A stretch of DNA of 64,000 nt from an uncultured bacterium. GTDB taxonomy: Bacteria; Armatimonadota; UBA5829. Positions 1 through 64,000 of this stretch are shown piece by piece. Where the stretch lies: assembly GCA_963775535.1 (NCBI GenBank), contig CAVZJH010000055.1, forward strand, positions 86,311 through 150,310, read 5' to 3'. The first letter of the stretch is position 1; every line of letters begins with the position of its first letter. Both the position numbers and the translations under genes were made by a program. The notes below the pieces were generated by a model. The model was not told where the DNA came from and made no database searches. It saw only the letters and a program-made list of their open reading frames with translations.

Positions 1-650
1 CATGGATATGGCAGGGCGGCAACCTGACCGACCTCGGCACGATGGGTGCTTCAGGCAGTTTTCCGACAGCCATGAACAACACGGGTCAGGTGATCGGGTT
101 CACCGTTAGTAGCACAGGTCAGTGGCCACCGTTCATCTGGCAGGGCGGCGTTATGTCTTCCATTCCGGGACTTCCTGAGGCGATGGATGTCATGGCGATC
201 AACGACGGCGGTCAGATCGTGGGAGACGATTGGGTCCACGAGGACGGTGCATCTTGGACAGAAGCATTCATCTTACAAAACGGCACTGAGACATTTCTGG
301 GCAACCTATGCACCCCTACGGATTTTTGGCAACTGAGTTGCGCGAACGGGATCAACAACCTGGGTCAGGTTGTTGGGTGGACGTTCTGCACCGGCGGCTC
401 CTCTTCCTCGGATCAACCGGACCACGCGTTCGTGTGGCAGGACGGTGTGATGACGGACCTGGGCACACTGGGCGGAAGCTACAGTACGGCATTCGCGATC
501 AATGATAACAGCTGGATTGTGGGACAATCCGAGACCACGGACGGCCAAATTCACGGCGTATTGTGGACCCCCGTCCCGGAGCCATCGCCTATGCTTGGCA
601 TTCTGACCGGGTTGTTGTTGTTGTTTCGCCGCTTTCGTTCACTTGAATAG
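1..650 (+). CDS. HAF-repeat extracellular protein with PEP-CTERM sorting signal (5' end outside window)
   Basis: Frame 3 is already open at nt 3 (WIWQGGNLTDLGT precedes the listed ATG at 42). Repeating units AINxxGQ[IV]VG ... F[IV]WQxGxMxDLG fit the HAF extracellular repeat pattern. The C-terminus PVPEPSPMLGILTGLLLLFRRFRS is a PEP motif plus hydrophobic helix plus basic tail. Confidence 0.8.
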   Translation, partial: WIWQGGNLTDLGTMGASGSFPTAMNNTGQVIGFTVSSTGQWPPFIWQGGVMSSIPGLPEAMDVMAINDGGQIVGDDWVHEDGASWTEAFILQNGTETFLGNLCTPTDFWQLSCANGINNLGQVVGWTFCTGGSSSSDQPDHAFVWQDGVMTDLGTLGGSYSTAFAINDNSWIVGQSETTDGQIHGVLWTPVPEPSPMLGILTGLLLLFRRFRSLE

Positions 651-688
651 GGCTGCGGTCGCTGACAATCTCGATGACGTAACTCATT

Positions 689-718
689 TAAGAGGAATAC
701 AATGCTTGCTTGCATAAG
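689..718 (+). repeat. 30-nt direct repeat, copy 1 (candidate island junction)
   Basis: TAAGAGGAATACAATGCTTGCTTGCATAAG is 29/30 identical to 12551-12580, and the match continues into the following CAC. Confidence 0.6.
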
Positions 719-792
719 CACTTTGTTCAGTGGCCTGGGCGTCTGCAAACTAAGTTCTTTGAGCGGCGAGAGGCTAATGCGTGGGACATTTC

Positions 793-2274
793 CTAGTCAT
801 CTACTGGCGCAGGTACCCCGCCCGGAATCTGACGGCTATCCGGCGCCTCGGGGATGATTCCCATTCTGACGTAAACGGGGCGAGCATACTCCCTTATGGT
901 ATGCACCCTGGTGGCAAATAGCGCTGCAGCGGCTACACACAGCACTCCCCCGATTGCTATCGTCAGAGTCGGACCGATCTTATTGGCCGCGAAACCCGCC
1001 AGCAGACATCCGAATGGCGCTGCGCCAAGAAACGACATCGTATACAGGCTCATCACTCGCCCCCGTTTGTCCTCATCAACCAGAGTCTGGATAATCGTGT
1101 TGCTCGCAGCCATCTGCACGATCATCCCAAACCCCGTAACGGTGAGAACGCTGCACGAGAGCCAGATGTTTCGGGAGCAAGCGAAGGCCACAATACTCAG
1201 GCCGAACGTCGCTGTGGCTATGGGTATCCATTTTGCCAGGCCCACGGCCGACTTGCGCGCTGCCAAATAGAGCGCACCGGCCAGGGCCCCGATCCCGGAG
1301 GAACCCACAAGGAAGCCGAGCGTACGAGGGCCGCCGTGAAGATAGTTCTTCGCAAACACGGGCAACAGAACCCCATAAGGCATTCCGACGAGGCTGACAA
1401 AAACCAGCAGTGCGAGGGTGTATTTGATTGGTGGGAAGCCGATGGCATACTGCAGCCCGTCCCTGAGCCTAGACAAAAGCGGCACCGACGTCTGCTCAAT
1501 TCTCATTAGTGGAATCCTCATTGCAAGAAGGCACGCCAGCACCGCAAGGAAGCTGGCTCCATTGATAAAGAAACACCATCCTGTGCCGAACCTGGCGATT
1601 AGCAGTCCGGCTATAGCCGGACCGAAGAGCCTTGCGCCGTTGAACATGGACGAATTCAGCGCTATGGCGTTGCCGAGCAGTTCTTTATCTTGTGTAAGCT
1701 CGACTACAAAGGCCTGACGCGTGGGCATGTCGAACGCATTTATGATTCCACCGAACGCACCCAGTGCAAGCACGTCAATAACCCCGTACAGAATCGGCAC
1801 GGATCGAATATGGCCGGAGAGGACGAGCCCGGCCAAAATGAATGCCTGGACCATTGCCAGGGATTGTGTGATCAGAAGTACTCTTCGGCGGTTGAATCTG
1901 TCGGCCACCAGTCCACCGAGCGGACAAAGCAGGAATCCGGGTATTTGCCCCGAGAACCCGACAATTCCCAACAGCAGCGCGGCGGAAAGATATAGGCCGA
2001 TCCCGACATGTCCGTGGACAGGCTCAAGGCGGGCTGGCCGCTGGAATATCGCGTGCAGGAATGAAGTGCCACGGGGAAAGAAGCTCAACACCAGCCACGG
2101 TAGAGCTACGAACTGCATCCAAGTGCCGACCAGAGATATAAGCTGTCCGATGAAATAGAGCAGGTAGTTACGATTGCCCAGCGCTCGGAAAGTGTGGGAC
2201 ACGAGCGGCAAGCGACCCGGCGCTTCGACGGGTGCTGCGTTGCCTTCGTTTTTGTTGTTGCGGTCAAATACCAT
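793..2274 (-). CDS. MFS transporter (EntS/MFS_3-like)
   Basis: 493-aa ORF dominated by hydrophobic helices. It carries the MFS loop motif GGLVADRFNRRRVLLI (G-x-x-x-D-R-x-G-R-R type). Confidence 0.8.
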   Translation of the reverse strand: MVFDRNNKNEGNAAPVEAPGRLPLVSHTFRALGNRNYLLYFIGQLISLVGTWMQFVALPWLVLSFFPRGTSFLHAIFQRPARLEPVHGHVGIGLYLSAALLLGIVGFSGQIPGFLLCPLGGLVADRFNRRRVLLITQSLAMVQAFILAGLVLSGHIRSVPILYGVIDVLALGAFGGIINAFDMPTRQAFVVELTQDKELLGNAIALNSSMFNGARLFGPAIAGLLIARFGTGWCFFINGASFLAVLACLLAMRIPLMRIEQTSVPLLSRLRDGLQYAIGFPPIKYTLALLVFVSLVGMPYGVLLPVFAKNYLHGGPRTLGFLVGSSGIGALAGALYLAARKSAVGLAKWIPIATATFGLSIVAFACSRNIWLSCSVLTVTGFGMIVQMAASNTIIQTLVDEDKRGRVMSLYTMSFLGAAPFGCLLAGFAANKIGPTLTIAIGGVLCVAAAALFATRVHTIREYARPVYVRMGIIPEAPDSRQIPGGVPAPVDD

Positions 2275-2360
2275 ATTGCGTGCCGAGATGGGTGAATTGC
2301 CCGCCTCACAACATTATAGCGCGAAAGGCCTTATTATGGAATACGCTACCCGTCTCAGGG

Positions 2361-3616
2361 CAGGGCAATCGCACTAAAAGCCAGCCAGGATTCTGGCAAG
2401 GAAGTCGTTGTCCCAGCCAGCCTTGTTTATCTTGCGTCTGACACTGACATTCTTAGACGACTCCTGCTTAATGAGGTTATGGGCTATTTGACGGAGCAAG
2501 GCGAAATTCTCGGGCGCGTTGTCAGTTCTGACCCTGCAGGCGTCCTCATCGAAGTCCACATCCATCACCCAATGAAGCTTATTCTCGACATTCCAGTGAT
2601 GACGTATGCTTCTGGCTATGTGAGTGATGTTGTCCAAACTGGACAAGAAGTAGCGCCTCTCGACGCTCTCGCCGTCTCTTGTGCAGCGCCTGCTCTCCGT
2701 ACACACGATGCTTTTCAGACCTTTCCACTCCTCTTTGCCCCGCAGGAAATCCAACTGTTCTATCCCAGCAGACCAGTATCTCCTGTTCTCCACCCTTCCG
2801 TGGCCCCAATCATCCTGCTCATAGAAGCCATGAGCCACATCAAAGCCTTCGCTGAGGGCATCCTCGAAGAACAATTTCGCATCTTCATGCAAAGCCTGAT
2901 GATTGCCCTTGAGCGCAAGAACATAATCCCCGCCGGAATCTATGATCTGCTCGGCTATATCCTTCTGGCAGTTCAGGGCGTCGGCAGTTACGATGCTGCC
3001 CCTTATGTCGAGAAGCTTTATCAGTTCGGGCATTGCGGTTATCTCGTTGGATTTGCCGTCTACTTTCATCTGGCCGAGGCAGAAGCTATTCTCACTGGAC
3101 CACGCATTCATAACATGAATTGCGCTCATACCGGTCGCGGTGTCGAAGCTGCGACGCAGGGTCTTGCCGTCGAAAGCGATCACATCACCGCCCACACTCT
3201 CGCTAATGGCCTGTGTCCATTCGGCAAAGCACTTCCCGAACTCCTCGGAATCAATTAGCGAGAACACCCTGCCGAATGTGTCGTGGCTGGGAATGCCATT
3301 TGGCAGGTCAAGACGTTCGGTAAACCAGTCTATCTTGGCCTTGCCGAAATCGGACATATCCACAAAGCTCGTCGCCCCGCAAATGACAGCGCAAACAGCG
3401 ATGAAGAGGATGTCCATCAGAGAATGATACTTTTGTCTGTCAAGACGAGGATCTTCCAACTCCTCAAAATGATCTAGGAAACTTGTAGAAGCCAATACAC
3501 CAACCCCCTGCTGATATACTGACTGCTTCGACACACAATGCAATACTGCCTAATCGTAATAATCGTCAACTAGCGCATGCATTCGTCACATAACAAATTC
3601 GTATGCGTAGGCCCTG
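2361..3616 (-). mobile_element. ISAs1-family insertion sequence with 10-bp target-site duplication
   Basis: Both termini begin CAGGG: CAGGGCAATCGC at 2361, and CAGGGCCTACGC as the reverse complement of 3605-3616 (9/12 match). A perfect direct repeat CGTCTCAGGG lies at 2351-2360 and 3617-3626. The element encloses the transposase ORF. Confidence 0.8.
2374..3543 (-). CDS. ISAs1-family (H-repeat-associated) DDE transposase
   Basis: 389 aa. The N-terminal DPRxxRxxxHSLxDILFIAVCAVICGA motif and the C-terminal HWxVENxLHWVMDVxFxED motif are characteristic of ISAs1 transposases. Confidence 0.9.
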   Translation of the reverse strand: MHCVSKQSVYQQGVGVLASTSFLDHFEELEDPRLDRQKYHSLMDILFIAVCAVICGATSFVDMSDFGKAKIDWFTERLDLPNGIPSHDTFGRVFSLIDSEEFGKCFAEWTQAISESVGGDVIAFDGKTLRRSFDTATGMSAIHVMNAWSSENSFCLGQMKVDGKSNEITAMPELIKLLDIRGSIVTADALNCQKDIAEQIIDSGGDYVLALKGNHQALHEDAKLFFEDALSEGFDVAHGFYEQDDWGHGRVENRRYWSAGIEQLDFLRGKEEWKGLKSIVCTESRRCTRDGESVERRYFLSSLDNITHIARSIRHHWNVENKLHWVMDVDFDEDACRVRTDNAPENFALLRQIAHNLIKQESSKNVSVRRKINKAGWDNDFLARILAGF

Positions 3617-3630
3617 CGTCTCAGGGTGCT

Positions 3631-5032
3631 TGTCAAATGTGTGGAAAGCTTTGGAGGCAAAAAAAGCTGAAAAAAGAAGGAGTTATAAGCATGTGTAGTT
3701 GGGGTGGATGTCGAATACATCTGTAGCGTTGAGAAACAGATGATAGGAGGCACCACCCCAACATGTCAACGGAAACTATTGTATCAGAACTGATGCAGCT
3801 TATCCAGAGCAATATTGCCGGCTCTGCCGGTGAGAGCTTATCAGAGAAAGAAGAAAGAGCTTTGGCGATTGGCCGGCGTGCGGCTGAGTTGTCGATGTCC
3901 GAGATGATTGCTGTTGATCCGGAGGAGCCGTTGTGCGTTGTTTGCGAGTGCGGCGGCATTTCACTGGGCAAGCAAAGCCGTTCCCGTAGCGTGGTAACGA
4001 TGGCAGGGACTCACAGGATCAGCCGAAGGAGCTATCGCTGCGAGAGATGCGGCGAATGGCTTGTGCCGCGCGACGAGAAGCTTGGAATAGGTTCGGGCAA
4101 CTACAGTGTTGGAGTGGTTGCGCTTGCCGCCGAGGTATCGGCTGGCTTTGCTTTCGAAGCGGGCGAGGATTTCCTGTCTCGTCGCTTTGGTTTGGATTTA
4201 TGCTACAAGCAGGTTCAGCGCCTTGCGGAGCGGACTGGCGCAGTGATCTACGAGGGCGAGTATGAACTCGCCCTTGGAGTGATATCCGATGACGTTGCGC
4301 TTGTCTGTGAGGAGCGACCCGATGTGCTGACTATGAGCGCCGACGGGCTGATGGTTCATTCTGACGGGGCTTGGACCGAGATGAAGTGCGCTTCATTTCT
4401 GAGTGAGGCGTATGGGCGCAGCACCATCGCGACAATGGAGAAGTCGGAGAAGTTCGGCGAGCTTGTGTATCTTGAAGCCGTCCGTCGCGGTCTTCGTCGC
4501 GCGGGCAAGATAGTGTTCGTGGCCGATGGGGCAGTGTGGATATGGAACCTGGTGGCCCATCACTTTCCCGAGGCCATTGAGATTGTGGACTGGTATCACG
4601 CCACGCAGCACCTATGGGAGGTAGCCAATGCCTGGTATGGGGACGGAACAAAGAAAGCCAAGGACTGGGTTAAGAGGAACAAGACTCGACTGATGGAGGA
4701 TGGAGTGGAGCGGGTGATCTCTTCGATAAAGCAGTGGCAGCCAAAAGGCGAGGATAAGCAGAAGACAAAGCGAGAGAATCTGCACTACTTTGCTACGAAC
4801 GCTAATCGTATGCTCTACGCGACTTTCGAGCTTAACGGCTTCTACATCGGTAGTGGCAGTGTTGAAAGCGCTTGTAAGCAGTATGGCCAGGGCAGACTAA
4901 AGCAGTCGGGCATGCACTGGAAGAGGCCAGGAATCGAAGCAATAGCCCACCTGAGATCGGCTGTCCTAAACAAGAGAACCCACACAATACTGGAGGCTGC
5001 CAAAATCGCCGCCTGATTCCACACATTTGACA
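3631..5032 (+). mobile_element. IS element with perfect 16-bp terminal inverted repeats (ISKra4-like; family tentative)
   Basis: TGTCAAATGTGTGGAA at 3631-3646 is the exact reverse complement of 5017-5032. The repeats bracket a single transposase ORF. The element starts 4 bp after the ISAs1 duplication. Confidence 0.75.
3763..5016 (+). CDS. transposase (ISKra4/ISLre2-like)
   Basis: 417 aa. It has an N-terminal Cys pairs region (CVVCECGG ... YRCERCG) and a DDE-like core with VADGAVWIWN ... VDWYHATQHLWE. The family name is from memory of similar proteins, not from a search. Confidence 0.65.
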   Translation: MSTETIVSELMQLIQSNIAGSAGESLSEKEERALAIGRRAAELSMSEMIAVDPEEPLCVVCECGGISLGKQSRSRSVVTMAGTHRISRRSYRCERCGEWLVPRDEKLGIGSGNYSVGVVALAAEVSAGFAFEAGEDFLSRRFGLDLCYKQVQRLAERTGAVIYEGEYELALGVISDDVALVCEERPDVLTMSADGLMVHSDGAWTEMKCASFLSEAYGRSTIATMEKSEKFGELVYLEAVRRGLRRAGKIVFVADGAVWIWNLVAHHFPEAIEIVDWYHATQHLWEVANAWYGDGTKKAKDWVKRNKTRLMEDGVERVISSIKQWQPKGEDKQKTKRENLHYFATNANRMLYATFELNGFYIGSGSVESACKQYGQGRLKQSGMHWKRPGIEAIAHLRSAVLNKRTHTILEAAKIAA

Positions 5033-5242
5033 TGCGCCCCCCGTCTCAAATCCGCCTGCAGGCTTCAAAAAACTGCACGCGTGCTATCAACTGGCTGCTT
5101 GAAGCAGGCGTTCAAGGTAGCGTCAAGTGTTGTGTGTAAATTGCCTTGGCCGGTAAGGCACAACCCTGCGTATAATTGCAAAGGAAAAATGTCCCCTGCG
5201 GCTAGGATGTCCAGTTATATCGTAACGCGTTACGATATAACG

Positions 5243-5557
5243 CTAGTAAGGCACCTCGCCCAGAGAAGCCAGAACATCCTGGACGGCATCAAGTATCTCA
5301 GTGAAACCCTCGCCCCGTTCTGAGGACTGCCACTCTTCTGAGCGGCTTTCGAAGTAACTTTCCATCTCGCACGCGGCCTGATCGACAAGCAGCGTTGCGT
5401 GTTTTAGCAATCCGCGCCATCTCTTGTGTCCAGGCTTGGATGATACTGCCGCAAGAGGCGGAATCGACTCTTGTGCCGCTTGACTGCCGCTGCATAGCTT
5501 GTGTCTGTAGGCAGCCTGACGCTCCGCGTTGGTTGCATATATTCGTCTTCTCGGCAT
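5243..5557 (-). CDS. hypothetical protein encoded inside the IS256 boundaries, downstream of the transposase
   Basis: 104-aa ORF on the same strand, starting 12 nt after the transposase stop. The N-terminus is MPRRRIYATNAERQAAYRHK. I recognise no family. Confidence 0.35.
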   Translation of the reverse strand: MPRRRIYATNAERQAAYRHKLCSGSQAAQESIPPLAAVSSKPGHKRWRGLLKHATLLVDQAACEMESYFESRSEEWQSSERGEGFTEILDAVQDVLASLGEVPY

Positions 5558-5569
5558 GAGCGTCTCCTT

Positions 5570-6790
5570 TCAGGCTACTCGTTTCGCAGCTGATGTTGTT
5601 TGCGGGCCAGAGTTCTTTGGCAGGTAAGACTTATCCCAGTGTCGATTTTGGTATGCAAACACTGCGTAGAGCATGCGGTCGACGCTGCGTCGGTTCGTGA
5701 AGCACGAGATTGTCCTGGTGCGCCGCCGCACTTCTCTGAACACCCTTTCTATTGGATTGGTGGTTCGCACTCTGCGCTGGAAACATTCAGGCACATTGAA
5801 GAACTCCAGCAACTCTTCGATGTCAGCTTCCAGGCAGGCGACTGCTTTCGGCTCCATCTCGATCCATTTCTTCCGCCAAGCTCGAAATCTCTTTGCCGCC
5901 TCAGTGCGCTTTGGCGCCAGGTAGATTAGCTTGGCTCCATCCAGGCAAGCCTTCTCATTGCACTTCTTGAGCTTGTTAGCCACGTTTCTGAGCTTGTGCG
6001 CCCAACATCTCTGACGTGGGATGTGCGGCCACATGTTTTCCACAGCAGCAATGAGCCCAGTTCCGCCATCTGTCGATATCAGCTTCAGGTTCTTGCCCTC
6101 GAAGCCGCGTCTGTATAGACTCTCAAGAAAAGAGCTGCAGCAAACCTCAGACTCAGACTCCACCTGCTTAAATGACAGGATCTGTTTCCTACCGGTCCCG
6201 GATATCCCCATAGCGACTAACACGCAGCGCTTCTCCGCACCGACAGCAGATCGATTCTTGACAACGACCCCATCCAGCAGCAAATACTCCCAGTCATCGT
6301 CAAGCGGTGAAGACCAATATTGCCTCACTAGATCGTCCAGACCCTGGCAGATCGCAGACACCGTGCCGGCGGAAACCTCGTAGCCCAAAACTCTGCCAAG
6401 CACTTCTCCCACTCTGCGCGTTGACGGACCTGACAGATATGTCTCCAGTATCAAATCCCGCGCTTCGCTTGTCAGCAGCCCATGAGCGTCCCAAAGACCG
6501 TGCTCATAGCTTCCATCTCGCAGTCGTGGAACCTCTATCTCTACCGTTCCATACGGAGTTACCAGAGTTCGCAGGTAGACACCGTTACGATAGCCCCGAC
6601 GGCCCTCGCCACGCTTATACCAGCCAATTCCCAGCTTCCAACTCAGCGCATCTCGCAGGCTCGACTCCACAAAATGCTTTAACCCCCTTTGCTGAAACTC
6701 CCTGTATCGACCCCAAGGACAATCCGCAGCGCGAACCTCTGACCAAGCTTCTATTGCTTCCTCGAACTCTTCGACGTATACTTCTCTCAA
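5570..6790 (-). CDS. IS256-family (Mutator-type) transposase
   Basis: 406 aa. The core LISTDGGTGLIAAVENMWPHIPRQRCWAHKLRNV is the typical IS256 DDE/CWxHKxRN signature. Confidence 0.9.
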   Translation of the reverse strand: MREVYVEEFEEAIEAWSEVRAADCPWGRYREFQQRGLKHFVESSLRDALSWKLGIGWYKRGEGRRGYRNGVYLRTLVTPYGTVEIEVPRLRDGSYEHGLWDAHGLLTSEARDLILETYLSGPSTRRVGEVLGRVLGYEVSAGTVSAICQGLDDLVRQYWSSPLDDDWEYLLLDGVVVKNRSAVGAEKRCVLVAMGISGTGRKQILSFKQVESESEVCCSSFLESLYRRGFEGKNLKLISTDGGTGLIAAVENMWPHIPRQRCWAHKLRNVANKLKKCNEKACLDGAKLIYLAPKRTEAAKRFRAWRKKWIEMEPKAVACLEADIEELLEFFNVPECFQRRVRTTNPIERVFREVRRRTRTISCFTNRRSVDRMLYAVFAYQNRHWDKSYLPKNSGPQTTSAAKRVA

Positions 6791-6922
6791 GGCGCGTTCC
6801 TCCTTCTGTTGGTCTCGTTAACCTCATATTAGAAAGAGGGATGCGCCTTACCTACCTCAACTTGATTTTACACACTCCATTGTACGCTACCGGCGTTCAA
6901 TTGGTACTGGACTCCATGACAA

Positions 6923-7159
6923 ATGAGCAGTAAGATTGATCGTCGGTCGTATGAACGATCTGTTCAGGGAGGTAAGCATAACTTGCAGGCCAAGATTGAA
7001 AACAACGAGTTGGTGATTCGAATACCCTTGGAGAAACCGAAACCGTCCTCGTCAGGCAAGACTCTGATCGTTGCAAGCACGGGAGGCAATGTCCAGATCG
7101 ACGTGGAAGTGGACGGCAAGCCGGTCTTTGTAGGCTTGAATGCATACATTAAGAAATGA
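6923..7159 (+). CDS. small hypothetical protein
   Basis: 78-aa ORF (…ELVIRIPLEKPKPSSSGKTLIVASTGGNVQIDVEVDGKPVFVGLNAYIKK). It lies between the IS256 end and the radical-SAM remnant. The coding status is not proven. Confidence 0.35.
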   Translation: MSSKIDRRSYERSVQGGKHNLQAKIENNELVIRIPLEKPKPSSSGKTLIVASTGGNVQIDVEVDGKPVFVGLNAYIKK

Positions 7160-7196
7160 GTGAGTAACGGAATCGGGTCGCTCGTACTATGTTGAG

Positions 7197-7916
7197 GTGA
7201 TGGGGGGAGGGGATATGAGGGGTGCGGATAGCAGCGAATCGCTTCAGTATGTTTATGCGCCCGACTACGTCGAGCAACGGGGCGAGAATCATTTGCTCGT
7301 GTGCGAGGCGGATGCACGGTGGGCTGTCGTGGATGAGGAAATGTGTAATCTCATTTGCAGGACGAAGCGTGAACTCAGCAGTTCCGGAGAATCGTCCCAG
7401 CAAGAAAGGCGCTCTGAGCCGGCAATTCGAAACACTGCCTTGAACATTACCCGGCAATGTAACCTTCGCTGTAGTTTTTGCTACAGCTCTGATGTGCTCA
7501 CAAATAGCTCAGAAAACGAGCTTTCTGCGGCTGAGATTGTGCTGTTTCTCAAGAATGCCAAACGCTTAGCGGCCAGCAAGCCGTCATTCGTGATCCTTGG
7601 TGGGGAGCCATTGCTTTGACCCGAGAAGCTTCTTCACGTGTCCGCCCAGGCACGTCGATTGGGGTTTACGCCTCTGGTTTCGACCAACGGCACGCTTGTT
7701 ACGGACAACTTCGCTCGCTGGGCGCGCAGAATCGGTCTTCAAGTGCAGGTCTCGATTGACGGACATAATGCCGAGCACAACGACTCTGTCAGGGGGAATG
7801 GTTCGTTCGATAAGGCGAGCCTTGTTCCTGCACGACCGACCTACTTCCATATAGCGTACACAGCGGCGACTAACTTGTCCAACGAGGCATGGGTGGCGTC
7901 GCGGCTTGCGCGTTGA
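7197..7916 (+). pseudogene. radical SAM enzyme remnant (in-frame TGA, C-terminally truncated)
   Basis: CNLRCSFC is a CxxxCxxC cluster motif, followed by VILGGEPLL. An in-frame TGA sits at 7617-7619. The same frame then continues with the conserved TNGTLV ... VSIDGHNAEHNDSVRGNGSFDKA. No SPASM or C-terminal half follows. Confidence 0.7.
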
Positions 7917-8058
7917 CAAGACGCCGGATGGCTATCGGGTGATCAGCGCAGGTCCCGATGCCGAGTTTGGCACGAGAGATGATATAGTATTTCCGAAACG
8001 CGACGACCTGCGCGGATTCACGGGAGGGAATATCAAGCCGGCGCTGATCCACAAATAG
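7915..8058 (+). pseudogene. C-terminal fragment of a GspG/pseudopilin-like protein
   Basis: Translation is DKTPDGYRVISAGPDAEFGTRDDIVFPKR...*. The GPDGxxGTxDDI-type tail is typical of type II secretion pseudopilins. There is no N-terminal prepilin part. Confidence 0.35.
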
Positions 8059-8129
8059 ATGTCGACTGCAATGATTCAGTCACAACCCTGGCTGCCAGAG
8101 CAGGAGTTGACCGAGGAGGCACGTTCAGG

Positions 8130-9068
8130 TTGAAAAACTTCAAGGAAGTCCTACAGGCCGTCGAGGCTGCCGAACCGCGCCGCGTAGCAGTGGCCGCGGC
8201 TAACGAGATCAGCATCATCAAGGGGCTGAAGAATGCGCAGGAGTCGAATGTTGGCATCCCGACATTCTTCGGCGACGCCAGGCATATCCGCTCAATGGTC
8301 CATGACATCGGCTGGAATCTGCCCGATGAGCGTATCGTCGACGTGCCGGACCCACTCGAAGCGGCAGCGCAGGCTGTGCTGGCCGTGAGAGAAGGACGGT
8401 GCGACGTGCTGATGAAGGGGCAAATTCACACTGATGACTTTCTGCGCACCGTACTCGACAAGGAAAAAGGGCTGCGGACAGGCGTGACGATGAGCCACGT
8501 CTTTATTATGGAAGTCAGCGGCCGGGAGAAGCTGCTATTCGTAACCGATGGCGCCATGAATATCGCGCCCGATCTCGTGAGGAAAGCAGAGATCATACTT
8601 AATGCTGTCTACCTGGCGAACGCTTTCGGAGTGGAGACGCCTAAGGTGGCCGTTTTAGCTGCGGTAGAGGTAGTGAACCCGGCCATGCCGGCCACTCTGG
8701 AAGCGGCGGCCCTCGCCAAGATGGGAGATCGTGGACAGTTCCCCGGCTGTGTCATAGACGGACCATTCGGATTGGACAACGCCGTTAACCCCGCTGCCGC
8801 GAAGATCAAGAACATCGACTCCCCCGTTGCCGGGCAGGCGGACATATTGCTTGTGCCTGACATTGAATCCGGGAACATGCTGGTCAAGTGCTTCTCACAT
8901 CTGGGCGGTGGACGGACGGCAGGAGTACTGGTGGGGGCGTCGGCTCCGGTCGTGCTCACGAGCAGGGCGGACAGCGCCGAGGACAAATTCCTTTCTATCG
9001 CTGTGGCAGTGCTGATGGCGAACATGACCAGGAGAGGCGGAGTCAAGGTAGGCCAGGTGCATTACTAA
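8130..9068 (+). CDS. phosphate butyryl/acetyl-transferase (PTA_PTB family)
   Basis: 312 aa with a TTG start. It carries RVAVAAANE, LMKGQIHTDDFLR, LFVTDGAMNIAPD, DILLVPDIESGNMLVK and VLTSRADS, motifs matching Ptb-type enzymes along the whole length. Confidence 0.85.
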   Translation: MKNFKEVLQAVEAAEPRRVAVAAANEISIIKGLKNAQESNVGIPTFFGDARHIRSMVHDIGWNLPDERIVDVPDPLEAAAQAVLAVREGRCDVLMKGQIHTDDFLRTVLDKEKGLRTGVTMSHVFIMEVSGREKLLFVTDGAMNIAPDLVRKAEIILNAVYLANAFGVETPKVAVLAAVEVVNPAMPATLEAAALAKMGDRGQFPGCVIDGPFGLDNAVNPAAAKIKNIDSPVAGQADILLVPDIESGNMLVKCFSHLGGGRTAGVLVGASAPVVLTSRADSAEDKFLSIAVAVLMANMTRRGGVKVGQVHY

Positions 9069-9147
9069 GCGCCCTTGCCGGATCGTTATGCATTGATGAT
9101 GCGGCGGAGACTGTGCTATACTTCGACTGCTTGCGCGAAACGAACAG

Positions 9148-9279
9148 AATGAAAATAGCAAAAACGCCGTTTTAGAAGGAATCGCGGATAAACCCTCTCG
9201 CATTCTTCCTGCGGAAGAACGCTGTCGGTTTCACCGCGAATAGATGAAAATGCCTTCGACATTTTCAGAGGAGAAACCA
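9148..9279 (+). repeat. ~95-nt structured 5'-leader repeat, copy A (one full unit plus a degenerate upstream hairpin)
   Basis: AGGAATCGCGGATAAACCCTCTCGCATTCTTCCTGCGGAAGAACGCTGTCGGTTTCACCGCGAATAGATGAAAATGCCTTCGACATTTTCAGAGGAG, then 7 nt, then ATG. Near-identical units occur at 31401-31603 and a truncated one at 12929-12989. Confidence 0.8.
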
Positions 9280-9744
9280 ATGAATGAAGACCTGGAAAAG
9301 GTGAGATTACTTGCCAGAGATCTACGCGACGGAAAAGAGTTCCCGCGTGGACCAAGGGAACTGTTGGCAGGTTATGTGCTGGCTGCCCGGGCGGTTGATA
9401 AGTGCCGTTCGGCGCTGGTGGGCCGGCAGGGAGAGTATCATTCAAATTGCCCAGTAGACCAGATATGGCTAAAGTTTGCTGAGATAGATTACAGCGACTT
9501 TCGGGCATTCATTGCCACAGGCGCAACAGACGACGAGATTGCAGAATGGATCGCCGGGAACGCGAGGCAGCGCCCGCGAATGGAGATCATTGTCTGGAAC
9601 AACAAACAGCGCGACACGCGACTGAGCGATCTTTCGCTGGAGACCCAGGAGTATATGGAAGACTACATCTGTCAGTTCATCCCTCGCAACCGCGTGATCT
9701 ATCACTGGTTCGATGTTTACGACATTGAAGAACAGCGGCTTTGA
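9280..9744 (+). CDS. DUF5069 domain protein
   Basis: I prefer the ATG at 9280 (GAGGAG 7 nt upstream) over the listed 9244. FPRGPRELLAGYVLAARAVDKCR ... EYHSNCPVDQ ... DDEIAEWI matches the DUF5069 pattern as I remember it. Confidence 0.7.
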   Translation: MNEDLEKVRLLARDLRDGKEFPRGPRELLAGYVLAARAVDKCRSALVGRQGEYHSNCPVDQIWLKFAEIDYSDFRAFIATGATDDEIAEWIAGNARQRPRMEIIVWNNKQRDTRLSDLSLETQEYMEDYICQFIPRNRVIYHWFDVYDIEEQRL

Positions 9745-9839
9745 GGCCAGGCCAAGAGCCACAATTGGCACATCTCCCGTGCAGGTGGCGGAGTATCCTG
9801 ACAGGGGCAGATCTGGCGGAAATTCGAAAGGACTATAGA

Positions 9840-10574
9840 ATGAAGCTGGGTAACGGAATCGAGATGCTCGAAATCACCGCCGATTTCATGGGGAGGCGGA
9901 CCATCATCTATCCCGTGATCGTCTCTGATGCAGATGAGGTGATCCTTGTGGACACAGGATTTCCCGGGTCGGACGGAATAGAACAAATCCGGGAGCAAGC
10001 GATCGAGGCAGGGATACCATTCGAGAGATTGACCAAGGTAATCCTCACTCATCAGGACATAGACCACATCGGCGGGCTACCGGAACTTATCAGGAAGCAA
10101 AAAGTGAAAGTTATCGCACACGAGGAAGAAAAGCCTTACATCGAGGGGACGAAGAGACTCATCAAGTTCACCCCGGAGCGCGTGAGGGCAATTGAGGCGC
10201 TGCCCGAGGACGAGCAGAGGCGCCTGAAATCCGTGTACGAGGCCCCACCCAAGGCTCCGGTGGACACATGTGTGGGAGACGGGCACGAACTGCCGTGCTG
10301 TGGAGGAATTGTTGTCATACACACGCCGGGACATACCCCGGGGCACATCTGTCTGTATCTGAGGCAGAACAAGGTCCTGATTGCCGGAGACGCTCTAAAC
10401 ATGGCAGACGGCAGCCTGGTAGGGCCGAATCCCCAGTTCAGCGCGGACATGGATTCGGCGAAAGCTTCGTTGAAGAAACTTACTCGATACGATATCCAAA
10501 CCGTGGTAACCTATCACGGCGGAGCATATGGCGAGAATGTCAATCAGCGGATTGCCGAACTGGCTGGCGGATAG
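9840..10574 (+). CDS. MBL-fold metallo-hydrolase
   Basis: I prefer the internal ATG at 9840 (MKLGNGIEMLEI). The metal-binding motif is LTHQDIDHIGG, followed by HTPGHTPGH and YHGG. Confidence 0.8.
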   Translation: MKLGNGIEMLEITADFMGRRTIIYPVIVSDADEVILVDTGFPGSDGIEQIREQAIEAGIPFERLTKVILTHQDIDHIGGLPELIRKQKVKVIAHEEEKPYIEGTKRLIKFTPERVRAIEALPEDEQRRLKSVYEAPPKAPVDTCVGDGHELPCCGGIVVIHTPGHTPGHICLYLRQNKVLIAGDALNMADGSLVGPNPQFSADMDSAKASLKKLTRYDIQTVVTYHGGAYGENVNQRIAELAGG

Positions 10575-10942
10575 AGCCGGCTCCATTGCACAACTCAATA
10601 ACCCACTCGATCGCAAATTGCCCGAACTGCTCGATAGAAGTGTCCTAGTTCGGAACAGATAAGGAAGAACGACGCGAGTGGCTGTTTGCTCCAAGAAGAA
10701 GAAAGCCTCTCTGAGACTAGCTCAGAGAAGCTCAAGATTGGCGAACGCAGAAATCACGCGCTCACCGGTTTCACAACACTTGGAGAAAAAAAGATGTGTC
10801 CTGAATGAGGCTACATCAGCAATTAGAGTTTACCACATTGTGCTGGATTGTCAAGTGGCTTTTTAGCAAGGTATTAGCCCAGCGTTGTGGGGCCGGATGC
10901 TGCCCTCGTAGTCCTGCGGTCTGGCGGTTCCGCGAACGCAGC

Positions 10943-11218
10943 CTAATAAGCAACTCCCACGGTCTTAATGAAGATTGACCGAAGTTCGGAGATTATAGGA
11001 CACGTTAAGTCAACCTGGTAGTATGTCTGCCCTTCCGCTTGTTTCCCTAGCTTCAGAATTCCAGCTTTGAGCAGATTGGCAAGCTCTCGCTGGACACTAC
11101 CTTGTCCAAGACCAGTTCGCGCTGCCAGTTCTCTAAGATAAAAGCGCGGCTCACCATCAAGTAGAAGAACCCTCAATATCTCAATTCTTGCTTTGGATTG
11201 TATTATGGCTTCCAGCAT
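10943..11218 (-). CDS. winged-helix (ArsR/MarR-like) DNA-binding protein, possibly a truncated HTH-nucleotidyltransferase
   Basis: 91 aa. ARIEILRVLLLDGEPRFYLRELAARTGLGQGSVQRELANLLKAGIL is a wHTH. It ends at ...KTVGVAY, the point where related fusion proteins continue. Confidence 0.55.
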   Translation of the reverse strand: MLEAIIQSKARIEILRVLLLDGEPRFYLRELAARTGLGQGSVQRELANLLKAGILKLGKQAEGQTYYQVDLTCPIISELRSIFIKTVGVAY

Positions 11219-11283
11219 TCCTGGTATCTCCGTACACGCGAATATCGGTTAAATTGTCAATCAAATTGAGTACAGATGTCAAG

Positions 11284-11802
11284 CTACTTGTTCAAGCCCA
11301 GCTTTCGGATTGTCTTCATAGGCAAATAGAGATGTAATTCATCATCTGCCAACTGTTGAAATCCATACTTGCCGTAGAACTCCAGTGCAGAAGGCAGCGC
11401 ATCGACCACAACGGCCACAGCCCCCACATCAGACAATGCAACTCGTTCACTTCGTGCCAGTGAGTCCATCAATAGATACTCACCGAGCCTATGTCCTTTG
11501 AATGAGGTGTCAACCGCCAGTCGCCCCAACAACACGGCTGGCAGCGGCATCTGGTCTGGAAGCCTTTTCTCGGGCATAGTACCAGGAGCAACCGAAGTCA
11601 TAGCCAAGGTGTAATAACCCACAATCCTACTGGGATCATCTGCTGAAGCGGCAACATGAGTAATCCCAAGTTGCCGCTTCATATCCTGTGATGCCCGTTG
11701 CTTCAGGTATTTGTTAAGCGACTCTTCGCCGCAATCAAACGCATCCCTATTGTGATGATCGTTGAGGATTTCAATGTGCTGGATTAGCTCGTACAAGATC
11801 AC
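11284..11802 (-). CDS. GNAT-family acetyltransferase toxin (TacT-like)
   Basis: 172 aa. It carries FDCGEESLNKYLKQRA, LLGRLAVDTSFKGHRLGEYLL and VVDALPSALEFYGKYGF. It overlaps the upstream DUF1778 gene by 4 nt. Confidence 0.85.
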   Translation of the reverse strand: MILYELIQHIEILNDHHNRDAFDCGEESLNKYLKQRASQDMKRQLGITHVAASADDPSRIVGYYTLAMTSVAPGTMPEKRLPDQMPLPAVLLGRLAVDTSFKGHRLGEYLLMDSLARSERVALSDVGAVAVVVDALPSALEFYGKYGFQQLADDELHLYLPMKTIRKLGLNK

Positions 11803-12071
11803 TTCCCTCTATATCGCTCAGCAGCCTTGAGGGCCGCAGGTGTCGGCTCGATATCAACTGCGATTAGGCGTACGAACTGTTTCCAGGCGTTCTCGCTGAG
11901 TTGAATTTGGTGTTGTCGCTCAACAACCTTGCTTGCTGCCTCCAACACATGGGAGAGGACGAAGCTGGAAAGGCTGATACCTAGAGCTTCGGCCGCCGCG
12001 TCTATCACCGACTTCTGGTAGGCATCTAATCGGATGCTTATTCTTTCCTCTTTGTGTCTAAGTGCTTCCAT
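11799..12071 (-). CDS. DUF1778 (RHH) antitoxin (TacA-like)
   Basis: 90 aa. ISIRLDAYQKSVIDAAAEALGISLSSFVL is a ribbon-helix-helix N-terminus. ATGA overlap with the GNAT toxin. Confidence 0.85.
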   Translation of the reverse strand: MEALRHKEERISIRLDAYQKSVIDAAAEALGISLSSFVLSHVLEAASKVVERQHQIQLSENAWKQFVRLIAVDIEPTPAALKAAERYRGK

Positions 12072-12295
12072 AGGATTCCTCCACAGGTATTATACCACAA
12101 GGTACGCCCCGTGTGCGTACAACGTTTGAGGAGTTTTCATCATTTCAGCCATGTCCTGACCTGTTGGTTAGTTGGAGCGGCAGAGTATTTTGGCCTATTT
12201 CTGCTTCTCCACGATTTCCAACCTGCCTACGCCGTTCTTCTCCAACTCCTTGGAGTACCTGTCAGATGAATTGGTGCATGCGTTCGGGAAACGGA

Positions 12296-12553
12296 GAGTG
12301 CATGCACCCTGACGCTCTTACGCATTCATTCATTCATTATCGAAACAAAGCCAAGCTGAAACTGACTTTCCACGACCTTCGCCACTGCCACGCCTCTTGT
12401 TTATTGGCGGCTGGTGTTCATCCGAAAGTGGTTTCTGAGCGGCTCGGGCATTCCAGTGTCGATCTCTATTCTCACCTGTTGCCGTCCATTCAAGCGGCAG
12501 GGGTCACTAAACTTGAAGAATTGCTCGGCAGCTTTGCCAGGGTAGCTCAATAA
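12296..12553 (+). pseudogene. tyrosine recombinase/integrase, C-terminal remnant
   Basis: HPDALTHSFIHY...LTFHDLRHCHASCLLAAGVHPKVVSERLGHSSV..LYSHL holds the box II H-x-x-R and LGH motifs. The whole N-terminal and core-binding part is missing. Confidence 0.7.
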
Positions 12554-12580
12554 GAGGAAAACAATGCTTGCTTGCATAAG
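12551..12580 (+). repeat. 30-nt direct repeat, copy 2 (candidate island junction)
   Basis: TAAGAGGAAAACAATGCTTGCTTGCATAAG overlaps the stop codon of the integrase remnant and is 29/30 identical to 689-718. Confidence 0.6.
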
Positions 12581-12767
12581 GCACATCCTGTGGGTGCCTT
12601 TTCTGCTATCTGCCACTTGACCAATTGCCATTTGATAGCGGGATGTGGCGGGTCTTGCCGCCGAGCATCAGATTTTTCTTGACCATTTCTTGACCATTAC
12701 AGGGGTATAAACAAGAAATCAGCCCCTCCAAAAAAGTTAGGAAAGGCTGATTTTACGCTCAAAATCT

Positions 12768-12853
12768 TGGTGCCGAAGATCGGAGTCGAACCGATATGAG
12801 ATTGCTCTCGGTGGTTTTTGAGACCACTGCGTCTGCCATTCCGCCACTTCGGC
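12768..12853 (-). tRNA. tRNA-Leu (anticodon CAA), CCA encoded
   Basis: The reverse complement folds as GCCGAAG/CTTCGGC acceptor, a D arm, anticodon stem GTGGT/ACCAC with loop CTCAAAA, a long variable arm GAGA-GCAA-TCTC, T arm ATCGG-TTCGACT-CCGAT, and ACCA. 86 nt. Confidence 0.9.
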
Positions 12854-12928
12854 CCATGAATAGAGGTACTTTACATTACCTTGAAGCTCTAAGATTATAT
12901 CGCCGAGAAATAGCACTGTCAATATTCT

Positions 12929-12989
12929 AAGGAACCGCGGATGAGACTTCACGCATTCTTCCTGCGGCATTTTCAGAGGAGGCTACGAT
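12929..12989 (+). repeat. ~95-nt leader repeat, internally deleted copy B
   Basis: AAGGAACCGCGGATGAGACTTCACGCATTCTTCCTGCGG joins directly to CATTTTCAGAGGAGG, then 8 nt, then the sppA ATG. The 3' half of hairpin 1, the P1 3' strand and the 5' half of hairpin 2 are missing. Confidence 0.7.
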
Positions 12990-14111
12990 ATGAACGAAGA
13001 TCAGTCTCAGAACCCATCAACGGACGAGAACACGCCAACTCCGGAGCCACAGCCGTCTTCTGCTGCGCCCGGCGAGCCTCAGTATCGCAGCGCAGCCGCG
13101 CCACCTCCTTCGGGAGCGCCTGCAGCAGGTGCGGGGTATGCGCCGTACGCGCCACAGCCGCCGCCTCGGCGCAGCTATCTCATACCGATATCTCTTGTCG
13201 TAGGGTGTCTTCCGTGGATTATCCTCTTCGGACTGGCTCTCGGGGGAATAATAGGCTCCGTTGGGAACGAAAGCTACGGAAAACACGTGACCTTAATCCG
13301 CGTTACCGGCGTAATCACGGCAGGCAAGAGCGGCGGGAGCATGTTCGGTGGAACGGTTGCCGGCTCAGAAGATTTGATCGCTCAGCTCGAAAAAGCTCGC
13401 AAAGACAGTGGAGCGAAGGCGGTAGTCATCCGGATCAACAGCCCCGGGGGCAGTCCTTCGGGTTCCGAGGAGGTCTACAACGAGATACAGCGTGTTCGGA
13501 AATCGGGCAAGCCGGTCTACGTATCAATGGGTGACCTCGCCGCCTCCGGCGGTTATTACATAGCCTCCGCAGCCGACAAGATCTATGCCGACGCGAGCAC
13601 TCTCACCGGCAGCATAGGAGTCATAATCAACGGCGCCGATTTGAGTAAGCTTTATCAGAAGATAGGTTATCAGCCTGAAGTCATCAAGTCCGGCAAGTTC
13701 AAGGATATTCTCTCCGAGAATCGGCCAATGACCCCCGATGAACGCAAGCTGCTCCAGGGGATCATCGACGATACATTCTCCCAGTTCGTCAGTGCCGTTG
13801 CCAACGGACGCAGGATGCCGATCTCCAAGGTCAAGGCAATCGCCGACGGACGCGTCTTCACCGGTAGGCAGGCTATGAAAGTCGGGCTGGTGGACAGAAT
13901 CGGTGGCCTGCGCGAGACTATCCTTGAAGCTGCTCACAGACGCGGGATCAAGGGCGAGCCGAAAGTGGTGGAATACGGGCACAAGGGGCTGCTGCAGATA
14001 TTGATGGGTGACGACAGCGAGGCCGCTTCGTCCCAACTGGAGAATACCGCGACGCGCGAGATTTTGGAAAGACTACTGCGCCGGGACGACCTGCTCCCGG
14101 GTGCGAGGTAG
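12990..14111 (+). CDS. sppA: signal peptide peptidase SppA (36K type) with Pro-rich N-terminal extension
   Basis: 373 aa with a TM segment (LVVGCLPWIILFGLALGGII). VVIRINSPGG, MGDLAASGGYYIA and LTGSIGV are the S49 peptidase motifs. Confidence 0.85.
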   Translation: MNEDQSQNPSTDENTPTPEPQPSSAAPGEPQYRSAAAPPPSGAPAAGAGYAPYAPQPPPRRSYLIPISLVVGCLPWIILFGLALGGIIGSVGNESYGKHVTLIRVTGVITAGKSGGSMFGGTVAGSEDLIAQLEKARKDSGAKAVVIRINSPGGSPSGSEEVYNEIQRVRKSGKPVYVSMGDLAASGGYYIASAADKIYADASTLTGSIGVIINGADLSKLYQKIGYQPEVIKSGKFKDILSENRPMTPDERKLLQGIIDDTFSQFVSAVANGRRMPISKVKAIADGRVFTGRQAMKVGLVDRIGGLRETILEAAHRRGIKGEPKVVEYGHKGLLQILMGDDSEAASSQLENTATREILERLLRRDDLLPGAR

Positions 14112-14145
14112 GCGATGACCGGAGAGGATAACACCTGAGATAGCA

Positions 14146-16858
14146 ATGAACTCTGAAAAGAAGAAACTAATAGCGATAGATGGCAACAGCCTGCTCTACA
14201 GAGCGTTTTTTGCCATGCGTTACCTCTCGACTTCGAGCGGCCAGCCGACCAATGCAATCTACGGCCTCACGACCATGCTCTTGAAGGTTTTGGAGGAAAA
14301 ACCCGACTACATCGCAGTCGCGTTCGATACTCCCACACCTACATTCCGGCACGTCGAATACGAAAAGTATAAAGCGCATCGCAAGCCTACTCCGGATGCG
14401 CTGGTCGAACAGGCGGCCCTCGCCCGTGAACTGATTCGGGCGTTCAACATACCTGTGGTCGAAGTGCCGGGATTCGAGGCCGACGACATCATCGGCGCGA
14501 TGGCGAAGGAAGCCGCCGCGAAGGGAATCAGGACCGAGATCGTAACAGGCGACCTGGATGCTCTTCAACTGGTGAATGAGGATGTCAGCGTGCTGACGAC
14601 GGTAAAGGGCGTTTCGGACATCGTTATCTACGGTCCGGAAACGGTTGAGGCGCGTTTCGGCCTCAAACCTGAGCAGATGGCCGATTATAAAGGCCTCAAG
14701 GGCGATCCGTCGGACAACATTCCGGGGGTCCCGGGGATCGGCGAGAAAACGGCTGTCGAACTGCTTCGTCAATATGGCACCCTGGAGAACCTGCTGGAGC
14801 ATGTCCCGGAACTGCCGGAAGGGCAGGTAAAGAAGGCTCTTCAGGAAAATGTTGAATCGCCAGGACCTCGAAGTATCTGGGCACTATCATTACCGACCTG
14901 CCCGTGCACATCGACCCCGAGGAATATCACGCCAGGGAGCCTGACTTCGATGCGCTTCGTGACTTGTTCGTGCGCCTGGAGTTCAAGACGATGCTCAAGC
15001 GGCTTCCCGAGGTGGGAAAGGCCGAGGGCAGGGCGGCGCCCGGGGAGAAGGCGGCATTGGGGGCTTGCAGACAGATCAATTCACCGGCCGAGCTGGGCGA
15101 GATGATACGCACGCTGGAGATGGCAGGGGAGTCTCTGTACAGTGTCACACGGCGGACCGTAAATCGATCAGGGCCGAGCTCATAGGGCTCAGCTTCTGCA
15201 CGGGTTCGGGAGAGAGCGCATATGTCCGGGTGATCGATCCGACGGTCGAGCAGGGCGCATCGCTTCAGCTTGGTTTTGAGGGACCTTATGAGGCCGATCT
15301 CGCTCAGCTTGAAGACGTGTTGATCAACGAGAGACTGGTCAAATCGACCCACGACTACAAACTAAACTACGCCGCGCTTGCACTGCGCGGGGTCCAGCTC
15401 AAAGGCGTTGTATTCGACAGCATGCTCGGGGCTTATCTGCTGGATTCGTCGCGCAGTTCCTACGACATCGGCACGGTTGCGTTCGAGCAGTTGGCTCTGG
15501 AATTGCCCGGAGTCACCCAGAAGAAGCAGGATATTCTGGCGGACGACTCAACAATCGTTTGCGGCGAAGCTGAAGCGATCTATCGATTGAGGCCGGTGAT
15601 CGAAGAAAAACTTAAGCAGGACAATGAGATCGGCCTCCTGTCGGACATGGAGCTTCCTCTGGCGCCGGTTTTGGCGGATATGGAACTGACCGGCGTCGCG
15701 GTGGATGTGGGGCAACTGGAGACGCTCTCCGTTACGCTGGATTCCGACATTCGAGCGGCCGAGCAGCGGATCTACGAGCATGCGGGCGAAGAGTTCAATA
15801 TCGGCTCGACGAGGCAACTGCAGGCTGTCTTGTTCGAGCGAATGGGCTTGTCCGCATCGAAGAAAACTAAGACCGGATATTCCACCAGCGCGGCTGCGCT
15901 CGAGGAACTTGCGGCTGACTACCCGATTGTTGCGGACATACTGCGATATCGAGAGCTTACCAAGATCAAGTCGACTTATGCCGATTCGCTGCCGAAGCTG
16001 ATCAATCCGAGGACAGGCAGGGTCCACACCTCCCTGAACCAGGCGGTGACCGCGACAGGCCGCCTTTCGTCGAGCGATCCGAACCTGCAGAACATCCCCG
16101 TGCGGACCAAACTCGGCAGAGAGATCAGGAAAGCGTTTATCGCGTCCAACGCCAGGCTGCTCATTTCGGCGGATTATTCTCAGATCGAGCTCAGGATCCT
16201 CGCGCACGTAACGCGGGACGAGAACCTGGTCCGGGCTTTCGAAAACGATGAGGATATTCACCTTGCCACAGCCTGCGTGATCTTCAATTGTTCGCCCCCG
16301 GACGTGACGCCGGAGATGCGCCGGCGGGCGAAGACCGTCAACTTCGCGGTTATCTACGGAATGGCGGATTTTACGCTCTCAAAAACGCTCGGGATATCGG
16401 TCAAGGAAGCCCACGAATACATAAACACTTATTTTGACCGGTTCTCCGGGGTGCGCCGTTACACGGAAGAGACCATCGAGAAAGCCAGGGAGCTGGGATA
16501 CGTCGAAACGCTTATGGGAAGGCGCAGATACATCCCCGAGATCGCCAGCTCGAACCATAATATTCGACAATTTGCGGAAAGAGCCGCCGTAAACATGCCG
16601 ATTCAGGGAACTGCAGCCGATATTATAAAGTTGGCGATGATCGGAATCCACGAGGCTCTCAAAGGAACCTCGGGCAAAATGGTCCTGCAGGTCCACGATG
16701 AATTGGTGTTCGAGGTCGCGCCGCAGGACCTGGATACCGTGGCCAATCTCGTGCGCAGCGGAATGGAGAGTTCGTATGCGCTGAAGGTGCCGCTGAAGGT
16801 CGACGTGAAGGCCGGCAAGAACTGGGCCGAGATGAGGGAAGTGCGTGATGGGGAATAG
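14146..16858 (+). CDS. polA: DNA polymerase I, reading frame interrupted twice
   Basis: 5'-3' exonuclease N-terminus (LIAIDGNSLLYRAFFA). The frame moves 1->3 near 14857-14865 (…QENVE / ARTSKYLGTIITDLPV) and 3->2 near 15121-15135 (…LEMAG / VSVQCHTADRKSIRAELIGLSF). The polymerase domain is intact (RRRAKTVNFAVIYG, QVHDELVFE). Confidence 0.9.
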
Positions 16859-16935
16859 GTGACAGGCGATGGGTGATAGTTCCCTTCCCCAACACCCAAC
16901 ACCTAACTCCCAAAACCCAACCAAGGAGGAACGGG

Positions 16936-18514
16936 ATGAAGTTTAAGGCTTTAGCAGTTCTTTGGGTTGTGCTGGCTCTTTGCCAGTGTCACTGCTGCTT
17001 CAGACAGCATTACTACCGACATGCCGAAGCAGGACTACTGGATGGGCATCTGCTATGATCAGAGTCAAATTGGGTCATTGCATGTGACTGTGCGCAAAGG
17101 CCGTGTTAACGGCAAAGATGGCTGGATCAGGGATGAGATATCGCGGATTCACTACAGGACTGCGGACAAGAGCCACACCCTCGATATCGATCGTGAGCTT
17201 TTTGCCGACGACAATTACCACCCGATATCCGATACTCTCACGTCAGACGGCAGCGATTGCCAGCCTCTGTCTATGGCAGCCACCTTTGGGTCGGGTGTTG
17301 GCAAGCTCAAGACAACTTCAGGCGAGACAACTGATGAGAAGACAATTCCACTATTGGAAGAAGACCAGGCTAACCTTGCGTCAGGTTGTAGATACGATCT
17401 CGGGGGAAGAACGCTCTCGCCGGGAGACACCTTTGATTTGAGCCATATGCACAACATTATGAACTTGCTGCCGGATGGCCGCTGCATGTCCTCGGTCGAT
17501 GTAACTACAGTGCTTGCGTTGCGTCGAGAGAAGATCATGGTTGGTGGAAAGGGTTACAACACTCTGGTGGCATCCGAGACGAGCGAGAACGTCGATATCA
17601 TCAGATGGCAGTTGGCAAATGGGGAGGTCATCAAGGAAAAGAGACCGACTGAACACCTGGTGTTTCTCAGGGAAACGAAGAAAGATGCTACGAAGGTGGA
17701 CGAGGGACCAGGGCCTCTTCTGGATACGCAGGCCAAGCCTGAACCTACGCCAAGACCCGACGCCCATCTGCTCAGATCTTTCCCAGCTAATGCTGACTAC
17801 TGGATGGGTGTGTATTCCGGCTCCTCGAAAATAGGATACCTTCACGTTGCTATAAAGCCGGATAAGTTTGGTGGAAAAGATGTGTTCCGGAAAGATGAAA
17901 GATTTCATGTCTGGCCCAATAGGTCGCCGAAGAGGTACGGTGCAGACTTCAGTCACACAGTATACGCTGGCAATGATCTGTGTCCTGTATTTGAGGAAGC
18001 TACTGGGGGCGCTCATGATCCATCGTCGCAGGCTGGAAACTCCATGCTATTGCAGACTCGGTACAATCCAGAATCAATTGACGTCACGGTGACCTCTGAG
18101 GGCAAGACCTCCACAAATACAGAACCTGAATCGAAAGAGTGCAGAGAAATGCTCATAGCCGGATGCACGTGTGATTTTGGCATGAGAAAGTTGGATGTCG
18201 GAGACTCGATCAATGTTGTCCATTGGTGCTGGGCAGCCACAAACGTCAACATCGGGGGGCAGATCGCGAGCGCAACGTTGAAAGTTACTCGCCGGGAAAA
18301 GCTCAAACTGGGTTGTGAGTCTTACAACGCGTTGGTGATATCGGAAGAGTCTGACACCGGTAGCAAGATCACCAGGTGGCAGCTCGATAACGGAAAACTT
18401 ATAAAGGAGACAATTTCCAACATCTATATGGTGCTTGAAAGCAAAGATCAAGCGACTAAGCCCGCCAAGCCAGTAAATCCAAACTCTGACGGCAAAAAGC
18501 GATTTCATTTATAA
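16936..18514 (+). CDS. secreted two-module protein of unknown function, paralogue 1 (frame break inside the signal peptide)
   Basis: The ATG at 16936 gives MKFKALAVLWVVLALC, homologous to the paralogue 2/3 signal peptides. One extra nt versus paralogue 2 shifts the frame. The listed ORF (16967, TTG) carries the rest. Confidence 0.6.
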
Positions 18515-18541
18515 GCAGATCTGTTCGGGAGGTGGAACGCG

Positions 18542-20140
18542 ATGAAGTATAAGGCTTTTGCAGTTATTTGGGTTATGCTCATGTTTTGTCACGTTTCCGT
18601 TGCTTCAGACAGCAAGTCTGTGGACAGCTCTACTGGCATGCCGAAGCAGGACTACTGGATGGGCATCTACTATGACCAGAGTAAAGTCGGGTCAATGCAC
18701 GTGATGGTCCGCAAAGGCCGTGTTAACGACAAAGATGGCTGGATCAGGGATGATGCGCTGCGAATCCGATTTAGAACACCTGGCACGAACTGTACGTGTA
18801 ACCTTGATCGCGAGCTGTTTGCGGACAACAATTACAACCCGGTATCTGACGGTTTCACATCAGATTATAAGGATTCCGCCCATGACGGTTACTATCCGTC
18901 GACCGTGGAGATTTCTTTCGGGGCAGGTAGTGTAAAGACCGCGACAAATGCGGATGGGGAGATTGATGAAAAGACAGTACCAATCTCAAAAGAAGACCAC
19001 GCCCAATTGTTGTCAGGCTGTAGATATGATCTTGGAGAAACACTCTCACCAGGTGACAAGTTCGATGTAAACCGTGTCCGCTACACACTCAGCATGGTGC
19101 CTGGGGATGGCATCGTGTGTCAGCGCAGTCCGACTAAAATAGGCGTGTTACGCCGCGAGCCGATTGCAGTTGATGGTAAGCCCTACAATACTCTGATTGT
19201 ATTTGAGGTGAGCGACGATGTCGGCATCAAAAGATGGCAGTTGGATAATGGGGAGATCATCAGGGAGGAAAGACCCGCGGAACACCTGACGTTTATCAGG
19301 GAAACAAAGGAGAAGGCCACAGAGGTCGACGCGGGATCAGGGCCTCTCCTTGAAACACACGCCAAGTCTGAGCCTACGGCAGAAAAGAACCCCGATATGC
19401 TCAGTTTGTCTCCGGTTAATGCTGACTACTGGATGGGAGTGTATGCGGGCTCCTCAAAAATCGGATACTTCCACGTGGTCACGAAGCCTGATAACTTTGA
19501 AGGAAAAGATGTATTCCGCAGAGACGAAAGTTTGCATCTGTGGACCGACGGGTCCGGAATTAGCTGCGACGCAGACATGAGCGGCACGAAATACACTGGT
19601 AAGGACTCTTTTCCCGTCTTCGAGTCGCTGAACGCAGTTGGGAACAGCCAATCTGGGGCTCCAGCAAGTGAGACGGGTATGCACACAGAGATCAGATACA
19701 GTCAGGGGTCAGTCGATTTCAAGATGACCGTTGACGGGAAATCCTCTGCAGCTAATGCTCCATTAACAGATGATATTAGGGAGAGGCTGATCACTGGTTG
19801 TACCTATGACTTTGGCACGAGGAAGCTGAACGTCGGCGACTCGATCGCTGCGCGTCATTGCGCCTGGACTTTTAGTGACAAAGATGGGCTGTCACGCAAT
19901 ATCACCAATGTCATATTGGATGTGATTCGCGCGGAGACGCTCGAACTGGATGGGCAGACATACAATGCGTTGGTCATATCGGAGATGTGCAGCAATGGTG
20001 ATCAGATTACCAGCTGGCGGCTTGATAATGGCGAGGTCATCAAGCAGGAAATGTCCGGTGTTACGATGGTCTTGGAGAGCAAGGAAAAAGCGACTCAGCC
20101 CATCAAGCCAGTGAAGCCAAACGCTGTCGGCACAAAGTGA
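18542..20140 (+). CDS. secreted two-module protein of unknown function, paralogue 2
   Basis: 532 aa with signal peptide MKYKAFAVIWVMLMFCHVSVA. The N module starts PKQDYWMGIYYDQSKVGSMHV and the C module starts NADYWMGVYAGSSKIGYFHV. Confidence 0.7.
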   Translation: MKYKAFAVIWVMLMFCHVSVASDSKSVDSSTGMPKQDYWMGIYYDQSKVGSMHVMVRKGRVNDKDGWIRDDALRIRFRTPGTNCTCNLDRELFADNNYNPVSDGFTSDYKDSAHDGYYPSTVEISFGAGSVKTATNADGEIDEKTVPISKEDHAQLLSGCRYDLGETLSPGDKFDVNRVRYTLSMVPGDGIVCQRSPTKIGVLRREPIAVDGKPYNTLIVFEVSDDVGIKRWQLDNGEIIREERPAEHLTFIRETKEKATEVDAGSGPLLETHAKSEPTAEKNPDMLSLSPVNADYWMGVYAGSSKIGYFHVVTKPDNFEGKDVFRRDESLHLWTDGSGISCDADMSGTKYTGKDSFPVFESLNAVGNSQSGAPASETGMHTEIRYSQGSVDFKMTVDGKSSAANAPLTDDIRERLITGCTYDFGTRKLNVGDSIAARHCAWTFSDKDGLSRNITNVILDVIRAETLELDGQTYNALVISEMCSNGDQITSWRLDNGEVIKQEMSGVTMVLESKEKATQPIKPVKPNAVGTK

Positions 20141-20179
20141 TCTCATGCATGAGCGTCTTTTTTTAGGCGGTGTAACGGA

Positions 20180-21745
20180 ATGAAAGGTAAGAGTCTAGCG
20201 GTTCTTTGGGGTGTGCTGATGTTCTGCCAGAACGCTGTTGCGTCAGGCGCCAATTCTGCTGACAAGCCGAAGCAGGATTACTGGATGGGCGTTTACTACG
20301 ACCATAGTAAGGTCGGGTCGCTGCACGTGACGGTCCGCGAAGGCCGGGTTAACGACAAAGACGGCTGGATCAGGGATGAGACTATGCGCCTCTGCTACAG
20401 ATCCTCTGGCAAGAGCTATACACTTGAGACAGACCGCGAGCATCGTGCGTGCAACAATTACGAACCAGCATCAGACTGCATGAAGCTGCAAGGCACCGAC
20501 CGCGACTTGTCAGCTGTTGACGAGACGTTTTCACCGGGCGTCGGCAACGCTAAAATCACTTCGGGTAACACAACCGAGGAAAAGACATTGTCGCTTCTGG
20601 CAGAGGACGAAGCACAGCTTACATCAGGCTGCAAATATGATCTCGGAGGAAGAACGCTCTCGCCAGGGGATCGTTTTAATGTAAACGATCTCCACTTTAT
20701 CGCGATGATTTTGGAGCCGACTGGCAATTGCCCATTATGGTCTGGCACAACCGCTGTATCTGTGGAACGTCGGGAGAAAATCACGATTGACGGAAAGTCC
20801 TACAATGCTCTGGTTGTAACCGAGGAGGGCGGCGATGTCGATATCACCAGATGGCAGTTAGCGACCGGAGAGATTATCAAAGAAGAGAGACCTTCTGAAC
20901 ACTTGGTGTTTCTCAGGGAAACAAAGGAAAAGGCAACCGAGGTTGACGAGGGTCCAGGACCCCTCCTTGGGCAGGCCACGTCTGAACCCACAGCAAAACC
21001 CAATCCCCATCTGCTCAGTTCGTCTCCCGCTAATGCTGACTACTGGATGGGTGTGTATTCCGGCTCCTCGAAGATAGGGTATTTTCACGTGGTCACAGGA
21101 CCGGATAAGTTTGAAGGAAAAGATGTTTTCCGAAGAGATGAGAGTTTGCATCTGTGGACAGCTCTGACCGGAAAGAGTACCGATACAGATTTCAATCATA
21201 CATCCTATGCCGGTAATGATTTCTTTCCAGTTTTTGATGAAGCTAGTGTCGTCGATCATACTGTTTCACCTCAGGTTGGAAACTACACGGTTGAGATCCG
21301 GTATAGTCCGGAATCAGCTGACATAACGACGACATTTGAAGGCAAGGCCACTACTGACACAACGCCTGTGTCCGAAGAACACAGGGACTGGCTGATAGAT
21401 GGCTGCGCCTACGATTTTGGCGTGAGAAGACTGCGTGTTGGAGACTCCATCGATATCGTGCACTGGTGCTGGATAGCCAACACACAAGCCAGCATTAACG
21501 GGGGGGAAGTGAATTCAACGCTAAAGACTGTCCGCCGGCAGGACCTCAAACTCGGTGAAAAGACCTACAATGTGTTCGTGATTTCCGAAGAACGCGACGC
21601 AGATGAAAAAGTCACCAGATGGCAGCTTGATAATGGCGAGGTCATCAAGCAGGAAATGTCCGGTGTTACGATGGTCTTGGAGAGCAAGGAAAAAGCGACT
21701 CAGCCCGTCAAGCCAGTGAAGCCAAACGCTGTCGGCACAAAGTGA
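20180..21745 (+). CDS. secreted two-module protein of unknown function, paralogue 3
   Basis: 521 aa with the same architecture. The last ~123 nt are almost identical to paralogue 2. Confidence 0.7.
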   Translation: MKGKSLAVLWGVLMFCQNAVASGANSADKPKQDYWMGVYYDHSKVGSLHVTVREGRVNDKDGWIRDETMRLCYRSSGKSYTLETDREHRACNNYEPASDCMKLQGTDRDLSAVDETFSPGVGNAKITSGNTTEEKTLSLLAEDEAQLTSGCKYDLGGRTLSPGDRFNVNDLHFIAMILEPTGNCPLWSGTTAVSVERREKITIDGKSYNALVVTEEGGDVDITRWQLATGEIIKEERPSEHLVFLRETKEKATEVDEGPGPLLGQATSEPTAKPNPHLLSSSPANADYWMGVYSGSSKIGYFHVVTGPDKFEGKDVFRRDESLHLWTALTGKSTDTDFNHTSYAGNDFFPVFDEASVVDHTVSPQVGNYTVEIRYSPESADITTTFEGKATTDTTPVSEEHRDWLIDGCAYDFGVRRLRVGDSIDIVHWCWIANTQASINGGEVNSTLKTVRRQDLKLGEKTYNVFVISEERDADEKVTRWQLDNGEVIKQEMSGVTMVLESKEKATQPVKPVKPNAVGTK

Positions 21746-21847
21746 TCTTATTCATAAAGCCCGTCTTTCCTGCCGATTAATACTATCGGGACACATCTCC
21801 GCGAAGCCTGAAATCCTCATTTGGCGCGGCCCGCGACAAAACGAAAT

Positions 21848-21876
21848 TTGACGTCTCGAAACTAAGCGGTTATTAT
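21848..21876 (+). promoter_or_regulatory. candidate sigma70-type promoter upstream of rpsA
   Basis: TTGACG (21848-21853), a 17-nt spacer, then TATTAT (21871-21876). About 230 nt upstream of the rpsA ATG. Confidence 0.4.
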
Positions 21877-22104
21877 TATATGTTAGAGTCGGTCTGGATT
21901 CAACCAGGCGGCTTCACAACTGTATTCTTTGGGGTTCGAACAGACCGGTACCGCAGCCGGTCGCTGCCGGTCGACCCCGGATGCGCGTAGATCAATGCCG
22001 GCGTATTTTTTGGCTTGCCCCGGGCGTGCGGGATACTGCCTGGGGACGACTAATTTGCGACAGCCGCTGATAGAGCCTGGCTGCTCGCGAGAGGAGTGTT
22101 GAAC

Positions 22105-23682
22105 ATGTCTGACGAGAAGATGGAGCAAGAGCGGAAGCCTGCCCCCACTCACGAACTGTCGGAGACCCCATTCGGGACGAGTTACTCCGAAGGAGAAAGT
22201 GGAGCCGAGACGGCCCAGCCGGCTGTCGAAGCGACCCAAGAGCAGCCCGCGGACGCGAGGGAAGCCCAGGAGAAAACCCAGCAGCCGGCAGAGGCCGAAG
22301 AGCCGATGACGATGGATGCTGCAATGGCTGGTATGGCCAGCTCAGGAGTCGACTACTCGGGGACGTTCAAATCGCTTACGGTTGGTGATGTTGTGGACGG
22401 GGTTGTTGTTCACATAGACCGCGATGGCGTCCTGGTGGATGTTGGCACCAAATCGGAAGGAATCGTAAAGCCCCACGAGCTTACCCGCGATCTTGGAGCC
22501 AATCCGGAGGACGTTGTTTCGGTCGGTGAGACTATCAAAGTTTACGTGGTTAAGCCCGAAAGCCATGAGGGCGGCCCTGTCCTCTCGAAGAAGAGGGCGG
22601 ATTTTGAAAACGCGTGGGAACGCGTTGAAAAAGTCTTTGCTGAGGGCAGCGTTTTGAAGGCGATGGTCACGGACCGCGTCAAGGGTGGACTGGTGGTCGA
22701 CCTTGGCATTAGAGGGTTCGTTCCGGCATCGCATTGTGGCTCAGGCAAGCTCAAGAACCTCGACAAGTTTATCGGTCAGAGTATGCCGTTCAAGGTCATA
22801 GAGGTAGATCGCGAGCGCAGGAAAGTCGTCCTTTCGAACCGCCTGGCTGTTGAAGAAGAGCAGGAAGAGATGCGCAAGGCGACCGTTTCCGACCTCGCCG
22901 AAGGCCAGATTCGCGACGGTGTGGTCAGGCGCATTACCGACTACGGGGCGTTTGTGGACCTCGGTGGAGTCGATGGGCTTCTGCACGTGAGCAAGATGTC
23001 GTGGACCAGGATCAACCATCCTTCCGAAGCCGTGAAAGTCGGTCAGAAGCTGCAGGTTATGGTGCTCAAGCTCAACCTCACGCAGGGCAGGGTTTCACTG
23101 GGTCTGAGGCAGATTTTGCCGGATCCGTGGGAAGATGTGAAGCGTCTGTACAGCGTTGGCGATGTTATCCAGGGCAGCGTGTCCAGGCTGGTTCCATTTG
23201 GAGCTTTTGTGCAGGTCGAAGGTGGAATCGAGGGCATCATACCGAACTCGGAATTGGGTCCGAAGCGTGTGAGCAATCCTGAGGAAGTTGTCGCCATTGG
23301 TCAGAAGGTTGAGATCAAAGTCATTGATGTTCGACCCGACGAGCGGCGGCTCACGCTTTCTATGAGACAGCTCCTGGCTCAGAAGGAGCGGGAGCGCGAC
23401 GATACCGAATACCGCAGCTACTCGCAGGGCAAGTCGGAAGACAGGACTACTATTGGCGATCTGATCGGTGAACAACTCGGTGATCTAAAGTTCGCCGAGC
23501 CGGTAGAAGAGCCTGCCAAGAAGAAGTCCAAGGCTAGATCGGCTAAGCGAGAAGCCCTTGCGGAAGCGGAAGCTTTGGCGGAGGCTGAGGCCGTCGAGGA
23601 AGAGCCGGTGATCGTTGAGCAGGTTGCGGCCGAAGAGATCGTGGCGGAGCCTGAGGCAGCGGCAGAGCCGAGGCGGCGGTAG
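22105..23682 (+). CDS. rpsA: 30S ribosomal protein S1 (four S1 domains, acidic N- and C-terminal extensions)
   Basis: I prefer the ATG at 22105 (GAGGAG 8 nt upstream). Four S1 OB folds are present (VGDVVDGVV.., EGSVLKAMV.., EGQIRDGVV.., VGDVIQGSV..). The stop falls inside an 18-nt repeat array. Confidence 0.9.
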   Translation: MSDEKMEQERKPAPTHELSETPFGTSYSEGESGAETAQPAVEATQEQPADAREAQEKTQQPAEAEEPMTMDAAMAGMASSGVDYSGTFKSLTVGDVVDGVVVHIDRDGVLVDVGTKSEGIVKPHELTRDLGANPEDVVSVGETIKVYVVKPESHEGGPVLSKKRADFENAWERVEKVFAEGSVLKAMVTDRVKGGLVVDLGIRGFVPASHCGSGKLKNLDKFIGQSMPFKVIEVDRERRKVVLSNRLAVEEEQEEMRKATVSDLAEGQIRDGVVRRITDYGAFVDLGGVDGLLHVSKMSWTRINHPSEAVKVGQKLQVMVLKLNLTQGRVSLGLRQILPDPWEDVKRLYSVGDVIQGSVSRLVPFGAFVQVEGGIEGIIPNSELGPKRVSNPEEVVAIGQKVEIKVIDVRPDERRLTLSMRQLLAQKERERDDTEYRSYSQGKSEDRTTIGDLIGEQLGDLKFAEPVEEPAKKKSKARSAKREALAEAEALAEAEAVEEEPVIVEQVAAEEIVAEPEAAAEPRRR

Positions 23683-23735
23683 AACCCGAAGCAGCGGCAG
23701 AACCCGAAGCGGCGGCAGAGCCTGAAGCAGCGGCA
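23647..23735 (+). repeat. 18-nt tandem repeat (EPEAAA units), five units, one only 17 nt long
   Basis: Units start at 23647, 23665, 23682, 23700 and 23718. Unit 2 (GAGCCGAGGCGGCGGTA) is 17 nt. Confidence 0.85.
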
Positions 23736-23861
23736 GAGCCCACTGCGAGTGAAGAGGGCACAAGCGAAGAGACAGCCCAAGCCGCTCCGGAAACTGAAGG
23801 TAAGACGGAAGCCACGCAGTAGAGGAATAGATCGCTTGCGATAAACGCAATCGGACTTGTC

Positions 23862-23897
23862 GGCCCGGCGGTAGAAATGCTGCCGGGCCATAGTTTT
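23862..23897 (+). terminator. intrinsic terminator-like hairpin
   Basis: GGCCCGGC (23862-23869) pairs with GCCGGGCC (23882-23889), followed by ATAGTTTTG. Confidence 0.5.
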
Positions 23898-23932
23898 GAC
23901 TGATATGCTTGTCAGCTATCGGCGGGGATCAA

Positions 23933-24547
23933 ATGGCCATTGTGATTGGAGTCACCGGAGGGATAGGCACGGGAAAGAGCACAGTGCTTAAGATGCTCGG
24001 CGAGTTGGGCGCCTGCACTCTGAGCGCCGATGATGTTGCTCGCGAAGTCCTGGCAAAAGGCACTCCGGGATATCGCGAAACAGTGGCGCGTTTTGGCGAG
24101 AATGTCATTGCCGCTGATGGCGAGATAGACAGGTCTGTCCTCGGAGAAATAGTCTTTGGCGATGCCGAGGCGAGGCAGGCGCTGAACGATATTACTCATC
24201 CGCGCATAATTGAAATCCTCAAGGAGCGCATCCAGCGGTTTCGAAAAGATCCGCCGCCAGGCTGCGCTGTTCTCGCGGTTGAGATTCCCCTTCTGTTTGA
24301 GTGTTTGCTGGAGTGGCTTGTCGATGAAGTATTGCTCGTTGCAGCGGAACAACAGACCCAGATAGATCGTCTCACAAGCAGATACAATGAAGATTTAACC
24401 CCGGAACAGGCGCTCCGCAGGATCAATGCCCAGATGCCGTTGTCGCAGAAGGCGGCGCGTGCCGACAGGGTGATTTGGAATGAGGGCGGCTTGAGCCAGC
24501 TCAGTGAATCCGTGAAGAGCGTTTGGAAGGAAATTCACTTGCTCTGA
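23933..24547 (+). CDS. coaE: dephospho-CoA kinase
   Basis: MAIVIGVTGGIGTGKST is a P-loop. ITHPRI and the overall length (~205 aa) are typical of CoaE. I prefer the ATG at 23933. Confidence 0.85.
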   Translation: MAIVIGVTGGIGTGKSTVLKMLGELGACTLSADDVAREVLAKGTPGYRETVARFGENVIAADGEIDRSVLGEIVFGDAEARQALNDITHPRIIEILKERIQRFRKDPPPGCAVLAVEIPLLFECLLEWLVDEVLLVAAEQQTQIDRLTSRYNEDLTPEQALRRINAQMPLSQKAARADRVIWNEGGLSQLSESVKSVWKEIHLL

Positions 24548-24872
24548 ACATGAGCAGTTGTGCTATAGTTGTTAACGGATGAGTTACACGTCAAGCAATT
24601 CGAGTGTAGATCATTTGTTACCTGCACAGGGAGGTTACCGGCATCTTGAAGACAACGCGTACCCGAGGGCAAAGGCCCGTTGGCATGCTTTCGGATGGAC
24701 TGTTCGTTCAAGTTGTGTGGACCCGTATGGTTGTTGTGGTGGCAAGTGGAGCAGCCGAATGTTTGGCACTACCCCTTTCATCTGTGAAACCCCGTGTTAT
24801 GCCCCGTTTAATCTGAGCACAACCGGTCTGCTTGTTAATGTGAACCGATCATTTGTAGGAGGAAATTAACTG

Positions 24873-26703
24873 TTGAGGCAGCTTATGCAATCCAGGGCTA
24901 TTAAGGGCATTTGTTACGTGCTTATCGTAGCTTTTGTTTCTTCTATAGCGCCATTGTCGCTTCCGACCCCGGCGAAAGCCGATCTGATGCCCACTTACTC
25001 CGTGGGTGTCGTTGATTTCGTTAACGAATCCGGAGTCCAGGGGGATTTCCTTGCGAGGCTGGCAACCGATGCAGTGGTGGTGGAATTAGCCAAGACCGGC
25101 CGCTACGATGTGGGCGGCGCCACCCGAGCCATGATAAAGAAATCCATGGACGATCTCGGCCTGCATCCGCCGCTTACTACGATCGGTCTTGTGAGGCTTG
25201 CAGAGGACCTTCAGGTCGACGCAATGCTTCAAGGATCCATCAAGTCGGTTCAACTGGCTGGCTCCGGTCCCACCAGGCGGGCTTCTGTCACACTGGTTCT
25301 TCAGATGAGGGACCGTGCGTCTGCTGAGATCATAAACGGCGCAGTCCAGACCGGTAATTCCAGCAGCCGCGTAGGCTACACCTGCGACGATGACGAACTG
25401 ATCAGCGAAGCAATAAGCAACGCTGCTTTTTTGGCCGTCAAGACGATGGTCGATTACATTATCCCCGAAGCCACCGTTCAGATGAATTTCGGGGACAATG
25501 AGGTTATGCTCAACAAGGGCGCTCGCGATGGCCTTAAGCCCGGGATGAGAATGATCGTGCTTCGGCAGAACGAAATCATCGGCTATGTCGAGATTCGTCA
25601 GGTTAACCCGATGGACAGTATGGCGCAGGTCGTCAAGTCGATGAGAGGCATCCAGCCTGAAGATAAGGTTCGTGCGATTTTCGATATGCCGACCGTGAGC
25701 AGTACGCTGAAGTCCGAGCCTTTGCCGTCCGGCGCGCCAAAGAGCAGCGGCGGTAGGAGTAACACACTCAGCAAGATCGGGAAGGCGCTGCTCATCGGTG
25801 CTGTCGTTTTTGGCCTGGTGTCTTTGTTTAGTGGCGGTCGCGGAACTGGGAGTCCTGCAAGCATCGGCGCGTCCTCCTCGACGCCTACCACGATCACCTG
25901 GAATCCGGCCGCGTTTTCTCATGGCCTCAATGTTATCGAGTATGATGTCCTCAGGGATAATATGGCGGTGAGCGCACAACCCGTAAGGGTAATAAGCGAC
26001 CCATCCGCCATCGATGCGGGCAAGACTGACGTATATAGCTTGTATGGGACAACCACGGCGACTAACGTGGTCTACAACTCCATGACCAGTAACCCATCCA
26101 CAACTATCAGCCAGTTGAACTGGAATGTTCCCGCTGAGCCTTACGGCAATACTCATACTTACCAGGTCAGAGTGCTCTACCAGATGACCGCCGGTAACGA
26201 CCCCGACAGGTTCATCAGGCACGTCAACCAGCACCACAACCACAACCACGACTAGTACCACGTATGCGTTCTCGCCTGTCAGCAATTCCATAATTGCGAC
26301 GGCGACTCAGCCGGTCCAGAATACGGATGTCGTGCAGCCTGCATACGATCCTTCCGTGGGCCCGTCGGATCTGCTCGTCAGCGACCTCCAGGCAGGGAAT
26401 GTTAACTTCCAGTGGAAGCGCAAGGATGGCGCGGACACTTACTACGTAGTTGTCCAGCCTACCAATCCGGGCACCGGCCCGACCTGGCAAAGTCCTGTCA
26501 TTCATGAGACTGGTCCGACTGTGGCATTGTCGAGCAGCATGCTCGCCGACCTGGCCAGGGTGTTGTCAGGCACCGCATACGCGGGTTCGGTAATGAGCTG
26601 GTGGGTATACCAAAGGCACTCCACGGACACCAGTCCGGCATGGGTGCAGAGCCAGGAAAACAGGTTCACCATCGCAGCAACCCCACCGCCGCTGCCGTCC
26701 TAG
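24873..26703 (+). CDS. membrane-anchored protein with CsgG/LpoB-like N-domain and FN3-like C-terminal domain (one frame break)
   Basis: TTG start 10 nt after AGGAGG, then a signal peptide. YSVGVVDFVNESGVQGDFLARLATDAVVVELAKTGRYDV resembles CsgG/LpoB/TolB-N type domains. A TM helix is present (ALLIGAVVFGLVSLF). The frame shifts near 26195-26225 into a Thr-rich linker plus LLVSDLQAGNVNFQWKRKDGADTYYVVV (26332..26703 ORF). Confidence 0.6.
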
Positions 26704-26742
26704 GCCTTGGTATTGTTGCATAGGAAGAGGAGGAGTATTTGA

Positions 26743-29102
26743 ATGGAACGTTGCGCGTATGAGTGGAATAGGCGCCTGATATTTGCCGGCTCGTTGGTAG
26801 TGTTGGTCGGCCTGCTGCTTGCAAGCATAGCAGGGGCAGGCACCCCAAATGCGACTTATGTGCCTAATGAGTATCTGGTTCACGTGCAGCCTGGGGCGAC
26901 GCAGGCGGAAATCAATCAGTCGATCGGCCAGATGGGAGCGACACTCATCAAGCCCAGCGGGTTTCACGATACCTATCTGGTAAGGCTTGGCCGGACGTCT
27001 TCGGTTGGGTCGACTGACACGATGCGCGCAACTTCCTATCAACCTTCCAGGTGGGTCATCACGAGTGTTGAGCCGAATGCCATCTGCAAGGCGTATGCAA
27101 TCCCGAATGATCCGTATTGGAGCGATATGTGGAACATGCGCTCGATTAATATGCCGGCTGCATGGGACTTGGAAAAAGGCTCATCGAGCGTAACGGTTGC
27201 AGTGCTGGACACTGGTGTTGCGAATCACCCGGACCTTGCCAGCAGAATCACTGCGGGATACAATTTCGAGGCAAATACCACGGACGCAAGTCAGGACTTG
27301 GAAGGCCATGGCACCTGGGTGGCGGGCGCGATTGCGGCGCAGGGCAACAATGGTGAGGGTGTAGTCGGCGTCTGTTGGAACGGCGTTCAGATTATGCCGG
27401 TCAAAATCTTAGACGACACGGGCGCCGGCACGTTGGATACGGCGCTCAGCGGCCTTAGTTTTGCCGAGACAAATAACGCCAATGTCGTGAACATGAGCTG
27501 GGGCTTCCCGTCGGGCTCCGATATTCCCACATTGGAGAGCAAGCTGGCCGAACTGAACAACCTTGGAATCATCCTGGTTGCCGCCGCGGGCAACAATGGT
27601 GAAACGAGCGATCCGTCTATTGGTCCACCGGCGGTGTACCCTGAGTGCATCTGTGTCGCTTCCGTCGGCCCATTCGACGAGATTGCGCCATATTCGAGTT
27701 ACGGTCCTGGAAAGATAGTAAGCATCGCCGCCCCCGGTGGGGACGATACCGTGGGTAGCTCAGGCTGGGTTTGGAGCACTGCGGTGACTTGGAGCGGCAC
27801 CACTCCAACCTACACTTACCAGGGACCGTATACTGCTTCGGACGGGACTGCCTGGGGTTGGGAGGGAACGTCGATGGCAACCCCATTAGTAGCCGGAGCT
27901 GCAGCGCTTCTGCGCAGCTATGGCGTGGCGCCCGCTAATATTAGAAGCCGATTGATCAACAGTGCGCGCCCCCCCAGTTCAGGGGGCATGGATCCTGTTA
28001 AATATGGCGCCGGCATCCTGGACGTTCAGGCTGCGCTGATCAATTCGACCCTCAAGATTGTCACACCTGCCAAGGGCTCCACAGTGAGCGAGACCCCGCA
28101 ATTTCAGATTGCCATTCAGGGTTTGGACATTAACAGCATCAACGTGTATGTGGATTACGCAGACCTGAATGGTGATGGGATACCCGATAGCTCGACGGAG
28201 ATTCCGGTAATAAGCGCGTTGAACATAGCGTCGTATCTGAACGTTACGCAGACTGCCATCACATTCACACCCCCCATACCGACGTTGAATACGCTTGTGC
28301 CGGGGGTCCATAATATCTACGTATCCGGTTCATCCCTGGCCGATGGCACCACGGTGTCAGACTGGGGGACATTCACGGTTGCCCAGTATAAAGTGACTCA
28401 GGGTCTGCACATGTTTGCATTTCCGTATGCATTGCCGAGCCTGACTGCACAAGCGCCTTCGAGTTTCCTGGTCGATGCGAGTGGGAACAGCGCTCAGTTC
28501 GGACTCAATCAGTATCCCCGCTCGACCATGATTCGCTGGATAGCCGCGCCACGGTCGTCGACTAGTACTTCGCCTATCGGTTATGTGACTTACTCGCCGG
28601 CCAATCCGCTGGATCTGGTTTGGACGAACCCTTACTATACGCTTGATAACGGCACAACTCTTACTGTCGGTGGCGGAATATATACCAACGTTATGACCGG
28701 AATGCCGGTCACCGCGGGGCCTGCCGGCTCTGCGTTTTGGCTGATTCTTCCTGAAGACATGTGCATTACCAATGACGTTCCATTGGAATCACTGACTCAA
28801 TTTGACGGATCAAAGGGCTACCAGATTCAACTGTAGCAGTGGGTGGAATATGTTCGGCAACCCTTATGAGCACGAGATTACGTCGCAGGCTGCGCTGTTT
28901 ACCTACCAGGGGCAGACGAAGAAGTCTCCTTGACGCTGAAAACGCCGGATGGGTAGGAACAGTTATTTACGGTTACAACGGTTCCGTGTATCAGAGCGTG
29001 TCCAGCAACGACATGCTCGAACCCTACCAGGGTTATTGGATAGTCGCATTGGTTGGCGGGACTGATCAGACAACTGCTCTTACAATGACGGTTTTGCCAT
29101 AG
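26743..29102 (+). CDS. subtilisin-like serine protease (S8) with I9 propeptide and shared C-terminal module (two frame breaks in the last 300 nt)
   Basis: Catalytic D (VAVLDTGV), H (HGTWVAG) and S (GTSMATPLVAGAAALL) are present. The main ORF ends at 28836. After shifts near 28825-28835 and 28915-28930 the reading continues SSGWNMFGNPY ... SLLDAENAGWVGTVIYGYN ... LEPYQGYWIVAL (28839..29102 ORF). Confidence 0.85.
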
Positions 29103-29260
29103 GCAAGCATATTCGTCGTGTCCGCACTGTTAGCGCGGCAATAACACAGGTGAATTGCAGCCGGTGGCGCAGAACACGAAAACGCGAAAGTGATTGACTC
29201 CCGGCGTCGGCCGAAATCATGAGGAGAACGCCCGGTAAGGGCGAAGAGGAGATCATCAAG

Positions 29261-31268
29261 ATGAATTATATCCGGGGCATTATCATTTCAATAGCCTGTG
29301 CGGGATTGCTGATGCTGGGAGTCTGCGCCTGGTCTCAAAATTCCGGGAACACGGCGCAGTATGTAACGTTGGAAAACCAGTACCATACAGTTCCTGCTGG
29401 GTGTTTCAGGGCAGGTTTCATCGGACCTGACAAGTGATGGTCAAAGTGATCCGGCCACCGGACGCTTTGGCGTGGTCACCGAGACGGGTGATCCGCAGGT
29501 TCCGGGAGATGATAGGCAGGCGCTGATCGTCCAGTCGCTGTATCCCTGTGGATATTGGGCGTACCTGGAAGGTGAACGTCGGAGGCACTATTTATGTTAT
29601 TGGTGATTCCGCAACCGGTTCGTGCTTAATATCCGCCGTCTGTGTGTAGTAAATCCGCCTGCTCGCGGGACTCGACCTTGGCAAGGCAGGGCCGTTTATT
29701 GATGGCACGTGGCAGATCACGGGCTCTACTGCTCCTGTAGCGACTTTCAGGGTAGCATATCAGTCTAGTGCGCGATCAGGTCAGGTTTCAACTCACGATT
29801 GTGAACTCGGCAGCCACGGCTCAGAGCATCGGAGCCGCGATGGAGTGCGCTGCTTCGGAGGAGGATAACGGTCCAGGCGGGTATCCGTTTATTCAGGGTA
29901 TAGGACAGACAGCCACGCCTGGAGCTCAGCCCCAGGTCTTTGGACAAGTGTTCAGTGGCAGCAATGTGCCCAGTATGTTTGAGTGCTATGACGACGTGCA
30001 GAGCCCGGTCGTTGTGGGGCGGACGACACTGAACCAGGCGGATTGTGTTGCGCCTGACTACGTGGCTGTCGGCGAGTGGCAGGCTTTGGCTTCTCCGGCC
30101 ACCTGGCTCAGCGGGAATGCCGCAGATCCGAATAATTATGTGCCGGACCCCGACACGCCGGTAGCTCAGCTTGCCTGGATGTCGGAGTGGCAGCAGACTG
30201 CTATGGCGTCCGGCGCCGCACGAACGCTGGTTACCTATTACGGTGTCGGGGCGGCGAGACCCGCGTGGACTGTGAGCGCGGGCGCAGGTCAGGTGCAAGA
30301 CAGTGTAGCGCTGGCTGTAGAGGGGCCACGCTCGCTCCAATACGACAGCACTACGACTGGTCAGAACGATCTCACACCCAACCCCTTCAACATAACGGCC
30401 TATGTCTATAACCTGGCGACGGACCCCGGCCCTTACAACTGACCGACGTGAATGCCTCGCTGTATCTGCCGGCTGGCTTGCAACTGACGCCGGGTCAAAC
30501 CGCGGAGCAGACCGTCGGTGATGTGCCGATCAACTCAGAGGGCACACCCGTTCAGTGGACCGTGCAGCCCACTGGCCTATATTCGGGCAATCTGGAATAT
30601 TTCATTATTGCGCGAGATTCATCGGGTTGGCAGCAGGTGGTTAGCCTTCCGATAGATGGTTCCTGCGACCAAGCAAACCGTTTTCAGATATGGATGGCAG
30701 TTGATACAAGTGCCGTTCACATTCAATAACTTCGCGATCAGTCACATATTCAATGGCCTGACACAGGGGATCGTTCGGAGCCGAATACTACAATACGGCC
30801 AGCGGCAGCTACGTGCCCGTGCAGCAGGTGCAGCCGGGGCAGGCATTCTGGATGTATGTGAATGGCGTGTCGCAGTCGACTCCGCAAGCGTTCACGCTTG
30901 CAGCCGACACGGCGATCGTGGGACAGGAAGATGGAAAGCAGTATGCGGAGCAGGACGTTAGTCTTCTGCCGGGTTGGAACCTGATAGGAAACCCGTTGTC
31001 TACCCCGTGTACTGGGGCCAGGTGCTTGTTTATAAGGACGGTGTTGAACAGTTTCGCTCAATCAAGCAGTCCAAAATAGCTGGATAAGCAAAATGCCAGT
31101 TTACCTGGAATCCGAACAGCAACTCTTACCAGTACTTGAGCGACTTCGCAGCGCAGTTGCTTCCGTGGCAGGGTTATTGGGTAGGCGCAGTCGCCTGTTA
31201 CGCTGATCTTCCGGCCGGAGGTATGGCCGGGCGGTGATGTTACGGCTAATCCAGCGGATGGCACATAA
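29261..31268 (+). pseudogene. secreted protein with Ig/CARDB-like domain and two GW...GYW modules, heavily frame-broken
   Basis: Signal peptide MNYIRGIIISIACAGLLMLGVCAWS. The fragments are 29219..29437, 29768..30442, 30448..30729 (LTDVNASLYLPAGLQL...), 30656..30961 and 30813..31079. The sense can be followed across at least six shifts and ends ...LLPWQGYWV.... The exact 3' end is uncertain (31237 or 31268). Confidence 0.55.
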
Positions 31269-31400
31269 ATGCGTTATTCACCATCTGGCAGTGAATAATG
31301 TGACTTGAGGGGGTCGATCCAAGCAATGGATTGCCCTGTATAGAGTGCAGCGCCGACAGGACGTACCGCGGTGTGCTGCCTGCAAGTAGAGTTTCCTTAT

Positions 31401-31603
31401 GAGGAATCGCGCCTGAAACCTTTCGCGACTGCGCCTGCGGCGAGTCACTGTCGGTTTCACCGCGAAGGGGATGAAAATGCCTTCGGCCATTTTCAGAGGA
31501 ATCGCGGATGAAAACCTCTCGCATTCTTCCTGCGGAAGAACGCTGTCGGTTTCACCGCGAAGGGATAAAATAGCCTTCAGCTATTTTCGGAGGAGAATAC
31601 ACT
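31401..31603 (+). repeat. ~95-nt structured 5'-leader repeat, two tandem units (C1 31401-31495, C2 31496-31590)
   Basis: Both units start GAGGAATCGCG and end in an A/U-rich hairpin. After unit 2 comes GAGGAGAATACACT then ATG. Hairpin 1 has a different stem sequence in C1 and C2 but the same TGC loop. Confidence 0.8.
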
Positions 31604-31981
31604 ATGAGATCTATTCATAAACGTTTGCCCTTGGCGGCATTGATATCGGCATTGCTTCTGTGTGCGGCGGGGACCGGCGTAATGGCAGGGTTAACCCTGA
31701 CCTGCACTCCGAACGAGGCGACAGCCAACTCCGTGTGGAATTTTACTGCCACCTGGACCGCCAACGTATGGCCGACTGGGTCTCCGGGCACCGCCGCAGG
31801 CACTACTGAAGGTCTTACATACGATGAGAATTACGTGGTCGCCTCTGGGGCGCACGCTCCGAGTGCGGTCGGACCAGAGCGCTCGACTTCCGATTCCTGG
31901 CTGATGGCTTATCCCTATTTCCTGGGATTCGGGCCTCCGTCACCTTTTACGGCTCAAGATGAGTATTATTACGGTCACTGA
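31604..31981 (+). CDS. giant surface protein, fragment 1 (signal peptide)
   Basis: MRSIHKRLPLAALISALLLCAAGTGVMAG. The sense continues in frame 1 after the stop (…LNTDKNPVGYVERPPDPLQP). Confidence 0.6.
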   Translation: MRSIHKRLPLAALISALLLCAAGTGVMAGLTLTCTPNEATANSVWNFTATWTANVWPTGSPGTAAGTTEGLTYDENYVVASGAHAPSAVGPERSTSDSWLMAYPYFLGFGPPSPFTAQDEYYYGH

Positions 31982-32282
31982 ATACCGATAAGAATCCAGT
32001 TGGCTATGTGGAGCGCCCGCCGGATCCGCTTCAGCCAATTGTCGAATTGGCCAGCAATAGTGAAGCCAGGTATGACCGTGGGCTGAACATAGTTGTAGAT
32101 GAGTCGGTAAACAACATGGATTCTACGGACGATCCTCCTGTCGTTCGCGGGGCTATTGATCCCAATACGGGTATAAACTGTCATGCAGAATATGATTGTC
32201 CCCCATATGGACGCGGTTGCCGCTGTGCCAGGCACGGGCGGCTCGCCTGGGAGTGCTGCAATCCCGGAAATAAAGCCTTTCA

Positions 32283-33086
32283 TTGTTACATCGCATGATC
32301 CGGATCTTCCTCATAGGGGTGTGGGCGGACTTCGCCCATAATATTCCGGTGGCTGCGCACCTGACGCAGCTCCAGGACTGGCCCGGAACTCAGCCGCCGG
32401 TCAACGTGATTGAGATCGACGACATGAACGCCGCGGACAGTGTAACCCAGTATTATGTCTCTTATTATTATCCGGGCGAAAATTATGTTGCCACCGCTTC
32501 CTATCCGCTGCCCGCACCGTATACTGTGTATCAGTTGAAGCCGACCAGGACCGCCAATGGCATGGTGGTCAAGATCAATGATGGCATCCTGCACCTTAAC
32601 AAGACCCCTTCAGGGGGCGCGGGCACTGCAGCCGGCGGGCTGCTGGGGGTATACGACAACCCAAACCTTGTCAGTCCGGATTATTCCGGCGTTACCAGTA
32701 AGCCCACGTCGACCCTTGCTTACGACATACCTGGAACAGCGGGGAAAGCTTACGGCGTAATACATCTGCCTGCCCTTCCGCAGAGTACCGCGATGGTGTA
32801 CATAAAAGTCAGCTCATACGCCATTGTGAATGTTAATACCGCGATTGTCCCATCGGACTCTACTTCAGCATTATTCAACCTCAGCACGGGCGTTTATGAT
32901 TCGAAGCAGGGCATCATAAAACTCACGACGCCGCTCTCAGCGCCTACGGTCAACACGACAGTCACGGATTCTACCGGCACGTATACCATCGATACGATGG
33001 GGAACAAAGTAGCAATTAAGTTCACGCCGCTCAGCAGGAATGCTATTACCGTGGGGCAACCGGTCCTTCAACAGCGACGGCGATAA
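32283..33086 (+). CDS. giant surface protein, fragment 2
   Basis: 267 aa. It contains GVYDNPNLVSPDY and GVYDSKQGIIKLTTPL motifs. The sense continues in frame 2 near 33051-33062 (…AITVG / TGPSTATAITCDPPG). Confidence 0.6.
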   Translation: MLHRMIRIFLIGVWADFAHNIPVAAHLTQLQDWPGTQPPVNVIEIDDMNAADSVTQYYVSYYYPGENYVATASYPLPAPYTVYQLKPTRTANGMVVKINDGILHLNKTPSGGAGTAAGGLLGVYDNPNLVSPDYSGVTSKPTSTLAYDIPGTAGKAYGVIHLPALPQSTAMVYIKVSSYAIVNVNTAIVPSDSTSALFNLSTGVYDSKQGIIKLTTPLSAPTVNTTVTDSTGTYTIDTMGNKVAIKFTPLSRNAITVGQPVLQQRRR

Positions 33087-33211
33087 CCTGTGATCCTCCT
33101 GGAACCGTTAACCCGGACACCACTATAGTTCCTAACGCCGAGGGTACATTCAACTTCACCAGTACAACTAATCTTCTCCCGATCGGAACGGACGCGGTTT
33201 CGATCACCTAT

Positions 33212-34618
33212 TTGTGCAATGATTCGGATGCAGGCCCCGAGGGCGCTATATGGCTGGACAATATTAATAGTGCCAGCGAAGGCCCGATACCGATGGACTA
33301 TGATAGTGGAACCCCGGCTACCGGGGCCATATACAAGGTGTCGGTCAGCGCGGGTCTGAATATGAGCAACGATAACCAGTGGCCTCTTCCTGAGTTTGGG
33401 GACAGCGGCCCGGGACAGTGGAGCAATAACCATCTTTTATGGGGGTCGGCGCTCAAGAGTGGAACAATTCCACCTCTTTGGTATGCGCCGCGGCTTATAG
33501 CCGGTGTCCTTGGCGTTGCTCAAACGATCAATAACCCACCTATCCATGCGATAGGCTATATGACCCCACAACCATATTTCTACGACACGAATTTGTCTTC
33601 TGTAATCGTCCACGACAGCCGCCCGAGAGAGCTCTTAACGAACGGCAATCTGGAGATGATCGATCACGCCGGCATTGCTTTCCACAGCCTGCCTAATGGC
33701 ACGGGAGCCGGCCTGTCTTTCTTGACGTGCTATCCGGATCCCGCTCCTAATGGGGTAGGGTGGCCACAGGGGTATGACATATATCCGGTGACAGTAGAGC
33801 CAGTCCAGGAATTGAACTCTACCGAGCCGAACGATGGCTCCAGCTCGACTGAGTTCGTATTCAGAGTCAGATACAATAATGCAGACAATCTGCCTCCACT
33901 ATCGTGGATGCATTACTGGAATGATCCGTGGTTGTTCAACGGGGGCGAGGTCGAGACCAAGGCCGATGAAAGCGGCGTTATATTATATCTCGATGAGTCG
34001 GGAACGGGCGACTATCATCCTCACTTTATGCAGCCGGAGGTTACGACCCAGACAGGGGCGGGCAACGTCTACGTTTACAGGGTTATTCCGCACAGCGCGA
34101 TCGGCATATTTAACGCCCCGCCGCCCTACCCATTGGGCGATCTATATGACGGGGGTTATGGCGTATACAACTTCGACAATACACTGTATCAATCGCTGTC
34201 AATTGGCGTATACCACTATTTCTTCGGGTGCTCCGATGACAGTATTGTTCTCGACGATGCCAAGACATATCTGTTCGATTGGCAGCCGAATGAAACGGAG
34301 TGGGGCTACACCTCCATCCAGGATAATTCAGACTGGCTGAATCACGAGAGTACCGGCACGGATCCTTCAGTTATCCGCCAGGTCGCCGGTTACAGTGCGA
34401 TCAACCGCGCTCCGCAGCGCGTGCCATCGTGCGTAGGTGATCCGAATGTTACTGGTCCATACGACTCAACAATCTACGTAGACCGGCCGGATCGTGTGCC
34501 GGGCCTCTTCGAGCAGACTTTGCAGACAAATCTCGGAACTACTTATCCCTGGAAGGCGTCACAGCATCCTGAGATTACTTGCAGCCTGGGGATGTACCAG
34601 GTACAATCCCGACACTGA
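33212..34618 (+). CDS. giant surface protein, fragment 3
   Basis: 468 aa. The ORF is open upstream of the listed TTG. It contains TEFVFRVRYNNADNLPP. It joins the next fragment near 34600 (…SLGMYQ / YNPDTDTG). Confidence 0.6.
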   Translation: MCNDSDAGPEGAIWLDNINSASEGPIPMDYDSGTPATGAIYKVSVSAGLNMSNDNQWPLPEFGDSGPGQWSNNHLLWGSALKSGTIPPLWYAPRLIAGVLGVAQTINNPPIHAIGYMTPQPYFYDTNLSSVIVHDSRPRELLTNGNLEMIDHAGIAFHSLPNGTGAGLSFLTCYPDPAPNGVGWPQGYDIYPVTVEPVQELNSTEPNDGSSSTEFVFRVRYNNADNLPPLSWMHYWNDPWLFNGGEVETKADESGVILYLDESGTGDYHPHFMQPEVTTQTGAGNVYVYRVIPHSAIGIFNAPPPYPLGDLYDGGYGVYNFDNTLYQSLSIGVYHYFFGCSDDSIVLDDAKTYLFDWQPNETEWGYTSIQDNSDWLNHESTGTDPSVIRQVAGYSAINRAPQRVPSCVGDPNVTGPYDSTIYVDRPDRVPGLFEQTLQTNLGTTYPWKASQHPEITCSLGMYQVQSRH

Positions 34619-35933
34619 CACGGGAGACTCCATGGACGATCTCTTCGTGAGGTGGGACGACCCGAAATATGGCAATGGGCGTTTCCTGGGCACAATAGAC
34701 CCGTTCTACAGAGCAGTCAATCCTGACCTGCCGGGCGCTTTTGCGTCGTCATCGCTGTCCGCTCTCGCAGAGACATGCGGTTTGACCAGCCAGACGGACA
34801 TAACATTCCAGGTGCTGTTTCAGCAAATCAATGATACTGCGCCGAATTACGTGCAGGTATACATAAACAACGCGAACGAGATGACCGGCACTGATACAGC
34901 GCATGCTTTCACAGCCTATACTATGTATCCCAGTCCTAATCAGACGCAGCCGTATGACTATAAACACGGCGTATGGTACCAGTACACCACTAAGCTTCCT
35001 ATGGGGCCGCACACGTACTATTTCCAGGCCTATGATGGAATACACGAGGCAAGGTATCCCGTCCGGCCCGACCAGTTAAACTATGGGGGCGCAGGCAGCT
35101 ATTATAATGATTGGTGGGTACCAACCAGCAGTCTCGAGACCGATCGCGGCACCGCGAGCTATGTCGACAACGACTATTGCCCTGGACCCTTTATCAACCA
35201 TCCGTGTGTGTTGAGCCAAAATACCGTGACGCCGGGCACCGGAAAGCAGGGGAATCAGTTCGAGTACAGGGTAATGTATGCCGATCCTGATGGGCAGAGA
35301 GTCTACAGCGCGAAGCTCACCATAGAGATTAACGATCGAGGTGACACACGCACGTTCGATATGATACCGGAGAGTCCGTTCGCCGACCCGACCGCGAATC
35401 ATTCACAGGATTACATGAATGGCGTCTACTACTACCTGGACACCGCTTCCATAGGCGACCTGGTCCTTGAACAGGGCACGCGGCGCTATTATATGGAGTT
35501 TACAGATGACTGGGGCAGGCAGTTCGATGTGACCGACACCGTAGCCGGTGAGGCAACCAGGCTGCCCGCCGGCGATGGCAACTGGATAGACGGACCGATC
35601 GTGTCTGCAAACCATGCGCCTACTCTCGCGAACGGAAGTGTGCAGTCACAGGACGGCACGTCAAACGCCGCCACTCTGTGGACCTATAACGTTACCTACC
35701 GTGACTTGGACAACGATCCGCCAGCCCTTATCAAGGTCTATCTTGGCTTGCTTGAACCCGACGGGAGGACCATCCTGTGGGATACCGGGCATACGATGTT
35801 ACAAGATGACCCGACCAATACGGTGTACAGCAACGGCATATCGTTTAGTTACCAAACAAGATTGGGAGCCATTGATTTAGTGGATCCCAGCGGGTACTCA
35901 ACCTCAACCGAAGCAGGACCTCTATGCCTTTGA
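34494..35933 (+). CDS. giant surface protein, fragment 4
   Basis: Three repeat-A domains (ITFQVLFQQINDTAPNYVQVYI…HTYYFQAYDG, FEYRVMYADPDG…YYMEFTDDWG, WTYNVTYRDLDNDPP…). It joins the next fragment near 35885-35915 (…DLYAFEAYDG). Confidence 0.65.
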   Translation: MCRASSSRLCRQISELLIPGRRHSILRLLAAWGCTRYNPDTDTGDSMDDLFVRWDDPKYGNGRFLGTIDPFYRAVNPDLPGAFASSSLSALAETCGLTSQTDITFQVLFQQINDTAPNYVQVYINNANEMTGTDTAHAFTAYTMYPSPNQTQPYDYKHGVWYQYTTKLPMGPHTYYFQAYDGIHEARYPVRPDQLNYGGAGSYYNDWWVPTSSLETDRGTASYVDNDYCPGPFINHPCVLSQNTVTPGTGKQGNQFEYRVMYADPDGQRVYSAKLTIEINDRGDTRTFDMIPESPFADPTANHSQDYMNGVYYYLDTASIGDLVLEQGTRRYYMEFTDDWGRQFDVTDTVAGEATRLPAGDGNWIDGPIVSANHAPTLANGSVQSQDGTSNAATLWTYNVTYRDLDNDPPALIKVYLGLLEPDGRTILWDTGHTMLQDDPTNTVYSNGISFSYQTRLGAIDLVDPSGYSTSTEAGPLCL

Positions 35934-35976
35934 AGCGTACGATGGCGCTGCCTGGGCCACCTATAATTCATCCGCG

Positions 35977-37131
35977 GTGGATGAAGACAGGTCCAACGCT
36001 GCGGGCTGCTACGTGCTTCAGAACCTTGTGCCACTGACCACGGATGAGTTTGCCATCAGGCCGATAATTGCACAAAGGGGAACAGTCAATGCGGCTGGTA
36101 ATGCGGTCACGCCCGATAGCCCGGGAGATATAATCAAGGTCTGGGGCGTCTATCAGACGGAAAACCTGGATCAGGACCCAACTTATACTACGAACTACTA
36201 TAACAGTGCTGCGGTATACAACCCGGGTGATCCTACCGTTCCTCTGATAGCGGGTGCGCCCTCGGGAGTTCTATGGATCCAGTATGAAGCTCAGTCACCG
36301 ATAGTCGGTCCGCTTCCTATTAATCTACCCGCGCCCGCCGGTGTCATTCCGGACGCGCAGTTATACCAGAACTATTCGAGCAATCCGACTCCGATATTGA
36401 TCGATGACCAGAAGAACGGCTGGATCTCATCAGACGATCCGACAGACCATGGTGTCATGGTAATGCACGCTGTGGCCGCAAATGCAAATCTGCCGACACT
36501 GACGTATGTTACTCCCGACAGTGCCGCTAACATCGCATCGATCGAAGGAATTTACGACAATCCGTTGTTGACCGGCACGAACTACTACGATCCAACTGTT
36601 CTGAATGAGCCGGCCGTTCAGACCGGCACGGTGACAGAAGGAACAGATGGCAATCTATATGCCAGCGCGAGCTGCGTATATCCCAGCGCGAATGACCCGT
36701 GGCCGCTGGGCGGGAATGATAAGATACAGGGTGTTTTCGCTGCGGCGGATCTGTCGGGCGCTAATTACTATGGAGGACAGCTCCAGTGGCAGCAGGCTCA
36801 GGCGGAGGGTACCCTCAGCTTATCCAGTGTTTGGCCGGACAATCCTTGGGACATTGCTGTGATCTCCGGTGTTTACCAGACGATGGTCGCTTCTTCGGGC
36901 GCGACGAACTATATCACGACAAATACATCCGGGTACCGAATCCGTTTGTTACGCCACCGGGCCCGACAAATGAGTTCATACCCCTTAGTACCGCTTTGGC
37001 GTCGCCGGGGCCTGCATTCATATACTACTACCCGGCAGTCGCTGCAAACCAATACTATAACCCGCCCAGCAGTGCGATTGGATCGAATGGCCAGCCGAGC
37101 GGACCGGGTGGCACGTATTGGATACCGCTGA
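35977..37131 (+). CDS. giant surface protein, fragment 5
   Basis: Four repeat-B motifs (GVYQTENL..TTNYY, GIYDNPLLTGTNYY, GVFAAADLSGANYY, GVYQTMVASSGATNY). It joins the next fragment near 36905-36925. Confidence 0.65.
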   Translation: MDEDRSNAAGCYVLQNLVPLTTDEFAIRPIIAQRGTVNAAGNAVTPDSPGDIIKVWGVYQTENLDQDPTYTTNYYNSAAVYNPGDPTVPLIAGAPSGVLWIQYEAQSPIVGPLPINLPAPAGVIPDAQLYQNYSSNPTPILIDDQKNGWISSDDPTDHGVMVMHAVAANANLPTLTYVTPDSAANIASIEGIYDNPLLTGTNYYDPTVLNEPAVQTGTVTEGTDGNLYASASCVYPSANDPWPLGGNDKIQGVFAAADLSGANYYGGQLQWQQAQAEGTLSLSSVWPDNPWDIAVISGVYQTMVASSGATNYITTNTSGYRIRLLRHRARQMSSYPLVPLWRRRGLHSYTTTRQSLQTNTITRPAVRLDRMASRADRVARIGYR

Positions 37132-39965
37132 ATGTTAAGCCCGGCGCCTCGGGCGCGCCTGCTGTTGGCAGCACGGTATACATACAGGCCCTTACGAGGA
37201 GCTTTAGCTGCGGCGATTCATCCTTGAGACTGACGACGCCTCTCCCTGAAGTGTCGATGACTGCCACGGCGGTCGCGGGCCAATACGTGCTTGCTATCCC
37301 GACCCCGGCGCTAATAGGCAGAGTAGACGGAGTATTCACTTCGTCGAGCCTGACCGGAACGAACTATTATTCGGGTGCGCAGAGCGTTCCGACTAATCCG
37401 TACACAACCGGAGACACGTTGATCCGCCTGTCAGCGCCGTTGAGTGGCACTGTCTATATAGCATACGTGCCGCTCAACCGGTCTGTTTATCTCAGTTACT
37501 CGGACATAAGCTTCACGCATCAAGCCCGCGGCACGGCCGTCGATGCGATACTACCGGATGGAATGACGCTGTCATGGGCCCAGGGAGTATCCTACTTCAT
37601 GCCGGATGGTTGGTCGGTGCCGAACGTTCACATGCGTGGCAATACGACGGACGTTACCGCCGGCACGGTTGGTATATGGCTTAATTCAGACCTGTCTCAG
37701 ACCAACTATTTCAATCCCAGGTGGACCTCCCGGTACATAGATATAACATCCGGAACGGACATTATACCCGCTACCGAGGACAATAGACCGGCTACGCTTA
37801 CCGCGGCTTCGGTCCCGCAGGGGCAGTTGCCCGCAGCAGGTTCAGGAGTGAGCATGGGAACATTGCGGCTTTCCACTCTCGCTCCAACTGGGACCAATTA
37901 CATGTACGCCCGCTATTATCAGTTCGGCGACTACCATATAGACAGGTGGAACCGGAACGTAATGTTCATTACAAATCCGGCGCTGCCTGCGGGGACCAGC
38001 CTCCAGGCGTCCTACTTCTTCGGAACAAAGATGCCGCAGTTGCTGACGGCAAACACGCCTCCAACTCTGTCGCCACCGACAACGAATGGGAAGGCTGCGG
38101 CCAACTGGGGTTTAACCGAGTTGACTTCTACGCTGACGCCTGTCCAGGGGTCACGAAGCGCGCAATACGTATACTCAGTAATCTATGAGGACCCGGACGG
38201 ACCTAACGGGCAGGCTCCGGAGTATGTGAGGGTGTATATCGACGGTGTTGCCTACGATATGACTCCCGCATACACTGGCACTCCTCCATATGGCTCGGGG
38301 GCCTTATACACATACACTCCGCCCAGCGGACTTACGGGAGGTTCTCATAAGTACCACTTTGAGGCCTCAGACGGTGCGGCAGTTGCGTGGCTTGATGATG
38401 TTCCGCCTTACTCACATCAGAGTATTGTTGGATCAGTTGTATCATCGGTGGTCGATTTTAACGGGCCGTGGGTAGATAATCCTCCGGATCTTACCGTCGG
38501 CGCCGCGTCGCCGAATCCGACCTCGGGCAGTATCGCCACGACGGAAAGTATCGATTACACGGTTACATACGACGATATGGATAATGATCCGCCTTATTTC
38601 TACAATCCGGTCACGGACATCTATGATAACCTGGACGGCAATGGCGTTCCTGATGGCCTGGATTGGTCGGGATCTCCGAGATTGTGGATTGATTCCGGCA
38701 CTACGGATCAGACCTACTCCGGTGTTACATCCGCCTTGAATGACGATCCTCTTGCGCCTGGCAAAAAGAGGATTATAGTTGCGACGACCGCAAGCGGAAG
38801 TAATCCAAACTGGACTCAGAACGAGTTCGCCGGCCAGTTGCTGCAGATCACCAACGGCACCCTGCTGAACCGGGTGTATTTGATCCAGAGCAACACTGCC
38901 AACACTCTGACACTGTCTACAGATGATTTGCTGAAGGACGGTGTAGTAGCAGGCGGGGCCAACGCCAGTGCGTTCGTCATCAATGGCCTGCTTTTGTCCA
39001 AGGTCGATCCAACCCAGCAAAACTATACACAGGGCATAGCATACAAGGTTACTGTGCCGGGATTGGCGGTAGGTTCTCACAAGTTCCACTTTACCGCCCG
39101 CAGCAGGCTAACGAAGCCACAATGGCTGCAGACTGAGATGCTCGCGCTGATACCGCCGCAGATGCCGGTTGCCTACTCGTCTCTGGCACGATTCCCTGCC
39201 AGCGGCGAATTGACCGGTCCTACGGTATCCAGCCAGCCGCCGACCGGCGTCGTGGCGCCGACTCTAACCAGCGACGCAGACCATTCGCTCTACGTTGGTC
39301 CTACATATCAGCGTGTGGCTGTAACTTCAACCACCGCAGTCGGGCCTATCGACGCGACCGCGTTTGCGCTGATCCGTGAAGTTCGCGGGGTATACAAGAA
39401 CGCGAACGACTTCGATCTGACTGCTGTTCCGGACAGCGCGACGAATGTGGCGAACGGCTATTACGATCCGGTGGCTACGACGACTCCGTTCCAGCCCGGG
39501 GATCAGACCATAAAACTGACCACAGCTATTCCCGCGTCTATAGCGGGAGCGCCGATGGTGCAGTTTGCTGTGCCTACTCTCGATACAACCACGAATATAG
39601 CATCACTTCAGAGCGTCACGCCGGATGATCCGACGGTTATCGATTCCGTGGTAGCGGTATCGCTGAACCCGGACCTCTCGGGTGTTAACTACGTTTCCTC
39701 GGCTTCTCCGCCACCGCCGACCCTGGGTGGTACTGTATCGTTTAACACCATAACGTTGACCCAACCCCTGCCTGCAGGAACTACACGGGTGTATTTGGAG
39801 TACACGCTGAAGTCGGGCATCACATATCCGCCGATGTATGTGGAATACTTCAAGATGACAAGCACGAACCCACTGCTCGCCACTGATACGGCTACGTTCA
39901 GGGCGACATACCAGGACGCCGGTGGCTACCCTCCAAGTTATCACGATGGATACAGGGTTACGTAA
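36786..39965 (+). CDS. giant surface protein, fragment 6
   Basis: 1059-aa ORF with mixed repeat-A domains (YVYSVIYEDPDG…HKYHFEASDG, IDYTVTYDDMDNDPP…HKFHFTARS) and repeat-B motifs (GVFTSSSLTGTNYY, GIWLNSDLSQTNYF, GVYKNAND…NGYY, LNPDLSGVNYV). Confidence 0.7.
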   Translation: MAAGSGGGYPQLIQCLAGQSLGHCCDLRCLPDDGRFFGRDELYHDKYIRVPNPFVTPPGPTNEFIPLSTALASPGPAFIYYYPAVAANQYYNPPSSAIGSNGQPSGPGGTYWIPLNVKPGASGAPAVGSTVYIQALTRSFSCGDSSLRLTTPLPEVSMTATAVAGQYVLAIPTPALIGRVDGVFTSSSLTGTNYYSGAQSVPTNPYTTGDTLIRLSAPLSGTVYIAYVPLNRSVYLSYSDISFTHQARGTAVDAILPDGMTLSWAQGVSYFMPDGWSVPNVHMRGNTTDVTAGTVGIWLNSDLSQTNYFNPRWTSRYIDITSGTDIIPATEDNRPATLTAASVPQGQLPAAGSGVSMGTLRLSTLAPTGTNYMYARYYQFGDYHIDRWNRNVMFITNPALPAGTSLQASYFFGTKMPQLLTANTPPTLSPPTTNGKAAANWGLTELTSTLTPVQGSRSAQYVYSVIYEDPDGPNGQAPEYVRVYIDGVAYDMTPAYTGTPPYGSGALYTYTPPSGLTGGSHKYHFEASDGAAVAWLDDVPPYSHQSIVGSVVSSVVDFNGPWVDNPPDLTVGAASPNPTSGSIATTESIDYTVTYDDMDNDPPYFYNPVTDIYDNLDGNGVPDGLDWSGSPRLWIDSGTTDQTYSGVTSALNDDPLAPGKKRIIVATTASGSNPNWTQNEFAGQLLQITNGTLLNRVYLIQSNTANTLTLSTDDLLKDGVVAGGANASAFVINGLLLSKVDPTQQNYTQGIAYKVTVPGLAVGSHKFHFTARSRLTKPQWLQTEMLALIPPQMPVAYSSLARFPASGELTGPTVSSQPPTGVVAPTLTSDADHSLYVGPTYQRVAVTSTTAVGPIDATAFALIREVRGVYKNANDFDLTAVPDSATNVANGYYDPVATTTPFQPGDQTIKLTTAIPASIAGAPMVQFAVPTLDTTTNIASLQSVTPDDPTVIDSVVAVSLNPDLSGVNYVSSASPPPPTLGGTVSFNTITLTQPLPAGTTRVYLEYTLKSGITYPPMYVEYFKMTSTNPLLATDTATFRATYQDAGGYPPSYHDGYRVT

Positions 39966-39970
39966 ACGTA

Positions 39971-42223
39971 GTGTTCGATGACATCGGAACCTCTCAGGCA
40001 ATGCATTTGTTGATTCCGCCTACGCTGGCACAGGTGCCGGATTTCACGAAGACTAACTGGTTTACCACTGATCCGATTACCCTGCCGCAGGGCACTCACA
40101 CGTACCACTTCGAGGCATCTGACGGATGGTTCGTTGTGAGATACCCATCACCACCGTCCGGTCCTATAACGGGAAGCGATTATACCGTCAGCGTGAGCTA
40201 CAAGCCCGTACTTTCGGCTGGTGGCGTCACCCCGGCGGTTGGAGCAATATCACAGGCGTTCAACTTCACCGTAACATATACGGATCAGGATGGAACGTCA
40301 GCCACGCCGCCTCACGTGTTTATGAGGATAATTCAGAACAGCAATCCGCCGGTCGAGCTTACACCTCGGGACATGACAACGACATCTACCAGCTCGAACT
40401 ATGCATCCGGTGTTGTATATCAATATACGTCCGATCCAACAAAGGACATATTCACACCAGGTACATATAATGTGATCTTCGAAGCGACTGATGAACTCGG
40501 TGAAGCAGCCGATCCATACCCGGGAGCTACGGATCCGCCGGTTAAGTTCACCTGCGGAAATTATACGAGTATCCCGGTTCTGACAAATCCTCAGGTTCTG
40601 GCAACTGGGACCAATCTACCTGAGGGCGATCTGAACTCGACGTTCACTTATCAAGTTACGTATTCGGACAGCGACGATCTTCCGCCGGTTTCCAACGGAC
40701 AGAAAGATGTCCTCAACGTGAGCATCTACAACCTGGATCTACCGGCTGCCCAGCAGTTGATACAGACACTTCCGATGACCAGGGTTACTACGGGCGCGGT
40801 GGACTACACGGCGGGAGTCGCTTACCATACGACTTCGACAATATCAGGTAAATCACTGCAGCCGGGACGGCACTCGTTTGTGATAACTGCATCCAACGGC
40901 ATTAATGCCGCGGTTCCGGTTACCGGAAGTGGACCAACACTGCTGCTTCCGTATTTCGACAACGTCAAATTGATTTCTGCTGACCTGACCAACGCAGGTG
41001 ACCTCGTTAAGGATCCTGCCGCAGCCACATCAGTGACAAATTCACTTGTAGGGGACAATGTGTTGCTCATCGGCAATCTAGAGTTCCCGGTGGGTACTAC
41101 GACAGCTCCGCCCTCGGAGGTCACGAACATTGTCGTTCAGGTGACAAAGCCGGATGGAACTTCTCTAAGTCTATCGGCTACGGGACAGTTGGCTACCGGA
41201 AGGACTTACTACCTGAATGTTAGTTACCCCACCGGCACCGACCCGGCATTGCAAACAGGCACGAGCTTGACTCTGTCTGCCAGCGGTACCTGGCAATTCG
41301 GAGTGTCGTGGGCAGGCGGATCCGGATGGGATAGCGCAACATTGAATCCCAATCTGAGCGCATCGGTCGGCGGTCCGATGCGCACGATGGCTGTTGCAGA
41401 TCCGACGAACCCTGCGACCAGCATTCCTGTTGTCGATATGGTTGCGCCTCCGAAGATCATGGGCTCGACCGACATAGGTCAGGTCTTCGGGTCGGATAAG
41501 GCAGTTAATATGCAGATTGTAAAGTGGGATCCGGCATCGAGCAGCTATATTCGCTACGGAAATGGTCCGTTCCCGGCGTGCAGCCCGGGAGATGCATTCT
41601 GGATAAAGCCGAACTCGACGTACGTCGCGACATACCCCGCGGTGGCAATCACGACCGACGAGATAAATGATGGGCTGTTGGCATCCGCCGATCCGCAGTT
41701 CCCTCTAGATGTTACGAAGGACTACAGGCTGATAAATGTCTTTGTCAAGGACTATACGAAGGATTCCACGGGAAAAGTCCTGCCGTGCACCATATCGTTG
41801 ACGACTGGCTGGAACCAGTTCGGTGATATCTTCTTCAATTGGAAGAAGGACGCCACGGGGGCCGACCTCATCCCAAAAGTGGATGTTGGAATCCCAATCA
41901 GCGAACTGAGTGTTGTCTACTTGAATCAGACCAAATCATTCGCTGATGCCGTGACTGCTAACTGGATACGCGGGTATGCGTGGCGCTACGATGCCAGCCA
42001 GAACAAGTACGTGGAAGTGAGCCCTACGGACGCTGGAGCAGAAACAGTGCTGTATGCTTGGAGCGGTTACTGGATAAGAGCATTCGTTAATTGTCAACTG
42101 ATCATTGATCCGAACACCACGTATAATGGTACAATGTCGGTCAAGGGTCTGGCTAGTGCGGTGAAGCCTGCGTCGGCAACATCTAATAGCAATATTGATT
42201 TGCCGCCTGCGGTTCCAAACTAG
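39971..42223 (+). CDS. giant surface protein, fragment 7 (C-terminal, carries the shared GW...GYW module)
   Basis: The frame shift near 39948 splits one repeat-A domain (ATFRATYQDAGGYPPSYHDG / IQGYVNVVFDDIGTSQAMHL…HTYHFEASDG). The C-terminus is TGWNQFGD … SFADAVTANWIRGYAWRYD … AWSGYWIRAF. Confidence 0.7.
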   Translation: MFDDIGTSQAMHLLIPPTLAQVPDFTKTNWFTTDPITLPQGTHTYHFEASDGWFVVRYPSPPSGPITGSDYTVSVSYKPVLSAGGVTPAVGAISQAFNFTVTYTDQDGTSATPPHVFMRIIQNSNPPVELTPRDMTTTSTSSNYASGVVYQYTSDPTKDIFTPGTYNVIFEATDELGEAADPYPGATDPPVKFTCGNYTSIPVLTNPQVLATGTNLPEGDLNSTFTYQVTYSDSDDLPPVSNGQKDVLNVSIYNLDLPAAQQLIQTLPMTRVTTGAVDYTAGVAYHTTSTISGKSLQPGRHSFVITASNGINAAVPVTGSGPTLLLPYFDNVKLISADLTNAGDLVKDPAAATSVTNSLVGDNVLLIGNLEFPVGTTTAPPSEVTNIVVQVTKPDGTSLSLSATGQLATGRTYYLNVSYPTGTDPALQTGTSLTLSASGTWQFGVSWAGGSGWDSATLNPNLSASVGGPMRTMAVADPTNPATSIPVVDMVAPPKIMGSTDIGQVFGSDKAVNMQIVKWDPASSSYIRYGNGPFPACSPGDAFWIKPNSTYVATYPAVAITTDEINDGLLASADPQFPLDVTKDYRLINVFVKDYTKDSTGKVLPCTISLTTGWNQFGDIFFNWKKDATGADLIPKVDVGIPISELSVVYLNQTKSFADAVTANWIRGYAWRYDASQNKYVEVSPTDAGAETVLYAWSGYWIRAFVNCQLIIDPNTTYNGTMSVKGLASAVKPASATSNSNIDLPPAVPN

Positions 42224-42240
42224 TGTTGAACGCAGAACCA

Positions 42241-42272
42241 GGCGCGGCTCGGGAATGGCCCCGAGCCGCGCC
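42241..42272 (+). terminator. strong GC-rich hairpin after the giant gene
   Basis: GGCGCGGCTCGGG-AATGG-CCCCGAGCCGCGCC has a 12-13-bp stem and starts 18 nt after the stop. No U-tract follows. Confidence 0.5.
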
Positions 42273-42314
42273 AAATATCACCAGTGTTGTAATGAACTTT
42301 GTGGAGGATTCACG

Positions 42315-43047
42315 ATGAATGGAAGAGGCTGCCCTTGGAAATGGCTTGCCTTATGTGTTGTGATTAGTATTGTCGCAGTGGGTACGGCGAATGCCGGACT
42401 CTTCGGACTGGGAAAGGGCAAGAAGCATGCAGGAAAGGCATCTCGATATTCGTTAGTGGTGTTTCCTTTCGACAATGGCACTGATACAACTGTGCCTGAC
42501 TCATACGGGGGCTATGTCGCGTCCGATGTGCGCACTATGCTGACCGGGAAATCAGAGTATATTCCATATCTTTATACGGATCGGCTGCCATCCGTTCAGA
42601 GGGCCAAGGAAGAGCAGTCCCTGAAACCGTCGGATGTTAATCCACCGTTTGCCGATGATAAGTTGAAGCCGCTCAAGATTGCGCAGGTCATTGGCAGCGA
42701 TTACTACCTTGTAGGATCGATAGAGGAGATAACCGTCGATACCGCCAAGAAAGTTGCGACGGTGACGCTGAAAGCAGATGTGTTCGATACAAGGAACGGA
42801 AGGCTGGTTCGGACTTGTCTTGTTTCCGGTCGCACGCCGGAGACGGTGAAAACGTCCGAAAGCGGAGGATCTCAGAGACATTGCGAAAGGCGCCGCTGTT
42901 ACCAGACTCATAGCGGAAATAACAGCAGATGAGTCGTCTTCGAGTGCAGACCCTGCAGTGAAGCCTGAAGATACAGCGGCAGCGGGTCAGACCCAGACCC
43001 CGGCTCCCGACAAGCCGCTTGCAAAAGCCGCCGCGCCGCAGAAATAG
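42315..43047 (+). CDS. secreted CsgG/LpoB-like-domain protein (one frame break near 42860)
   Basis: ATG at 42315, 6 nt after GGAGGA, then a signal peptide. YSLVVFPFDNGTDTT…GGYVASDVRTMLTG… resembles the N-domain of the 24873 gene product. After the shift it reads …EDLRDIAKGAAVTRLIAEI… to the stop at 43045-43047. Confidence 0.55.
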
Positions 43048-43072
43048 CTTCGGGTCCGATTATAGAGTAAGC

Positions 43073-43101
43073 AAAGGGACAGCCTAACAGACTGTCCCTT
43101 T
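43073..43101. terminator. bidirectional terminator-like hairpin between convergent genes
   Basis: AAAGGGACAG-CCTAACAGA-CTGTCCCTTT, with flanking A and T runs on either strand. Confidence 0.6.
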
Positions 43102-43134
43102 ATTATTCATCCGTCGTAAGCAATCGCCCGAGAA

Positions 43135-43875
43135 CTATTCGTAAGGCGCAACTTCCTCAAGTGGCAGGAAATGTCCGAATGTCGGGACAGTGGTATCCAG
43201 CGCAGCAGCCCATTTGATCCCATTGCTGATGACCCTGAGCACTTCCTCCTGGTAGAACGTGGGGTAAGTCTCGTGGCCGGGCTGGAAGTAGAAGATTTTG
43301 CCTCGGCTGCGGTGGAAACAGCAGCCCGTGCGGAAGACGTTTCCTCCGGCAAACCAACCGATCATAACCAGCTCATCCGGCTGCGGAATGTCAAACCGCT
43401 CGCCATACATCTCTTCATGCTCGATTCGAAGTACCTCCGGAAGACCCTCGGTTATTGGATGGGCGGGGTCGATCACAAAGATGCGTTCCTTCTTCGCCGA
43501 TCTCTCTCCACTTCAGATCGCATCCGGTGCCCATCAGTTTCCTGAATAACTTGGAATGATGGCCGGAGTGCAGCACCACAAGTCCCATGCCCTCGAGCAC
43601 TCTCGCGTGGACTTTATCGACGATGTCGTCTCTCACTTCACATGAGCCAAATGGCCCCACCAGGTCAATACATCGGTGTTTGCCAGCACTTCATCGGTCA
43701 AACCGTGGTCCGGTTGATCCATAGTCGCGGTGCGCACCTCAAGCCCCGGCTGCTTCTTCAGATAGTCGGCAATGGCAGTATGCATACCGTTGGGATAGAC
43801 CTGCTGCGGTTTGCCTCCCTCGATTTGCTCGTGCCTAAACTCGTTCCAGACAGTTACGCGTATGACGCTGCTCAT
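43135..43875 (-). CDS. ThuA-like (trehalose utilisation family) protein, two frame breaks
   Basis: The fragments 43633..43875, 43415..43660 and 43135..43476 read consecutively: [10 protein letters not shown]…WWGH / [30 protein letters not shown] / HPITEGLP…[15 protein letters not shown]…[11 protein letters not shown]. Confidence 0.8.
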
Positions 43876-44016
43876 ATATCCCTCTCATGTATCACATTGG
43901 GCGATCCGCGATTATTAGAATACCCAGTCGCCGTTCATTACTTAGCCTGGCCCGCTCCCAAGTCCTTCCGACATTCCTCCGCGATGCAATAATGTCGGCC
44001 TATGGCATGCATTTGA

Positions 44017-45086
44017 CTACAGATACTGCGTCTTGCCTTCTTTCTTCAGCTCTTCCAACAGATGCTTTATGTCTTGCGAACGCCCACTGGGCAGAACCAA
44101 TACCACGTCGCCTGAGTCGACAATCACCATGTTGTCAAGTCCGACCGTAGCAATCATGCACCCTTTGAATGTATCAGGCAGTTGTGAGTGTCCAGTCCGA
44201 CGTGATTGCCCACAACCACGTTGCCGTTCTCATCAGGTTCCATGATCTCCTGCAGCGATGCCCAACTGCCCAGATCGTTCCAGCCGATCGATGCGGGTAT
44301 CACGAATATACTTTTTGCATGCTCCAGGATCGCATAGTCTACCGAAATTCTGGGGAACGCGTCATAGATCTCTTCGAATACCTTGGTTTCCGCAGGCGTT
44401 CCAATTGCGCCATCGTAGCGTATGAGGAGCCTGTAAATGTCGGGCGCGTAGTCCCGATAAAGGCCGGTGATCGTCTTTGCGGACCAGATGAACATTCCGC
44501 TGTTCCAGACGTAGTGCCAGGACGATACATACTCCTCAGCCGTTCGAATATCCGGCTTCTCTTTGAAGCTAAGGACTTTGTGAACCTCGATGTCGTCCAC
44601 GCTGCGGTGCTCTTCCGCCATTTGGATATATCCATAGCCCGTGGCCGGCCCGGTCGGCTTGATTCCGATAGTTACAATGTTGGGTCCTTCAGACGCAATC
44701 AGTTCGCCGACCTCGAGGAGCCGGCGGAAGTGTTTTTCTTTGGAGATCACGTGATCGGCGGGAGTAACCAGAATGACTGCGTCCGGATCTTTCTTATTGA
44801 TCAGAGTAGCTATGATTCCAACCGCCGGCGCGGTGTCTTTGCCCATCGGTTCTCCCACGTAGTTTTCTTTCGGGAGCCACGGGAGCTGGTCCCTCACGCT
44901 CTGCTCGTGCGAACGATTTGCTATCACGTAGATGTTCTCATGCTCGACCATGGGTTCCAGGCGGCGAACAGTCTCCTGCAAGAGCGTGTTCTCGGAGTAG
45001 AGGTTCTGAAACTGCTTTGGTTTATCCTGGCGCGATTTGGGCCATAGTCGGGTCCCGGCCCCGCCCGCGATGATTGCTGCGTACAT
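44017..45086 (-). CDS. mannose-1-phosphate guanylyltransferase (nucleotidyl-transferase domain type), one frame break near 44155
   Basis: MYAAIIAGGAGTRLWPKSR… After …CLIHSKG the sense continues in another frame (MIATVGLDNMVIVDSGDVVLVLPSGRSQDIKHLLEELKKEGKTQYL*). Confidence 0.8.
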
Positions 45087-45324
45087 TTTTGTCCTCCAAG
45101 TTACTGCGGTCCCGCCAAACTACGGCGCCAAATGCCATTGATGTCGCCGGGCTGCAGGCGGTGCACAACCTGATTATATATTTGAGACCGCTCGAATTGT
45201 AACACTATCACCTGCTTTGTCAAGCCGTTCGGAGACGCGCGGATTTGACAGGGCCGGGCTGACTCCTGTATCCTTAAAAAAATATGTATACGTCCGAACC
45301 CCGTTATTGAGTTATACCCACAAG

Positions 45325-46596
45325 ATGAGGTTGTTAGTCAACAAATCTAAACTGTCAGGATCAGTGGAGATTCCAGGGTCCAAGTCGCACACCATTCGAG
45401 CTGTGGCTATTGCCTCGCTCGCCCAGGGCGCGTCTGTGATACGCAAGCCACTCGCAGCGCTGGACGCCATGGCAGCGGTGAGCGCTTTTCGCCTGCTGGG
45501 GGCTGAAATACTGGTCCCCGACGATTGGCTGGTGCGCGGCGTGGCAGGGCGACCGGGCGTTCCCGAGAATATCATTGATGTTGGGAACTCAGGAACAACG
45601 CTGTACATCGCTCTTGGAGCGGCTTGTCTCTCGTATGGCTGCGGTGTTTTTACCGGAGACGATCAGATCAGGCGAAGACCTGCACAGCCTCTTATCGAAG
45701 CGCTTAATAAACTCGGAGCAATGGTCGAATCGACTCGTGGCAACGGATTGGCCCCGATCATCGTGCGTGGACCGATGCGGGGTGGGTTCGTCAAGCTGGA
45801 CGGCAGCAAGACGTCACAGTATTTGACCAGCCTGCTCATCAACTGCCCTTTGGCTCAGGCAGACTCGACCATCGAGGTTGAAAACCTGATCGAGAAACCC
45901 TATGTTGAAATGACCCTGAAGTGGATGCGCGAGCAGGGAATCAAGGTCGAAAGCAGCGATTTCAGGCGTTTTGAGGTTCCGGGAGGGCAGTGTTACAGGC
46001 CATTCGACAGGAGCATTCCCGCGGATTTTAGCTCTGCTGCGTTCTTCCTTTGCGCGGCGGCGATAACCGGCGCCGACTTGACGCTGCTCGGGTTGGATAT
46101 GAACGACGTCCAGGGCGACAAGGCTGTGGTTAATGTGCTGGTCGAGATGGGCGCCCAAGTGGAACAATGCGAGGGTGGACTTCGTATAGTCGGTGGAAAG
46201 CTCAAGGGAGCTGAGTTTAACCTCAGCGACACCCCGGACGCGCTTCCTGCTCTCGCCGCAGCCGCCTGTTTTGCCGAGGGCGAGACGAGGCTGGTGAATG
46301 TCGGGCAGGCGCGGCTGAAGGAAACCGACCGCATTGCGGTAATGTGCGCAGAACTTGGCAAGATGGGCGCGGATATTCAGGAGTTGCCTGATGGACTCAT
46401 CATCAGAGGCAGTGATCTTCGACCGGCGATGGTTAACGGCCATTACGACCACCGTGTAATAATGGCTTTGGCGGTTGCGGGAATGTGCCTGGATGGTGAG
46501 ACGACAGTCTATTCGGCGGAAGCGCTTAACGTGACGTTTCCGACATTCGTCAATCTGATGAGCTCCGTAGGGGCTGATATGTGTATGAGTGATTAG
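45325..46596 (+). CDS. aroA: 3-phosphoshikimate 1-carboxyvinyltransferase
   Basis: I prefer the internal ATG at 45325 (MRLLVNKSKLSGSVEIPGSKSHTIRA). GNSGTTLY, RPAQPL, KTSQYLTSLL, RLKETDR and DHRVIMA are EPSP synthase motifs. Confidence 0.9.
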   Translation: MRLLVNKSKLSGSVEIPGSKSHTIRAVAIASLAQGASVIRKPLAALDAMAAVSAFRLLGAEILVPDDWLVRGVAGRPGVPENIIDVGNSGTTLYIALGAACLSYGCGVFTGDDQIRRRPAQPLIEALNKLGAMVESTRGNGLAPIIVRGPMRGGFVKLDGSKTSQYLTSLLINCPLAQADSTIEVENLIEKPYVEMTLKWMREQGIKVESSDFRRFEVPGGQCYRPFDRSIPADFSSAAFFLCAAAITGADLTLLGLDMNDVQGDKAVVNVLVEMGAQVEQCEGGLRIVGGKLKGAEFNLSDTPDALPALAAAACFAEGETRLVNVGQARLKETDRIAVMCAELGKMGADIQELPDGLIIRGSDLRPAMVNGHYDHRVIMALAVAGMCLDGETTVYSAEALNVTFPTFVNLMSSVGADMCMSD

Positions 46597-46617
46597 TCAT
46601 TTGGAGGTTGAGAAAGC

Positions 46618-47739
46618 TTGTTAGGCAACACGTTCGGAAGAATGTTCAGGGTGAGTGCGTGCGGTGAGTCCTACGGCGACGCCCTCGCGGCAATAATCGA
46701 TGGTTGTCCGGCTGGGATGGCCATTTCCGACGAGGAAGTGCAACAGGAGTTGGACGCCAGGCGTCCCGGCACCAGTCCCATAGACTCGCCTCGCCAGGAA
46801 ACGGATCAGGTCCACATCTTTGCGGGTGTGAGAGATGGTGTTACCACGGGTGCGCCGCTGGGGATGATAATCTACAACGTCGACAGGCACGACGTTCACG
46901 TAAAGCAGTATTACGACGTCAAGGATCTCATACGTCCGGGTCACGCTGAATACACCTACATGATAAAATACGGCAAGTTCGCTGACTGGTGCGGAGCGGG
47001 TAGGGCAAGCGGGCGCGAGACGTGCATGCGTGTGGCGGCGGGAGCGGTTGCAAAGAAGGTCCTGGCGCATCACGGCATCAAAGTGCTGGGCTATGTCAAG
47101 GAATGTGCCGGAGTCAGCGCCCGTGAACTGACCTTCGAGGAAGTGGAAGCCAATTACCGAACAAATATGATCAACTGTCCCGATGAAGAAGCGGCTAAGA
47201 AGATGATCGATCGTGTCCTTGAGATCAAGGACGAGGGAGATACAGCGGGCGGGATCGTCGAAGTTATAGCGCGCGGAGTCCCTGCCGGTCTGGGTGAGCC
47301 CGTTTTCGACAGGCTGAACGCGACCCTCGCTCACGCGATGATGAGTATAGGGGCGGTCAGAGGCGTCGAGTTCGGCGCAGGCTTCGGAGTGGCACGAATG
47401 AAGGGCTCCGAGTGCAACGATATCCCCTACACCGACGGAAAAACGGTTCGGTTCCACACTAACCGGGCGGGCGGAATCGAGGGCGGCATTTCCAACGGTG
47501 AGGACATTGTTATCAGGTTGGCTGTCAAACCTACTGCTACGATTTCCATAGACCAGCAGACCGTGAACATGGCCCAAATGAAGAACGAGAAGCTTGCTGC
47601 TATTACCCGAAGAGACCCGACTATCACCGCGAGGCTGGTTGCGGTTGCCGAAGCTATGGCTCGTGTGGCGATCCTGGATCACCTGATGATGTGGCGCGGC
47701 TACGACGCGGTACAGGATATCGAGCATTCGTGGAAGTGA
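46618..47739 (+). CDS. aroC: chorismate synthase
   Basis: TTG start. LGNTFGRMFRVSACGESYG, RPGHAEYTY, GRASGRET and NRAGGIEGGISNG match AroC throughout. Confidence 0.9.
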   Translation: MLGNTFGRMFRVSACGESYGDALAAIIDGCPAGMAISDEEVQQELDARRPGTSPIDSPRQETDQVHIFAGVRDGVTTGAPLGMIIYNVDRHDVHVKQYYDVKDLIRPGHAEYTYMIKYGKFADWCGAGRASGRETCMRVAAGAVAKKVLAHHGIKVLGYVKECAGVSARELTFEEVEANYRTNMINCPDEEAAKKMIDRVLEIKDEGDTAGGIVEVIARGVPAGLGEPVFDRLNATLAHAMMSIGAVRGVEFGAGFGVARMKGSECNDIPYTDGKTVRFHTNRAGGIEGGISNGEDIVIRLAVKPTATISIDQQTVNMAQMKNEKLAAITRRDPTITARLVAVAEAMARVAILDHLMMWRGYDAVQDIEHSWK

Positions 47740-47768
47740 ACAGCGGGGTGTAACCCAGAGATTTCAAC

Positions 47769-47798
47769 GCCTGCTGCCTGTATACCTCGGCAGCAGGC
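47769..47798 (+). terminator. terminator-like hairpin after aroC
   Basis: GCCTGCTGCC (47769-47778) pairs with GGCAGCAGGC (47789-47798). No clear U-tract. Confidence 0.4.
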
Positions 47799-47893
47799 AT
47801 AACGCCAATATTCAAGGTCCACCCACCTGGGACGCACGCGAGGGAATAAGACTCGCCGCTTAAGATGCGGCGGCAAACGGGTTGACGGGCCGA

Positions 47894-48010
47894 CTAGCTA
47901 GGCCAGTGCCATTCTCTGTAGACAGCCATAGCGTAGGACATTGGGACCATTACCACGATTCCTACAACCGTGGCTACTGCAACTACGATCAGGGTAAGAA
48001 ATCTTACCAT
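47894..48010 (-). CDS. 38-aa hydrophobic peptide, copy 1
   Basis: MVRFLTLIVVAVATVVGIVVMVPMSYAMAVYREWHWPS. GGAGGAG lies 7 nt upstream of the ATG. It is part of a ~320-bp tandem duplication. Confidence 0.5.
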   Translation of the reverse strand: MVRFLTLIVVAVATVVGIVVMVPMSYAMAVYREWHWPS

Positions 48011-48213
48011 GAGCGACTCCTCCAATTCACCGAAGCTAATGCACGAATGTGCCTGCGAGCGCATTCGTGTGCCCACTCGGTTATCCTGCCAGAATCAATG
48101 ATACTCTTGCAAGAACTGTACCATTCAGCATGGCGGCGAGTTCGTGTACATAATCCGAGTTCACTTCGCGTGCCGAGCGAAGCGAGTCGAAATGTCCCGT
48201 GCCGTCACGTCGA

Positions 48214-48330
48214 CTATCCCGCCCAGTGCCATTCTCTGTAGATGGCCAAAGCGTATGACATTGGGGCCATCGCTATGAGCCCTGCAAGGGTGACTACTGC
48301 AACTACGATCAGCGCTAAACTCCTAAACAT
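48214..48330 (-). CDS. 38-aa hydrophobic peptide, copy 2
   Basis: MFRSLALIVVAVVTLAGLIAMAPMSYALAIYREWHWAG. AAGGAG lies upstream. Length and C-terminal YREWHW are conserved with copy 1. Confidence 0.5.
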   Translation of the reverse strand: MFRSLALIVVAVVTLAGLIAMAPMSYALAIYREWHWAG

Positions 48331-48519
48331 AAGTGACTCCTTCACTGCAGCGAAGCTAATGCACGAATCTTCAGACGCTCCGCCTGTAAAACGATTCGTG
48401 TGCCCACCCGATAATCCTGCCAGGATTATATATACTCTTGCAAGAACTGTACCATTACGCAAGATAGCGGGGATCTGTATAGATAATCTGAGCTTGCTTC
48501 GTGTGAGTCGTCTCAATCC

Positions 48520-49800
48520 ATGCCGGCATTGACAAAGCTTCCCGTTGCCTCTACGATAGAAAGTGAAAAAGGTATCACAGGAGCGCTTAACCGTATGAGT
48601 ATCATCCGCAACCCGGAACTGCGTGGAGTACTCGGCCTCATTCTGGTAATACTCATCGTGGGAATAATCATGGCCGCGACCACTGGTAAGCTCGAGGAAT
48701 GGACCGGTATTTCCATTTTTCCCAGCTCGATAGCTTTAGACAAGATCATCTTCGTGTCGAACCGAACCGGCTCAAACGAGCTCTATATAATGAACACAGA
48801 CGGATCGCATCAAAAGCCGCTTACATCGAACGCGCATGTAATGTCTCCTCCCGCGATATCAGCGTCGGGCAAGCGCATAACGTTCGTCGGTGCATTCGAC
48901 AGCGGGAATCAGGTGTGGTTCGTAACTCCCGCAGGTAGCAGTCCTGAGCGCCTGACAAACGCAACCGGTCCTAAAGAGCTTCCTCAATACAGCCCTGACG
49001 GGAAAAACCTGTCGTTTATCGCGAGCGGTAAGGTCTATATTTCTGATCTCAACGGTGACAACCTCGACCCAATACTTCCGACTCACGATGAGACTCAAGC
49101 CGCGATGGCGGAGCGAAGTGCTTTGCCGGCATACAGCGAGTATGCGTGGTCTCCCGACAGCAGAAGTCTCGCCGGAGTGATGAAAGGCCAGGCCGGCAAT
49201 GATGTGCTTATTCTTCTGCCCAAGCTCGATGGAAAGGTTGTTCCTCTCCTGGCGGTCGCTCAAGGCGCGGGGGAAGGTGGAATGCTGGCATTCATTCCCA
49301 GTCCGGGTGGCCAGCCAAAACCGCTCATGCCCGTTCCAAGCGGCCAATACGCCAGGATAAGCGGTATTAGCTGGGCTCAGAACAAGGCGGTGTTTGCTGT
49401 ATCGGTCGTTGCGGGAAAGGGCAGCGCGTTGCTGTTGTTTGACAGGGACCAGGCGACATGTAAGCCGCTGGCGCGTTTCAACAATCAGGAGATGAGCGCT
49501 CCGGCGCTTTCGCCGGACGGCTCCGAACTTGTTGTTGCCGTGAGTTCCGCGAGCGCCGGTTCCCCCGGTGGGATGTTCAAGATGAACCTGGCGAATGGCG
49601 CCGCGCAGCCGATTGCCAACGGCAACTTTGATTCTCCCCGTTACTCGCCCCGCGGCGATGCGATATTGGCTGTTGAAATCGGCAGTAAGCAGGGAAAGCG
49701 AGACATCGTATCGGTCGATGCGTCCAGCGGCCAGGTGAAGCGGCTTACCACGGACGGCGGCAGTTTTGACCCGATATGGTCCCCAGTATCTGAAAAATGA
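48520..49800 (+). CDS. TolB-like beta-propeller (PD40 repeat) protein with N-terminal membrane anchor
   Basis: TM segment LGLILVILIVGIIMAA. Repeated SPDG-type blades are present (YSPDGKNLSF, WSPDSRSLAG, LSPDGSELVV, YSPRGDAILA). Confidence 0.7.
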   Translation: MPALTKLPVASTIESEKGITGALNRMSIIRNPELRGVLGLILVILIVGIIMAATTGKLEEWTGISIFPSSIALDKIIFVSNRTGSNELYIMNTDGSHQKPLTSNAHVMSPPAISASGKRITFVGAFDSGNQVWFVTPAGSSPERLTNATGPKELPQYSPDGKNLSFIASGKVYISDLNGDNLDPILPTHDETQAAMAERSALPAYSEYAWSPDSRSLAGVMKGQAGNDVLILLPKLDGKVVPLLAVAQGAGEGGMLAFIPSPGGQPKPLMPVPSGQYARISGISWAQNKAVFAVSVVAGKGSALLLFDRDQATCKPLARFNNQEMSAPALSPDGSELVVAVSSASAGSPGGMFKMNLANGAAQPIANGNFDSPRYSPRGDAILAVEIGSKQGKRDIVSVDASSGQVKRLTTDGGSFDPIWSPVSEK

Positions 49801-50993
49801 TTTGTCCCAATCACCCATACCTTATGGACCAGCTCATTCCATACATCGGGAACAAACGCAAACTGCTCCCGCTGATCCACGAGGCCATAGGCAGGACCGG
49901 GGTGCGTTCCGGCACGTTTTTCGATGTGTTCGCCGGGAGCGGCGTCGTGGCGAGGCTTGCCAAGCTGCTCGGTTTCAGAGTTGTGGCCAATGACTGGGAG
50001 CCATACTCGGAGACTATCAACACGGCGTATATCGCGAACAATACGGCTCCTGAGTTCCGAGACCTGGGCGGAATAGCGAACGCGTTCGGCCTGCTCAACG
50101 CGCTTCCCGGTGAGAGGGGATACATCGCCAAACACTATTGTCCGGCGGATGATGAGGAATATAACGTTGCAATCGAGCGGATGTTTTATACGCAGCGCAA
50201 CGGACGGCGTATAGATGCGGTCCGGGAGCAGATAAAAGCCTGGCGAGACCTCGGGATGGTTGATGATGCGGAAGAGAGCCTGCTGCTCGCCTCTCTTGTG
50301 TATCAGGCGTCCTATTGCAGCAACACGTCGGGTGTATTCAAGGGGTTTCACTGTGGATGGGGCGGCGCGACAAAGACCGCGTGGTACCGCATAAGGAGCC
50401 TCCTGGAGCTGAAGGCGCCACTGCTGTATGATAACCGTGCCCAAAACGTTGTCCTGCGGGGCGACGCTTTGGCTGTCGCAGGAGATGTCGAGTGCGACAT
50501 CGCGTATCTTGATCCGCCCTACAACCAACATCAGTACGGTGCGAACTATCACCTGCTCAATACCATAGTGCTGTGGGACAAGCCGCCAGTGAGCGAGCAC
50601 ATATCCGGCAACGGGCATAAGGACAAGGCGGCAATAAGGAAGGACTGGCGCACGGCGCGGCGCAGTATGTACTGTCACAAATCGGCGGCGTTGGATGAGC
50701 TGGAGGGTCTCCTGCCGAAGCTGCGTGCAAGGCACATCCTGCTCAGCTACTCGACAGAAGGTATCATCCCGGTCGAAGCGCTTATCTCACTCCTGGGTGA
50801 GTGGGGCGAAGTGAGTGTCGCCGTCAGGAAATACAAGCGCTACCGTGTGAGCAGCCAAAGGCCCTCGCCTAAGCAGCACACTGTGGAATTTGTGGCCATT
50901 GCAGATACTCAGGGCCACAGGCGGCAAGATTGCGTATGCCGTGCCGTCGATAAGATAATGGAGGAGAGCGAGGAGAGGAGAGTGTTTTTTTGA
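49797..50993 (+). CDS. D12-class N6-adenine DNA methyltransferase (orphan)
   Basis: N-terminal YIGNKRKLL, AdoMet motif FFDVFAGSG, and catalytic LDPPY (AYLDPPYNQHQY). It overlaps both neighbours by 4 nt (ATGA, TTGA). Confidence 0.8.
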   Translation: MICPNHPYLMDQLIPYIGNKRKLLPLIHEAIGRTGVRSGTFFDVFAGSGVVARLAKLLGFRVVANDWEPYSETINTAYIANNTAPEFRDLGGIANAFGLLNALPGERGYIAKHYCPADDEEYNVAIERMFYTQRNGRRIDAVREQIKAWRDLGMVDDAEESLLLASLVYQASYCSNTSGVFKGFHCGWGGATKTAWYRIRSLLELKAPLLYDNRAQNVVLRGDALAVAGDVECDIAYLDPPYNQHQYGANYHLLNTIVLWDKPPVSEHISGNGHKDKAAIRKDWRTARRSMYCHKSAALDELEGLLPKLRARHILLSYSTEGIIPVEALISLLGEWGEVSVAVRKYKRYRVSSQRPSPKQHTVEFVAIADTQGHRRQDCVCRAVDKIMEESEERRVFF

Positions 50994-51607
50994 AGAGAAC
51001 GTTTTTACTTGGTTTTGTGATGCTGATAGGCGTATCCCGCCAGGCCATCGCCGATCCCATAATACTTGCCCCAAGCGGAACGACACTGACTACCGGTCAG
51101 GTTCGCGCGGAGGCAGCCCTCAGCCCCGGAAACGATCACGGGAATTATTTATGGCTTTCAACGGGCTTTATGCAGTTCGAAGCCGATCTGATCCGCATTG
51201 AAACCCCGGGCAGTGCGACTCAGAACCGGATAGGCGCGCAGTGGAACTTCCTGCCGCAGACCGCTTTTACCCCGGCTGTGGCATTCGGCGTCCAGGACGT
51301 AGCCACCCAGTCTCAGGAGGAAATGGGAGCCTATGCCGTCATGACAAAGGCTCTTCCGCTTAACGGAGGTTTGTCTATACTCAAAGAAGCGAGTGGCACC
51401 ATCGGAGTTGGTGCTGGACAAATCGCCGGATTATTCTTCGGGTTGGAGACAAAGCTTCCATTCAACTTTTTTGCGCAGGGCGAGTATGACAGCCACGAGT
51501 TCAATGCCGCTGTGGGGTGGCAGCCAATCAGCATTTTCAGGGTGAAAGCCTACACCATTCGCAGCGACGTCTACCTCGGCGCGGAGCTTCTGCCAATTTC
51601 ATTCTAG
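50990..51607 (+). CDS. small secreted protein, beta-barrel OMP-like
   Basis: 205 aa with signal peptide MKRTFLLGFVMLIGVSRQAIA. It shows an alternating hydrophobic pattern and ends ...ELLPISF (C-terminal Phe). Confidence 0.5.
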   Translation: MKRTFLLGFVMLIGVSRQAIADPIILAPSGTTLTTGQVRAEAALSPGNDHGNYLWLSTGFMQFEADLIRIETPGSATQNRIGAQWNFLPQTAFTPAVAFGVQDVATQSQEEMGAYAVMTKALPLNGGLSILKEASGTIGVGAGQIAGLFFGLETKLPFNFFAQGEYDSHEFNAAVGWQPISIFRVKAYTIRSDVYLGAELLPISF

Positions 51608-51824
51608 CCCGCTGGCTGTGGAGGGGGTGGATTTCCGCGGTGCTGACGGCGTGGAAGAGGAATGATCGGCCGACGTTTTGTTTGACAGTGCCAGTCCACT
51701 TGGCTATACTAACCATTGTCAAAGTCGAATCCGGGGTCCGGCAAGAGCGTACGAGGGGCAAAGCCCCTGAATCTCCCCAACTCTGACATACGCCCTTCGG
51801 ACCCTTTGTGTTAAAGGTGATTGG

Positions 51825-52808
51825 ATGCAGGTTAACAAAGATGCCAGGTACGTGGTGGGTGCGGATCTGGGAGGCACAAACGTTCGCGCGGCGGTGGTCG
51901 ATCGAGATGGAAAGATCATTGGCGAGAGCCGGACCGACTCGCGTGCCATGGAGGGGCTGACTGCGACTGTAGCTCAGATCATTATTGCGGTGCGTGGGGC
52001 TATGGATGAAGCCTCGGTGCGCGTCAGTGACGTCGGCGGGATCGGAATAGGCGTTCCCGGAACACTCAAGAGCGAAGAAGGCATCGTCCTGTGGTCCCCA
52101 AACTTCAGGGATTGGAATGGTGTACAGCTTCTGGCTCCGATAATGGAAGCGGTGGGTTTGGCCGCGTTCATGGGCAACGACGCCAACGTAGCTTCGCTCG
52201 GTGAGTATGCATTCGGAGCCGGAAAAGGCGCCAAATGCATGGTCATGTTCACCCTTGGAACCGGCATCGGCAGCGGCCTTGTTATTAACGGGAAGAACTG
52301 GCTTGGGGTGAGCGAGACAGCTCCGGAGATTGGTCATCACATAATCCTTACCGATGGTCCGCGATGCAGTTGTGGCAGGTACGGCTGTCTGGAGTCGCTC
52401 GCCCGCCGCGATGCGATTATCGATCGCGCGGCAAGAAAAGCTCACCAGGGCAGATACACGAGCCTGGTCGAGAAATCCGGCCACGACCTTCGATACATCA
52501 CGCCCGCGATGATTGCCGAAGCCGCGTCCGAGGGCGATGAAGTTTCCATGGAGACTCTGGATGAGACCGGTTATTACATCGGGATAGGCGTGGCGAACGC
52601 TATGAATATCTTGAATCCGGACAAAGTGGTCATCGGAGGCGGAATTGCACAGGCCGGCGGGCTCCTCTTTGAGCCGATCAGGAGGACCGTCGAGGTAAAT
52701 GCGCTTTACACGGCGCTTCAGGCCTGCCAGATACTGCCGGCAGAGCTTGGCGACGATGCGGGGGTGCTTGGCGGCGCGGCGTTGGTTCTGCAGAGAATGG
52801 CTGAATAA
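51825..52808 (+). CDS. ROK-family glucokinase
   Basis: VVGADLGGTNVRAAVVD, GIGIGVPG, the zinc motif CSCGRYGCLE, and VIGGGIA. Confidence 0.85.
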   Translation: MQVNKDARYVVGADLGGTNVRAAVVDRDGKIIGESRTDSRAMEGLTATVAQIIIAVRGAMDEASVRVSDVGGIGIGVPGTLKSEEGIVLWSPNFRDWNGVQLLAPIMEAVGLAAFMGNDANVASLGEYAFGAGKGAKCMVMFTLGTGIGSGLVINGKNWLGVSETAPEIGHHIILTDGPRCSCGRYGCLESLARRDAIIDRAARKAHQGRYTSLVEKSGHDLRYITPAMIAEAASEGDEVSMETLDETGYYIGIGVANAMNILNPDKVVIGGGIAQAGGLLFEPIRRTVEVNALYTALQACQILPAELGDDAGVLGGAALVLQRMAE

Positions 52809-52921
52809 GTTTCGCAGGACGCAGTGAGAGATCGTATGTGGATCAAGGCCCCATCTTTTCTCGATCGATTCTCGGATTATCGGGTGGCGATTTGCGAATC
52901 GCCACCCGATAACGAAAAGGC

Positions 52922-54719
52922 TCACTTCTTCGTTGCCAGTCCCTGCCTGATAACTTTCCCCTTCGTGACTCCCGTGTCGTTGAACGTGTCCATCGTGAAG
53001 TAGTAGTCCACGCCGACGTTCAGAGAGTTGAACTTGATCGAGTCGGACTCATAGATCTGGTAGTTGTTGTAGAGCTTATCAGGAGCTATTCCATAGCGGA
53101 TGATGTAGCCCTGGACCCCATCGAGCTTCTTCCAATGCACGGTGCAGCTTCGCTGGTCCTGGCTGCTGCGCTCGACCGTGAAGTCGGTCATCGCGGGCGG
53201 CTTGGTTCCCCGGCCGCTGCCGAAGATCCTCAGCCCACGCACGCTGAACTTCATTCCACCCGGGAAGTTCACGTTGGTCAGCTTCACATATCGAGCGATG
53301 ACAGGTTTTTCGAGCTCCACATAATCGTGAGGCAGGTCCCTGGTATTCTTGCTCTGGTCTACGATGGTGCTCCAGGTTTTGCCGTCGGTAGATGCTTCGA
53401 TGATATACTGGATCATGAAGTCGGCATGTCTTCCCATTTGGGTTGCGCCCTCTTCAGCGAAGTTGGTCTGAATGGCGTTGATGCGGCACTCCTTGCCCAA
53501 GTCTACGCTGAGCCACTCGCCGGGATTGCCGGTCTTCGCGCACCAGAACGTCTTCACGTTCTCATCGAACGCGTCCGCCGTCGGGTGATCGTCCAGAGAT
53601 GATGACGCCTCGGCTTTCTTCTTGTAACGAAAGAAGCATCCAGCCCGTGAAGTTGTCGTCCACCTGGTCTTTGTGCTTGCCTGGCAGGAACTGCGGGTAG
53701 TCGCCCAGGACGGTGTTGGTGTGAAGCAGGCCGTCCTTATCGAAGCCGGCCGGGAACGTGCCGAGCCTGCGCTCGAACGGATGCTTATCCGCAATGACCA
53801 TCGTCGCCGTGTGCCAGTAGTTGCCATCCTTGTCCTGGTATGTGCAACTGTGACCAGCGCCGCCAATAAACCCGGTGGGCTTGTAAGAGAACGGGCTGTT
53901 GGGCTGATATGTCCACGGGCCCCGGGGATACTTCGACGTGTAGTAGCCGTCACCGTAGAGCTGAAACTCGGTTCCGGGGGCGGCATATTGAAGATAATAT
54001 GTGCCATTGTGCTTGGTCGTCCACGAGCCTTCGACCCATGGATGTCCCTCGGGAACGTTCACTTGATAGAGAGACTTCCAGTCCGAGCCTCTCTGCTCCC
54101 AACCGTGGTCATGATGTTCTCGCCGAAACAGGGCAATCCTCTCGCTTACAGCGTGGAAGTCTGTGGGATCGTGTTCCTGGCAGTATATCGCGAACTCTGC
54201 ATTCGTATTCCCGCCGCTGGACCGGTAGACCCGGCCATCATCGTCCAAAAATGAAGCACGGGTCCATCCACGAATCACACGCTTCTTTCCGGGCGACATG
54301 CTCCACTCGCCGGCCTTGGGGTTCGCGCTCTTTTACATCTTGTCAGTTCCTGGTACGCGGCTATAGTAAAGGGCGTCGCCTTTCTATCATGACCGCAGGG
54401 CGCGTAGCTTTCGATGGGGGAGAACCCGTGTCCCTTGATGTCAACAAACGTCCAGTTCAGAAAGTCGCTGGAATACCAGTAACCCCCCGTACTTCGACGC
54501 AAAGAGATAATAATCGCCCTTGAAGTAAACCACTACCGGGTCCGCCGCTTCTCTGTAGCCAACATTCTCAATAGAGAATCGATAGTCCACGTCCATCGGG
54601 TTGCAGAACGTGCTGCCTTTTTTTGGTGTCCCGCACGAAGCCGGCGAGCCAAGCGAAACTATGCCCAGCAGCACGGCACAAAGACCCAACAAAACACTCA
54701 CTTTTGAATTCCCCTCCAA
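52922..54719 (-). CDS. secreted GH43-like glycoside hydrolase with F5/8-type-C (discoidin) and FN3-like C-terminal domains, at least three frame breaks
   Basis: The fragments 54441..54719 (signal peptide, …ADPVVVYFKGDYYLFAS), 54275..54502, 53562..54299 and 52922..54007 read consecutively. The discoidin-like part is AFDENVKTFWCAKTGNPGEWLSVDLG…ARYVKLT. The GH family assignment is from motif memory only. Confidence 0.6.
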
Positions 54720-54853
54720 TTTTTTTAGGGTTCGGCTGAGAGCTCAGCCATTGCCTCTATGATACCACAAGCCCTGCATTCAGTGTTCTCATCGCTTCAA
54801 TCTTTTTCCAGCCCATCTTTCCCTTTTACAGGCTGAGGTGTATCATATTATTA

Positions 54854-56785
54854 ATGCGTTTAGTACGTGTCGTGATAATACTCGCTTTGCTGCTTGTTGC
54901 CCCTGCTTGCCATGCTGCGATAAGCACTTACTCCATGTGGCTGACAGCGCATCCTCAGGCCATTGTTGCTGATTCCCACAGTACGACAACCATTTCCGCC
55001 GAACTGAGAGATTCCTCGGGACAACCTGTACCGGATGGCACGATGATCGAGTTTACGTCCAGCCTGGGTGTCTTGCTCGATCAGCATGTGCGAACAGCCG
55101 CGGGTATTGCCAGAGCGCGTCTCCAAGCCGGAAGCGTTACCGGAACCGCATCGATATCGGCTGTAGCGACCGCTGAAAACGCGGTGGCGCAGCTTCAGGT
55201 GGATTTTTTGGCTCCCGGTACCAAAATGTACAACGAGTCGTTTATCTCGATCTCATCTGACAGGCACCTGGGCTACGACGTGGATAAGCAGGTCGTGGAT
55301 TCGGCGGGCGGAGTGAAGATCTACACCAGAGGACTGACTATCGACGCGGAAGAGGCTCAGATCGATGTAAAGAAGAACATACTGCGCGCGAAAGCCAAGC
55401 TCGGCGGTGACAACATCATCATCAAGCGCGGCGACAAGAAGATCGAGGCAAGCGCTCTGTATTATGACCTTACTTCGATGAAGGGCGTGATCCTTACCCC
55501 TGCCGACAGTGGAGCGAAGAGAATGCTGTTCAGGGGACGTGACCTTTACACCGAGCCGGACAAAAAACCTGATTCAAAGATCAGCTTTGAATATAAACCG
55601 GTCGCCGAATCCTCGATGTTCGTTCGGGCAAAGAGCATCATCATCGATCCGGGAGTAGACATCAAGATCAAGCGCGCGACCTACTTTCTGGATAACCAGA
55701 AGTCTGTGAGCATTCCGCTTCAGGTAGTGCCTCTCAAGAGCCAGGCCGGAGGTCTGGACCAAATGTTCTCCTACGGAACCGATGGACTTCGGGTTGACAT
55801 GCCGTTCTATTACTCGTTGACCCCCAACGGCACCGGTTCCGTCAGGCTGGAGCACAACCAGTCCACCGGTTGGGGTGATTTTGCGGATCAGACCGGTTGG
55901 CAGGTCGATGTCGCTCAGGAGTATAGCTTGCGCGGGACGACCGAGGGCACATTTACTCTTGATAGAGTCACCTCCAGTGACTGGGGTATGCAGTGGAGTG
56001 ACAGGCGCGAACTCGACAGCGACTCGCAGTTATACAGCTACGTCGACTTTCCATCTCACCGTGACCTTTACGGAAGCCTCGATTACAGCCACACGTTCAG
56101 CAACTACACCCTCACGACGAGTTCTCGGGCCAGTCAGGTGGAAGGGGAGGATGGGACAGTCTCTACAAGCGCTTTTCTTCAGTCGCGGCCGAAGACGTTA
56201 TTCGGAGACGATCTGAGTTATTCGTTCAACACGAAGCTTTCCTACGATAACACCGTCGTTAGTGACAGTGATCTGGGCACGGGGGTGGGGCTGCAGTTGT
56301 ACGGCAAGCCGATACGGTTCAGCAAGACTTCCAGCTTGAATACATCGCTCACTCTCGGCCAGGATGTTGGGGGTTCAACTGCTGGAACGTCCATTTACGG
56401 CAGTGCCGGATACAATAAAACGCTTGGAGCAATCGGTCAGTTTGCGCTCAACTATAATTACTCGTGGTCAGACTCTGTCCTTGGTTACAACTCACAGGTG
56501 GTCAGTGCCAACCTCTCTCTTCGTCCGTCCACAAAGTGGAACACCAGCCTAAACGGAACCTACGGACTCAGTGACGGGACCGTAAGCGCGTTTTCTAACA
56601 TGAGTCACACGTTCCTGCCAACATGGCGCTTCAACGTGCTCGGGACCTTCCAGAGATTCACGACTGGCGACTATATAGACGCTGAGATCGCCCTCTGCAA
56701 GACGATAGGCAGGCAAGAGGCCCAGTTGGCGTGGTCTCAGTCCCTAAAGCGGCTTCGGATGGAGTTCACGGCGCTTGGGTTCTAG
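54854..56785 (+). CDS. outer-membrane protein, LptD/OstA-like with N-terminal Ig-like (Big_1-type) domain
   Basis: Signal peptide, then TISAELRDSSGQPVPDGTMIEFTSSLG (invasin/intimin-type Ig). An OstA-like stretch follows (VKIYTRGLTIDAEEAQIDVKKNILRAKAKLGGDNIIIKRGDKKIEASALYYD). The long beta-rich C-terminus ends …EFTALGF. Confidence 0.45.
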   Translation: MRLVRVVIILALLLVAPACHAAISTYSMWLTAHPQAIVADSHSTTTISAELRDSSGQPVPDGTMIEFTSSLGVLLDQHVRTAAGIARARLQAGSVTGTASISAVATAENAVAQLQVDFLAPGTKMYNESFISISSDRHLGYDVDKQVVDSAGGVKIYTRGLTIDAEEAQIDVKKNILRAKAKLGGDNIIIKRGDKKIEASALYYDLTSMKGVILTPADSGAKRMLFRGRDLYTEPDKKPDSKISFEYKPVAESSMFVRAKSIIIDPGVDIKIKRATYFLDNQKSVSIPLQVVPLKSQAGGLDQMFSYGTDGLRVDMPFYYSLTPNGTGSVRLEHNQSTGWGDFADQTGWQVDVAQEYSLRGTTEGTFTLDRVTSSDWGMQWSDRRELDSDSQLYSYVDFPSHRDLYGSLDYSHTFSNYTLTTSSRASQVEGEDGTVSTSAFLQSRPKTLFGDDLSYSFNTKLSYDNTVVSDSDLGTGVGLQLYGKPIRFSKTSSLNTSLTLGQDVGGSTAGTSIYGSAGYNKTLGAIGQFALNYNYSWSDSVLGYNSQVVSANLSLRPSTKWNTSLNGTYGLSDGTVSAFSNMSHTFLPTWRFNVLGTFQRFTTGDYIDAEIALCKTIGRQEAQLAWSQSLKRLRMEFTALGF

Positions 56786-56843
56786 TGCGTGGCAGCCCCA
56801 GCTATATCTGGTTGGGCGCTGGCTTTATAAAGCAAACCGAAAG

Positions 56844-57968
56844 CTATTCGATCTGCATTGGCATGAGCACATACAGATAATCGTCCTGTCCCTGGGGACG
56901 GATGACCGCCGGGCTGATATCGCCGCTGAGTTCGACTTCTATAGCTTCCGTGTCAATTACGCCGAGCACGTCGAGGAGATACTTTGAGTTGAAAGCCATC
57001 TTGAGGTCGTCGCCTTCTTTAATGACCTCTACCTCTTCGTGAGCCTTTCCCACGCTGCCGCTCTCCGCGGTTAGTATGAGCGTTCCGTCCTGGGTCTGCA
57101 CTATGGTCCGGTTCGAGTTCTCGCGGGCGACGATGGACACACGCTTCACGCTCTGCAGTAACTGTTCCGTTGGGATGGTGAGCTTTTTGTCGTGCTGAGT
57201 GGGGATGACTCTCTCGAAGTTGGGGAACTGGCCTTCAATGAGCCTCGATATAAGCGATGTATTGCCTACCTTGAATATGATCTGGCTCGGAGCGATGCCG
57301 ATGGACACCGTTCCTTCACCCTCGGGCACGATTCGTGTTAACTCGCTCATCGCCCTGCCCGGGACTATCGCGTTCACAGCGCCGTGGCTCTCAATAATCT
57401 GGCAATTATCCATGCACAGCCGGTGCGTGTCGGTGGATACGAGCTTGAGGCCCTGATCGGTTACCTGCATCAGGATTCCTGTCAGGATAGCCCTGGACTC
57501 GTCCGCGCTGATGGCGAATGCGGTCTTCCTGATTCCTTCGCGAAGCGCGTCGTGTTCTATGGTCAGGCTGACTTCTTCGTGCACCTCCGGGAGCATTGGG
57601 AACTCCTCCGGCGGCAGCCCGAGAATAGAGTATTCCGACGTTCCGCAGTTTACAACGACGCTGTTCGATTCGTCGACCGAGATGGCTACGTCGGTTTCCG
57701 GCAGAGCTGCAAGGACTTCCGTCAGGACGCGCGCTGGGACCGTCAAAGACCCCTGTTCCTGAACGTTCGCTTCTACGATGCACTCCATACCGATCTCGAG
57801 GTCGGTAGCGGCAATGCGCAGCCTATCTTCCTCGGCGTTTATGAGCAGGTGACCGAGTATCGGCAGAGAAGTGCGCGGGCTGACTGCCCTTCCGGCGGTC
57901 TGAACGCCTTCATACAAATCCTTACGAGCGCAGATGAACTTCAAGCCGTACCCTCCCGTAGTTTGCAA
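56844..57968 (-). CDS. dnaN: DNA polymerase III beta subunit (sliding clamp)
   Basis: 374 aa with three-domain clamp homology throughout: LPILGHLLINAEEDRLRIAATDLEIG…, and the C-terminus …AVIRPQGQDDYLYVLMPMQIE. Confidence 0.9.
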   Translation of the reverse strand: MQTTGGYGLKFICARKDLYEGVQTAGRAVSPRTSLPILGHLLINAEEDRLRIAATDLEIGMECIVEANVQEQGSLTVPARVLTEVLAALPETDVAISVDESNSVVVNCGTSEYSILGLPPEEFPMLPEVHEEVSLTIEHDALREGIRKTAFAISADESRAILTGILMQVTDQGLKLVSTDTHRLCMDNCQIIESHGAVNAIVPGRAMSELTRIVPEGEGTVSIGIAPSQIIFKVGNTSLISRLIEGQFPNFERVIPTQHDKKLTIPTEQLLQSVKRVSIVARENSNRTIVQTQDGTLILTAESGSVGKAHEEVEVIKEGDDLKMAFNSKYLLDVLGVIDTEAIEVELSGDISPAVIRPQGQDDYLYVLMPMQIE

Positions 57969-58121
57969 ATCTTACGGCGTTAGTATATCACAGCAGACGG
58001 GCACTTACAATAGCCGGACCAGTATGCTCAGTTCCACGCGAGTGGCCGCTCCGCGGTCACCGCGCTAATAGCCAACCGGCGCCTTATCACACAGCAGGAA
58101 GATGAGGGACATGTCGCGAAG

Positions 58122-58969
58122 ATGAGCGAATACCGCATTGAACTGATTCTGCTGGATGAGGAGGGTGAAACGGAAATGTTGGTCACCAAGAGCAGGCTCA
58201 GAGGTGATCTTGGCAAATTGGGATTGTGCCGTGGCGACCACGTCATGCTTCATGTTTCAGTCAAGTCAATCGGCTGGGTAGTCGGCGGTCCGGATGTCGT
58301 TATCGATTCTATCCTCGAAGCTCTGGGACCGGATGGGACTCTTATGATGATGATAGGTTCCGAGGACGGCACTTACGAGATTCCCACCTGGCCTCAGGAG
58401 AAGCGCAAGGCGTATCTTGACGAGTGCCCGCCTTTCGACCCGGCGCGGACGCGGGCATATCGCAAATACAGCATACTCACGGAGTATCTTCGCACGTGGC
58501 CCGGGGCATACCGCTCTCGGCATCCTGACGGCTCTTTTGCGGCAGTCGGAAGTCTCGCTCAATGGATCACGAAAGATCAGCCGCTGCAATATGGCTATGG
58601 CCCAGGCTCTCCACTCGCAAAGCTGTGTGACATCAGAGGCAAGGTTCTGCTGCTTGGTTCTCCTGAGACCGACGTGACGCTGCTTCATTACTCGGAGCAT
58701 ATGGCGGACGTGCCTGGGAAGCAAGTTTATAAATACCCCGCGCTCATACTGCGAAACGGTGCGCGCGAGTGGATAGAGATAGAAGAGTTCGACACCAATT
58801 GCCTCAGGCCGGGCTATGACCAGGGCGAGTGCTTCTCGCAAATCATACGAGATTTCGTCGCCGCTGGAAAGGCGTCGTCGGGCAAGTTGGGGACGCAAAG
58901 AGCTACCTGCTCGACGCCGCATCTCTTCATTCATTCGCGGTGTCGTGGCTGGAGAGACATTTGAAGTAG
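58122..58969 (+). CDS. AAC(3)-family aminoglycoside N-acetyltransferase, one frame break near 58890
   Basis: LGLCRGDHVMLHVSVKSIGWVVGGPDVVIDSILEALGPDGTLMMM… After the shift it reads …GDAKSYLLDAASLHSFAVSWLERHLK*. The start may be the internal ATG at 58176. Confidence 0.75.
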
Positions 58970-59052
58970 CGGCGCAGTTGCTTGACGGCTTGTGTAGGTG
59001 GCGAGGGAATAGATGCTGTTAGAGTGGCAGAGACCGGCTGCGAGGAGCAAAG

Positions 59053-59773
59053 ATGGGTTCGCATAGATATGACGCTGTGATCTTTGATTTGCACGGCACG
59101 TTGATACCCTGGTCCAGGGATGGATTCCGGGCGCTGCTATTGGAGATGGCGGATACGGTGGAGCCCGTGGTGACGACTTCGCCCGGGTGATGGATGAGAC
59201 GATGTATTTAGCATGGCCGGCCGGTATAGCTCGATGATAGCCGAGGTCGATTACATCTGCAAGACGCTTGAAGTGCGTGCTGACATGTCTTCAATCGGAG
59301 TGCTGCACAATTGTGGTCGGATTTCCACTGGCAGGGCTACGGTCGGCCATATACCGGGGCGATTGTCGTTCTTGGGTGGCTGCGAGAGATCGGGATAAAA
59401 ACAGGACTCATTACAAACTGCGGGCCGGAGGCTCCGGAACTCTGGTCAAGGTCACCGTTTGTCGCTATAGTGGACGCAGCAATCTTCTCGGTCACTGAAG
59501 GTCTAATGAAACCCGATGCGCGGATGTATTCCATCGTGTGCGAAAGACTTCGGCGTCCCGCCCCAGCGATGCCTGTATGTGGACGACAGCGCCGCCTGCC
59601 TAATAGGTGCAAAAGATACGGGCATGGATGCGGTCCTGATCCGGCAGCCCGGGAATATTGTGGGGCTCGAGGGTATTGATGAATGGACAGGGCCATCGAT
59701 TACGAACCTAAGGGAATTGCTCCGGCTTGTAAAGGTGAGACACGAGCCCGGTAGAGTTCCGCCCGATTCTTAA
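59053..59773 (+). CDS. HAD-superfamily hydrolase, at least two frame breaks
   Basis: MGSHRYDAVIFDLHGTL is motif I. Later fragments give LREIGIKTGLITNCG, KPDARMY and CLYVDDSAACLIGAKDTGMDAVLI (motifs II-IV). Confidence 0.7.
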
Positions 59774-59811
59774 GGAGCTGCCCGAACAGAGGCAGATTAC
59801 CAAATGTATTA

Positions 59812-59847
59812 AGGGATCTGCAACTGGTATGCCGGAAGCAGATCCCT
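59812..59847. terminator. hairpin between convergent genes
   Basis: AGGGATCTGC (59812-59821) pairs with GCAGATCCCT (59838-59847). Confidence 0.45.
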
Positions 59848-59874
59848 CTTCATATTCATTGGATAACTGTTGTT

Positions 59875-61125
59875 CTATCGGTTGCGTTTCTTCGCAATGC
59901 CGACCAAACTCGCGACGAGGGAGAGCAGTGCGATTATGCTCGATGGCTCCGGCACGGTGAGGGCGGCTATGTATCTAGCTGAGTCGTCCAAGGAGACGTT
60001 AAATCCGGGAATTGAAGTTCCCCAATTGCCGGTGCTCCACGCTCCCACAGTATTTGTTTGACAGCTTGTGTACCAAAACACCTGTCCATCGCTCGATACA
60101 GCGCATTGCTGATTCAAAGTGCTATCGGACTCGCCGGATATAGCCAGGTTGGCCGTAGATGCGGTGCTCAAGGCTGGGGTTCCCGATGAGCTCAACGGGA
60201 TATTCCACGCCTGCGCACTGCCATAAGAACCGCTTCCATTTGTCGGATATGGCGTGCCAACGACGGCCAGGTAATTTTGCCCGTCAAGCGTATAGGCTGC
60301 GGCATCCTGCGGGTTCAATTTGTTTGTGAAATTAGTTGCATTTGAAACACTGCCGAAACTGTCTACCGAAACCATGGCCCCGGTCTGCTGCTGCGCGAAT
60401 GTGCCCGCATTGCTGACTACGTAGGCAAGCCCGGTGCCGCTGCTGTACGTTACAGCCGCGGGATAGTAGCTGTTTGTATCCGTTGCGGTGAATGTTGTTC
60501 CGGTAGGCGATACGCCCGTCATGGTTGTTTGACCCGGTGATGTTCCTCCCACGACCCGACTGCCAATGATTGCGCCGGAGCCGGTCGCCGCAACACCCGC
60601 CATGGCCAGATTACTGCTCAATTGGTTGATCTGCACCGATGGAGACTGCCCCAGGCCCGTCACGTATGCATAATTTGAGCCTGAGTGGCCGATCACGTAG
60701 ATCCCACCACTGGAATCGACGGATATGGAGGTAGGCTGCGAAACATACGCACTGCCGTTGGATAGTGGAATCCAACTGCCCGTGATGACCGGCGTCGACG
60801 TGCACAGGTTTCCCAACTGACCTACGAACAGTTGATCAGAGTTTTCGTCAGCTACGGCTACGGTGATTATGTTGAGGTTGCTGGGATCTCTGAACGCCGT
60901 TACTCCGGTGAGGGCCAGATTACTCCCAGCATTGGTACTGGGCAGGGGCAAATTGTAGGGGCATGATTGCCCGTTCTGCGCGCCTTCCGCCCACAGCAGG
61001 TAGAGATCGGAACTGCTGGTGGTAAGTGCAAGGTGGTTAATCGCCTGCGCGCTGGCAAGTGAGCCTGCGAACGACCAGACGGCCAGAAACACAAGCACTC
61101 TCAGTCCGATTGCTTTTGATTTCAT
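59875..61125 (-). CDS. PEP-CTERM-anchored secreted protein (Ser/Thr/Gly-rich)
   Basis: I prefer the ATG at 61125 (GAGGT 8 nt upstream). Signal peptide MKSKAIGLRVLVFLAVWSFAGSLASAQA. The C-terminus is VPEPSSIIALLSLVASLVGIAKKRNR. Confidence 0.75.
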   Translation of the reverse strand: MKSKAIGLRVLVFLAVWSFAGSLASAQAINHLALTTSSSDLYLLWAEGAQNGQSCPYNLPLPSTNAGSNLALTGVTAFRDPSNLNIITVAVADENSDQLFVGQLGNLCTSTPVITGSWIPLSNGSAYVSQPTSISVDSSGGIYVIGHSGSNYAYVTGLGQSPSVQINQLSSNLAMAGVAATGSGAIIGSRVVGGTSPGQTTMTGVSPTGTTFTATDTNSYYPAAVTYSSGTGLAYVVSNAGTFAQQQTGAMVSVDSFGSVSNATNFTNKLNPQDAAAYTLDGQNYLAVVGTPYPTNGSGSYGSAQAWNIPLSSSGTPALSTASTANLAISGESDSTLNQQCAVSSDGQVFWYTSCQTNTVGAWSTGNWGTSIPGFNVSLDDSARYIAALTVPEPSSIIALLSLVASLVGIAKKRNR

Positions 61126-61582
61126 TATTACTACCTCTGCTTTGTGGATTAGCCTGCAATCTCTAACGTGCATAATTCGTGCCACTTCGCCATGTTGAGG
61201 GATACGGCGGCGGCGTAAAACATATTAGATCACAGATAATGCAGGAATGCTGAGTGGTCTTGCGAACTCAAGAACAAAGTGCCGAAATTGATGAGCGAGC
61301 ATTTACACCTAATGGTTTCATTAAGTCTAGTTCGGCGATCCGCATACCGATTATACCTATATATGGCGAGCTGCCAATCAGGCACAATGTGATGCGCGTT
61401 ATATCCGCCCGACCAGGAATGGTTGTGCAGACCTTACCTGCACCCACACGCTCTGCGGTTCCTGCTATAATGTGCTAATCATGCGTGCGGCCGCAACGGA
61501 ACAATTGCTCCTTGCGCAGAGTCCAAAGTAGTGGCCTGATGGTGCGGTGATGGCCCGTTTGTTTCTGGTCTGGAGGATGTGG

Positions 61583-62569
61583 ATGAAGGATAGTAAAGTA
61601 TGCATACTAACCTTGATATTACTCGTAACCGGCATGATGCTGCTATCAGGCACTGCCTGGTCGGACACGGTGGTTAAGCCTCTTTGGTCGGCGTATCACG
61701 AGAACTACTTGCTAACGGGCCAGGATACGGCTCGTAGTCCAGCCATTAGCAATCCCGCGACACTGAACCCGATATGGACATTTCCGCGAGTCGATCAGTC
61801 AGTTCCTACGGAGCAGCAGACTATCGTTGACGGTATAACCGGACTTCAGATCCTGAATCCTTCTCAACACGTGTGGATGCCTCCCAGTTCCTACGTTCCC
61901 CCTTTTCCCGCAGGCTTTGTCTTCACGGATGCCTACGATACAGGCTGCCTGGTTGCTCCGGCCCAGTCAAGTAGTCTTACGCCGACCCCGGTGGGATACG
62001 GCGTTCAGTGGCAGTTTCCTGCCGGTCTGCCTCAGGGTTATTACCAGGTTGAGATCTGGGTTCCGACAGCGCCCAGCGGTCTGACATTCAGCTCACAGGC
62101 CCAATACACTGTTCAGGACGACAGCGGCGCGAATACCTACACGTTCGACCAGGGACAAAACGGCGGTTACTGGGCGCCCCTCACCGATACGCAGTTCAGG
62201 TTTGCCGGCGCCAGCAAGCAGCCTTACACAGTTACCCTGACTACCGTAACCGACGACGATCCCGGTGACATTACGACGAACAATATCATGTTGGCTGCGG
62301 ACGCCGTCAAGTTCGTCCCCTGCACGGGTATGAATATTTACTCATCACCGGCAAGCGCTCAGATTTATGTCCCTCTTTACGATCCTGCCAACCCGACAAA
62401 GCTAATCTGGCCCAGCGGAAATCCGACAGCGGTTGTATACGTCGGCACGGTGGAACAGCCTCTCGTAAACTCAACGAACACTGACAATTCGGGGGCTATG
62501 TATTGCATAAACAGCGTTACCCCGACTACGGAATCGTTGGCTACCTATACTACTGATCCTACGAGTTAA
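61583..62569 (+). CDS. secreted protein with a golvesin-C-terminal-like carbohydrate-binding-type domain
   Basis: Signal peptide MKDSKVCILTLILLVTGMMLLSGTAWS. AQYTVQDDSGANTYTFDQGQNGGYWAPL…LAADAVKFVP resembles the A-x-Y-x-V…DQ…W…ADAV pattern. The domain name is from memory. Confidence 0.45.
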   Translation: MKDSKVCILTLILLVTGMMLLSGTAWSDTVVKPLWSAYHENYLLTGQDTARSPAISNPATLNPIWTFPRVDQSVPTEQQTIVDGITGLQILNPSQHVWMPPSSYVPPFPAGFVFTDAYDTGCLVAPAQSSSLTPTPVGYGVQWQFPAGLPQGYYQVEIWVPTAPSGLTFSSQAQYTVQDDSGANTYTFDQGQNGGYWAPLTDTQFRFAGASKQPYTVTLTTVTDDDPGDITTNNIMLAADAVKFVPCTGMNIYSSPASAQIYVPLYDPANPTKLIWPSGNPTAVVYVGTVEQPLVNSTNTDNSGAMYCINSVTPTTESLATYTTDPTS

Positions 62570-62584
62570 CCGGCGCTGGCTACC

Positions 62585-64000
62585 TTGCTCGGCACCAGCG
62601 TCTGGCGTTACCCCCGCGATCCGGTTACTTTGTATGCGGCGTCGACCATTGAACCCTGTGGACCCAACCGCCGAGTACGAGGGTCCAATCGACGGCGGTA
62701 TTTATTCTTCGCCCGTCATCGCTCCGCTGGATACCAGTGCCGGCACGGAGAATCCGGTAATGGCGTGTATATTTGCTGCCAGCGATCGCCAGGTTTACGC
62801 CGTGAATGCTGCCACCGGAAAACTCATATGGAAGGGACCCGGCGTTACTAAGAGCGAAAACGAAGGGCTTCCGATGGCCGGAGGATGGAATGCCTCGGGC
62901 CCGGCTCTGGCTTACGGCGGCATTAACCATTACACCAGTTGCGTGAGCGATTCCGGAAATGCATCCGCCGTGACATGGACATTTGATCCAACCGCGGACC
63001 GGGTGCCTGCGGGTGAGCCTGCCGGGGGTCTGTCATATTCGGTTTCTGCCTGGATTCCTCCGCCCGGCAGCGAGGGTCAGCGTGCTCCGGATGCGACATA
63101 TACTATTACCTTCGCGGGAAGCAGCGGAACAACGTCTCAAACGGTCAAAGTCGATCAGAGCGATCCCACGAATCAGGGCAAATGGGTCCAGATTGGCGGA
63201 TCGTACTTTAACGTTTCGCAGGTGGCGCTTTCTAATCTGTCCGCGAGCGCTTCAGTTTCAGTAGTGGCCGATGCTGTGATGATTGTGCCGGATACCATCG
63301 GCGCATTTTCTTACAGCACACCGGTAGCCGATACTAACCCGGCTGATGCTGTCCCGACGGCGGAGAACGTATATGCCGCTTCCTCGAATGGCAGAGTCCT
63401 TGGGTTCAGCAGCATGCCCGCAATGGGCAACTATTCCGCGCACTTGAATTGGATTTATCCGGGTGTGCGGACCACGCTTAACAGTGGAATCGACAGCGAG
63501 GACAAGCCGAGCCTGGGCCAGATAGGTTCTTCCCTTTCGCTCGACCTCAATAACGAGAGGCTGTATGTTGCGGACTTTACCAGTGATGAACAGGGTGACG
63601 TGCGATGCCTTCAGGGCGTCAACAAGGCTACATTCGGGTCGCTGCCGTCAGACGGTACCGATGGAGGAAGTGGATGGATATTCCCGGACCCAAACGGGGT
63701 AGAACAGAAGCCGGCCTGGACGGCTCCGGTCGCGGGGTTCACGTCTTCTCCCGCATTGGATACGGTCGGTAACCAGCTGCTTATAGGCGCCACTGATGGC
63801 ACGTTCTACTGCTTGAATACCAGTAATTCCGGCACGCCCAACTGGACCTATCCGGCGACTTCCACGACTTTACCCCCCGGCGCTTTCAGATATTCGACAC
63901 CTGCCATTGCAAACGATATGGACGGCCTTCGCAGGGCTTGGGCCGGCAGCAGTGACGGTCATGTCTACTCATTCGATCTCACGAATCCCTCAACCGTGAA
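62585..64000 (+). CDS. PQQ-like beta-propeller protein with a second golvesin-like domain (frame break near 62640-62660; 3' end outside window)
   Basis: Frame 2 gives LGTSVWRYPRDP. Frame 3 is then open to nt 64000 and reads GGIYSSPVIAP…RQVYAVNAATGKLIWKG…ATYTITFAGSSGTTSQTVKVDQSD…VVADAVMIVP…GRVLGF…DGTFYCLN…DGHVYSFD. It may be one gene with 61583..62569 if the TAA at 62567 is an error. Confidence 0.55.

Follow-up and report, generated by a model that had tools for sequence, protein, structure and literature searches.

A ~95-nt two-hairpin repeat that ends in the Shine-Dalgarno sequence of unrelated genes in an uncultured Armatimonadota bacterium

Intergenic repeats that carry a ribosome-binding site (RBS) are known as REP2 (CREN) in Neisseria (Parkhill 2000; Morelle 2003), as a plasmid inverted repeat (IR) in Borrelia (Dunn 1994) and as MIRU (Supply 1997; all as reviewed in PMC3184786). 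In the 64-kb window that we analyzed (the window being the whole stretch of DNA under study), which derives from an uncultured Armatimonadota bacterium, a ~95-nt repeat with two hairpins is present as four same-strand units at three loci. Like REP2 and the Borrelia IR, the unit is interspersed and intergenic, has no terminal inverted repeats (TIRs) and contains two internal inverted repeats from which two stem-loops are predicted (PMC3184786). Like these repeats, of which REP2 is known for co-regulation (PMC3184786), it directly precedes ORFs that are unrelated to one another, on the same strand as the ORF, and carries the RBS and 5′-UTR sequence of the gene behind it; the likeness is one of kind, with no claim of homology. 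REP2 is 120–150 bp long and includes a promoter and an ATG, whereas the unit is ~95 nt long and ends at the core of the Shine-Dalgarno (SD) sequence. The unit also differs from REP2 in the lack of an internal sigma-70-like promoter, in the formation of head-to-tail tandems and in its occurrence in a different phylum. The features in the window are as follows.

9176–9275, + strand: unit A, a full unit with the head AAGGAATCGCGG, preceding a DUF5069 gene
9182–9239: hairpin 1 of unit A
9245–9267: hairpin 2 of unit A
9268–9273: tail of unit A with the SD GAGGAG, followed by the ATG at 9280
12929–12981, + strand: unit B, an internal-deletion derivative preceding sppA; SD GAGGAGG, 7 nt, then the sppA ATG at 12990
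31401–31496, + strand: unit C1, the upstream member of a tandem; hairpin 1 at 31407–31465, hairpin 2 at 31472–31495
31497–31597, + strand: unit C2, a full, gene-proximal unit; hairpin 1 at 31502–31560, hairpin 2 at 31567–31587, SD GGAGGAG at 31589–31595, 8 nt, then the ATG at 31604 of a frameshift-broken giant gene
31604–42932, + strand: the 'giant gene', at least eight consecutive ORFs in shifting frames, ~11.3 kb

Units A, C1 and C2 score 111.9, 87 and 122.6 bits, respectively, with a covariance model (E values from 1e-19 to 1e-27) and are recovered by nhmmer at 1.4e-30, 1.3e-29 and 1e-32 (overall range 1e-29 to 1e-32); A and C2 are 91% identical. The 19-mer CTGTCGGTTTCACCGCGAA occurs three times (0.03 expected) and ATTTTCRGAGGAG four times (0.18 expected). 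The earlier note's description of a ~95-nt repeat in front of start codons is therefore well founded: all of the sequences that it quoted are present at their positions, far beyond chance. Its copy before the DUF5069 gene is also present, but unit A proper begins at 9176, not at 9148. The layout of the unit comprises a head, RAGGA/ATCGCGG (the slash marks the unit boundary), an imperfect ~58-nt hairpin with the conserved apex CCTGCGG, the conserved junction formed by the same 19-mer, a short A/T-rich hairpin and the tail TTTTCAGAGGA/G. Every unit in the window terminates in ATTTTCRGAGGA(G), and the tail AGAGGA of C1 is common to the head of C2. The predicted fold of unit A has an energy of −33.1 kcal/mol (z = −3.0). 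In unit B, the head and the 5′ arm through the apex CCTGCGG are fused directly to CATTTTCAGAGGAG, and both hairpins are gone; its fold is no better than those of shuffled sequences (z = +1.06), and its nhmmer E value is 6e-5. The copy that the earlier note placed before sppA thus exists, but as a deletion derivative that forms neither hairpin. As read from the sequence, the units lack the TIRs of a MITE: the head ATCGCGG… does not recur in inverted form as the tail …CATTTTCAG, and the only inverted complementarity near the unit ends is the sub-terminal pair TGAAA/TTTCA. Six-frame reading of the units gave no common ORF. A conserved uORF with translational coupling (head ATG, RNRG-stop frame) was rejected, as the head ATG is absent from A and C1; the in-frame stop of the head that the units share is trivial because it follows from GATGAAA/GATAAA, and it serves a real gene only in one diverged pair described below (L019).

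The tail of the unit is the sole SD of the DUF5069 gene, sppA and the giant gene, the ATGs of which are 6, 7 and 8 nt downstream. Similarity among the copies ends at GAGGAG, and the spacer and ATG are gene-specific. The Pfam assignments of the downstream genes are DUF5069 for A and Peptidase_S49 (sppA) for B. The 'giant gene' of the earlier note is not one ORF here: the ORF from 31604 ends at 31981, after which + strand ORFs follow in shifting frames. Frameshift errors in the long reads are the probable cause, as polA is split too. Its N-terminus contains a signal-peptide-like stretch, and its ORFs have no Pfam match.

The survey covered ~135 kb of one genome and six loci in all. Three of these are outside the window, on further contigs of this organism (~70 kb) that were reached via identical IS transposases. 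L017 contains a truncated tandem, in which a partial unit leads into the beginning of a full unit, and only here is a preceding partial unit clear (nhmmer 7e-6). The idea that a decayed 3′ partial unit precedes every unit was dropped, as local alignment against 3405 control windows supports it weakly for A (p = 0.002–0.03) and does not support it for B or C1. In L018, a short form (9069–9110), deleted between the internal direct repeats GGATGAAA, is located 6 nt before a sulfatase ATG; it lacks the large hairpin 1 and retains only the 3′ hairpin 2. In L019, two diverged hairpin units (7086–7250) start with AGGAATCGCGGATGA and have a decayed SD; the pair lies in a convergent spacer, where it overlaps a PGM gene at its stop codon, and precedes no start. 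A start codon adjoins the unit at four of the five resolvable loci, L019 being the only convergent-spacer case, and all recognizable units share the orientation of the neighboring gene. Deletion, tandem and decayed derivatives are all present, with A and C2 close to each other, C1 stem-replaced and B deleted from apex to tail. Two short-read contigs begin or end within a unit, as expected at a repeat. A head-like 17-mer with three mismatches (L024, 9224–9240) is compatible with chance (~0.3 expected by our own estimate).

MIRUs (40–100 bp) are similar to the unit in their head-to-tail tandem arrays, matched here by C1+C2, L017 and L019, and in the orientation of the flanking genes. They occupy short spacers between co-directional genes, as in L018, and their ends overlap flanking translational signals, in the way that the L019 head provides a stop codon and the tails provide SDs. 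In both cases the homologous site of related species is empty; tetranucleotide direct repeats flank filled MIRU sites, and the RGGA and AGGA at the unit may correspond to these. The start and stop of the small ORFs in MIRUs overlap those of the neighboring genes, whereas the unit has no conserved ORF; unlike MIRU, the unit has one long and one short hairpin and also heads monocistronic genes. REP/REPIN elements, whose cognate single-copy RAYT (Y1) transposase gene is flanked by REPs, and PATEs, which derive from IS200/IS605, are, like the unit, short, non-coding and hairpin-defined, with no TIRs and no classical target duplication, and they too keep their structure as the sequence drifts, with a conserved flanking tetranucleotide and one-sided orientation. 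PATEs have sub-terminal hairpins at both ends and insert 3′ of a fixed tetra- or pentanucleotide similar to their right-end cleavage site; the architecture of the unit and its RGGA/…AGGA/ junctions fit this, but the hairpins are dissimilar, and the comparison is based on six loci. A REPIN consists of two inverted REPs in one long hairpin; the imperfect ~58-nt hairpin 1 may be comparable, but the unit also includes an unrelated hairpin 2 and a fixed head and tail. REPINs are found in either orientation, chiefly at the 3′ ends of genes or between convergent genes, whereas the units are co-oriented and mostly at gene starts. We know of no REP, REPIN or PATE that targets or ends in an SD. The stem-loop sequence families of Petrillo, Di Nocera and colleagues (PMC2267715) are likewise genome-specific, foldable, intergenic repeats and may be co-transcribed with their neighbors, altering expression; however, most have no fixed register with a start codon, and the Correia elements are bounded by TIRs with a duplicated TA, whereas the unit has no TIRs.

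Relatives of the organism have DUF5069 orthologues (77–81% identical proteins, so these relatives are distant) that are preceded by a plain SD with no unit at the site (AAGGAG-6-ATG in L011 and GGAGGA-7-ATG in L010). No copy was found in 43 kb of the relatives' loci, and no within-species polymorphism between filled and empty sites was seen. Across the window, Rfam reported only tRNA at gathering score and no family for the unit, and no match was obtained for 31300–31700 at E ≤ 10. Among representative genomes (a set that does not include the species itself), seven matches to the 19-mer were attributed to chance because the taxa are unrelated and flanking similarity is absent. Two pattern scans of metagenome contigs (19-mer plus tail; head/apex/tail) gave no matches, three matches in viral contigs were all rejected by the covariance model, and blastn of the C1–C2 tandem against plasmids and phages gave none. 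Six-frame translations of the units matched nothing at E ≤ 10 as a protein query, and exact-protein look-ups gave no match for the 389-aa ISAs1 start variant, P0126 or SppA. Among the ORFs of the 64-kb window scanned with Pfam, there was no Y1/RAYT or other candidate transposase for the unit and no TnpA (Y1)/TnpB partner. The nhmmer profile of the unit did not match the ends of the ISAs1, UPF0236-like and IS256-like copies in the window and the further loci.

On balance, these data favor the view that the unit is a lineage-specific, non-autonomous interspersed DNA repeat that occupies SD cores and becomes part of the 5′-UTR of unrelated genes. This agrees with one suggestion of the earlier note, a mobile, SD-carrying leader of MITE or REP type, in that there is no Rfam family, more copies exist, relatives lack the unit and the genes are unrelated. 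Two checks that it proposed gave the same picture, with no known Rfam family matched and three more loci found in the same genome; a third, on orientation and gene starts, did so in part, as all recognizable copies are co-oriented and one degenerate copy lies at a gene 3′ end. RGGA precedes every unit and AGGA is found at every end (…AGGA/unit…AGGA/G). The reconstructed empty sites read AAGGAG-6-ATG, AAGGAGG-7-ATG and GAGGAG-8-ATG, and the product of precise excision at the DUF5069 gene would read …AGAAGGA^GAAACCAATG. An excised unit would leave a normal SD at normal spacing and an inserted unit would re-create the SD, so insertion would be harmless to translation; it could recur at the new AGGA, giving head-to-tail tandems that share AGGA. 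The flanking AGGA comprises 4 nt that equal the SD core and may belong to the unit rather than represent a target or a target-site duplication.

Under the interspersed-repeat reading, spread would be site-directed, either by transposition of an ssDNA hairpin, as for IS200/IS605-PATE or REP elements, or by copying from one SD to another through microhomology, and the hairpins would be required for spread rather than regulation. The unit would make up the final ~95 nt of the 5′-UTR, and its effect on the host gene would chiefly be that of a portable translation-initiation region with a structured, possibly stabilizing leader. Such a spreading repeat could also have taken on a role in regulation, as is the case for REP2/CREN. 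A further, unlikely possibility is a mobile element of ssDNA type that depends on its hairpins, has the SD core AGGA as both its target and its own right end, and homes into ribosome-binding sites genome-wide. Such an element would regenerate the site it interrupts, stack in tandems and give the invaded gene a new structured leader.

The hairpins themselves bear on whether an RNA or a DNA structure is maintained. The earlier note was correct that the whole stem is replaced between C1 and C2. The inner stem of C1 reads GACTGCGCC/GGCGAGTC and differs from that of C2 at 13 of 17 positions (7/9 and 6/8 by arm), and each unit retains 6–7 Watson-Crick pairs beneath an identical CCTGCGG apex, whereas chimeric C1/C2 arms form no pairs. 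Random 3′ arms pair this well with probabilities of 0.004 and 0.001 by a register-specific pair count. This count was used because an MFE-based test is uninformative, as GC-rich random arms fold anyway; a column-wise covariation count was set aside, since the model alignment leaves the bulged stem of C1 out of register. From the compensatory change the earlier note had argued for selection on an RNA (or ssDNA) fold. For RNA this is not supported: the ~90 pairs predicted for the intact units (n = 3) include no G-U, and the more stable fold is that of the reverse complement (−40 to −42 versus −33 to −35 kcal/mol). Purely Watson-Crick pairing and a better fold of the opposite strand are typical of DNA palindromes. 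The data are explained just as well by a hairpin constraint acting on the DNA, or by a palindromic origin, as by RNA-fold selection. In the diverged copy L019_2, there are five G-U pairs and the + strand folds much better. Conservation of loop and junction sequences with a variable helix is also a signature of functional RNA.

The strongest alternative, which we nevertheless regard as somewhat unlikely, is a co-regulating 5′ leader (a CREN-like regulon), in which transcribed units would be bound by one RNA-binding protein or sRNA at the apical loop CCUGCGG, the junction CUGUCGG..CA and the GGA-rich head and tail, and this factor would jointly tune translation or stability. An origin as a spreading repeat is compatible with it, and Neisseria REP2 provides a precedent. 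The invariant loops and junctions with a compensatorily replaced inner helix are in line with such a leader, as are the matching orientation and SD of each gene-abutting unit and the + strand-specific pairing that L019_2 retains via G-U pairs. Sigma-70-like sites upstream of A and B would place these units in mRNA:

9093–9122, + strand: sigma-70-like promoter candidate, TTGATG-18-TATACT, TG-extended, ~50 nt upstream of unit A
12870–12898, + strand: sigma-70-like promoter candidate, TTTACA-17-GATTAT, ~30 nt upstream of unit B

Both candidates come from a consensus scan only (9/12 matches each). The first is weak evidence because its region contains five sites against 3.2 expected in shuffles; were it used, unit A would be inside the 5′-UTR. 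The second is located in a divergent spacer common to the tRNA-Leu promoter (− strand, 12922–12894), the 12/12 match of which indicates that the sigma-70 consensus applies in this organism. The co-regulating leader is opposed by unit B, which lacks both hairpins, and L018b, which lacks hairpin 1, both of which still head genes, and by one decayed copy that precedes no start. The downstream genes are also unrelated (DUF5069, S49 peptidase, giant secreted protein and sulfatase), the DUF5069 orthologues in relatives have no unit, and the absence of G-U pairs from intact units and the better fold of the opposite strand point away from RNA.

A DNA-level promoter/operator cassette similar to REP2 is improbable. 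In such a cassette a transcription factor would bind the large inverted repeat, the A/T-rich GATAAAAT / GATGAAAAT would act as a −10 box, and the transcript would include only ~25 nt of the unit, with the SD. TAAAAT/GAAAAT does occur ~30 nt before the SD in each full unit, the structure is symmetric between strands, as in a DNA site, and promoters are present in REP2 and the Borrelia IR. However, the sigma-70 consensus scan found no promoter inside any unit, yet a perfect one for the neighboring tRNA; no acceptable −35 hexamer is present at 16–18 nt (read from the sequence), and unit B lacks the A/T-rich segment and still heads sppA.

A metabolite riboswitch or transcription attenuator, tandem at this locus and with the 3′ hairpin as expression platform, is largely refuted and has very little probability left. 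The two-domain appearance (a large structured domain and a small SD-adjacent hairpin) and the tandem arrangement, as in some riboswitches, suggested it. However, no terminator-like site was found at the units: the U-run of hairpin 2 falls inside the stem, so this hairpin is no terminator, and for A and C1 both the MFE and the centroid structure leave the SD unpaired. The expression platform proposed in the earlier note is thus not supported. Truncated copies still head genes: unit B leads its gene without either hairpin, and the L018 short form does so with the 3′ hairpin only. The same note's doubt about a metabolite riboswitch was justified, given the lack of an Rfam match at E ≤ 10, the functionally unrelated genes and the relatives that have no unit.

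An integron attC, CRISPR or DGR was rejected, as there is no cassette array, spacer structure or A-specific mutation pattern. That the units are mis-assembled duplications or chance in an error-prone long-read assembly, in which frameshift errors are clear, has a negligible probability, given that the same units recur in contig L001, which is independent and belongs to a different assembly record, in Logan contigs built from Illumina reads (L002, which matches the 3′ half of unit A base for base, and L017) and in the assembly of a second sample (L018, L019), and given the structured differences between copies.

To our knowledge, RBS-carrying repeats have been described in no more than a handful of pathogens (Neisseria REP2, Borrelia IR and MIRU). 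If the interspersed-repeat reading is right, Armatimonadota, a phylum that has hardly been studied, possesses a family of such repeats of its own. The clean junctions (RGGA/unit…AGGA/G), the tandems that share AGGA and the deletion forms make the target-site hypothesis directly testable. For annotation, a 'structured leader' that looks conserved and shows compensatory changes can turn out to be a young repeat and not a riboswitch, and repeats of this kind interrupt short-read assemblies right at the starts of genes. If homing into AGGA were true, the unit would be a 'translation-start-seeking' transposable element, and as such a natural route to the rewiring of 5′-UTRs and the creation of regulons.

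The window contains four copies of one unit of about 95 nt, all in the same orientation, and the sequences that an earlier note had quoted for them were found in place:

Unit A, 9176–9275, + strand, before the DUF5069 gene (ATG at 9280, tail 6 nt upstream)
Unit B, 12929–12981, + strand, before sppA (S49 peptidase; ATG at 12990, tail 7 nt upstream)
Unit C1, 31401–31496, + strand
Unit C2, 31497–31597, + strand, before the first ORF of the 'giant gene' run (ATG at 31604, tail 8 nt upstream)

The 19-mer CTGTCGGTTTCACCGCGAA is invariant in A, C1 and C2 (3 matches vs 0.03 expected), and the tail ATTTTCRGAGGA is common to all four units (4 matches vs 0.18 expected), as are the head AGGAAYCGCG and the apex CCTGCGG. 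A covariance model trained on the full units A, C1 and C2 scored them at 87–123 bits and gave no further convincing match in the 64 kb; with an nhmmer profile, E was 1e-29 to 1e-32 for these three and 6e-5 for B. The heads of all units read in one frame as AGG AAT/AAC CGC GGA/GCC TGA/TAA (R-N-R-G/A-stop; 9177–9191, 12930–12944, 31402–31416, 31497–31511, and 7086–7100 in L019, a locus described below), and their common in-frame stop is probably a by-product of GATGAAA.

The GAGGAG/GGAGGAG tail lies 6, 7 and 8 nt from the ATG at the three genes, which bears out the earlier reading that copies precede DUF5069 and sppA. The giant gene (31604–42932) does start at 31604, but it is not one ORF: frameshifts break it into a run of about 11.3 kb with at least eight + strand ORFs in shifting frames. 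Together with polA, which is split into two overlapping ORFs (14146–16858; its homologues are single proteins of ∼900 aa), this indicates that the assembly has indel errors. The sister contig L001, from another assembly record, shows small indels relative to the window and additional split genes; such splits are frameshifts typical of unpolished long-read assembly, and single-base length differences between the A/T runs of the units are unreliable given these errors. The GC skew of the window is mostly positive on the + strand, so this strand, which bears all window units, is probably the leading strand. The dnaN gene is located at 56844–57968 (− strand), with no neighbouring dnaA.

Two hairpins are predicted for every full unit. 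Hairpin 1 is imperfect (∼58 nt), with a predicted outer stem TCGCGG/CCGCGA, a middle stem (G)AAACC/GGTTT(C) and an inner stem beneath the apex CC-TGC-GG, and the A/T-rich hairpin 2 (22–24 nt; GAAAATG.../...CATTTTC) ends one or two bases 5′ of the Shine-Dalgarno (SD) sequence, which is unpaired in the predicted folds. Although 7 of the 9 and 6 of the 8 inner-arm positions are not the same in C1 and C2, each unit keeps 6–7 Watson-Crick pairs there that stay in step with the apex; chimeric arms form none, and pairing this good would be reached by just 0.4% and 0.1% of the possible 3′ arms. Hairpin 2 also changes in a compensatory way (AAAATG..CATTTT vs AAAATAGC..GCTATTTT). The whole-stem covariation described earlier is thus confirmed, but the RNA nature of the fold is not demonstrated by it, since none of about 90 predicted pairs in the three intact units available (the analysis covered about 135 kb of a single uncultured genome) is G-U, and folding is more stable for the reverse complements (−40 to −42 vs −33 to −35 kcal/mol), owing to A·C mismatches that turn into G·U pairs there.

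Multi-copy transposases of the insertion sequences (IS) in the window provided a route to about 70 kb of new sequence of the same genome; identical copies of the ISAs1 and UPF0236 proteins on the organism's other contigs gave this access. A cluster at 2374–6790 comprises three different insertion sequences:

ISAs1-type, 2374–3543, − strand
UPF0236-like transposase, 3763–5016, + strand
IS256/Transposase_mut, 5570–6790, − strand

The new sequence contained three additional loci, which removes the earlier concern that no further copies might exist:

L017 (Illumina-based Logan contig), 2661–2726, the 3′ part of the unit (nhmmer 7e-6), then, head-to-tail, 31 nt from the start of a full unit
L018 (assembly of a second sample), 9069–9110, AGGGAATCGCGGATGAAATCGTCTTCGGCCATTTTTAAGGGAG, then 6 nt, then the ATG of a sulfatase fragment
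L019 (same assembly as L018), 7086–7250, the head AGGAATCGCGGATGA (1 mismatch in 17), then two strongly diverged units

L017 ends inside its second unit, after those 31 nt; two short-read contigs start or end within a unit, as is expected of a repeat that disrupts de Bruijn graphs. The short form in L018 has lost hairpin 1 through deletion between the internal direct repeats GGATGAAA and occupies a 73-nt spacer between co-directional genes. In L019, the head provides the last codons and stop of a phosphoglucomutase gene, so overlap between a unit and the 3′ end of a gene does occur; in the diverged units, long hairpins and a hairpin-2-like stem can still form, and the tail, decayed to GAAAGA, lies in a convergent spacer and hence has no start downstream. 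This copy lies away from any gene start; at the other resolvable loci the unit adjoins one.

When unit A is cut out between ...AGAAGGA and GAAACCAATG, AAGGAG-6 nt-ATG remains; excision of B leaves AAGGAGG-7-ATG, and excision of C1 and C2 together leaves GAGGAG-8-ATG. Plain SD sequences occupy the orthologous position in two distant relatives (AAGGAG-6 nt-ATG in L011 and GGAGGA-7 nt-ATG in L010), and neither the covariance model nor nhmmer found a copy in the 43 kb of L010, L011 and L012, whose DUF5069 proteins are 77–81% identical to that of the window. Every recognisable unit has RGGA as its left flank (GGGA in L018) and AGGA as its end (GGGA in L018), and in tandems the junction AGGA is common to both units. 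The register of the unit thus places one SD core at its end and another just before it, so that its presence does not cost the downstream gene its SD.

At the gathering score, Rfam contained no family for the unit (only a tRNA matched in the window), and at E ≤ 10 there was no match around the C1+C2 tandem, which settles a check proposed in the earlier note. The unit has no terminal inverted repeats, and its nhmmer profile showed no likeness to the termini of the window's three IS types. Plasmid and phage collections gave no match. Representative genomes, JGI metagenomes and viral contigs, when scanned for exact patterns, yielded chance matches or none, as the organism, an Armatimonadota bacterium, has no close relatives in the databases (its closest PolA homologues, from MAGs labelled Armatimonadota, are 73% identical, and its closest non-self DUF5069 homologue 82%). 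A consensus scan found no sigma-70-like promoter inside the units; it recovered the perfect TTGACA-17-TATAAT of the adjacent tRNA-Leu and weaker sites upstream of A and of B. With promoter-like sites upstream and none inside, the units probably lie within 5′ UTRs. The tRNA neighbourhood contains:

tRNA-Leu(CAA), 12768–12853, − strand, promoter at 12922–12894
Phage-integrase fragment, 12113–12553
TacA1-like antitoxin, 11799–12071, − strand
GNAT acetyltransferase, 11284–11802, − strand

The segment 11284–12922 resembles what is left of an element that had inserted at the tRNA, with a TacAT-type toxin-antitoxin pair.

The window holds other repeated or unusual sequences. A tandem duplication of ∼320 nt (47891–48461, 78–85% identical, no Rfam match) encodes on the − strand, in ORFs ending at about 47894 and 48214, two 38-aa hydrophobic peptides after GGAGGAG (MVRFLTLIVVAVATVVGIVVMVPMSYAMAVYREWHWPS and MFRSLALIVVAVVTLAGLIAMAPMSYALAIYREWHWAG), which look like products of real small membrane-protein genes, as the differences between the copies are conservative. 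Three tandem paralogous genes (16967–21745; 515, 532 and 521 aa) share nucleotide blocks that are 71–96%, mostly 73–78%, identical; their N-termini are similar and signal-peptide-like, and Pfam gave no credible domain. The ribosomal protein S1 gene (22096–23682) ends in a Pro/Glu/Ala-rich tandem repeat of 18 nt, or 6 codons (CCNGARGCRGCGGCAGAR; 23633–23739), which extends beyond the stop in this assembly. Predicted secreted proteins at 42–650 and 59875–61125 (− strand) have PEP-CTERM-like tails, with ..VPEPSP.. / ..VPEPSS.. ahead of a hydrophobic segment and basic residues; this suggests an exosortase system in the organism.

On balance, the unit is best read as a non-autonomous repeat sited at SD cores, where it forms the final stretch of the 5′ UTR. 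Several features argue for a spreading, decaying DNA repeat rather than a conserved cis-regulator: the copies are dispersed, stand before unrelated genes and have strand-symmetric hairpins; they span a range of ages (91% identical, stem-replaced, deletion and decayed copies), occur in tandem and in one case away from any start, and are absent at the relatives' orthologous sites. Among the options raised earlier, a mobile SD-carrying leader (MITE/REP-like) is thus favoured, and the downstream genes are, as noted then, functionally unrelated. Deletion derivatives, B without both hairpins and the L018 form with the 3′ hairpin alone, are both tolerated as leaders. Spread, which we infer, could proceed by transposition of hairpin-bearing ssDNA to sites 3′ of AGGA, much as for IS200/IS605-PATE (derived hairpin elements) or REP/RAYT (REP-associated Y1 transposase), or by microhomology-mediated copying from SD to SD; either route would yield the observed junctions and tandems.

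A co-regulating leader resembling CREN (another name for Neisseria REP2), with a protein or sRNA bound to conserved loops, is compatible with a mobile origin and finds some agreement in the conserved loop and junction sequences and in + strand-specific G-U pairs of a diverged L019 unit, but we consider it less likely, given that B has no hairpins and that the downstream genes are unrelated. A promoter/operator cassette acting at the DNA level is unlikely, as the units have no promoter consensus and the A/T-rich segment is missing from B. A riboswitch or attenuator can be all but dismissed, in line with the earlier doubt about a metabolite riboswitch: no Rfam family matched, and with no terminator-like site found by a scan inside the units and the SD unpaired, the proposed role of the 3′ hairpin as an expression platform is not supported. 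An assembly artefact is excluded by the presence of the unit in the independent contig L001 and in Illumina-based Logan contigs.

For the repeat that we favour, the closest known kind is, by analogy, the ribosome-binding site (RBS)-carrying intergenic repeat. Neisseria REP2 (120–150 bp, no terminal inverted repeats, two stem-loops) lies directly 5′ of ORFs, contains a promoter, RBS and ATG, and has a contact-regulated regulon; Borrelia IR sequences are similar to it (PMC3184786). Mycobacterial MIRUs (40–100 bp, tandem, gene-oriented) have tetranucleotide direct repeats and ends that overlap the neighbours' translational signals, and are missing at a relative's homologous site (PMC3184786). The unit appears to work like both but is probably a homologue of neither, and is without REP2's promoter and ATG and the MIRU's internal ORF. 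Like REPIN and PATE elements it is defined by hairpins, but its orientation rule differs; within the window, where a transposase was looked for, there was no candidate.

By extrapolation from six loci in about 135 kb, a genome would carry on the order of a hundred copies or more. For the host, the unit supplies the SD to the gene; a stabilising 5′ stem-loop, or a role of hairpin 2 as an A/U-rich enhancer, is merely conceivable. The most novel possibility, though a less likely one, is an element that homes to Shine-Dalgarno cores.

Follow-up and report, generated by a model that had tools for sequence, protein, structure and literature searches.

A giant, probably secreted protein with two intermixed repeat families in an uncultured Armatimonadota bacterium

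The plus-strand interval 31604-42223 of the window (the whole stretch of 64,000 nt analysed in the current study) constitutes a single gene of an uncultured Armatimonadota bacterium from soil. Its open segments give a single protein of 3,539 residues once eight frame shifts of one or two bases are bridged, and this protein (379 kDa, pI 4.3) is poor in cysteine and essentially all-beta. The best explanation of the whole, to which we assign a probability of about 0.75, is that the cell has an intact gene for a secreted surface giant within an envelope gene cluster, the breaks being indels of the assembly.

Reading path and domain organisation of the giant

The chain of eight plus-strand ORFs is exactly as first described. 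A dynamic programme based on codon usage, with stops forbidden and frame changes penalised, has yielded a single path from the ATG at 31604 to the stop at 42221-42223 with eight shifts, at 31976, 32176, 32306, 33051, 34598, 35907, 36934 and 39951. All the six junctions listed in the initial annotation have a path shift at most 25 nt away. Its count of eight fragments holds for the open segments; the in-frame pieces are nine, since the second ORF conceals one further shift. The N-terminus, in which a signal peptide had been proposed, comprises by eye MRSIHKR, a hydrophobic core and then VMA/G.

31604-42223, plus strand: gene of the giant secreted protein (codon-usage path, end-to-end alignment with P0011, intact homologues)
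31574-31978, 31963-32295, 32274-33083, 33020-34615, plus strand: first four of the eight open segments
34482-35930, 35881-37128, 36765-39962, 39887-42220, plus strand: last four open segments
31604-31687, plus strand: signal-peptide-like N-terminus MRSIHKRLPLAALISALLLCAAGTGVMA, read directly from the sequence; homologues start alike
41510-42130, plus strand: C-terminal all-beta module, the last ~115 aa of which (41783-42130) are also found in the subtilase and the 650-aa protein
42131-42220, plus strand: low-complexity tail ending in a conserved (L/I)DxPPxxP motif (homologue C-termini)

At least nine copies had been proposed for each of the two repeat families, and both families are borne out by profile searches. 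An HMM built solely from an unrelated protein (P0001) detects repeat A in the chain with an E-value of 9.6e-53, recovering nine copies and one weak copy, the best of 50 shuffles reaching E=0.17. Copy A6 lies outside the seed alignment and is still recovered (iE=4.8e-10). The repeat domain earlier described as split near 39948 is A7, which spans the junction at 39951.

33797-34243 (chain 732-880), plus strand: repeat A1, with insertions (HMM matches)
34761-35057 (chain 1053-1151), plus strand: repeat A2 (HMM matches)
35196-35531 (chain 1198-1309), plus strand: repeat A3 (HMM matches)
35610-35979 (chain 1336-1458), plus strand: repeat A4, crossing shift 6 (HMM matches)
38115-38405 (chain 2171-2267), plus strand: repeat A5 (HMM; beta-sandwich model; profile match to residues 814-900 of 6FHJ)
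38505-39104 (chain 2301-2500), plus strand: repeat A6 (HMM, split matches), with an inserted domain of ~110 aa (~38622-39014)
39882-40144 (chain 2760-2847), plus strand: repeat A7, crossing shift 8 (HMM matches)
40199-40510 (chain 2866-2969), plus strand: repeat A8 (HMM matches)
40586-40918 (chain 2995-3105), plus strand: repeat A9 (HMM matches)

Repeat B is represented by nine units of about 65-70 aa, all found by an HMM constructed from homologues only (E=1.3e-84 against the chain; shuffles E>=0.05).

32628-32819 (chain 342-405), plus strand: repeat B1 (HMM, iE 2.5e-6)
36076-36330 (chain 1491-1575), plus strand: repeat B2 (HMM, iE 3.6e-18)
36475-36627 (chain 1624-1674), plus strand: repeat B3 (HMM)
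36682-36798 (chain 1693-1731), plus strand: repeat B4 (HMM)
36805-37046 (chain 1734-1814), plus strand: repeat B5, crossing shift 7 (HMM)
37287-37505 (chain 1895-1967), plus strand: repeat B6 (HMM; beta strands in the model)
37623-37934 (chain 2007-2110), plus strand: repeat B7, with a low-confidence insert (HMM, model)
39309-39545 (chain 2569-2647), plus strand: repeat B8 (HMM)
39588-39854 (chain 2662-2750), plus strand: repeat B9 (HMM)

The structure models are all-beta, with mean pLDDT of 84 and 72, and the giant has several unique beta regions besides A, B and the C-terminal module. Model strands and Foldseek matches place repeat A, at the level of fold, among the Ig-like / E-set beta sandwiches. 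The matches include 6FHJ, which is the best (E=6e-5, probability 1.0), N-domains of amylase-family enzymes, CBM21, sulfite oxidase and SiiE. 6FHJ is also the sole solved relative in the profile comparison with the PDB (E=4.1e-18). A DxDxDG-type loop, YxDxDG/DxDxDxP, is present in the A domains. No specific relative was returned by Foldseek for repeat B or for the C-terminal region, the Wzt carbohydrate-binding domain being among the weak fold matches of the latter. The initial annotation could name neither repeat family, and B indeed has no recognisable relative; A is not wholly unnameable because of its match to the beta module of 6FHJ.

Neither repeat turned out to be an ordinary PKD, Big or cadherin domain in the Pfam and NCBIfam searches, in which no model matched A or B. 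PKD (PF00801 / PF18911) gave no match at E<0.01 for the segments and at E<10 for the A and B consensus sequences; the PKD matches of P0001 and P0003 fall in a separate C-terminal domain outside repeat A. The HMMs of Big_1 to Big_13 and cadherin gave no family match in the chain or in the consensus sequences, the best Big score being that of Big_3_5 with the B consensus (E=0.07, 14 bits, the cut-off being 35.5).

Known classes of surface protein were also considered and rejected. A type I-secreted RTX adhesin is disfavoured by the lack of a HemolysinCabind match, the signal-peptide-like N-terminus and the lack of ABC/MFP/TolC neighbours, and a two-partner secretion exoprotein by the lack of TPS/TpsB matches (Pfam or NCBIfam) in the protein or its neighbours. 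No Type IX sorting domain of Pfam/NCBIfam matches the C-terminal 230-756 aa, no SLH match indicates an SLH-anchored S-layer protein, and the C-terminus, ...NSNIDLPPAVPN, has no hydrophobic segment as in an LPXTG / sortase substrate.

A family of giants in a conserved gene cluster

As judged from its sequence, the giant belongs to an unnamed protein family of Armatimonadota. A search has returned 199 relatives, 69 of them at E<1e-30 and many of 2.7-4.9 kaa, and Armatimonadota MAGs contain intact homologues of 2,700-4,900 aa. The reading as one giant protein of two intermixed repeat families, put forward in the initial annotation, is supported by these intact relatives and by a single BLASTP segment that aligns residues 1-3539 of the chain with residues 30-3490 of P0011 (intact, 3,492 aa) at 41% identity. 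The family takes in P0005-P0012 and relatives, among them MDH7602235.1 ('hypothetical protein, partial [Armatimonadota bacterium]', here P0006), P0005, P0007, P0008 and P0010-P0012. These listed giants are collinear with the window protein over their whole length, signal peptide and (L/I)DxPPxxP tail included (41-47% identity), and they share its A, B and C-terminal modules. They differ in how many A and B units they contain and in N-terminal extensions, with lengths of 2,700-4,900 aa, and the intact ones differ from the window copy in that the latter is broken by assembly errors.

The gene order is rpsA, coaE, u600 (LpoB-like), S8 subtilase, u650 (an unknown protein of 650 aa), the giant and u250 (LpoB-like, 250 aa). 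It is identical in the window and two other assemblies (L082 and L083), and a further one (L005) is consistent over its extent. The giants encoded at these two loci are intact, with 4,306 and 4,097 aa, and one of the assemblies has a SPAdes-style name and 27x coverage. For P0007 and for P0155, a relative of P0006, a check showed the same five genes after rpsA-coaE.

24873-26700, plus strand: u600, secreted, its N-terminal domain LpoB-like; in 2 frames in the window
26743-29102, plus strand: S8 subtilase, spread over 3 frames in the window; has the shared C-terminal module
29427-31268, plus strand: u650, secreted, broken in frame at least 4 times in the window; has the shared module
31401-31600, plus strand: 5' leader with two tandem ~95-nt elements
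42195-42932, plus strand: u250, small, secreted, weakly LpoB-like; homology over 42342-42866

The LpoB-like domain of u600 scores above the Pfam cut-off (E=7.8e-5) and that of u250 has an E-value of about 0.015 in two genomes. As the homology of u250 is limited to 42342-42866, its true start is probably downstream of 42195. Each leader element has a terminal hairpin directly followed by a GGAG Shine-Dalgarno sequence; any role of the leader is tentative.

The C-terminal module had been described as shared. Its ~115-aa part, with the motif GWNQFG...WSGYWI...C.LII, is indeed common to the giant, the subtilase and u650 (BLASTP E 1e-9 to 1e-5), but it is not terminal in every carrier. It was found at 76 loci in genomes labelled Armatimonadota or phylum-unclassified in their record titles, none being assigned to another established phylum. 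The carriers are S8, S53, Glucodextran_B-containing and unknown proteins; in many Armatimonadota carriers ~250 aa including FlgD_ig follow the module, whereas the giant has no terminal FlgD_ig. Since the module is non-terminal in many carriers, a binding or structural domain fits better than a terminal sorting signal.

Proposed function and comparison with known systems

After export by Sec, the giant would form, on the cell surface, an extended chain of beta sandwiches, possibly stiffened by Ca2+ at the YxDxDG/DxDxDxP loops of the A domains, and could serve as a fibre, an adhesin or a component of an envelope layer. The C-terminal module might keep its three carriers in the cluster (giant, subtilase and u650) together at a single site or partner in the envelope; the subtilase may mature or trim the giant as SphB1 does FhaB in Bordetella, and the two LpoB-like proteins may be envelope-side assembly factors. 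We infer the surface location, Ca2+ binding, anchoring by the module and processing by the subtilase from the architecture and the gene neighbourhood, and the adhesin or S-layer-like role suggested in the initial annotation is a reasonable inference.

SiiE, LapA and MpIBP/MpAFP are giant Ig-like-repeat adhesins of Gram-negative bacteria (for MpAFP, see PMC4083281). The window protein resembles them in being very large, acidic and all-beta with many Ig-like sandwiches, and the BIg domains of SiiE are among the weaker fold matches of repeat A. Acidic D-rich loops, present in these giant adhesins and in the window protein, suggest stiffening by Ca2+. The SiiE/LapA/MpIBP adhesins are exported by type I secretion and have C-terminal RTX repeats, near-identical tandem repeats and no N-terminal signal peptide. 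The window protein, in contrast, has a Sec-type N-terminus and divergent, intermixed repeats, with no RTX or Big match in Pfam.

FhaB of Bordetella is a surface protein of ~3,600 aa whose maturation needs a dedicated subtilisin-like protease, SphB1. FhaB has a TPS domain and a beta helix and is exported by a TpsB partner, and SphB1 is an autotransporter whose gene lies elsewhere. No such domain was detected here and the analogy is one of logic alone.

Tandem head-to-tail repeats of ~107 aa with 29-33% identity to repeat A occur in three proteins of about 1,000-1,150 aa, namely P0001 (nine repeats) and the related P0002 and P0003. Unlike the giant, these have regular tandem repeats without B units, with a classical PKD and a C-terminal transmembrane anchor next. 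They are probably archaeal, because a neighbouring gene has HVO_0163-type domains.

The solved relative is the beta module (PDB 6FHJ/6FHN, ~805-905) of PspXan9, a Paenibacillus xanthanase, and shares with repeat A the motifs PTL..G.V.P..G...T.FTY.V.Y.D...QAP..V.V.IDG....M.......Y..G..Y.Y...L..G.H.Y.F...D. It is a lone module of a glycoside hydrolase, whereas repeat A recurs in a giant surface protein. The xanthan-binding CBM84 follows it directly, the boundary between the two being judged from a cloning primer. This neighbour raises another reading of an intact giant, as mainly a polysaccharide-binding or substrate-capture scaffold tethering the cell and secreted hydrolases to polymeric substrates. 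It agrees with the weaker Foldseek matches of the A sandwich (amylase-family N-terminal domains and a CBM21), with the occurrence of the shared module on secreted proteases and a glucodextranase B domain protein, and with the Wzt domain noted above. We consider this reading unlikely: no sugar-binding function is shown for the 6FHJ module in the PspXan9 literature examined, Pfam/NCBIfam searches of the giant gave neither a catalytic family nor a curated CBM one, and the fixed place by rpsA-coaE with a protease and LpoB-like proteins is more like a core envelope structure.

Origin of the frame breaks and meaning of the cluster

There is strong support for the view that all eight breaks arose as indel errors in a noisy assembly, probably one of long reads, and that the cell has an intact gene. 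The shifts were compared site by site with L081, an assembly of a close relative, and with Illumina data.

31971-31978, plus strand: shift 1, window frame 1 to 0; L081 differs by one base and is broken too
32173-32180, plus strand: shift 2, window 2 bases short; Illumina unitig adds C and G, L081 has +2
32302-32310, plus strand: shift 3, 1 surplus base in the window, absent from Illumina unitig and L081
33051-33067, plus strand: shift 4, window 1 base short; L081 has an extra C at 33067; path
34598-34602, plus strand: shift 5 (CCAGGTACAA), one surplus base, also in L081; no short-read coverage
35892-35911, plus strand: shift 6, 1 surplus G in the window, absent from L081
36934-36937, plus strand: shift 7, window 1 base short; L081 has an extra T, and the 98%-identical P0009 reads through
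39951-39953, plus strand: shift 8 inside repeat A7, window 1 base short; L081 has an extra G

In L081, six of the eight shifts are repaired by an indel of the right sign and place, and L081 itself has about 30 other breaks where the window stays open. Relative to the window, 151-nt Illumina unitigs have two bases more at 32173-32176 and one fewer at 32302, exactly restoring the frame. The sole accurate reads over a junction abolish the break; by the initial annotation, high-accuracy reads that confirmed the breaks would have spoken against a single protein. The near-identical proteins P0009 and P0004 have different break sites. Comparison of the window with L081 gives a dN/dS of 0.35 for the bridged frame and of 0.97 and 1.49 for the two wrong frames; downstream of all the shifts it is 0.30-0.38 (0.30 in the last 2.2 kb). 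In the diverged 3' third, recombination from intact alleles could account for part of the low dN/dS.

Eight breaks within 10.6 kb could also mark a true pseudogene, a once-intact giant gene with genuine frameshifts whose translation as a single protein has been lost in this lineage. Two assemblies share the 34598 break and both are interrupted at 31976, with no accurate read over either site. Over the 5' half of the gene these assemblies have 99.7% identity, so that a break common to both there is no independent evidence in either direction. Conserved neighbours are split at equal density (u600, the subtilase and u650 as listed, and over 3 frames a 71%-identical 908-aa protein at 14125-16843), six breaks are missing from the sister assembly or the Illumina unitigs, and the breaks of the sister assembly fall elsewhere. 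With a low dN/dS beyond every break and 3,539 codons free of in-frame stops and large deletions, a pseudogene is highly improbable.

The persistence of the 31976 and 34598 shifts in both assemblies might otherwise suggest programmed ribosomal frameshifting or transcriptional slippage at one or both sites, tuning the full-length output; to this we give almost no credence, as the sites GGTCACTGAATACC and CCAGGTACAATCC have no slippery heptamer or homopolymer run, homologues run in one frame straight across both places (SLSMYQYDPD at shift 5) and GTAC/GGTAC is over-represented at the indel sites. A systematic error common to both assemblies is a simpler account, because over the 5' half of the gene they represent one population.

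We tentatively propose, as a possibility well short of an even chance, that the five-gene cluster is an undescribed Armatimonadota-specific envelope assembly system, in which a subtilase-matured fibre or sheath of ~380 kDa is built and all three large components are targeted or anchored via a phylum-specific beta module. If this is true, the module would be the Armatimonadota counterpart of SLH domains or of T9SS C-terminal domains, and repeats A and B would represent two new extracellular domain families.

Reading frame of the giant gene and the origin of its breaks

Eight long open segments lie on the plus strand between 31574 and 42220; they alternate in frame and overlap or abut. A codon-usage model trained on the solid genes of the window was used in a dynamic programme that forbids stops and penalises each +1 or -1 step. 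It yields one path, which starts at the ATG at 31604, ends with the stop codon 42221-42223 and includes eight shifts (31976, 32176, 32306, 33051, 34598, 35907, 36934 and 39951). The initial annotation had described a chain of eight ORF fragments with six inspected junctions; the eight segments stand and six path shifts coincide with those junctions, but a short frame-1 stretch is bounded by two extra shifts (32176 and 32306), the former being hidden within the second ORF of that annotation. The product of the path, referred to as the chain, has 3,539 residues (379 kDa, pI 4.3), is rich in T/P/A/G/S and contains 0.5% Cys.

The proposal that these fragments form a single giant protein is borne out by comparison with relatives. 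Residues 1-3539 of the chain align with residues 30-3490 of the 3,492-aa homologue P0011 as one BLASTP segment with 41% identity, and the chain is also collinear in BLASTP with P0008, P0006, P0007, P0010 and P0012. Uninterrupted ORFs encode P0007 (4,306 aa; 181-kb contig with a SPAdes-style name and 27x coverage) and the family member P0155 (4,097 aa; 352-kb contig).

A second assembly of the same locus (L081; ENA ERZ25039519, contig_36736) corrects six of the eight shifts: at each of these, an indel of the required sign lies no more than a few bases away.

Repairs of the giant gene in L081 (plus strand, relative to the window)
32178: +2
32303: -1
33067: +1
35892: -1
36937: +1
39951: +1

L081 has about thirty extra single-base indels at places that are open in the window, and its gene calls P0009 and P0004 cross the window junctions unbroken and break elsewhere. 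Selection acts in the bridged frame: dN/dS between the window and L081 is 0.35 in this frame and 0.97 and 1.49 in the two wrong frames, and is 0.30 in the last 2.2 kb of the gene, where dS is about 0.2. High-accuracy reads, to which the initial annotation had left the question of an intact ORF, remove the break where they reach it. Unitigs of 151 nt from an Illumina-type run add C after 32173 and G after 32176 and lack one base at 32302, which is what the path requires at the second and third shifts. No short-read contigs were found over the other junctions; the search found pieces of the giant gene in soil-metagenome runs and no run containing the whole gene.

At 31971-31976 the window and L081 are each broken, in different ways, and at 34598 (CCAGGTACAA), a site covered by no short read, both have the same extra base; the homologues run straight through both places. 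Over 31604-36900 the two assemblies share 99.7% identity and therefore sample one population, and a systematic error shared at 34598 is as likely as a shared mutation. Over 31604-42220 their divergence is mosaic, with a near-identical 5' half and a diverged last 2.2 kb, which suggests recombination or strain-variable 3' alleles of a surface protein.

Genes near the giant gene are split likewise.

Frame-split neighbours in the window
14125-16843: 908-aa protein, three frames, 59-71% identity to intact relatives
24870-26697: u600, LpoB-like cluster gene, two frames, intact in related genomes
26830-29099: S8 subtilase, three frames, intact in related genomes
29427-31265: u650, cluster gene, at least four frames, intact in related genomes

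The 0.75 shifts per kb of the giant gene are therefore the local norm and not special to it. The genes of aroA, aroC and a Big_1/Invasin_D3 protein (45-57 kb) are intact. It follows that indel errors are dense at about 14-42 kb, and that the tested parts beyond are free of them.

Comparison of window positions 26901-45227 with L081 places 11 of 134 indels near GTAC (expected 4.2 +/- 1.9) and 7 near GGTAC (expected 1.6 +/- 1.3), and GGTAC occurs at four of the eight giant-gene shifts, which hints at motif-linked basecalling errors. Methylation-motif errors were rejected as the full cause, the enrichment being modest; at best the motif explains a part, as GTAC is absent from the surroundings of several shift sites in the neighbouring genes. 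The window also encodes a D12-class adenine methyltransferase (49797-50993).

Repeat families, structure models and relatives

The two intermixed repeat families of the initial annotation are real, as HMMs give nine copies of each and one weak further copy of repeat A. The first homologue search revealed tandem repeats of about 107 aa homologous to repeat A in three proteins (P0001-P0003, probably archaeal). P0001 consists of nine tandem repeats, after which come a classical PKD domain and, at the C-terminus, a membrane anchor, and the Pfam PKD matches of the tandem-repeat proteins fall in a separate PKD domain outside the repeat. An HMM built from the nine P0001 repeats only matches the chain with an E-value of 9.6e-53 (best of 50 shuffles 0.17).

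Copies of repeat A identified by the P0001 HMM (chain positions)
733: A1
1061: A2
1198: A3
1336: A4
2176: A5
2292-2500: A6
2760: A7
2867: A8
2995: A9
527-595: weak tenth copy

Copies 4 and 7 span frame-shift junctions. Copy 6 is interrupted by about 110 aa of additional sequence (window about 38622-39014, chain about 2340-2470; NWTQNEFAGQLLQITNG...VYLIQSNTANTLTLSTDDL...FVINGLL), which recurs in homologues, with a related copy, NWTAEQFKG...IDNNTANQITLTV, in P0062. For repeat B, an HMM made from units of 18 homologues, excluding the chain itself, matches nine units of the chain (E=1.3e-84; shuffles E>=0.05), with the consensus vTPddpddIgsVlGVYlnadLtGtNYYdp...GdgtIrLttPLPaGtttVYIrYe. BLASTP of the chain against itself gives no off-diagonal matches because the repeats are too divergent, so that HMMs are needed. 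Searches of Pfam and NCBIfam gave no match to any segment, to the repeat consensus sequences, to the C-terminal module or to the rest of the protein.

An AlphaFold2 model of the units B6-B7-A5, based on 24 aligned sequences, has beta strands throughout at a mean pLDDT of 72, the A domain being confident (pLDDT 86-93). The alignment profile of this segment matches residues 814-900 of PDB 6FHJ (E=4.1e-18), which is also the best Foldseek match of the model (E=6e-5, probability 1.0), the others being generic Ig-like (E-set) sandwiches. PDB 6FHJ is the Paenibacillus xanthanase PspXan9, in which the repeat-A-like module immediately precedes the xanthan-binding CBM84. The published cloning primer for 'PspCBM84' begins inside the last strands of this module, and a later paper on PspXan9 draws three beta modules following the GH9 domain; in the literature on this enzyme we found no stated function for the repeat-A-like module. 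The B units have no specific structural match in PDB or viral models. The C-terminal 450 aa are modelled as a string of beta sandwiches (pLDDT 84, pTM 0.73) for which Foldseek against PDB gives generic Ig/FN3 strings only. No match at E<0.01 was obtained with Foldseek against viral structures.

An initial word-indexed homologue search gave 3 distant matches only, and an exhaustive HMMER search with a 1,009-aa piece was required to identify 199 relatives, many of them of 2,700-4,900 aa. The sole name for the family from any source is 'hypothetical protein [Armatimonadota bacterium]' and our literature search found no publication on it; the family is unnamed, and repeats A and B and the C-terminal module are without curated models. 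The chorismate synthase of the window is 80-84% identical to versions from Armatimonadota MAGs.

Gene cluster, C-terminal module and 5' leader

Two other Armatimonadota loci (L082 and L083) share the gene order rpsA, coaE, u600, S8 subtilase, u650, giant gene and u250. The order is the same at 22096-42932 of the window, and likewise in the locus L005 as far as it reaches. The aroC neighbourhood was rejected as the conserved context because 80 genomes have aroC loci without a giant homologue within 10 kb; the rpsA side is the conserved one. A 643-aa protein encoded at 54854-56785 is 53% identical to the product of the Big_1/Invasin_D3 gene directly after u250 in L082; as this relative lies 12 kb away in the window, the edge of the cluster is rearranged.

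All five cluster proteins begin with signal-peptide-like sequences. A lipobox in that of the giant protein is not claimed, being inconsistent among homologues. The N-terminal domain of u600 is LpoB-like (PF13036, E=7.8e-5, above cut-off), and u250 matches PF13036 weakly in two genomes.

The last 100-150 residues of the subtilase, u650 and the giant protein are homologous (BLASTP E-values of 1e-9 to 1e-5, and alignment). When 185,579 species genomes were scanned by sequence pattern, this module was identified in 76 loci. Their genomes all either bear an Armatimonadota label (Chthonomonadales, Capsulimonadaceae, Fervidibacter and relatives among them) or have titles that give no phylum; a word-indexed profile search for it gave short fragments only. 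The carriers are S8 subtilases, S53 sedolisin-like proteases, one glucodextranase B-domain protein and proteins of unknown type. In some carriers the module is close to the C-terminus, with a proline-rich tail behind it; in others about 250 aa follow, the last part being a FlgD_ig domain. Rather than a strictly terminal tag, it is thus an extracellular domain, observed in Armatimonadota only. The extreme C-terminus of the giant family (window 42131-42220) is a low-complexity linker followed by a conserved (L/I)DxPPxxP. Capsulimonadaceae carriers of S53 type also end in proline-rich tails.

Directly 5' of the giant ATG lies an element of about 95 nt in two tandem copies.

Copies of the leader element and the tRNA gene
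31401-31600: two tandem copies (L081: 4545-4745)
9175-9278: third copy, upstream of an unrelated ORF (9244-9744) followed by an MBL-fold hydrolase
12771-12853, minus strand: tRNA gene of 83 nt with a long variable arm, the only Rfam match of the window at the gathering threshold

Three structures recur in each copy: the outer stem UCGCGG...CCGCGA, an inner hairpin in which two pairs are compensatory, and a hairpin at the 3' end, immediately before a GGAG Shine-Dalgarno. Short soil-metagenome contigs cover the element about 17x and the giant gene 0-3x. Rfam gave no match to the leader even at E<=10, and a scan of 596 Gb of genome contigs for its core 17-mer gave at least 106 stretches in unrelated phyla, which are taken as chance matches, about 70 being expected at random. 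The element may act in cis as a regulatory leader, or it may be a small mobile repeat.

Putative role at the cell surface

The analysis establishes one gene in a conserved cluster, whose product has a secreted-type N-terminus, an all-beta multi-domain build and a shared C-terminal module. By kind it is a giant, repeat-rich, putative bacterial surface protein. Membership tests place it outside the RTX/T1SS adhesins, TpsA proteins and T9SS cargo, the SLH and LPXTG proteins, and the PKD/Big/cadherin repeat families. Uncharacterised giant surface proteins are common in MAGs.

Export would be through Sec, and the protein would form an extended series of sandwich domains on the cell surface. The YxDxDG/DxDxDxP loops of the A domains resemble DxDxDG calcium sites, and by analogy with other giant adhesins this suggests stiffening by Ca2+. 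Through the shared module, the giant protein, u650 and the subtilase would meet at a common site or partner in the envelope. The subtilase would mature the giant protein, and the role of the LpoB-like proteins would be on the envelope side. The place of the cluster beside housekeeping genes is fixed in every examined genome that has it. This favours a core structure of the envelope over an accessory adhesin, with substrate capture as a live alternative role.

For annotation, the locus illustrates that a noisy, probably long-read assembly can split one gene into eight 'hypothetical proteins', and that a sister assembly and intact homologues can reverse this. Repeats A and B and the C-terminal module are three domain families without a Pfam model and are candidates for domain libraries. 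Armatimonadota are a widespread, largely uncultured phylum of soil and sediment, and to our knowledge almost nothing is known of their cell envelope. In several genomes of the phylum the giant family keeps its position by rpsA-coaE, accompanied by its own protease and a pair of LpoB-like proteins, and it shares the module seen only in Armatimonadota. On these grounds the family is a specific candidate for a major structure of the surface, and it is the conserved cluster and the module that merit further attention.

Follow-up and report, generated by a model that had tools for sequence, protein, structure and literature searches.

A two-unit C-terminal module shared by three secreted proteins of an Armatimonadota operon, probably an attachment or assembly domain

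Why do three functionally different proteins of one operon carry the same C-terminal domain? In a 64-kb stretch of soil Armatimonadota DNA (the window), an S8 protease, a ~670-aa protein (protein 2) and a ~3,500-aa giant protein end, after frame correction, in the same module. The initial annotation had described these three copies, and they are real. Pairwise BLASTP between the frame-corrected modules gave E values of 1.5e-9 for S8 and protein 2, 2.5e-6 for S8 and the giant, and 6.6e-4 for protein 2 and the giant. The conserved GWN, A, GW, Y and GYW positions keep the same order and register in 3/3 copies, as had been claimed, and all three proteins have signal peptides, in agreement with their description as secreted neighbours. 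No fourth copy was detected in the window by six-frame hmmsearch.

The module is a fixed tandem pair of ~200 aa, composed of a short N-unit and a C-unit with an extra hairpin-helix. The stretch previously called a first half-module is a genuine N-unit, homologous to the C-unit (hhalign of the N and C profiles, 97%, E 1.1e-10). The consensus of the N-unit is GW.(M/L)(I/V)S.P … W.P…Y … PG.G(F/Y)W, and that of the C-unit is GWN.(I/F)GNP(F/Y) … SL.eA…GW(I/V) … Y.(Y/W)(D/N)…Y … L.PW.GYW..A … C.L. The N-unit precedes the C-unit in 160/178 cases, as scored with an N-unit HMM built from the same upstream regions. Cys residues in the first and last strands co-occur family-wide (both in 23, the first alone in 0), and an intradomain disulfide is probable. 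This co-occurrence, the signal peptides of the three window proteins and the N-terminal hydrophobic segment found in 97 of 115 full-length relatives indicate that the module is extracytoplasmic. It is an ancient all-beta domain pair that arose by tandem duplication.

All features described here are on the forward strand. The S8 subtilase gene (26743..29102; Peptidase_S8 E 7.8e-47) encodes a protein with a signal peptide, and its orthologues in L015 and L017 have a Fervidolysin_NPro-like N-prodomain. Its probable N-unit (GLHMFAFPY…MIRWIAAP…YVTY…AGSAFWLILP; 28402..28752) is divergent and contains a long insertion. Its motifs were read directly and can be seen by eye. The HMM detects this N-unit only weakly in the window copy (E 2.9), but significantly in the L015-L019 orthologues of the protease (E 2e-6 to 2e-8). 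The C-unit (SSGWNMFGNPY…LLDAENAGWV…YGYNGSVYQSV…PYQGYWIVAL…ALTMTVLP, then stop; 28829..29099; C-unit HMM E 1.4e-7 and 1.5e-10) spans two frame breaks (~28836 and ~28930), through both of which the sister-contig protein P0002 is continuous.

Protein 2 (29261..31268; signal peptide MNYIRGIIISIACAGLLMLGVCAWSQ) has no known domains, and its orthologue P0014 (667 aa) showed no Pfam or PDB-sequence match. The N-unit (YGWQLIQVPFTF…YVPVQQVQPGQAFWMYV; 30659..30941; N-unit HMM E 1.2e-7 and 3e-6) is crossed by one frame break, and P0001 and P0003 are continuous through it. The C-unit with its short tail (LLPGWNLIGNP…AGWIS…FTWNPNSNSYQYL…LLPWQGYWV…VTLIFRPEVWPGGDVTANPADGT, then stop; 30954..31265) was matched as HMM fragments (E 9e-4 to 2.7e-7). 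It contains several frame breaks, and the orthologues P0003-P0006 supply the uninterrupted sequence. The end previously given for protein 2 was incorrect; the true end is LLPWQGYWV/RAQSPVTLIFRPEVWPGGDVTANPADGT followed by the stop (31265), with one extra frame break.

The giant gene (31604..42223) has many frame breaks and encodes a secreted protein with the signal peptide MRSIHKRLPLAALISALLLCAAGTGVMA. Intact orthologues are 2,670-4,908 aa in length. Its N-unit (…VDMVAPPKI…QIVKWDPASSSYIRY…SPGDAFWIKP…; 41252..41653) was detected at E 7.6e-20 with the N-unit HMM. The module starts at ~41252; its earlier assignment to 41510-42223 leaves out the region of the first N-unit strand. The C-unit (PCTISLTTGWNQFG…SFADAVTANWIRGYAWRYD…WSGYWIRAFVNCQLIIDPN; 41786..42127; C-unit HMM E 3.2e-24) has a 16-aa lineage-specific insertion after GWNQFG.

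The window is rich in frame breaks, and in the initial annotation the frames were stitched by eye. The module could therefore be a chance resemblance or a compositional artefact of the frame correction. The chance of this is negligible, and it was already refuted by uninterrupted orthologues and by the profile-search matches: the module is uninterrupted in clean MAG orthologues and 1,530 protein clusters match it at E <=1e-10. The confident fold prediction also stands against an artefact. The breaks look like assembly noise. The sister contig L001 is 96.1% identical to the window, with 144 gaps over 20.5 kb. Its proteins P0002 and P0001 are continuous across the breaks of the window in the S8 and protein 2 modules, and its own frame breaks are located elsewhere. 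A look-up of sequencing runs found 5% of the words in only 2 runs, both soil metagenomes.

The module was said to belong to no named family, and this is supported by the absence of any match to it in Pfam-A 2025 or NCBIfam 20.0 (2026) for the window proteins and 30+ relatives. Plectin-repeat matches on the hairpin-helix of the C-unit were sub-threshold (E 0.005-0.075). The C-unit stretch of the giant protein was modelled with AlphaFold at pLDDT 88.4 and pTM 0.80. When the full module was modelled with 8 sequences, the N-unit had pLDDT <50, and the confident model covers the C-unit stretch only. A structural relative was defined by a significant HMM match to a PDB chain, or by Foldseek E <1e-3 or TM >0.5. 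No significant fold match was found with Foldseek, the best E values being 0.19 in PDB and 0.099 in BFVD. TM values were <=0.37 except for BFVD A0A8D9C8P8, which has TMq 0.54 at E 0.63.

The sequence profiles of PDB gave best E values of 0.04-0.17, all at chance level. A NAC-domain match (E 0.04) consists of a short W.F.P..KY…AG.GYW in a plant transcription factor and was judged to be chance or convergence. The best PDB-sequence match of the C-unit was to the RemZ/RemA gliding adhesins of Flavobacterium johnsoniae (PDB 8gl8_D; YSYDP..GW…MVPGRGYVVRA … LLGNPYPS). RemZ is a T9SS surface adhesin, and the matched region is absent from its resolved structure (PMC10994853). At E 0.17 this match of the C-unit profile is not significant, and it is absent with both full-module profiles. 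It was dropped as evidence and is retained as an unconfirmed lead. A literature search returned nothing relevant on the module motifs or on the combination of Armatimonadota, CsgG and C-terminal domain. The module defines a large new family of domains, familiar in kind, without a curated model or a detectable structural relative.

The size of the family was revealed by an exhaustive profile search, which collected 4,782 protein clusters, counted at 50% identity or more, from metagenomes and uncultured bacteria. Word-indexed searches are too insensitive for this family: the three-copy alignment gave 12 matches and 36 diverse C-units gave 5, all of them orthologues. No match to a typical C-unit was found in the PLSDB plasmids by tblastn. 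When the source names of members were looked up, all were "hypothetical protein" except for a 1,985-aa member labelled as transthyretin family. The cargo includes S8 protease, FG-GAP/VCBS with a glycosidase-like beta-propeller, BACON with macroglobulin domains, fn3, Big, and CarboxypepD_reg. Such diversity is typical of an attachment module.

Positional statistics were taken from the 150 best-scoring of the 4,782 clusters, a set in which orthologues of the three query proteins are over-represented. The module is not always C-terminal. It shows a strong C-terminal bias, with <=60 aa after it in 122 of the 158 top relatives (some cases without any tail may be contig-truncated), yet >150 aa lie beyond it in 32. 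A second, internal copy is present in 37 of the 158. Nor is the module found at random positions, since among the top relatives it has a stereotyped C-proximal place, where it opens a C-terminal cassette. The cassette consists of the module alone; the module and a region X (~155 aa); the module, X and FlgD_ig or a T9SS-type CTD; or the module, X and a second module. The remaining tails of the top relatives are ~155-180 aa (X alone) or ~235-275 aa (X and FlgD_ig). In two-module proteins the spacing is a constant ~340 aa, and the second module takes the place of FlgD_ig, the protein ending 0-4 aa after the last strand. In the Armatimonadota lineage of the window, the cassette has been pared down to the module and 0-47 aa (9-47 aa in the window lineage itself, and 0-1 aa in L011-L014). 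In the other Armatimonadota L015-L019, the module of the S8 and protein 2 orthologues is internal and is followed by 269-280 aa ending in FlgD_ig. The module is kept by all three operon proteins across divergent Armatimonadota, and the sequence that follows it varies.

The common C-terminal position had been taken, by analogy with the T9SS CTD, PEP-CTERM and LPXTG, as the mark of a sorting signal. Such a signal would direct export or covalent anchoring once read by sortase-like machinery or a translocon in the outer membrane, for which the operon's CsgG-like protein is a possible candidate. The strong C-terminal bias, the diverse cargo, the replacement of FlgD_ig by a second copy at 0-4 aa from the end, and the Pfam CsgG-family match of the gene at the head of the operon are consistent with it. 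The T9SS CTDs (type A: Por_Secre_tail, TIGR04183/PF18962; type B: CHU_C, PF13585) and the related FlgD_ig (PF13860) tails are likewise small all-beta domains, located C-terminally or nearly so in a wide range of unrelated secreted proteins, and one locus often encodes several. However, they are single ~80-aa domains, whereas the module is a ~200-aa tandem pair, not obligately terminal, and lies upstream of such CTDs. Some members end in Por_Secre_tail or CHU_C as a separate domain downstream of the module (P0092, P0136), and CHU_C scored 34.5 bits, above its cut-off. Together with the internal position in the L015-L019 orthologues of the same proteins and the internal copy in 37/158 top relatives, these bona fide CTDs count against the analogy. 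Neither the T9SS sorting models nor any other NCBIfam sorting-domain HMM matched the module, whether in the window proteins or in relatives. The profiles of 27 FlgD_ig-type tails showed no homology to the C-unit or the N-unit (hhalign probability 0.2% and 2.7%, respectively), and no T9SS component was found in the 64-kb window. The tails (…VGGTDQTTALTMTVLP, …RPEVWPGGDVTANPADGT and …SATSNSNIDLPPAVPN, each followed by the stop) have no hydrophobic helix or basic cluster, in contrast to PEP-CTERM, LPXTG and other sortase- or exosortase-type signals, where a hydrophobic TM helix and a basic tail come after a short motif at the extreme C-terminus. It is very doubtful that the module is such a signal. 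The common C-terminal position alone does not make a sorting signal, and this tempting over-reading is corrected here. Related bacteria carry the module mid-protein in the same proteins, and its role is therefore probably attachment or assembly, not the marking of proteins for export.

The operon has a conserved order: an LpoB/CsgG-fold protein, the S8 protease, the 670-aa protein, the giant protein, and another LpoB/CsgG-fold protein. The product of the upstream gene (24873..26703; frame break near 26255) has a signal peptide and a C-terminal extension, and LSKIGKALLIGAVVFGLVSLFSG is predicted as a TM segment. It is 45% identical over 420 aa to L017:1508-3295. This L017 orthologue matched Pfam CsgG (PF03783) at 40.1 bits (cut-off 20.8) and LpoB at 28.6 bits (cut-off 22.3), and the L015 orthologue matched CsgG at 34.0 bits (cut-off 20.8). 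Both CsgG matches are limited to positions 3-153 of the 210 in the model, the soluble alpha/beta portion that LpoB also has, and the window copy has no CsgG match at E <=0.05. The CsgG curli channel is a lipoprotein that forms a nonameric beta-barrel pore for curli-type substrates, and the upstream protein differs from it by its alpha-helical TM-like segment and its long extra C-terminal region. The limited CsgG match and this TM segment in place of a known beta-pore also weigh against a CsgG-like translocon that reads the module. The synteny of the upstream gene is kept in L001, L015-L018 and L022, and L019 begins at the S8 gene. The small secreted protein encoded downstream (42315..43044; frame break near 42880) follows the giant directly in L003-L014. 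Its profile is homologous to the N-domain of the upstream protein (hhalign 96.2%, E 2.2e-9), indicating that the flanks are paralogous, although pairwise BLASTP between the downstream protein and the CsgG-like protein was negative. The homologue of the downstream gene in L021 is recorded as "LpoB (faint)". In L020, the one context inspected outside Armatimonadota, there is no LpoB/CsgG-fold neighbour, and thus a protein receptor encoded next door is not general.

From architecture and synteny, the module may act, not as a cleavable export tag, but as a cell-proximal attachment or co-assembly domain of surface proteins, a reading to which we give slightly less than an even chance. One common receptor, either an envelope polymer or the LpoB/CsgG-fold proteins from both ends of the operon, would bind the module, so that the three module-bearing proteins gather at one cell-surface site. 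The module would then work like a dockerin, an SLH domain, or the stalk domains of T9SS cargo. The favoured functional analogy is with the non-covalent dockerin-cohesin and SLH systems, where different enzymes and structural proteins from a single locus are gathered on one scaffold or envelope polymer through a terminal module that they share. There is no sequence or fold kinship with either: the module lacks the Ca-binding repeats of dockerin and the three-helix SLH motif. A more specific version of this reading, which is distinctly improbable, is that the module is the recognition or attachment element of an undescribed Armatimonadota envelope-display system. The flanking LpoB/CsgG-fold paralogues would assemble into a ring or receptor, in the periplasm or the outer membrane, that captures the module and exports or holds all three proteins at the surface, and many uncultured phyla would use the module-X-CTD cassette as a general stalk for surface display.

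A somewhat unlikely alternative is a CBM-like pair that binds a substrate or glycan and targets the protease, the giant adhesin and the glycosidase-type relatives to an external polymer instead of the cell's own envelope. Sugar-binding platforms typically have aromatics like the conserved W/Y residues of GWN, GW, Y.YD and PW.GYW. The domains found in family members include BACON, NPCBM_assoc, CarboxypepD_reg and glycosidase-like ones, and GH genes adjoin some members. The module also resembles jelly-roll or galectin-like CBMs in size, beta-rich fold and conserved aromatics, and its best, though weak, fold matches are to cupin/jelly-roll and SPP1 Dit; however, by the Foldseek scores (TM <=0.34, E >=0.19) the folds are different. 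No similarity to any Pfam CBM model was found. CBMs shuffle position and number freely, whereas the module keeps the fixed N and C pair, its stereotyped place at the start of the cassette, and its spacing. Across long evolutionary distances it has also been kept in three proteins of one operon whose functions differ. This last point bears equally on the idea that the module is a passive rigid spacer, stalk or folding cap without specific ligand, conserved only for the stability that it gives to the C-terminus of long surface proteins rich in beta structure. The conserved residues are mostly Gly, Trp, Tyr and Pro, as is typical of a hydrophobic core and turns, and the probable disulfide is in line with this idea. 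Nevertheless, a spacer is not expected to be the sole element that all three operon proteins keep while other C-terminal elements come and go, nor to be so conserved across 4,782 clusters, and a purely passive role is unlikely. The C-terminal beta-sandwiches of subtilases (fervidolysin SD1/SD2, PPC, P-domain) are similar in being all-beta and following an S8 catalytic domain. They differ in that the module has no Pfam PPC or P_proprotein match and is present also in non-protease neighbours, and no subtilase structure was among the top 50 Foldseek PDB matches listed.

Armatimonadota and many other uncultured phyla encode giant surface proteins. In such proteins the module lies towards the C-terminal end, which is probably the cell-proximal one, and at best it offers a way into a new mechanism of surface attachment. 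The family is tied to a conserved five-gene operon and is directly testable. At the least, a Pfam/InterPro entry is warranted, from which thousands of metagenomic proteins now called "hypothetical" would gain an annotation.

The sequence after the module also has a recurrent feature. The giant tail (42128..42223) is a Ser/Ala-rich linker ending in IDLPPAVPN before the stop. The motif (L/F)(D/E)xPPxxP is kept in the tails of the giant family, as observed in 14 giant C-termini aligned by eye. In other members of the family, the same motif, as EPPPxP, joins the module to the next domain.

The window belongs to a bacterial chromosome, with polA, rpsA, coaE, aroA, aroC and dnaN present. Its 24.9-43.0 kb region contains five co-directional genes with many frame shifts. 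Three of them code for the proteins named in the initial annotation, each with a signal peptide: an S8 subtilase (26743-29102), a protein of ~670 aa (protein 2; 29261-31268) and a giant protein of ~3,500 aa (31604-42223). The sister contig L001, the same kind of assembly, is 96.1% identical to the window over 20.5 kb. The window's frame breaks within the module common to these three proteins are absent from L001, which has its own breaks elsewhere, and the orthologues of the module-bearing genes in clean MAGs are uninterrupted. The breaks are thus treated as probable assembly noise rather than signs of pseudogenes. Frame breaks are frequent across the whole window in otherwise conserved genes (e.g., 28836, 28930, 30442-31200 and 32000-40000). 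Together with the 144 gaps against L001, this is how long-read metagenome assemblies typically look before polishing.

The initial annotation proposed one module in three neighbouring secreted proteins, with conserved positions in a common order. Both points are borne out. Pairwise BLASTP between the three frame-corrected C-terminal regions is significant (E = 1.5e-9, 2.5e-6 and 6.6e-4), and the invariant GWN, A, GW, Y and GYW align across all three. The unit HMM detects exactly three sites in the six-frame translation of the window and none elsewhere. It moves the start of the module in the giant from 41510 to ~41252. The "first half-module" described upstream is also genuine: the profile of the upstream region and that of the C-unit align with each other (hhalign probability 97%, E = 1.1e-10), indicating that the module is a tandem duplication, made of an N-unit and a C-unit. 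The N-unit is short, with the consensus GW.(M/L)(I/V)S.P … W.P…Y … PG.G(F/Y)W, and the C-unit has an inserted beta-hairpin and a short helix (…SL.eA…GW(I/V)…). The N-unit is directly 5' of the C-unit for 160 of 178 C-units of relatives, from whose very upstream regions the N-unit model was built. Cys residues of the first and last strands co-occur: both are present in 23 units, and the first alone in none (Fisher p = 1e-6, kinship ignored). An N-terminal hydrophobic segment is seen in 97 of 115 full-length members. The co-occurring Cys and these segments fit a folded extracytoplasmic domain. The hairpin-helix of the C-unit ('…t.SL.eA…GWI…'; window ~41930-41990, aa 282-301 of the relative P0003) repeatedly matches the Plectin repeat below threshold (Pfam E = 0.005-0.075), and periplakin in PDB (E = 1). 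This may be a convergent hairpin-helix motif.

The word-indexed homology search returned orthologues only. When 1.84 billion cluster representatives were searched exhaustively with the profile, 4,782 clusters matched at E ≤ 1e-3 and 1,530 at E ≤ 1e-10. Pfam-A (2025) and NCBIfam (release 20.0) have no model over the module in the window proteins and more than 30 relatives of varied architecture, in line with the initial annotation, which did not recognise it as a named family. Ten clusters were looked up: a 1,985-aa member is labelled as transthyretin family, and the others are unnamed or called "hypothetical protein". Profile searches against all PDB sequences gave only chance-level matches. 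These were RemZ (E = 0.17, absent with full-module profiles) and plant NAC domains (E = 0.04). The confident structure model is that of the C-unit alone: AlphaFold2, given an alignment of 36 diverse C-units, modelled the giant's C-unit with pLDDT 88.4 and pTM 0.80, and predicted ~ten strands and one short helix. Foldseek with this model found no relative in PDB (best E = 0.19, TM ≤ 0.34) or BFVD (best E = 0.099; one entry with TMq 0.54 at E = 0.63), the two databases to which the absence of a known fold relative refers. Weak resemblances were to jelly-roll and cupin-like sandwiches.

The claim of a C-terminal module in cargo-like secreted proteins holds as a bias, but not as a rule. Among 158 proteins, a sample that rests on the best 150 of the 4,782 clusters, 122 have ≤60 aa 3' of the C-unit, 32 have >150 aa, and 37 contain two modules. 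The longer tails come in discrete classes. Tails of ~155-180 aa consist of X alone, an unnamed domain that ends the protein. Tails of ~235-275 aa consist of X and FlgD_ig (PF13860) or, in some, a Por_Secre_tail or CHU_C T9SS-type CTD. In the two-module class, X is followed by the second module, and the stop codon comes 0-4 aa past its last strand. X and FlgD_ig tails show no homology to the module units (hhalign probability ≤3%). Family-wide, the module opens a stereotyped C-terminal cassette. X (W.v.l…fG…ESP/EPP…Y..DvR…W.f.V…LtW…L.LvD…Y.F…F.I) is ~150 aa long, regularly follows the module, has no match in Pfam and shows no homology to FlgD_ig either. Examples are P0050 (aa ~640-820), the last ~155 aa of P0083, P0089, P0109, P0115 and P0116, and, outside Armatimonadota, the region between two modules in the L020 ORF 3081-9290. 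Giants have a conserved extreme C-terminal motif, (L/F)(D/E)xPPxxP(E/D/K/N), after a Ser/Ala-rich linker (42194-42220 in the window; orthologues P0015-P0047). This corresponds to the EPPPxP linker leading into X in other members; the giants stop there.

A scan with the giant-family alignment only, using one genome per GTDB species, revealed 19 loci, and all phylum-labelled ones are Armatimonadota. In these loci and two further metagenomic contigs, the order is an LpoB/CsgG-fold protein, the S8 protease, the 670-aa protein, the giant and a small LpoB/CsgG-fold protein. This conserved five-gene Armatimonadota operon occupies 24873-43044 in the window and is also seen in L003, L015-L019, L022 and L023; giants are 2,670-4,908 aa in orthologues. 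It is often immediately 3' of polA-rpsA-coaE, as in the window. The orthologues of the upstream gene in L017 and L015 match the soluble alpha/beta part of Pfam CsgG at 40.1 and 34.0 bits (cut-off 20.8). Against LpoB (cut-off 22.3), the former passes with 28.6 bits, while the latter, with 17.9, is below. The copy in the window shares 45% identity with these orthologues and has a TM-like helix. The downstream gene is a paralogue of the upstream gene (hhalign probability 96.2%, E = 2.2e-9).

In L015-L019, the orthologues of the S8 protease (~1,000 aa) and of the 670-aa protein (~910 aa) have the module in an internal position, with 269-280 aa between it and the stop codon, and end with FlgD_ig. 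The module ends 0-1 aa before the stop codon in L011-L014, and 9-47 aa follow it in the window lineage. So the module is always kept by all three proteins, and the following part has been gained or lost. The internal module in L015-L019 is judged to be the decisive observation.

It speaks against the proposed analogy with sorting signals (T9SS CTD, PEP-CTERM and LPXTG), since the module is not obligately terminal even between orthologues. The module is also duplicated internally in some members, has neither a TM helix nor a basic tail, and matches no curated sorting-domain model. Recognised CTDs stand downstream of it in some members; it differs from T9SS-type CTDs (Por_Secre_tail, CHU_C) in lying upstream of them in the same polypeptides. 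Despite the C-terminal bias, a true sorting signal is very improbable, and on present evidence the module is not a new class of such signals. The domain family is genuinely new, with an unassigned fold, but of a familiar kind: non-catalytic beta modules in secreted proteins. The family is worth a database entry, and its conserved operon context is interesting.

The evidence supports a conserved pair of domains, placed in large surface proteins at their cell-proximal end. Because all three operon products keep this pair and are bracketed by two LpoB/CsgG-fold proteins, we tentatively infer that the module could attach them non-covalently, or make them co-assemble, at a shared site of the envelope. 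The protease would then lie beside its likely substrates. The main rival is CBM-like substrate binding. Conserved aromatics and glycan-related partner domains favour it, but the position of the module is stereotyped, and we consider this role rather unlikely. A passive stalk is less likely still.

In L022, the giant is apparently cut to a 115-aa ORF (P0162; 10001-10348) with only a C-unit of the giant type; protein 2 precedes it and the downstream LpoB-like gene comes after it. The cause is a real deletion or else an assembly collapse. An Invasin_D3/Big_1 protein of ~645 aa is directly 3' of the operon in L022 (11424-13364) and L023 (11941-12358), whereas its window counterpart (54854-56785) is ~12 kb further away. 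This suggests that DNA has been inserted between the operon and this gene in the window genome.

The giant (31604-42223) contains repeated beta-rich units, each ending with …G.H(K/T)(Y/F)(H/Y)F.A.DG… and none recognised by Pfam; 'G.H.YHFEASDG' is seen in ORFs 34494-35933, 36786-39965 and 39971-42223. Three tandem paralogous ORFs of ~520 aa (16967-18514, 18542-20140 and 20180-21745) are assigned to no family, with only a sub-threshold DM_Arn match. By tblastn against L001, the first shares 58% identity with the third. Adjoining transposase genes at 3763-5016 and 5570-6790 are UPF0236-like and of the Mutator family (minus strand).
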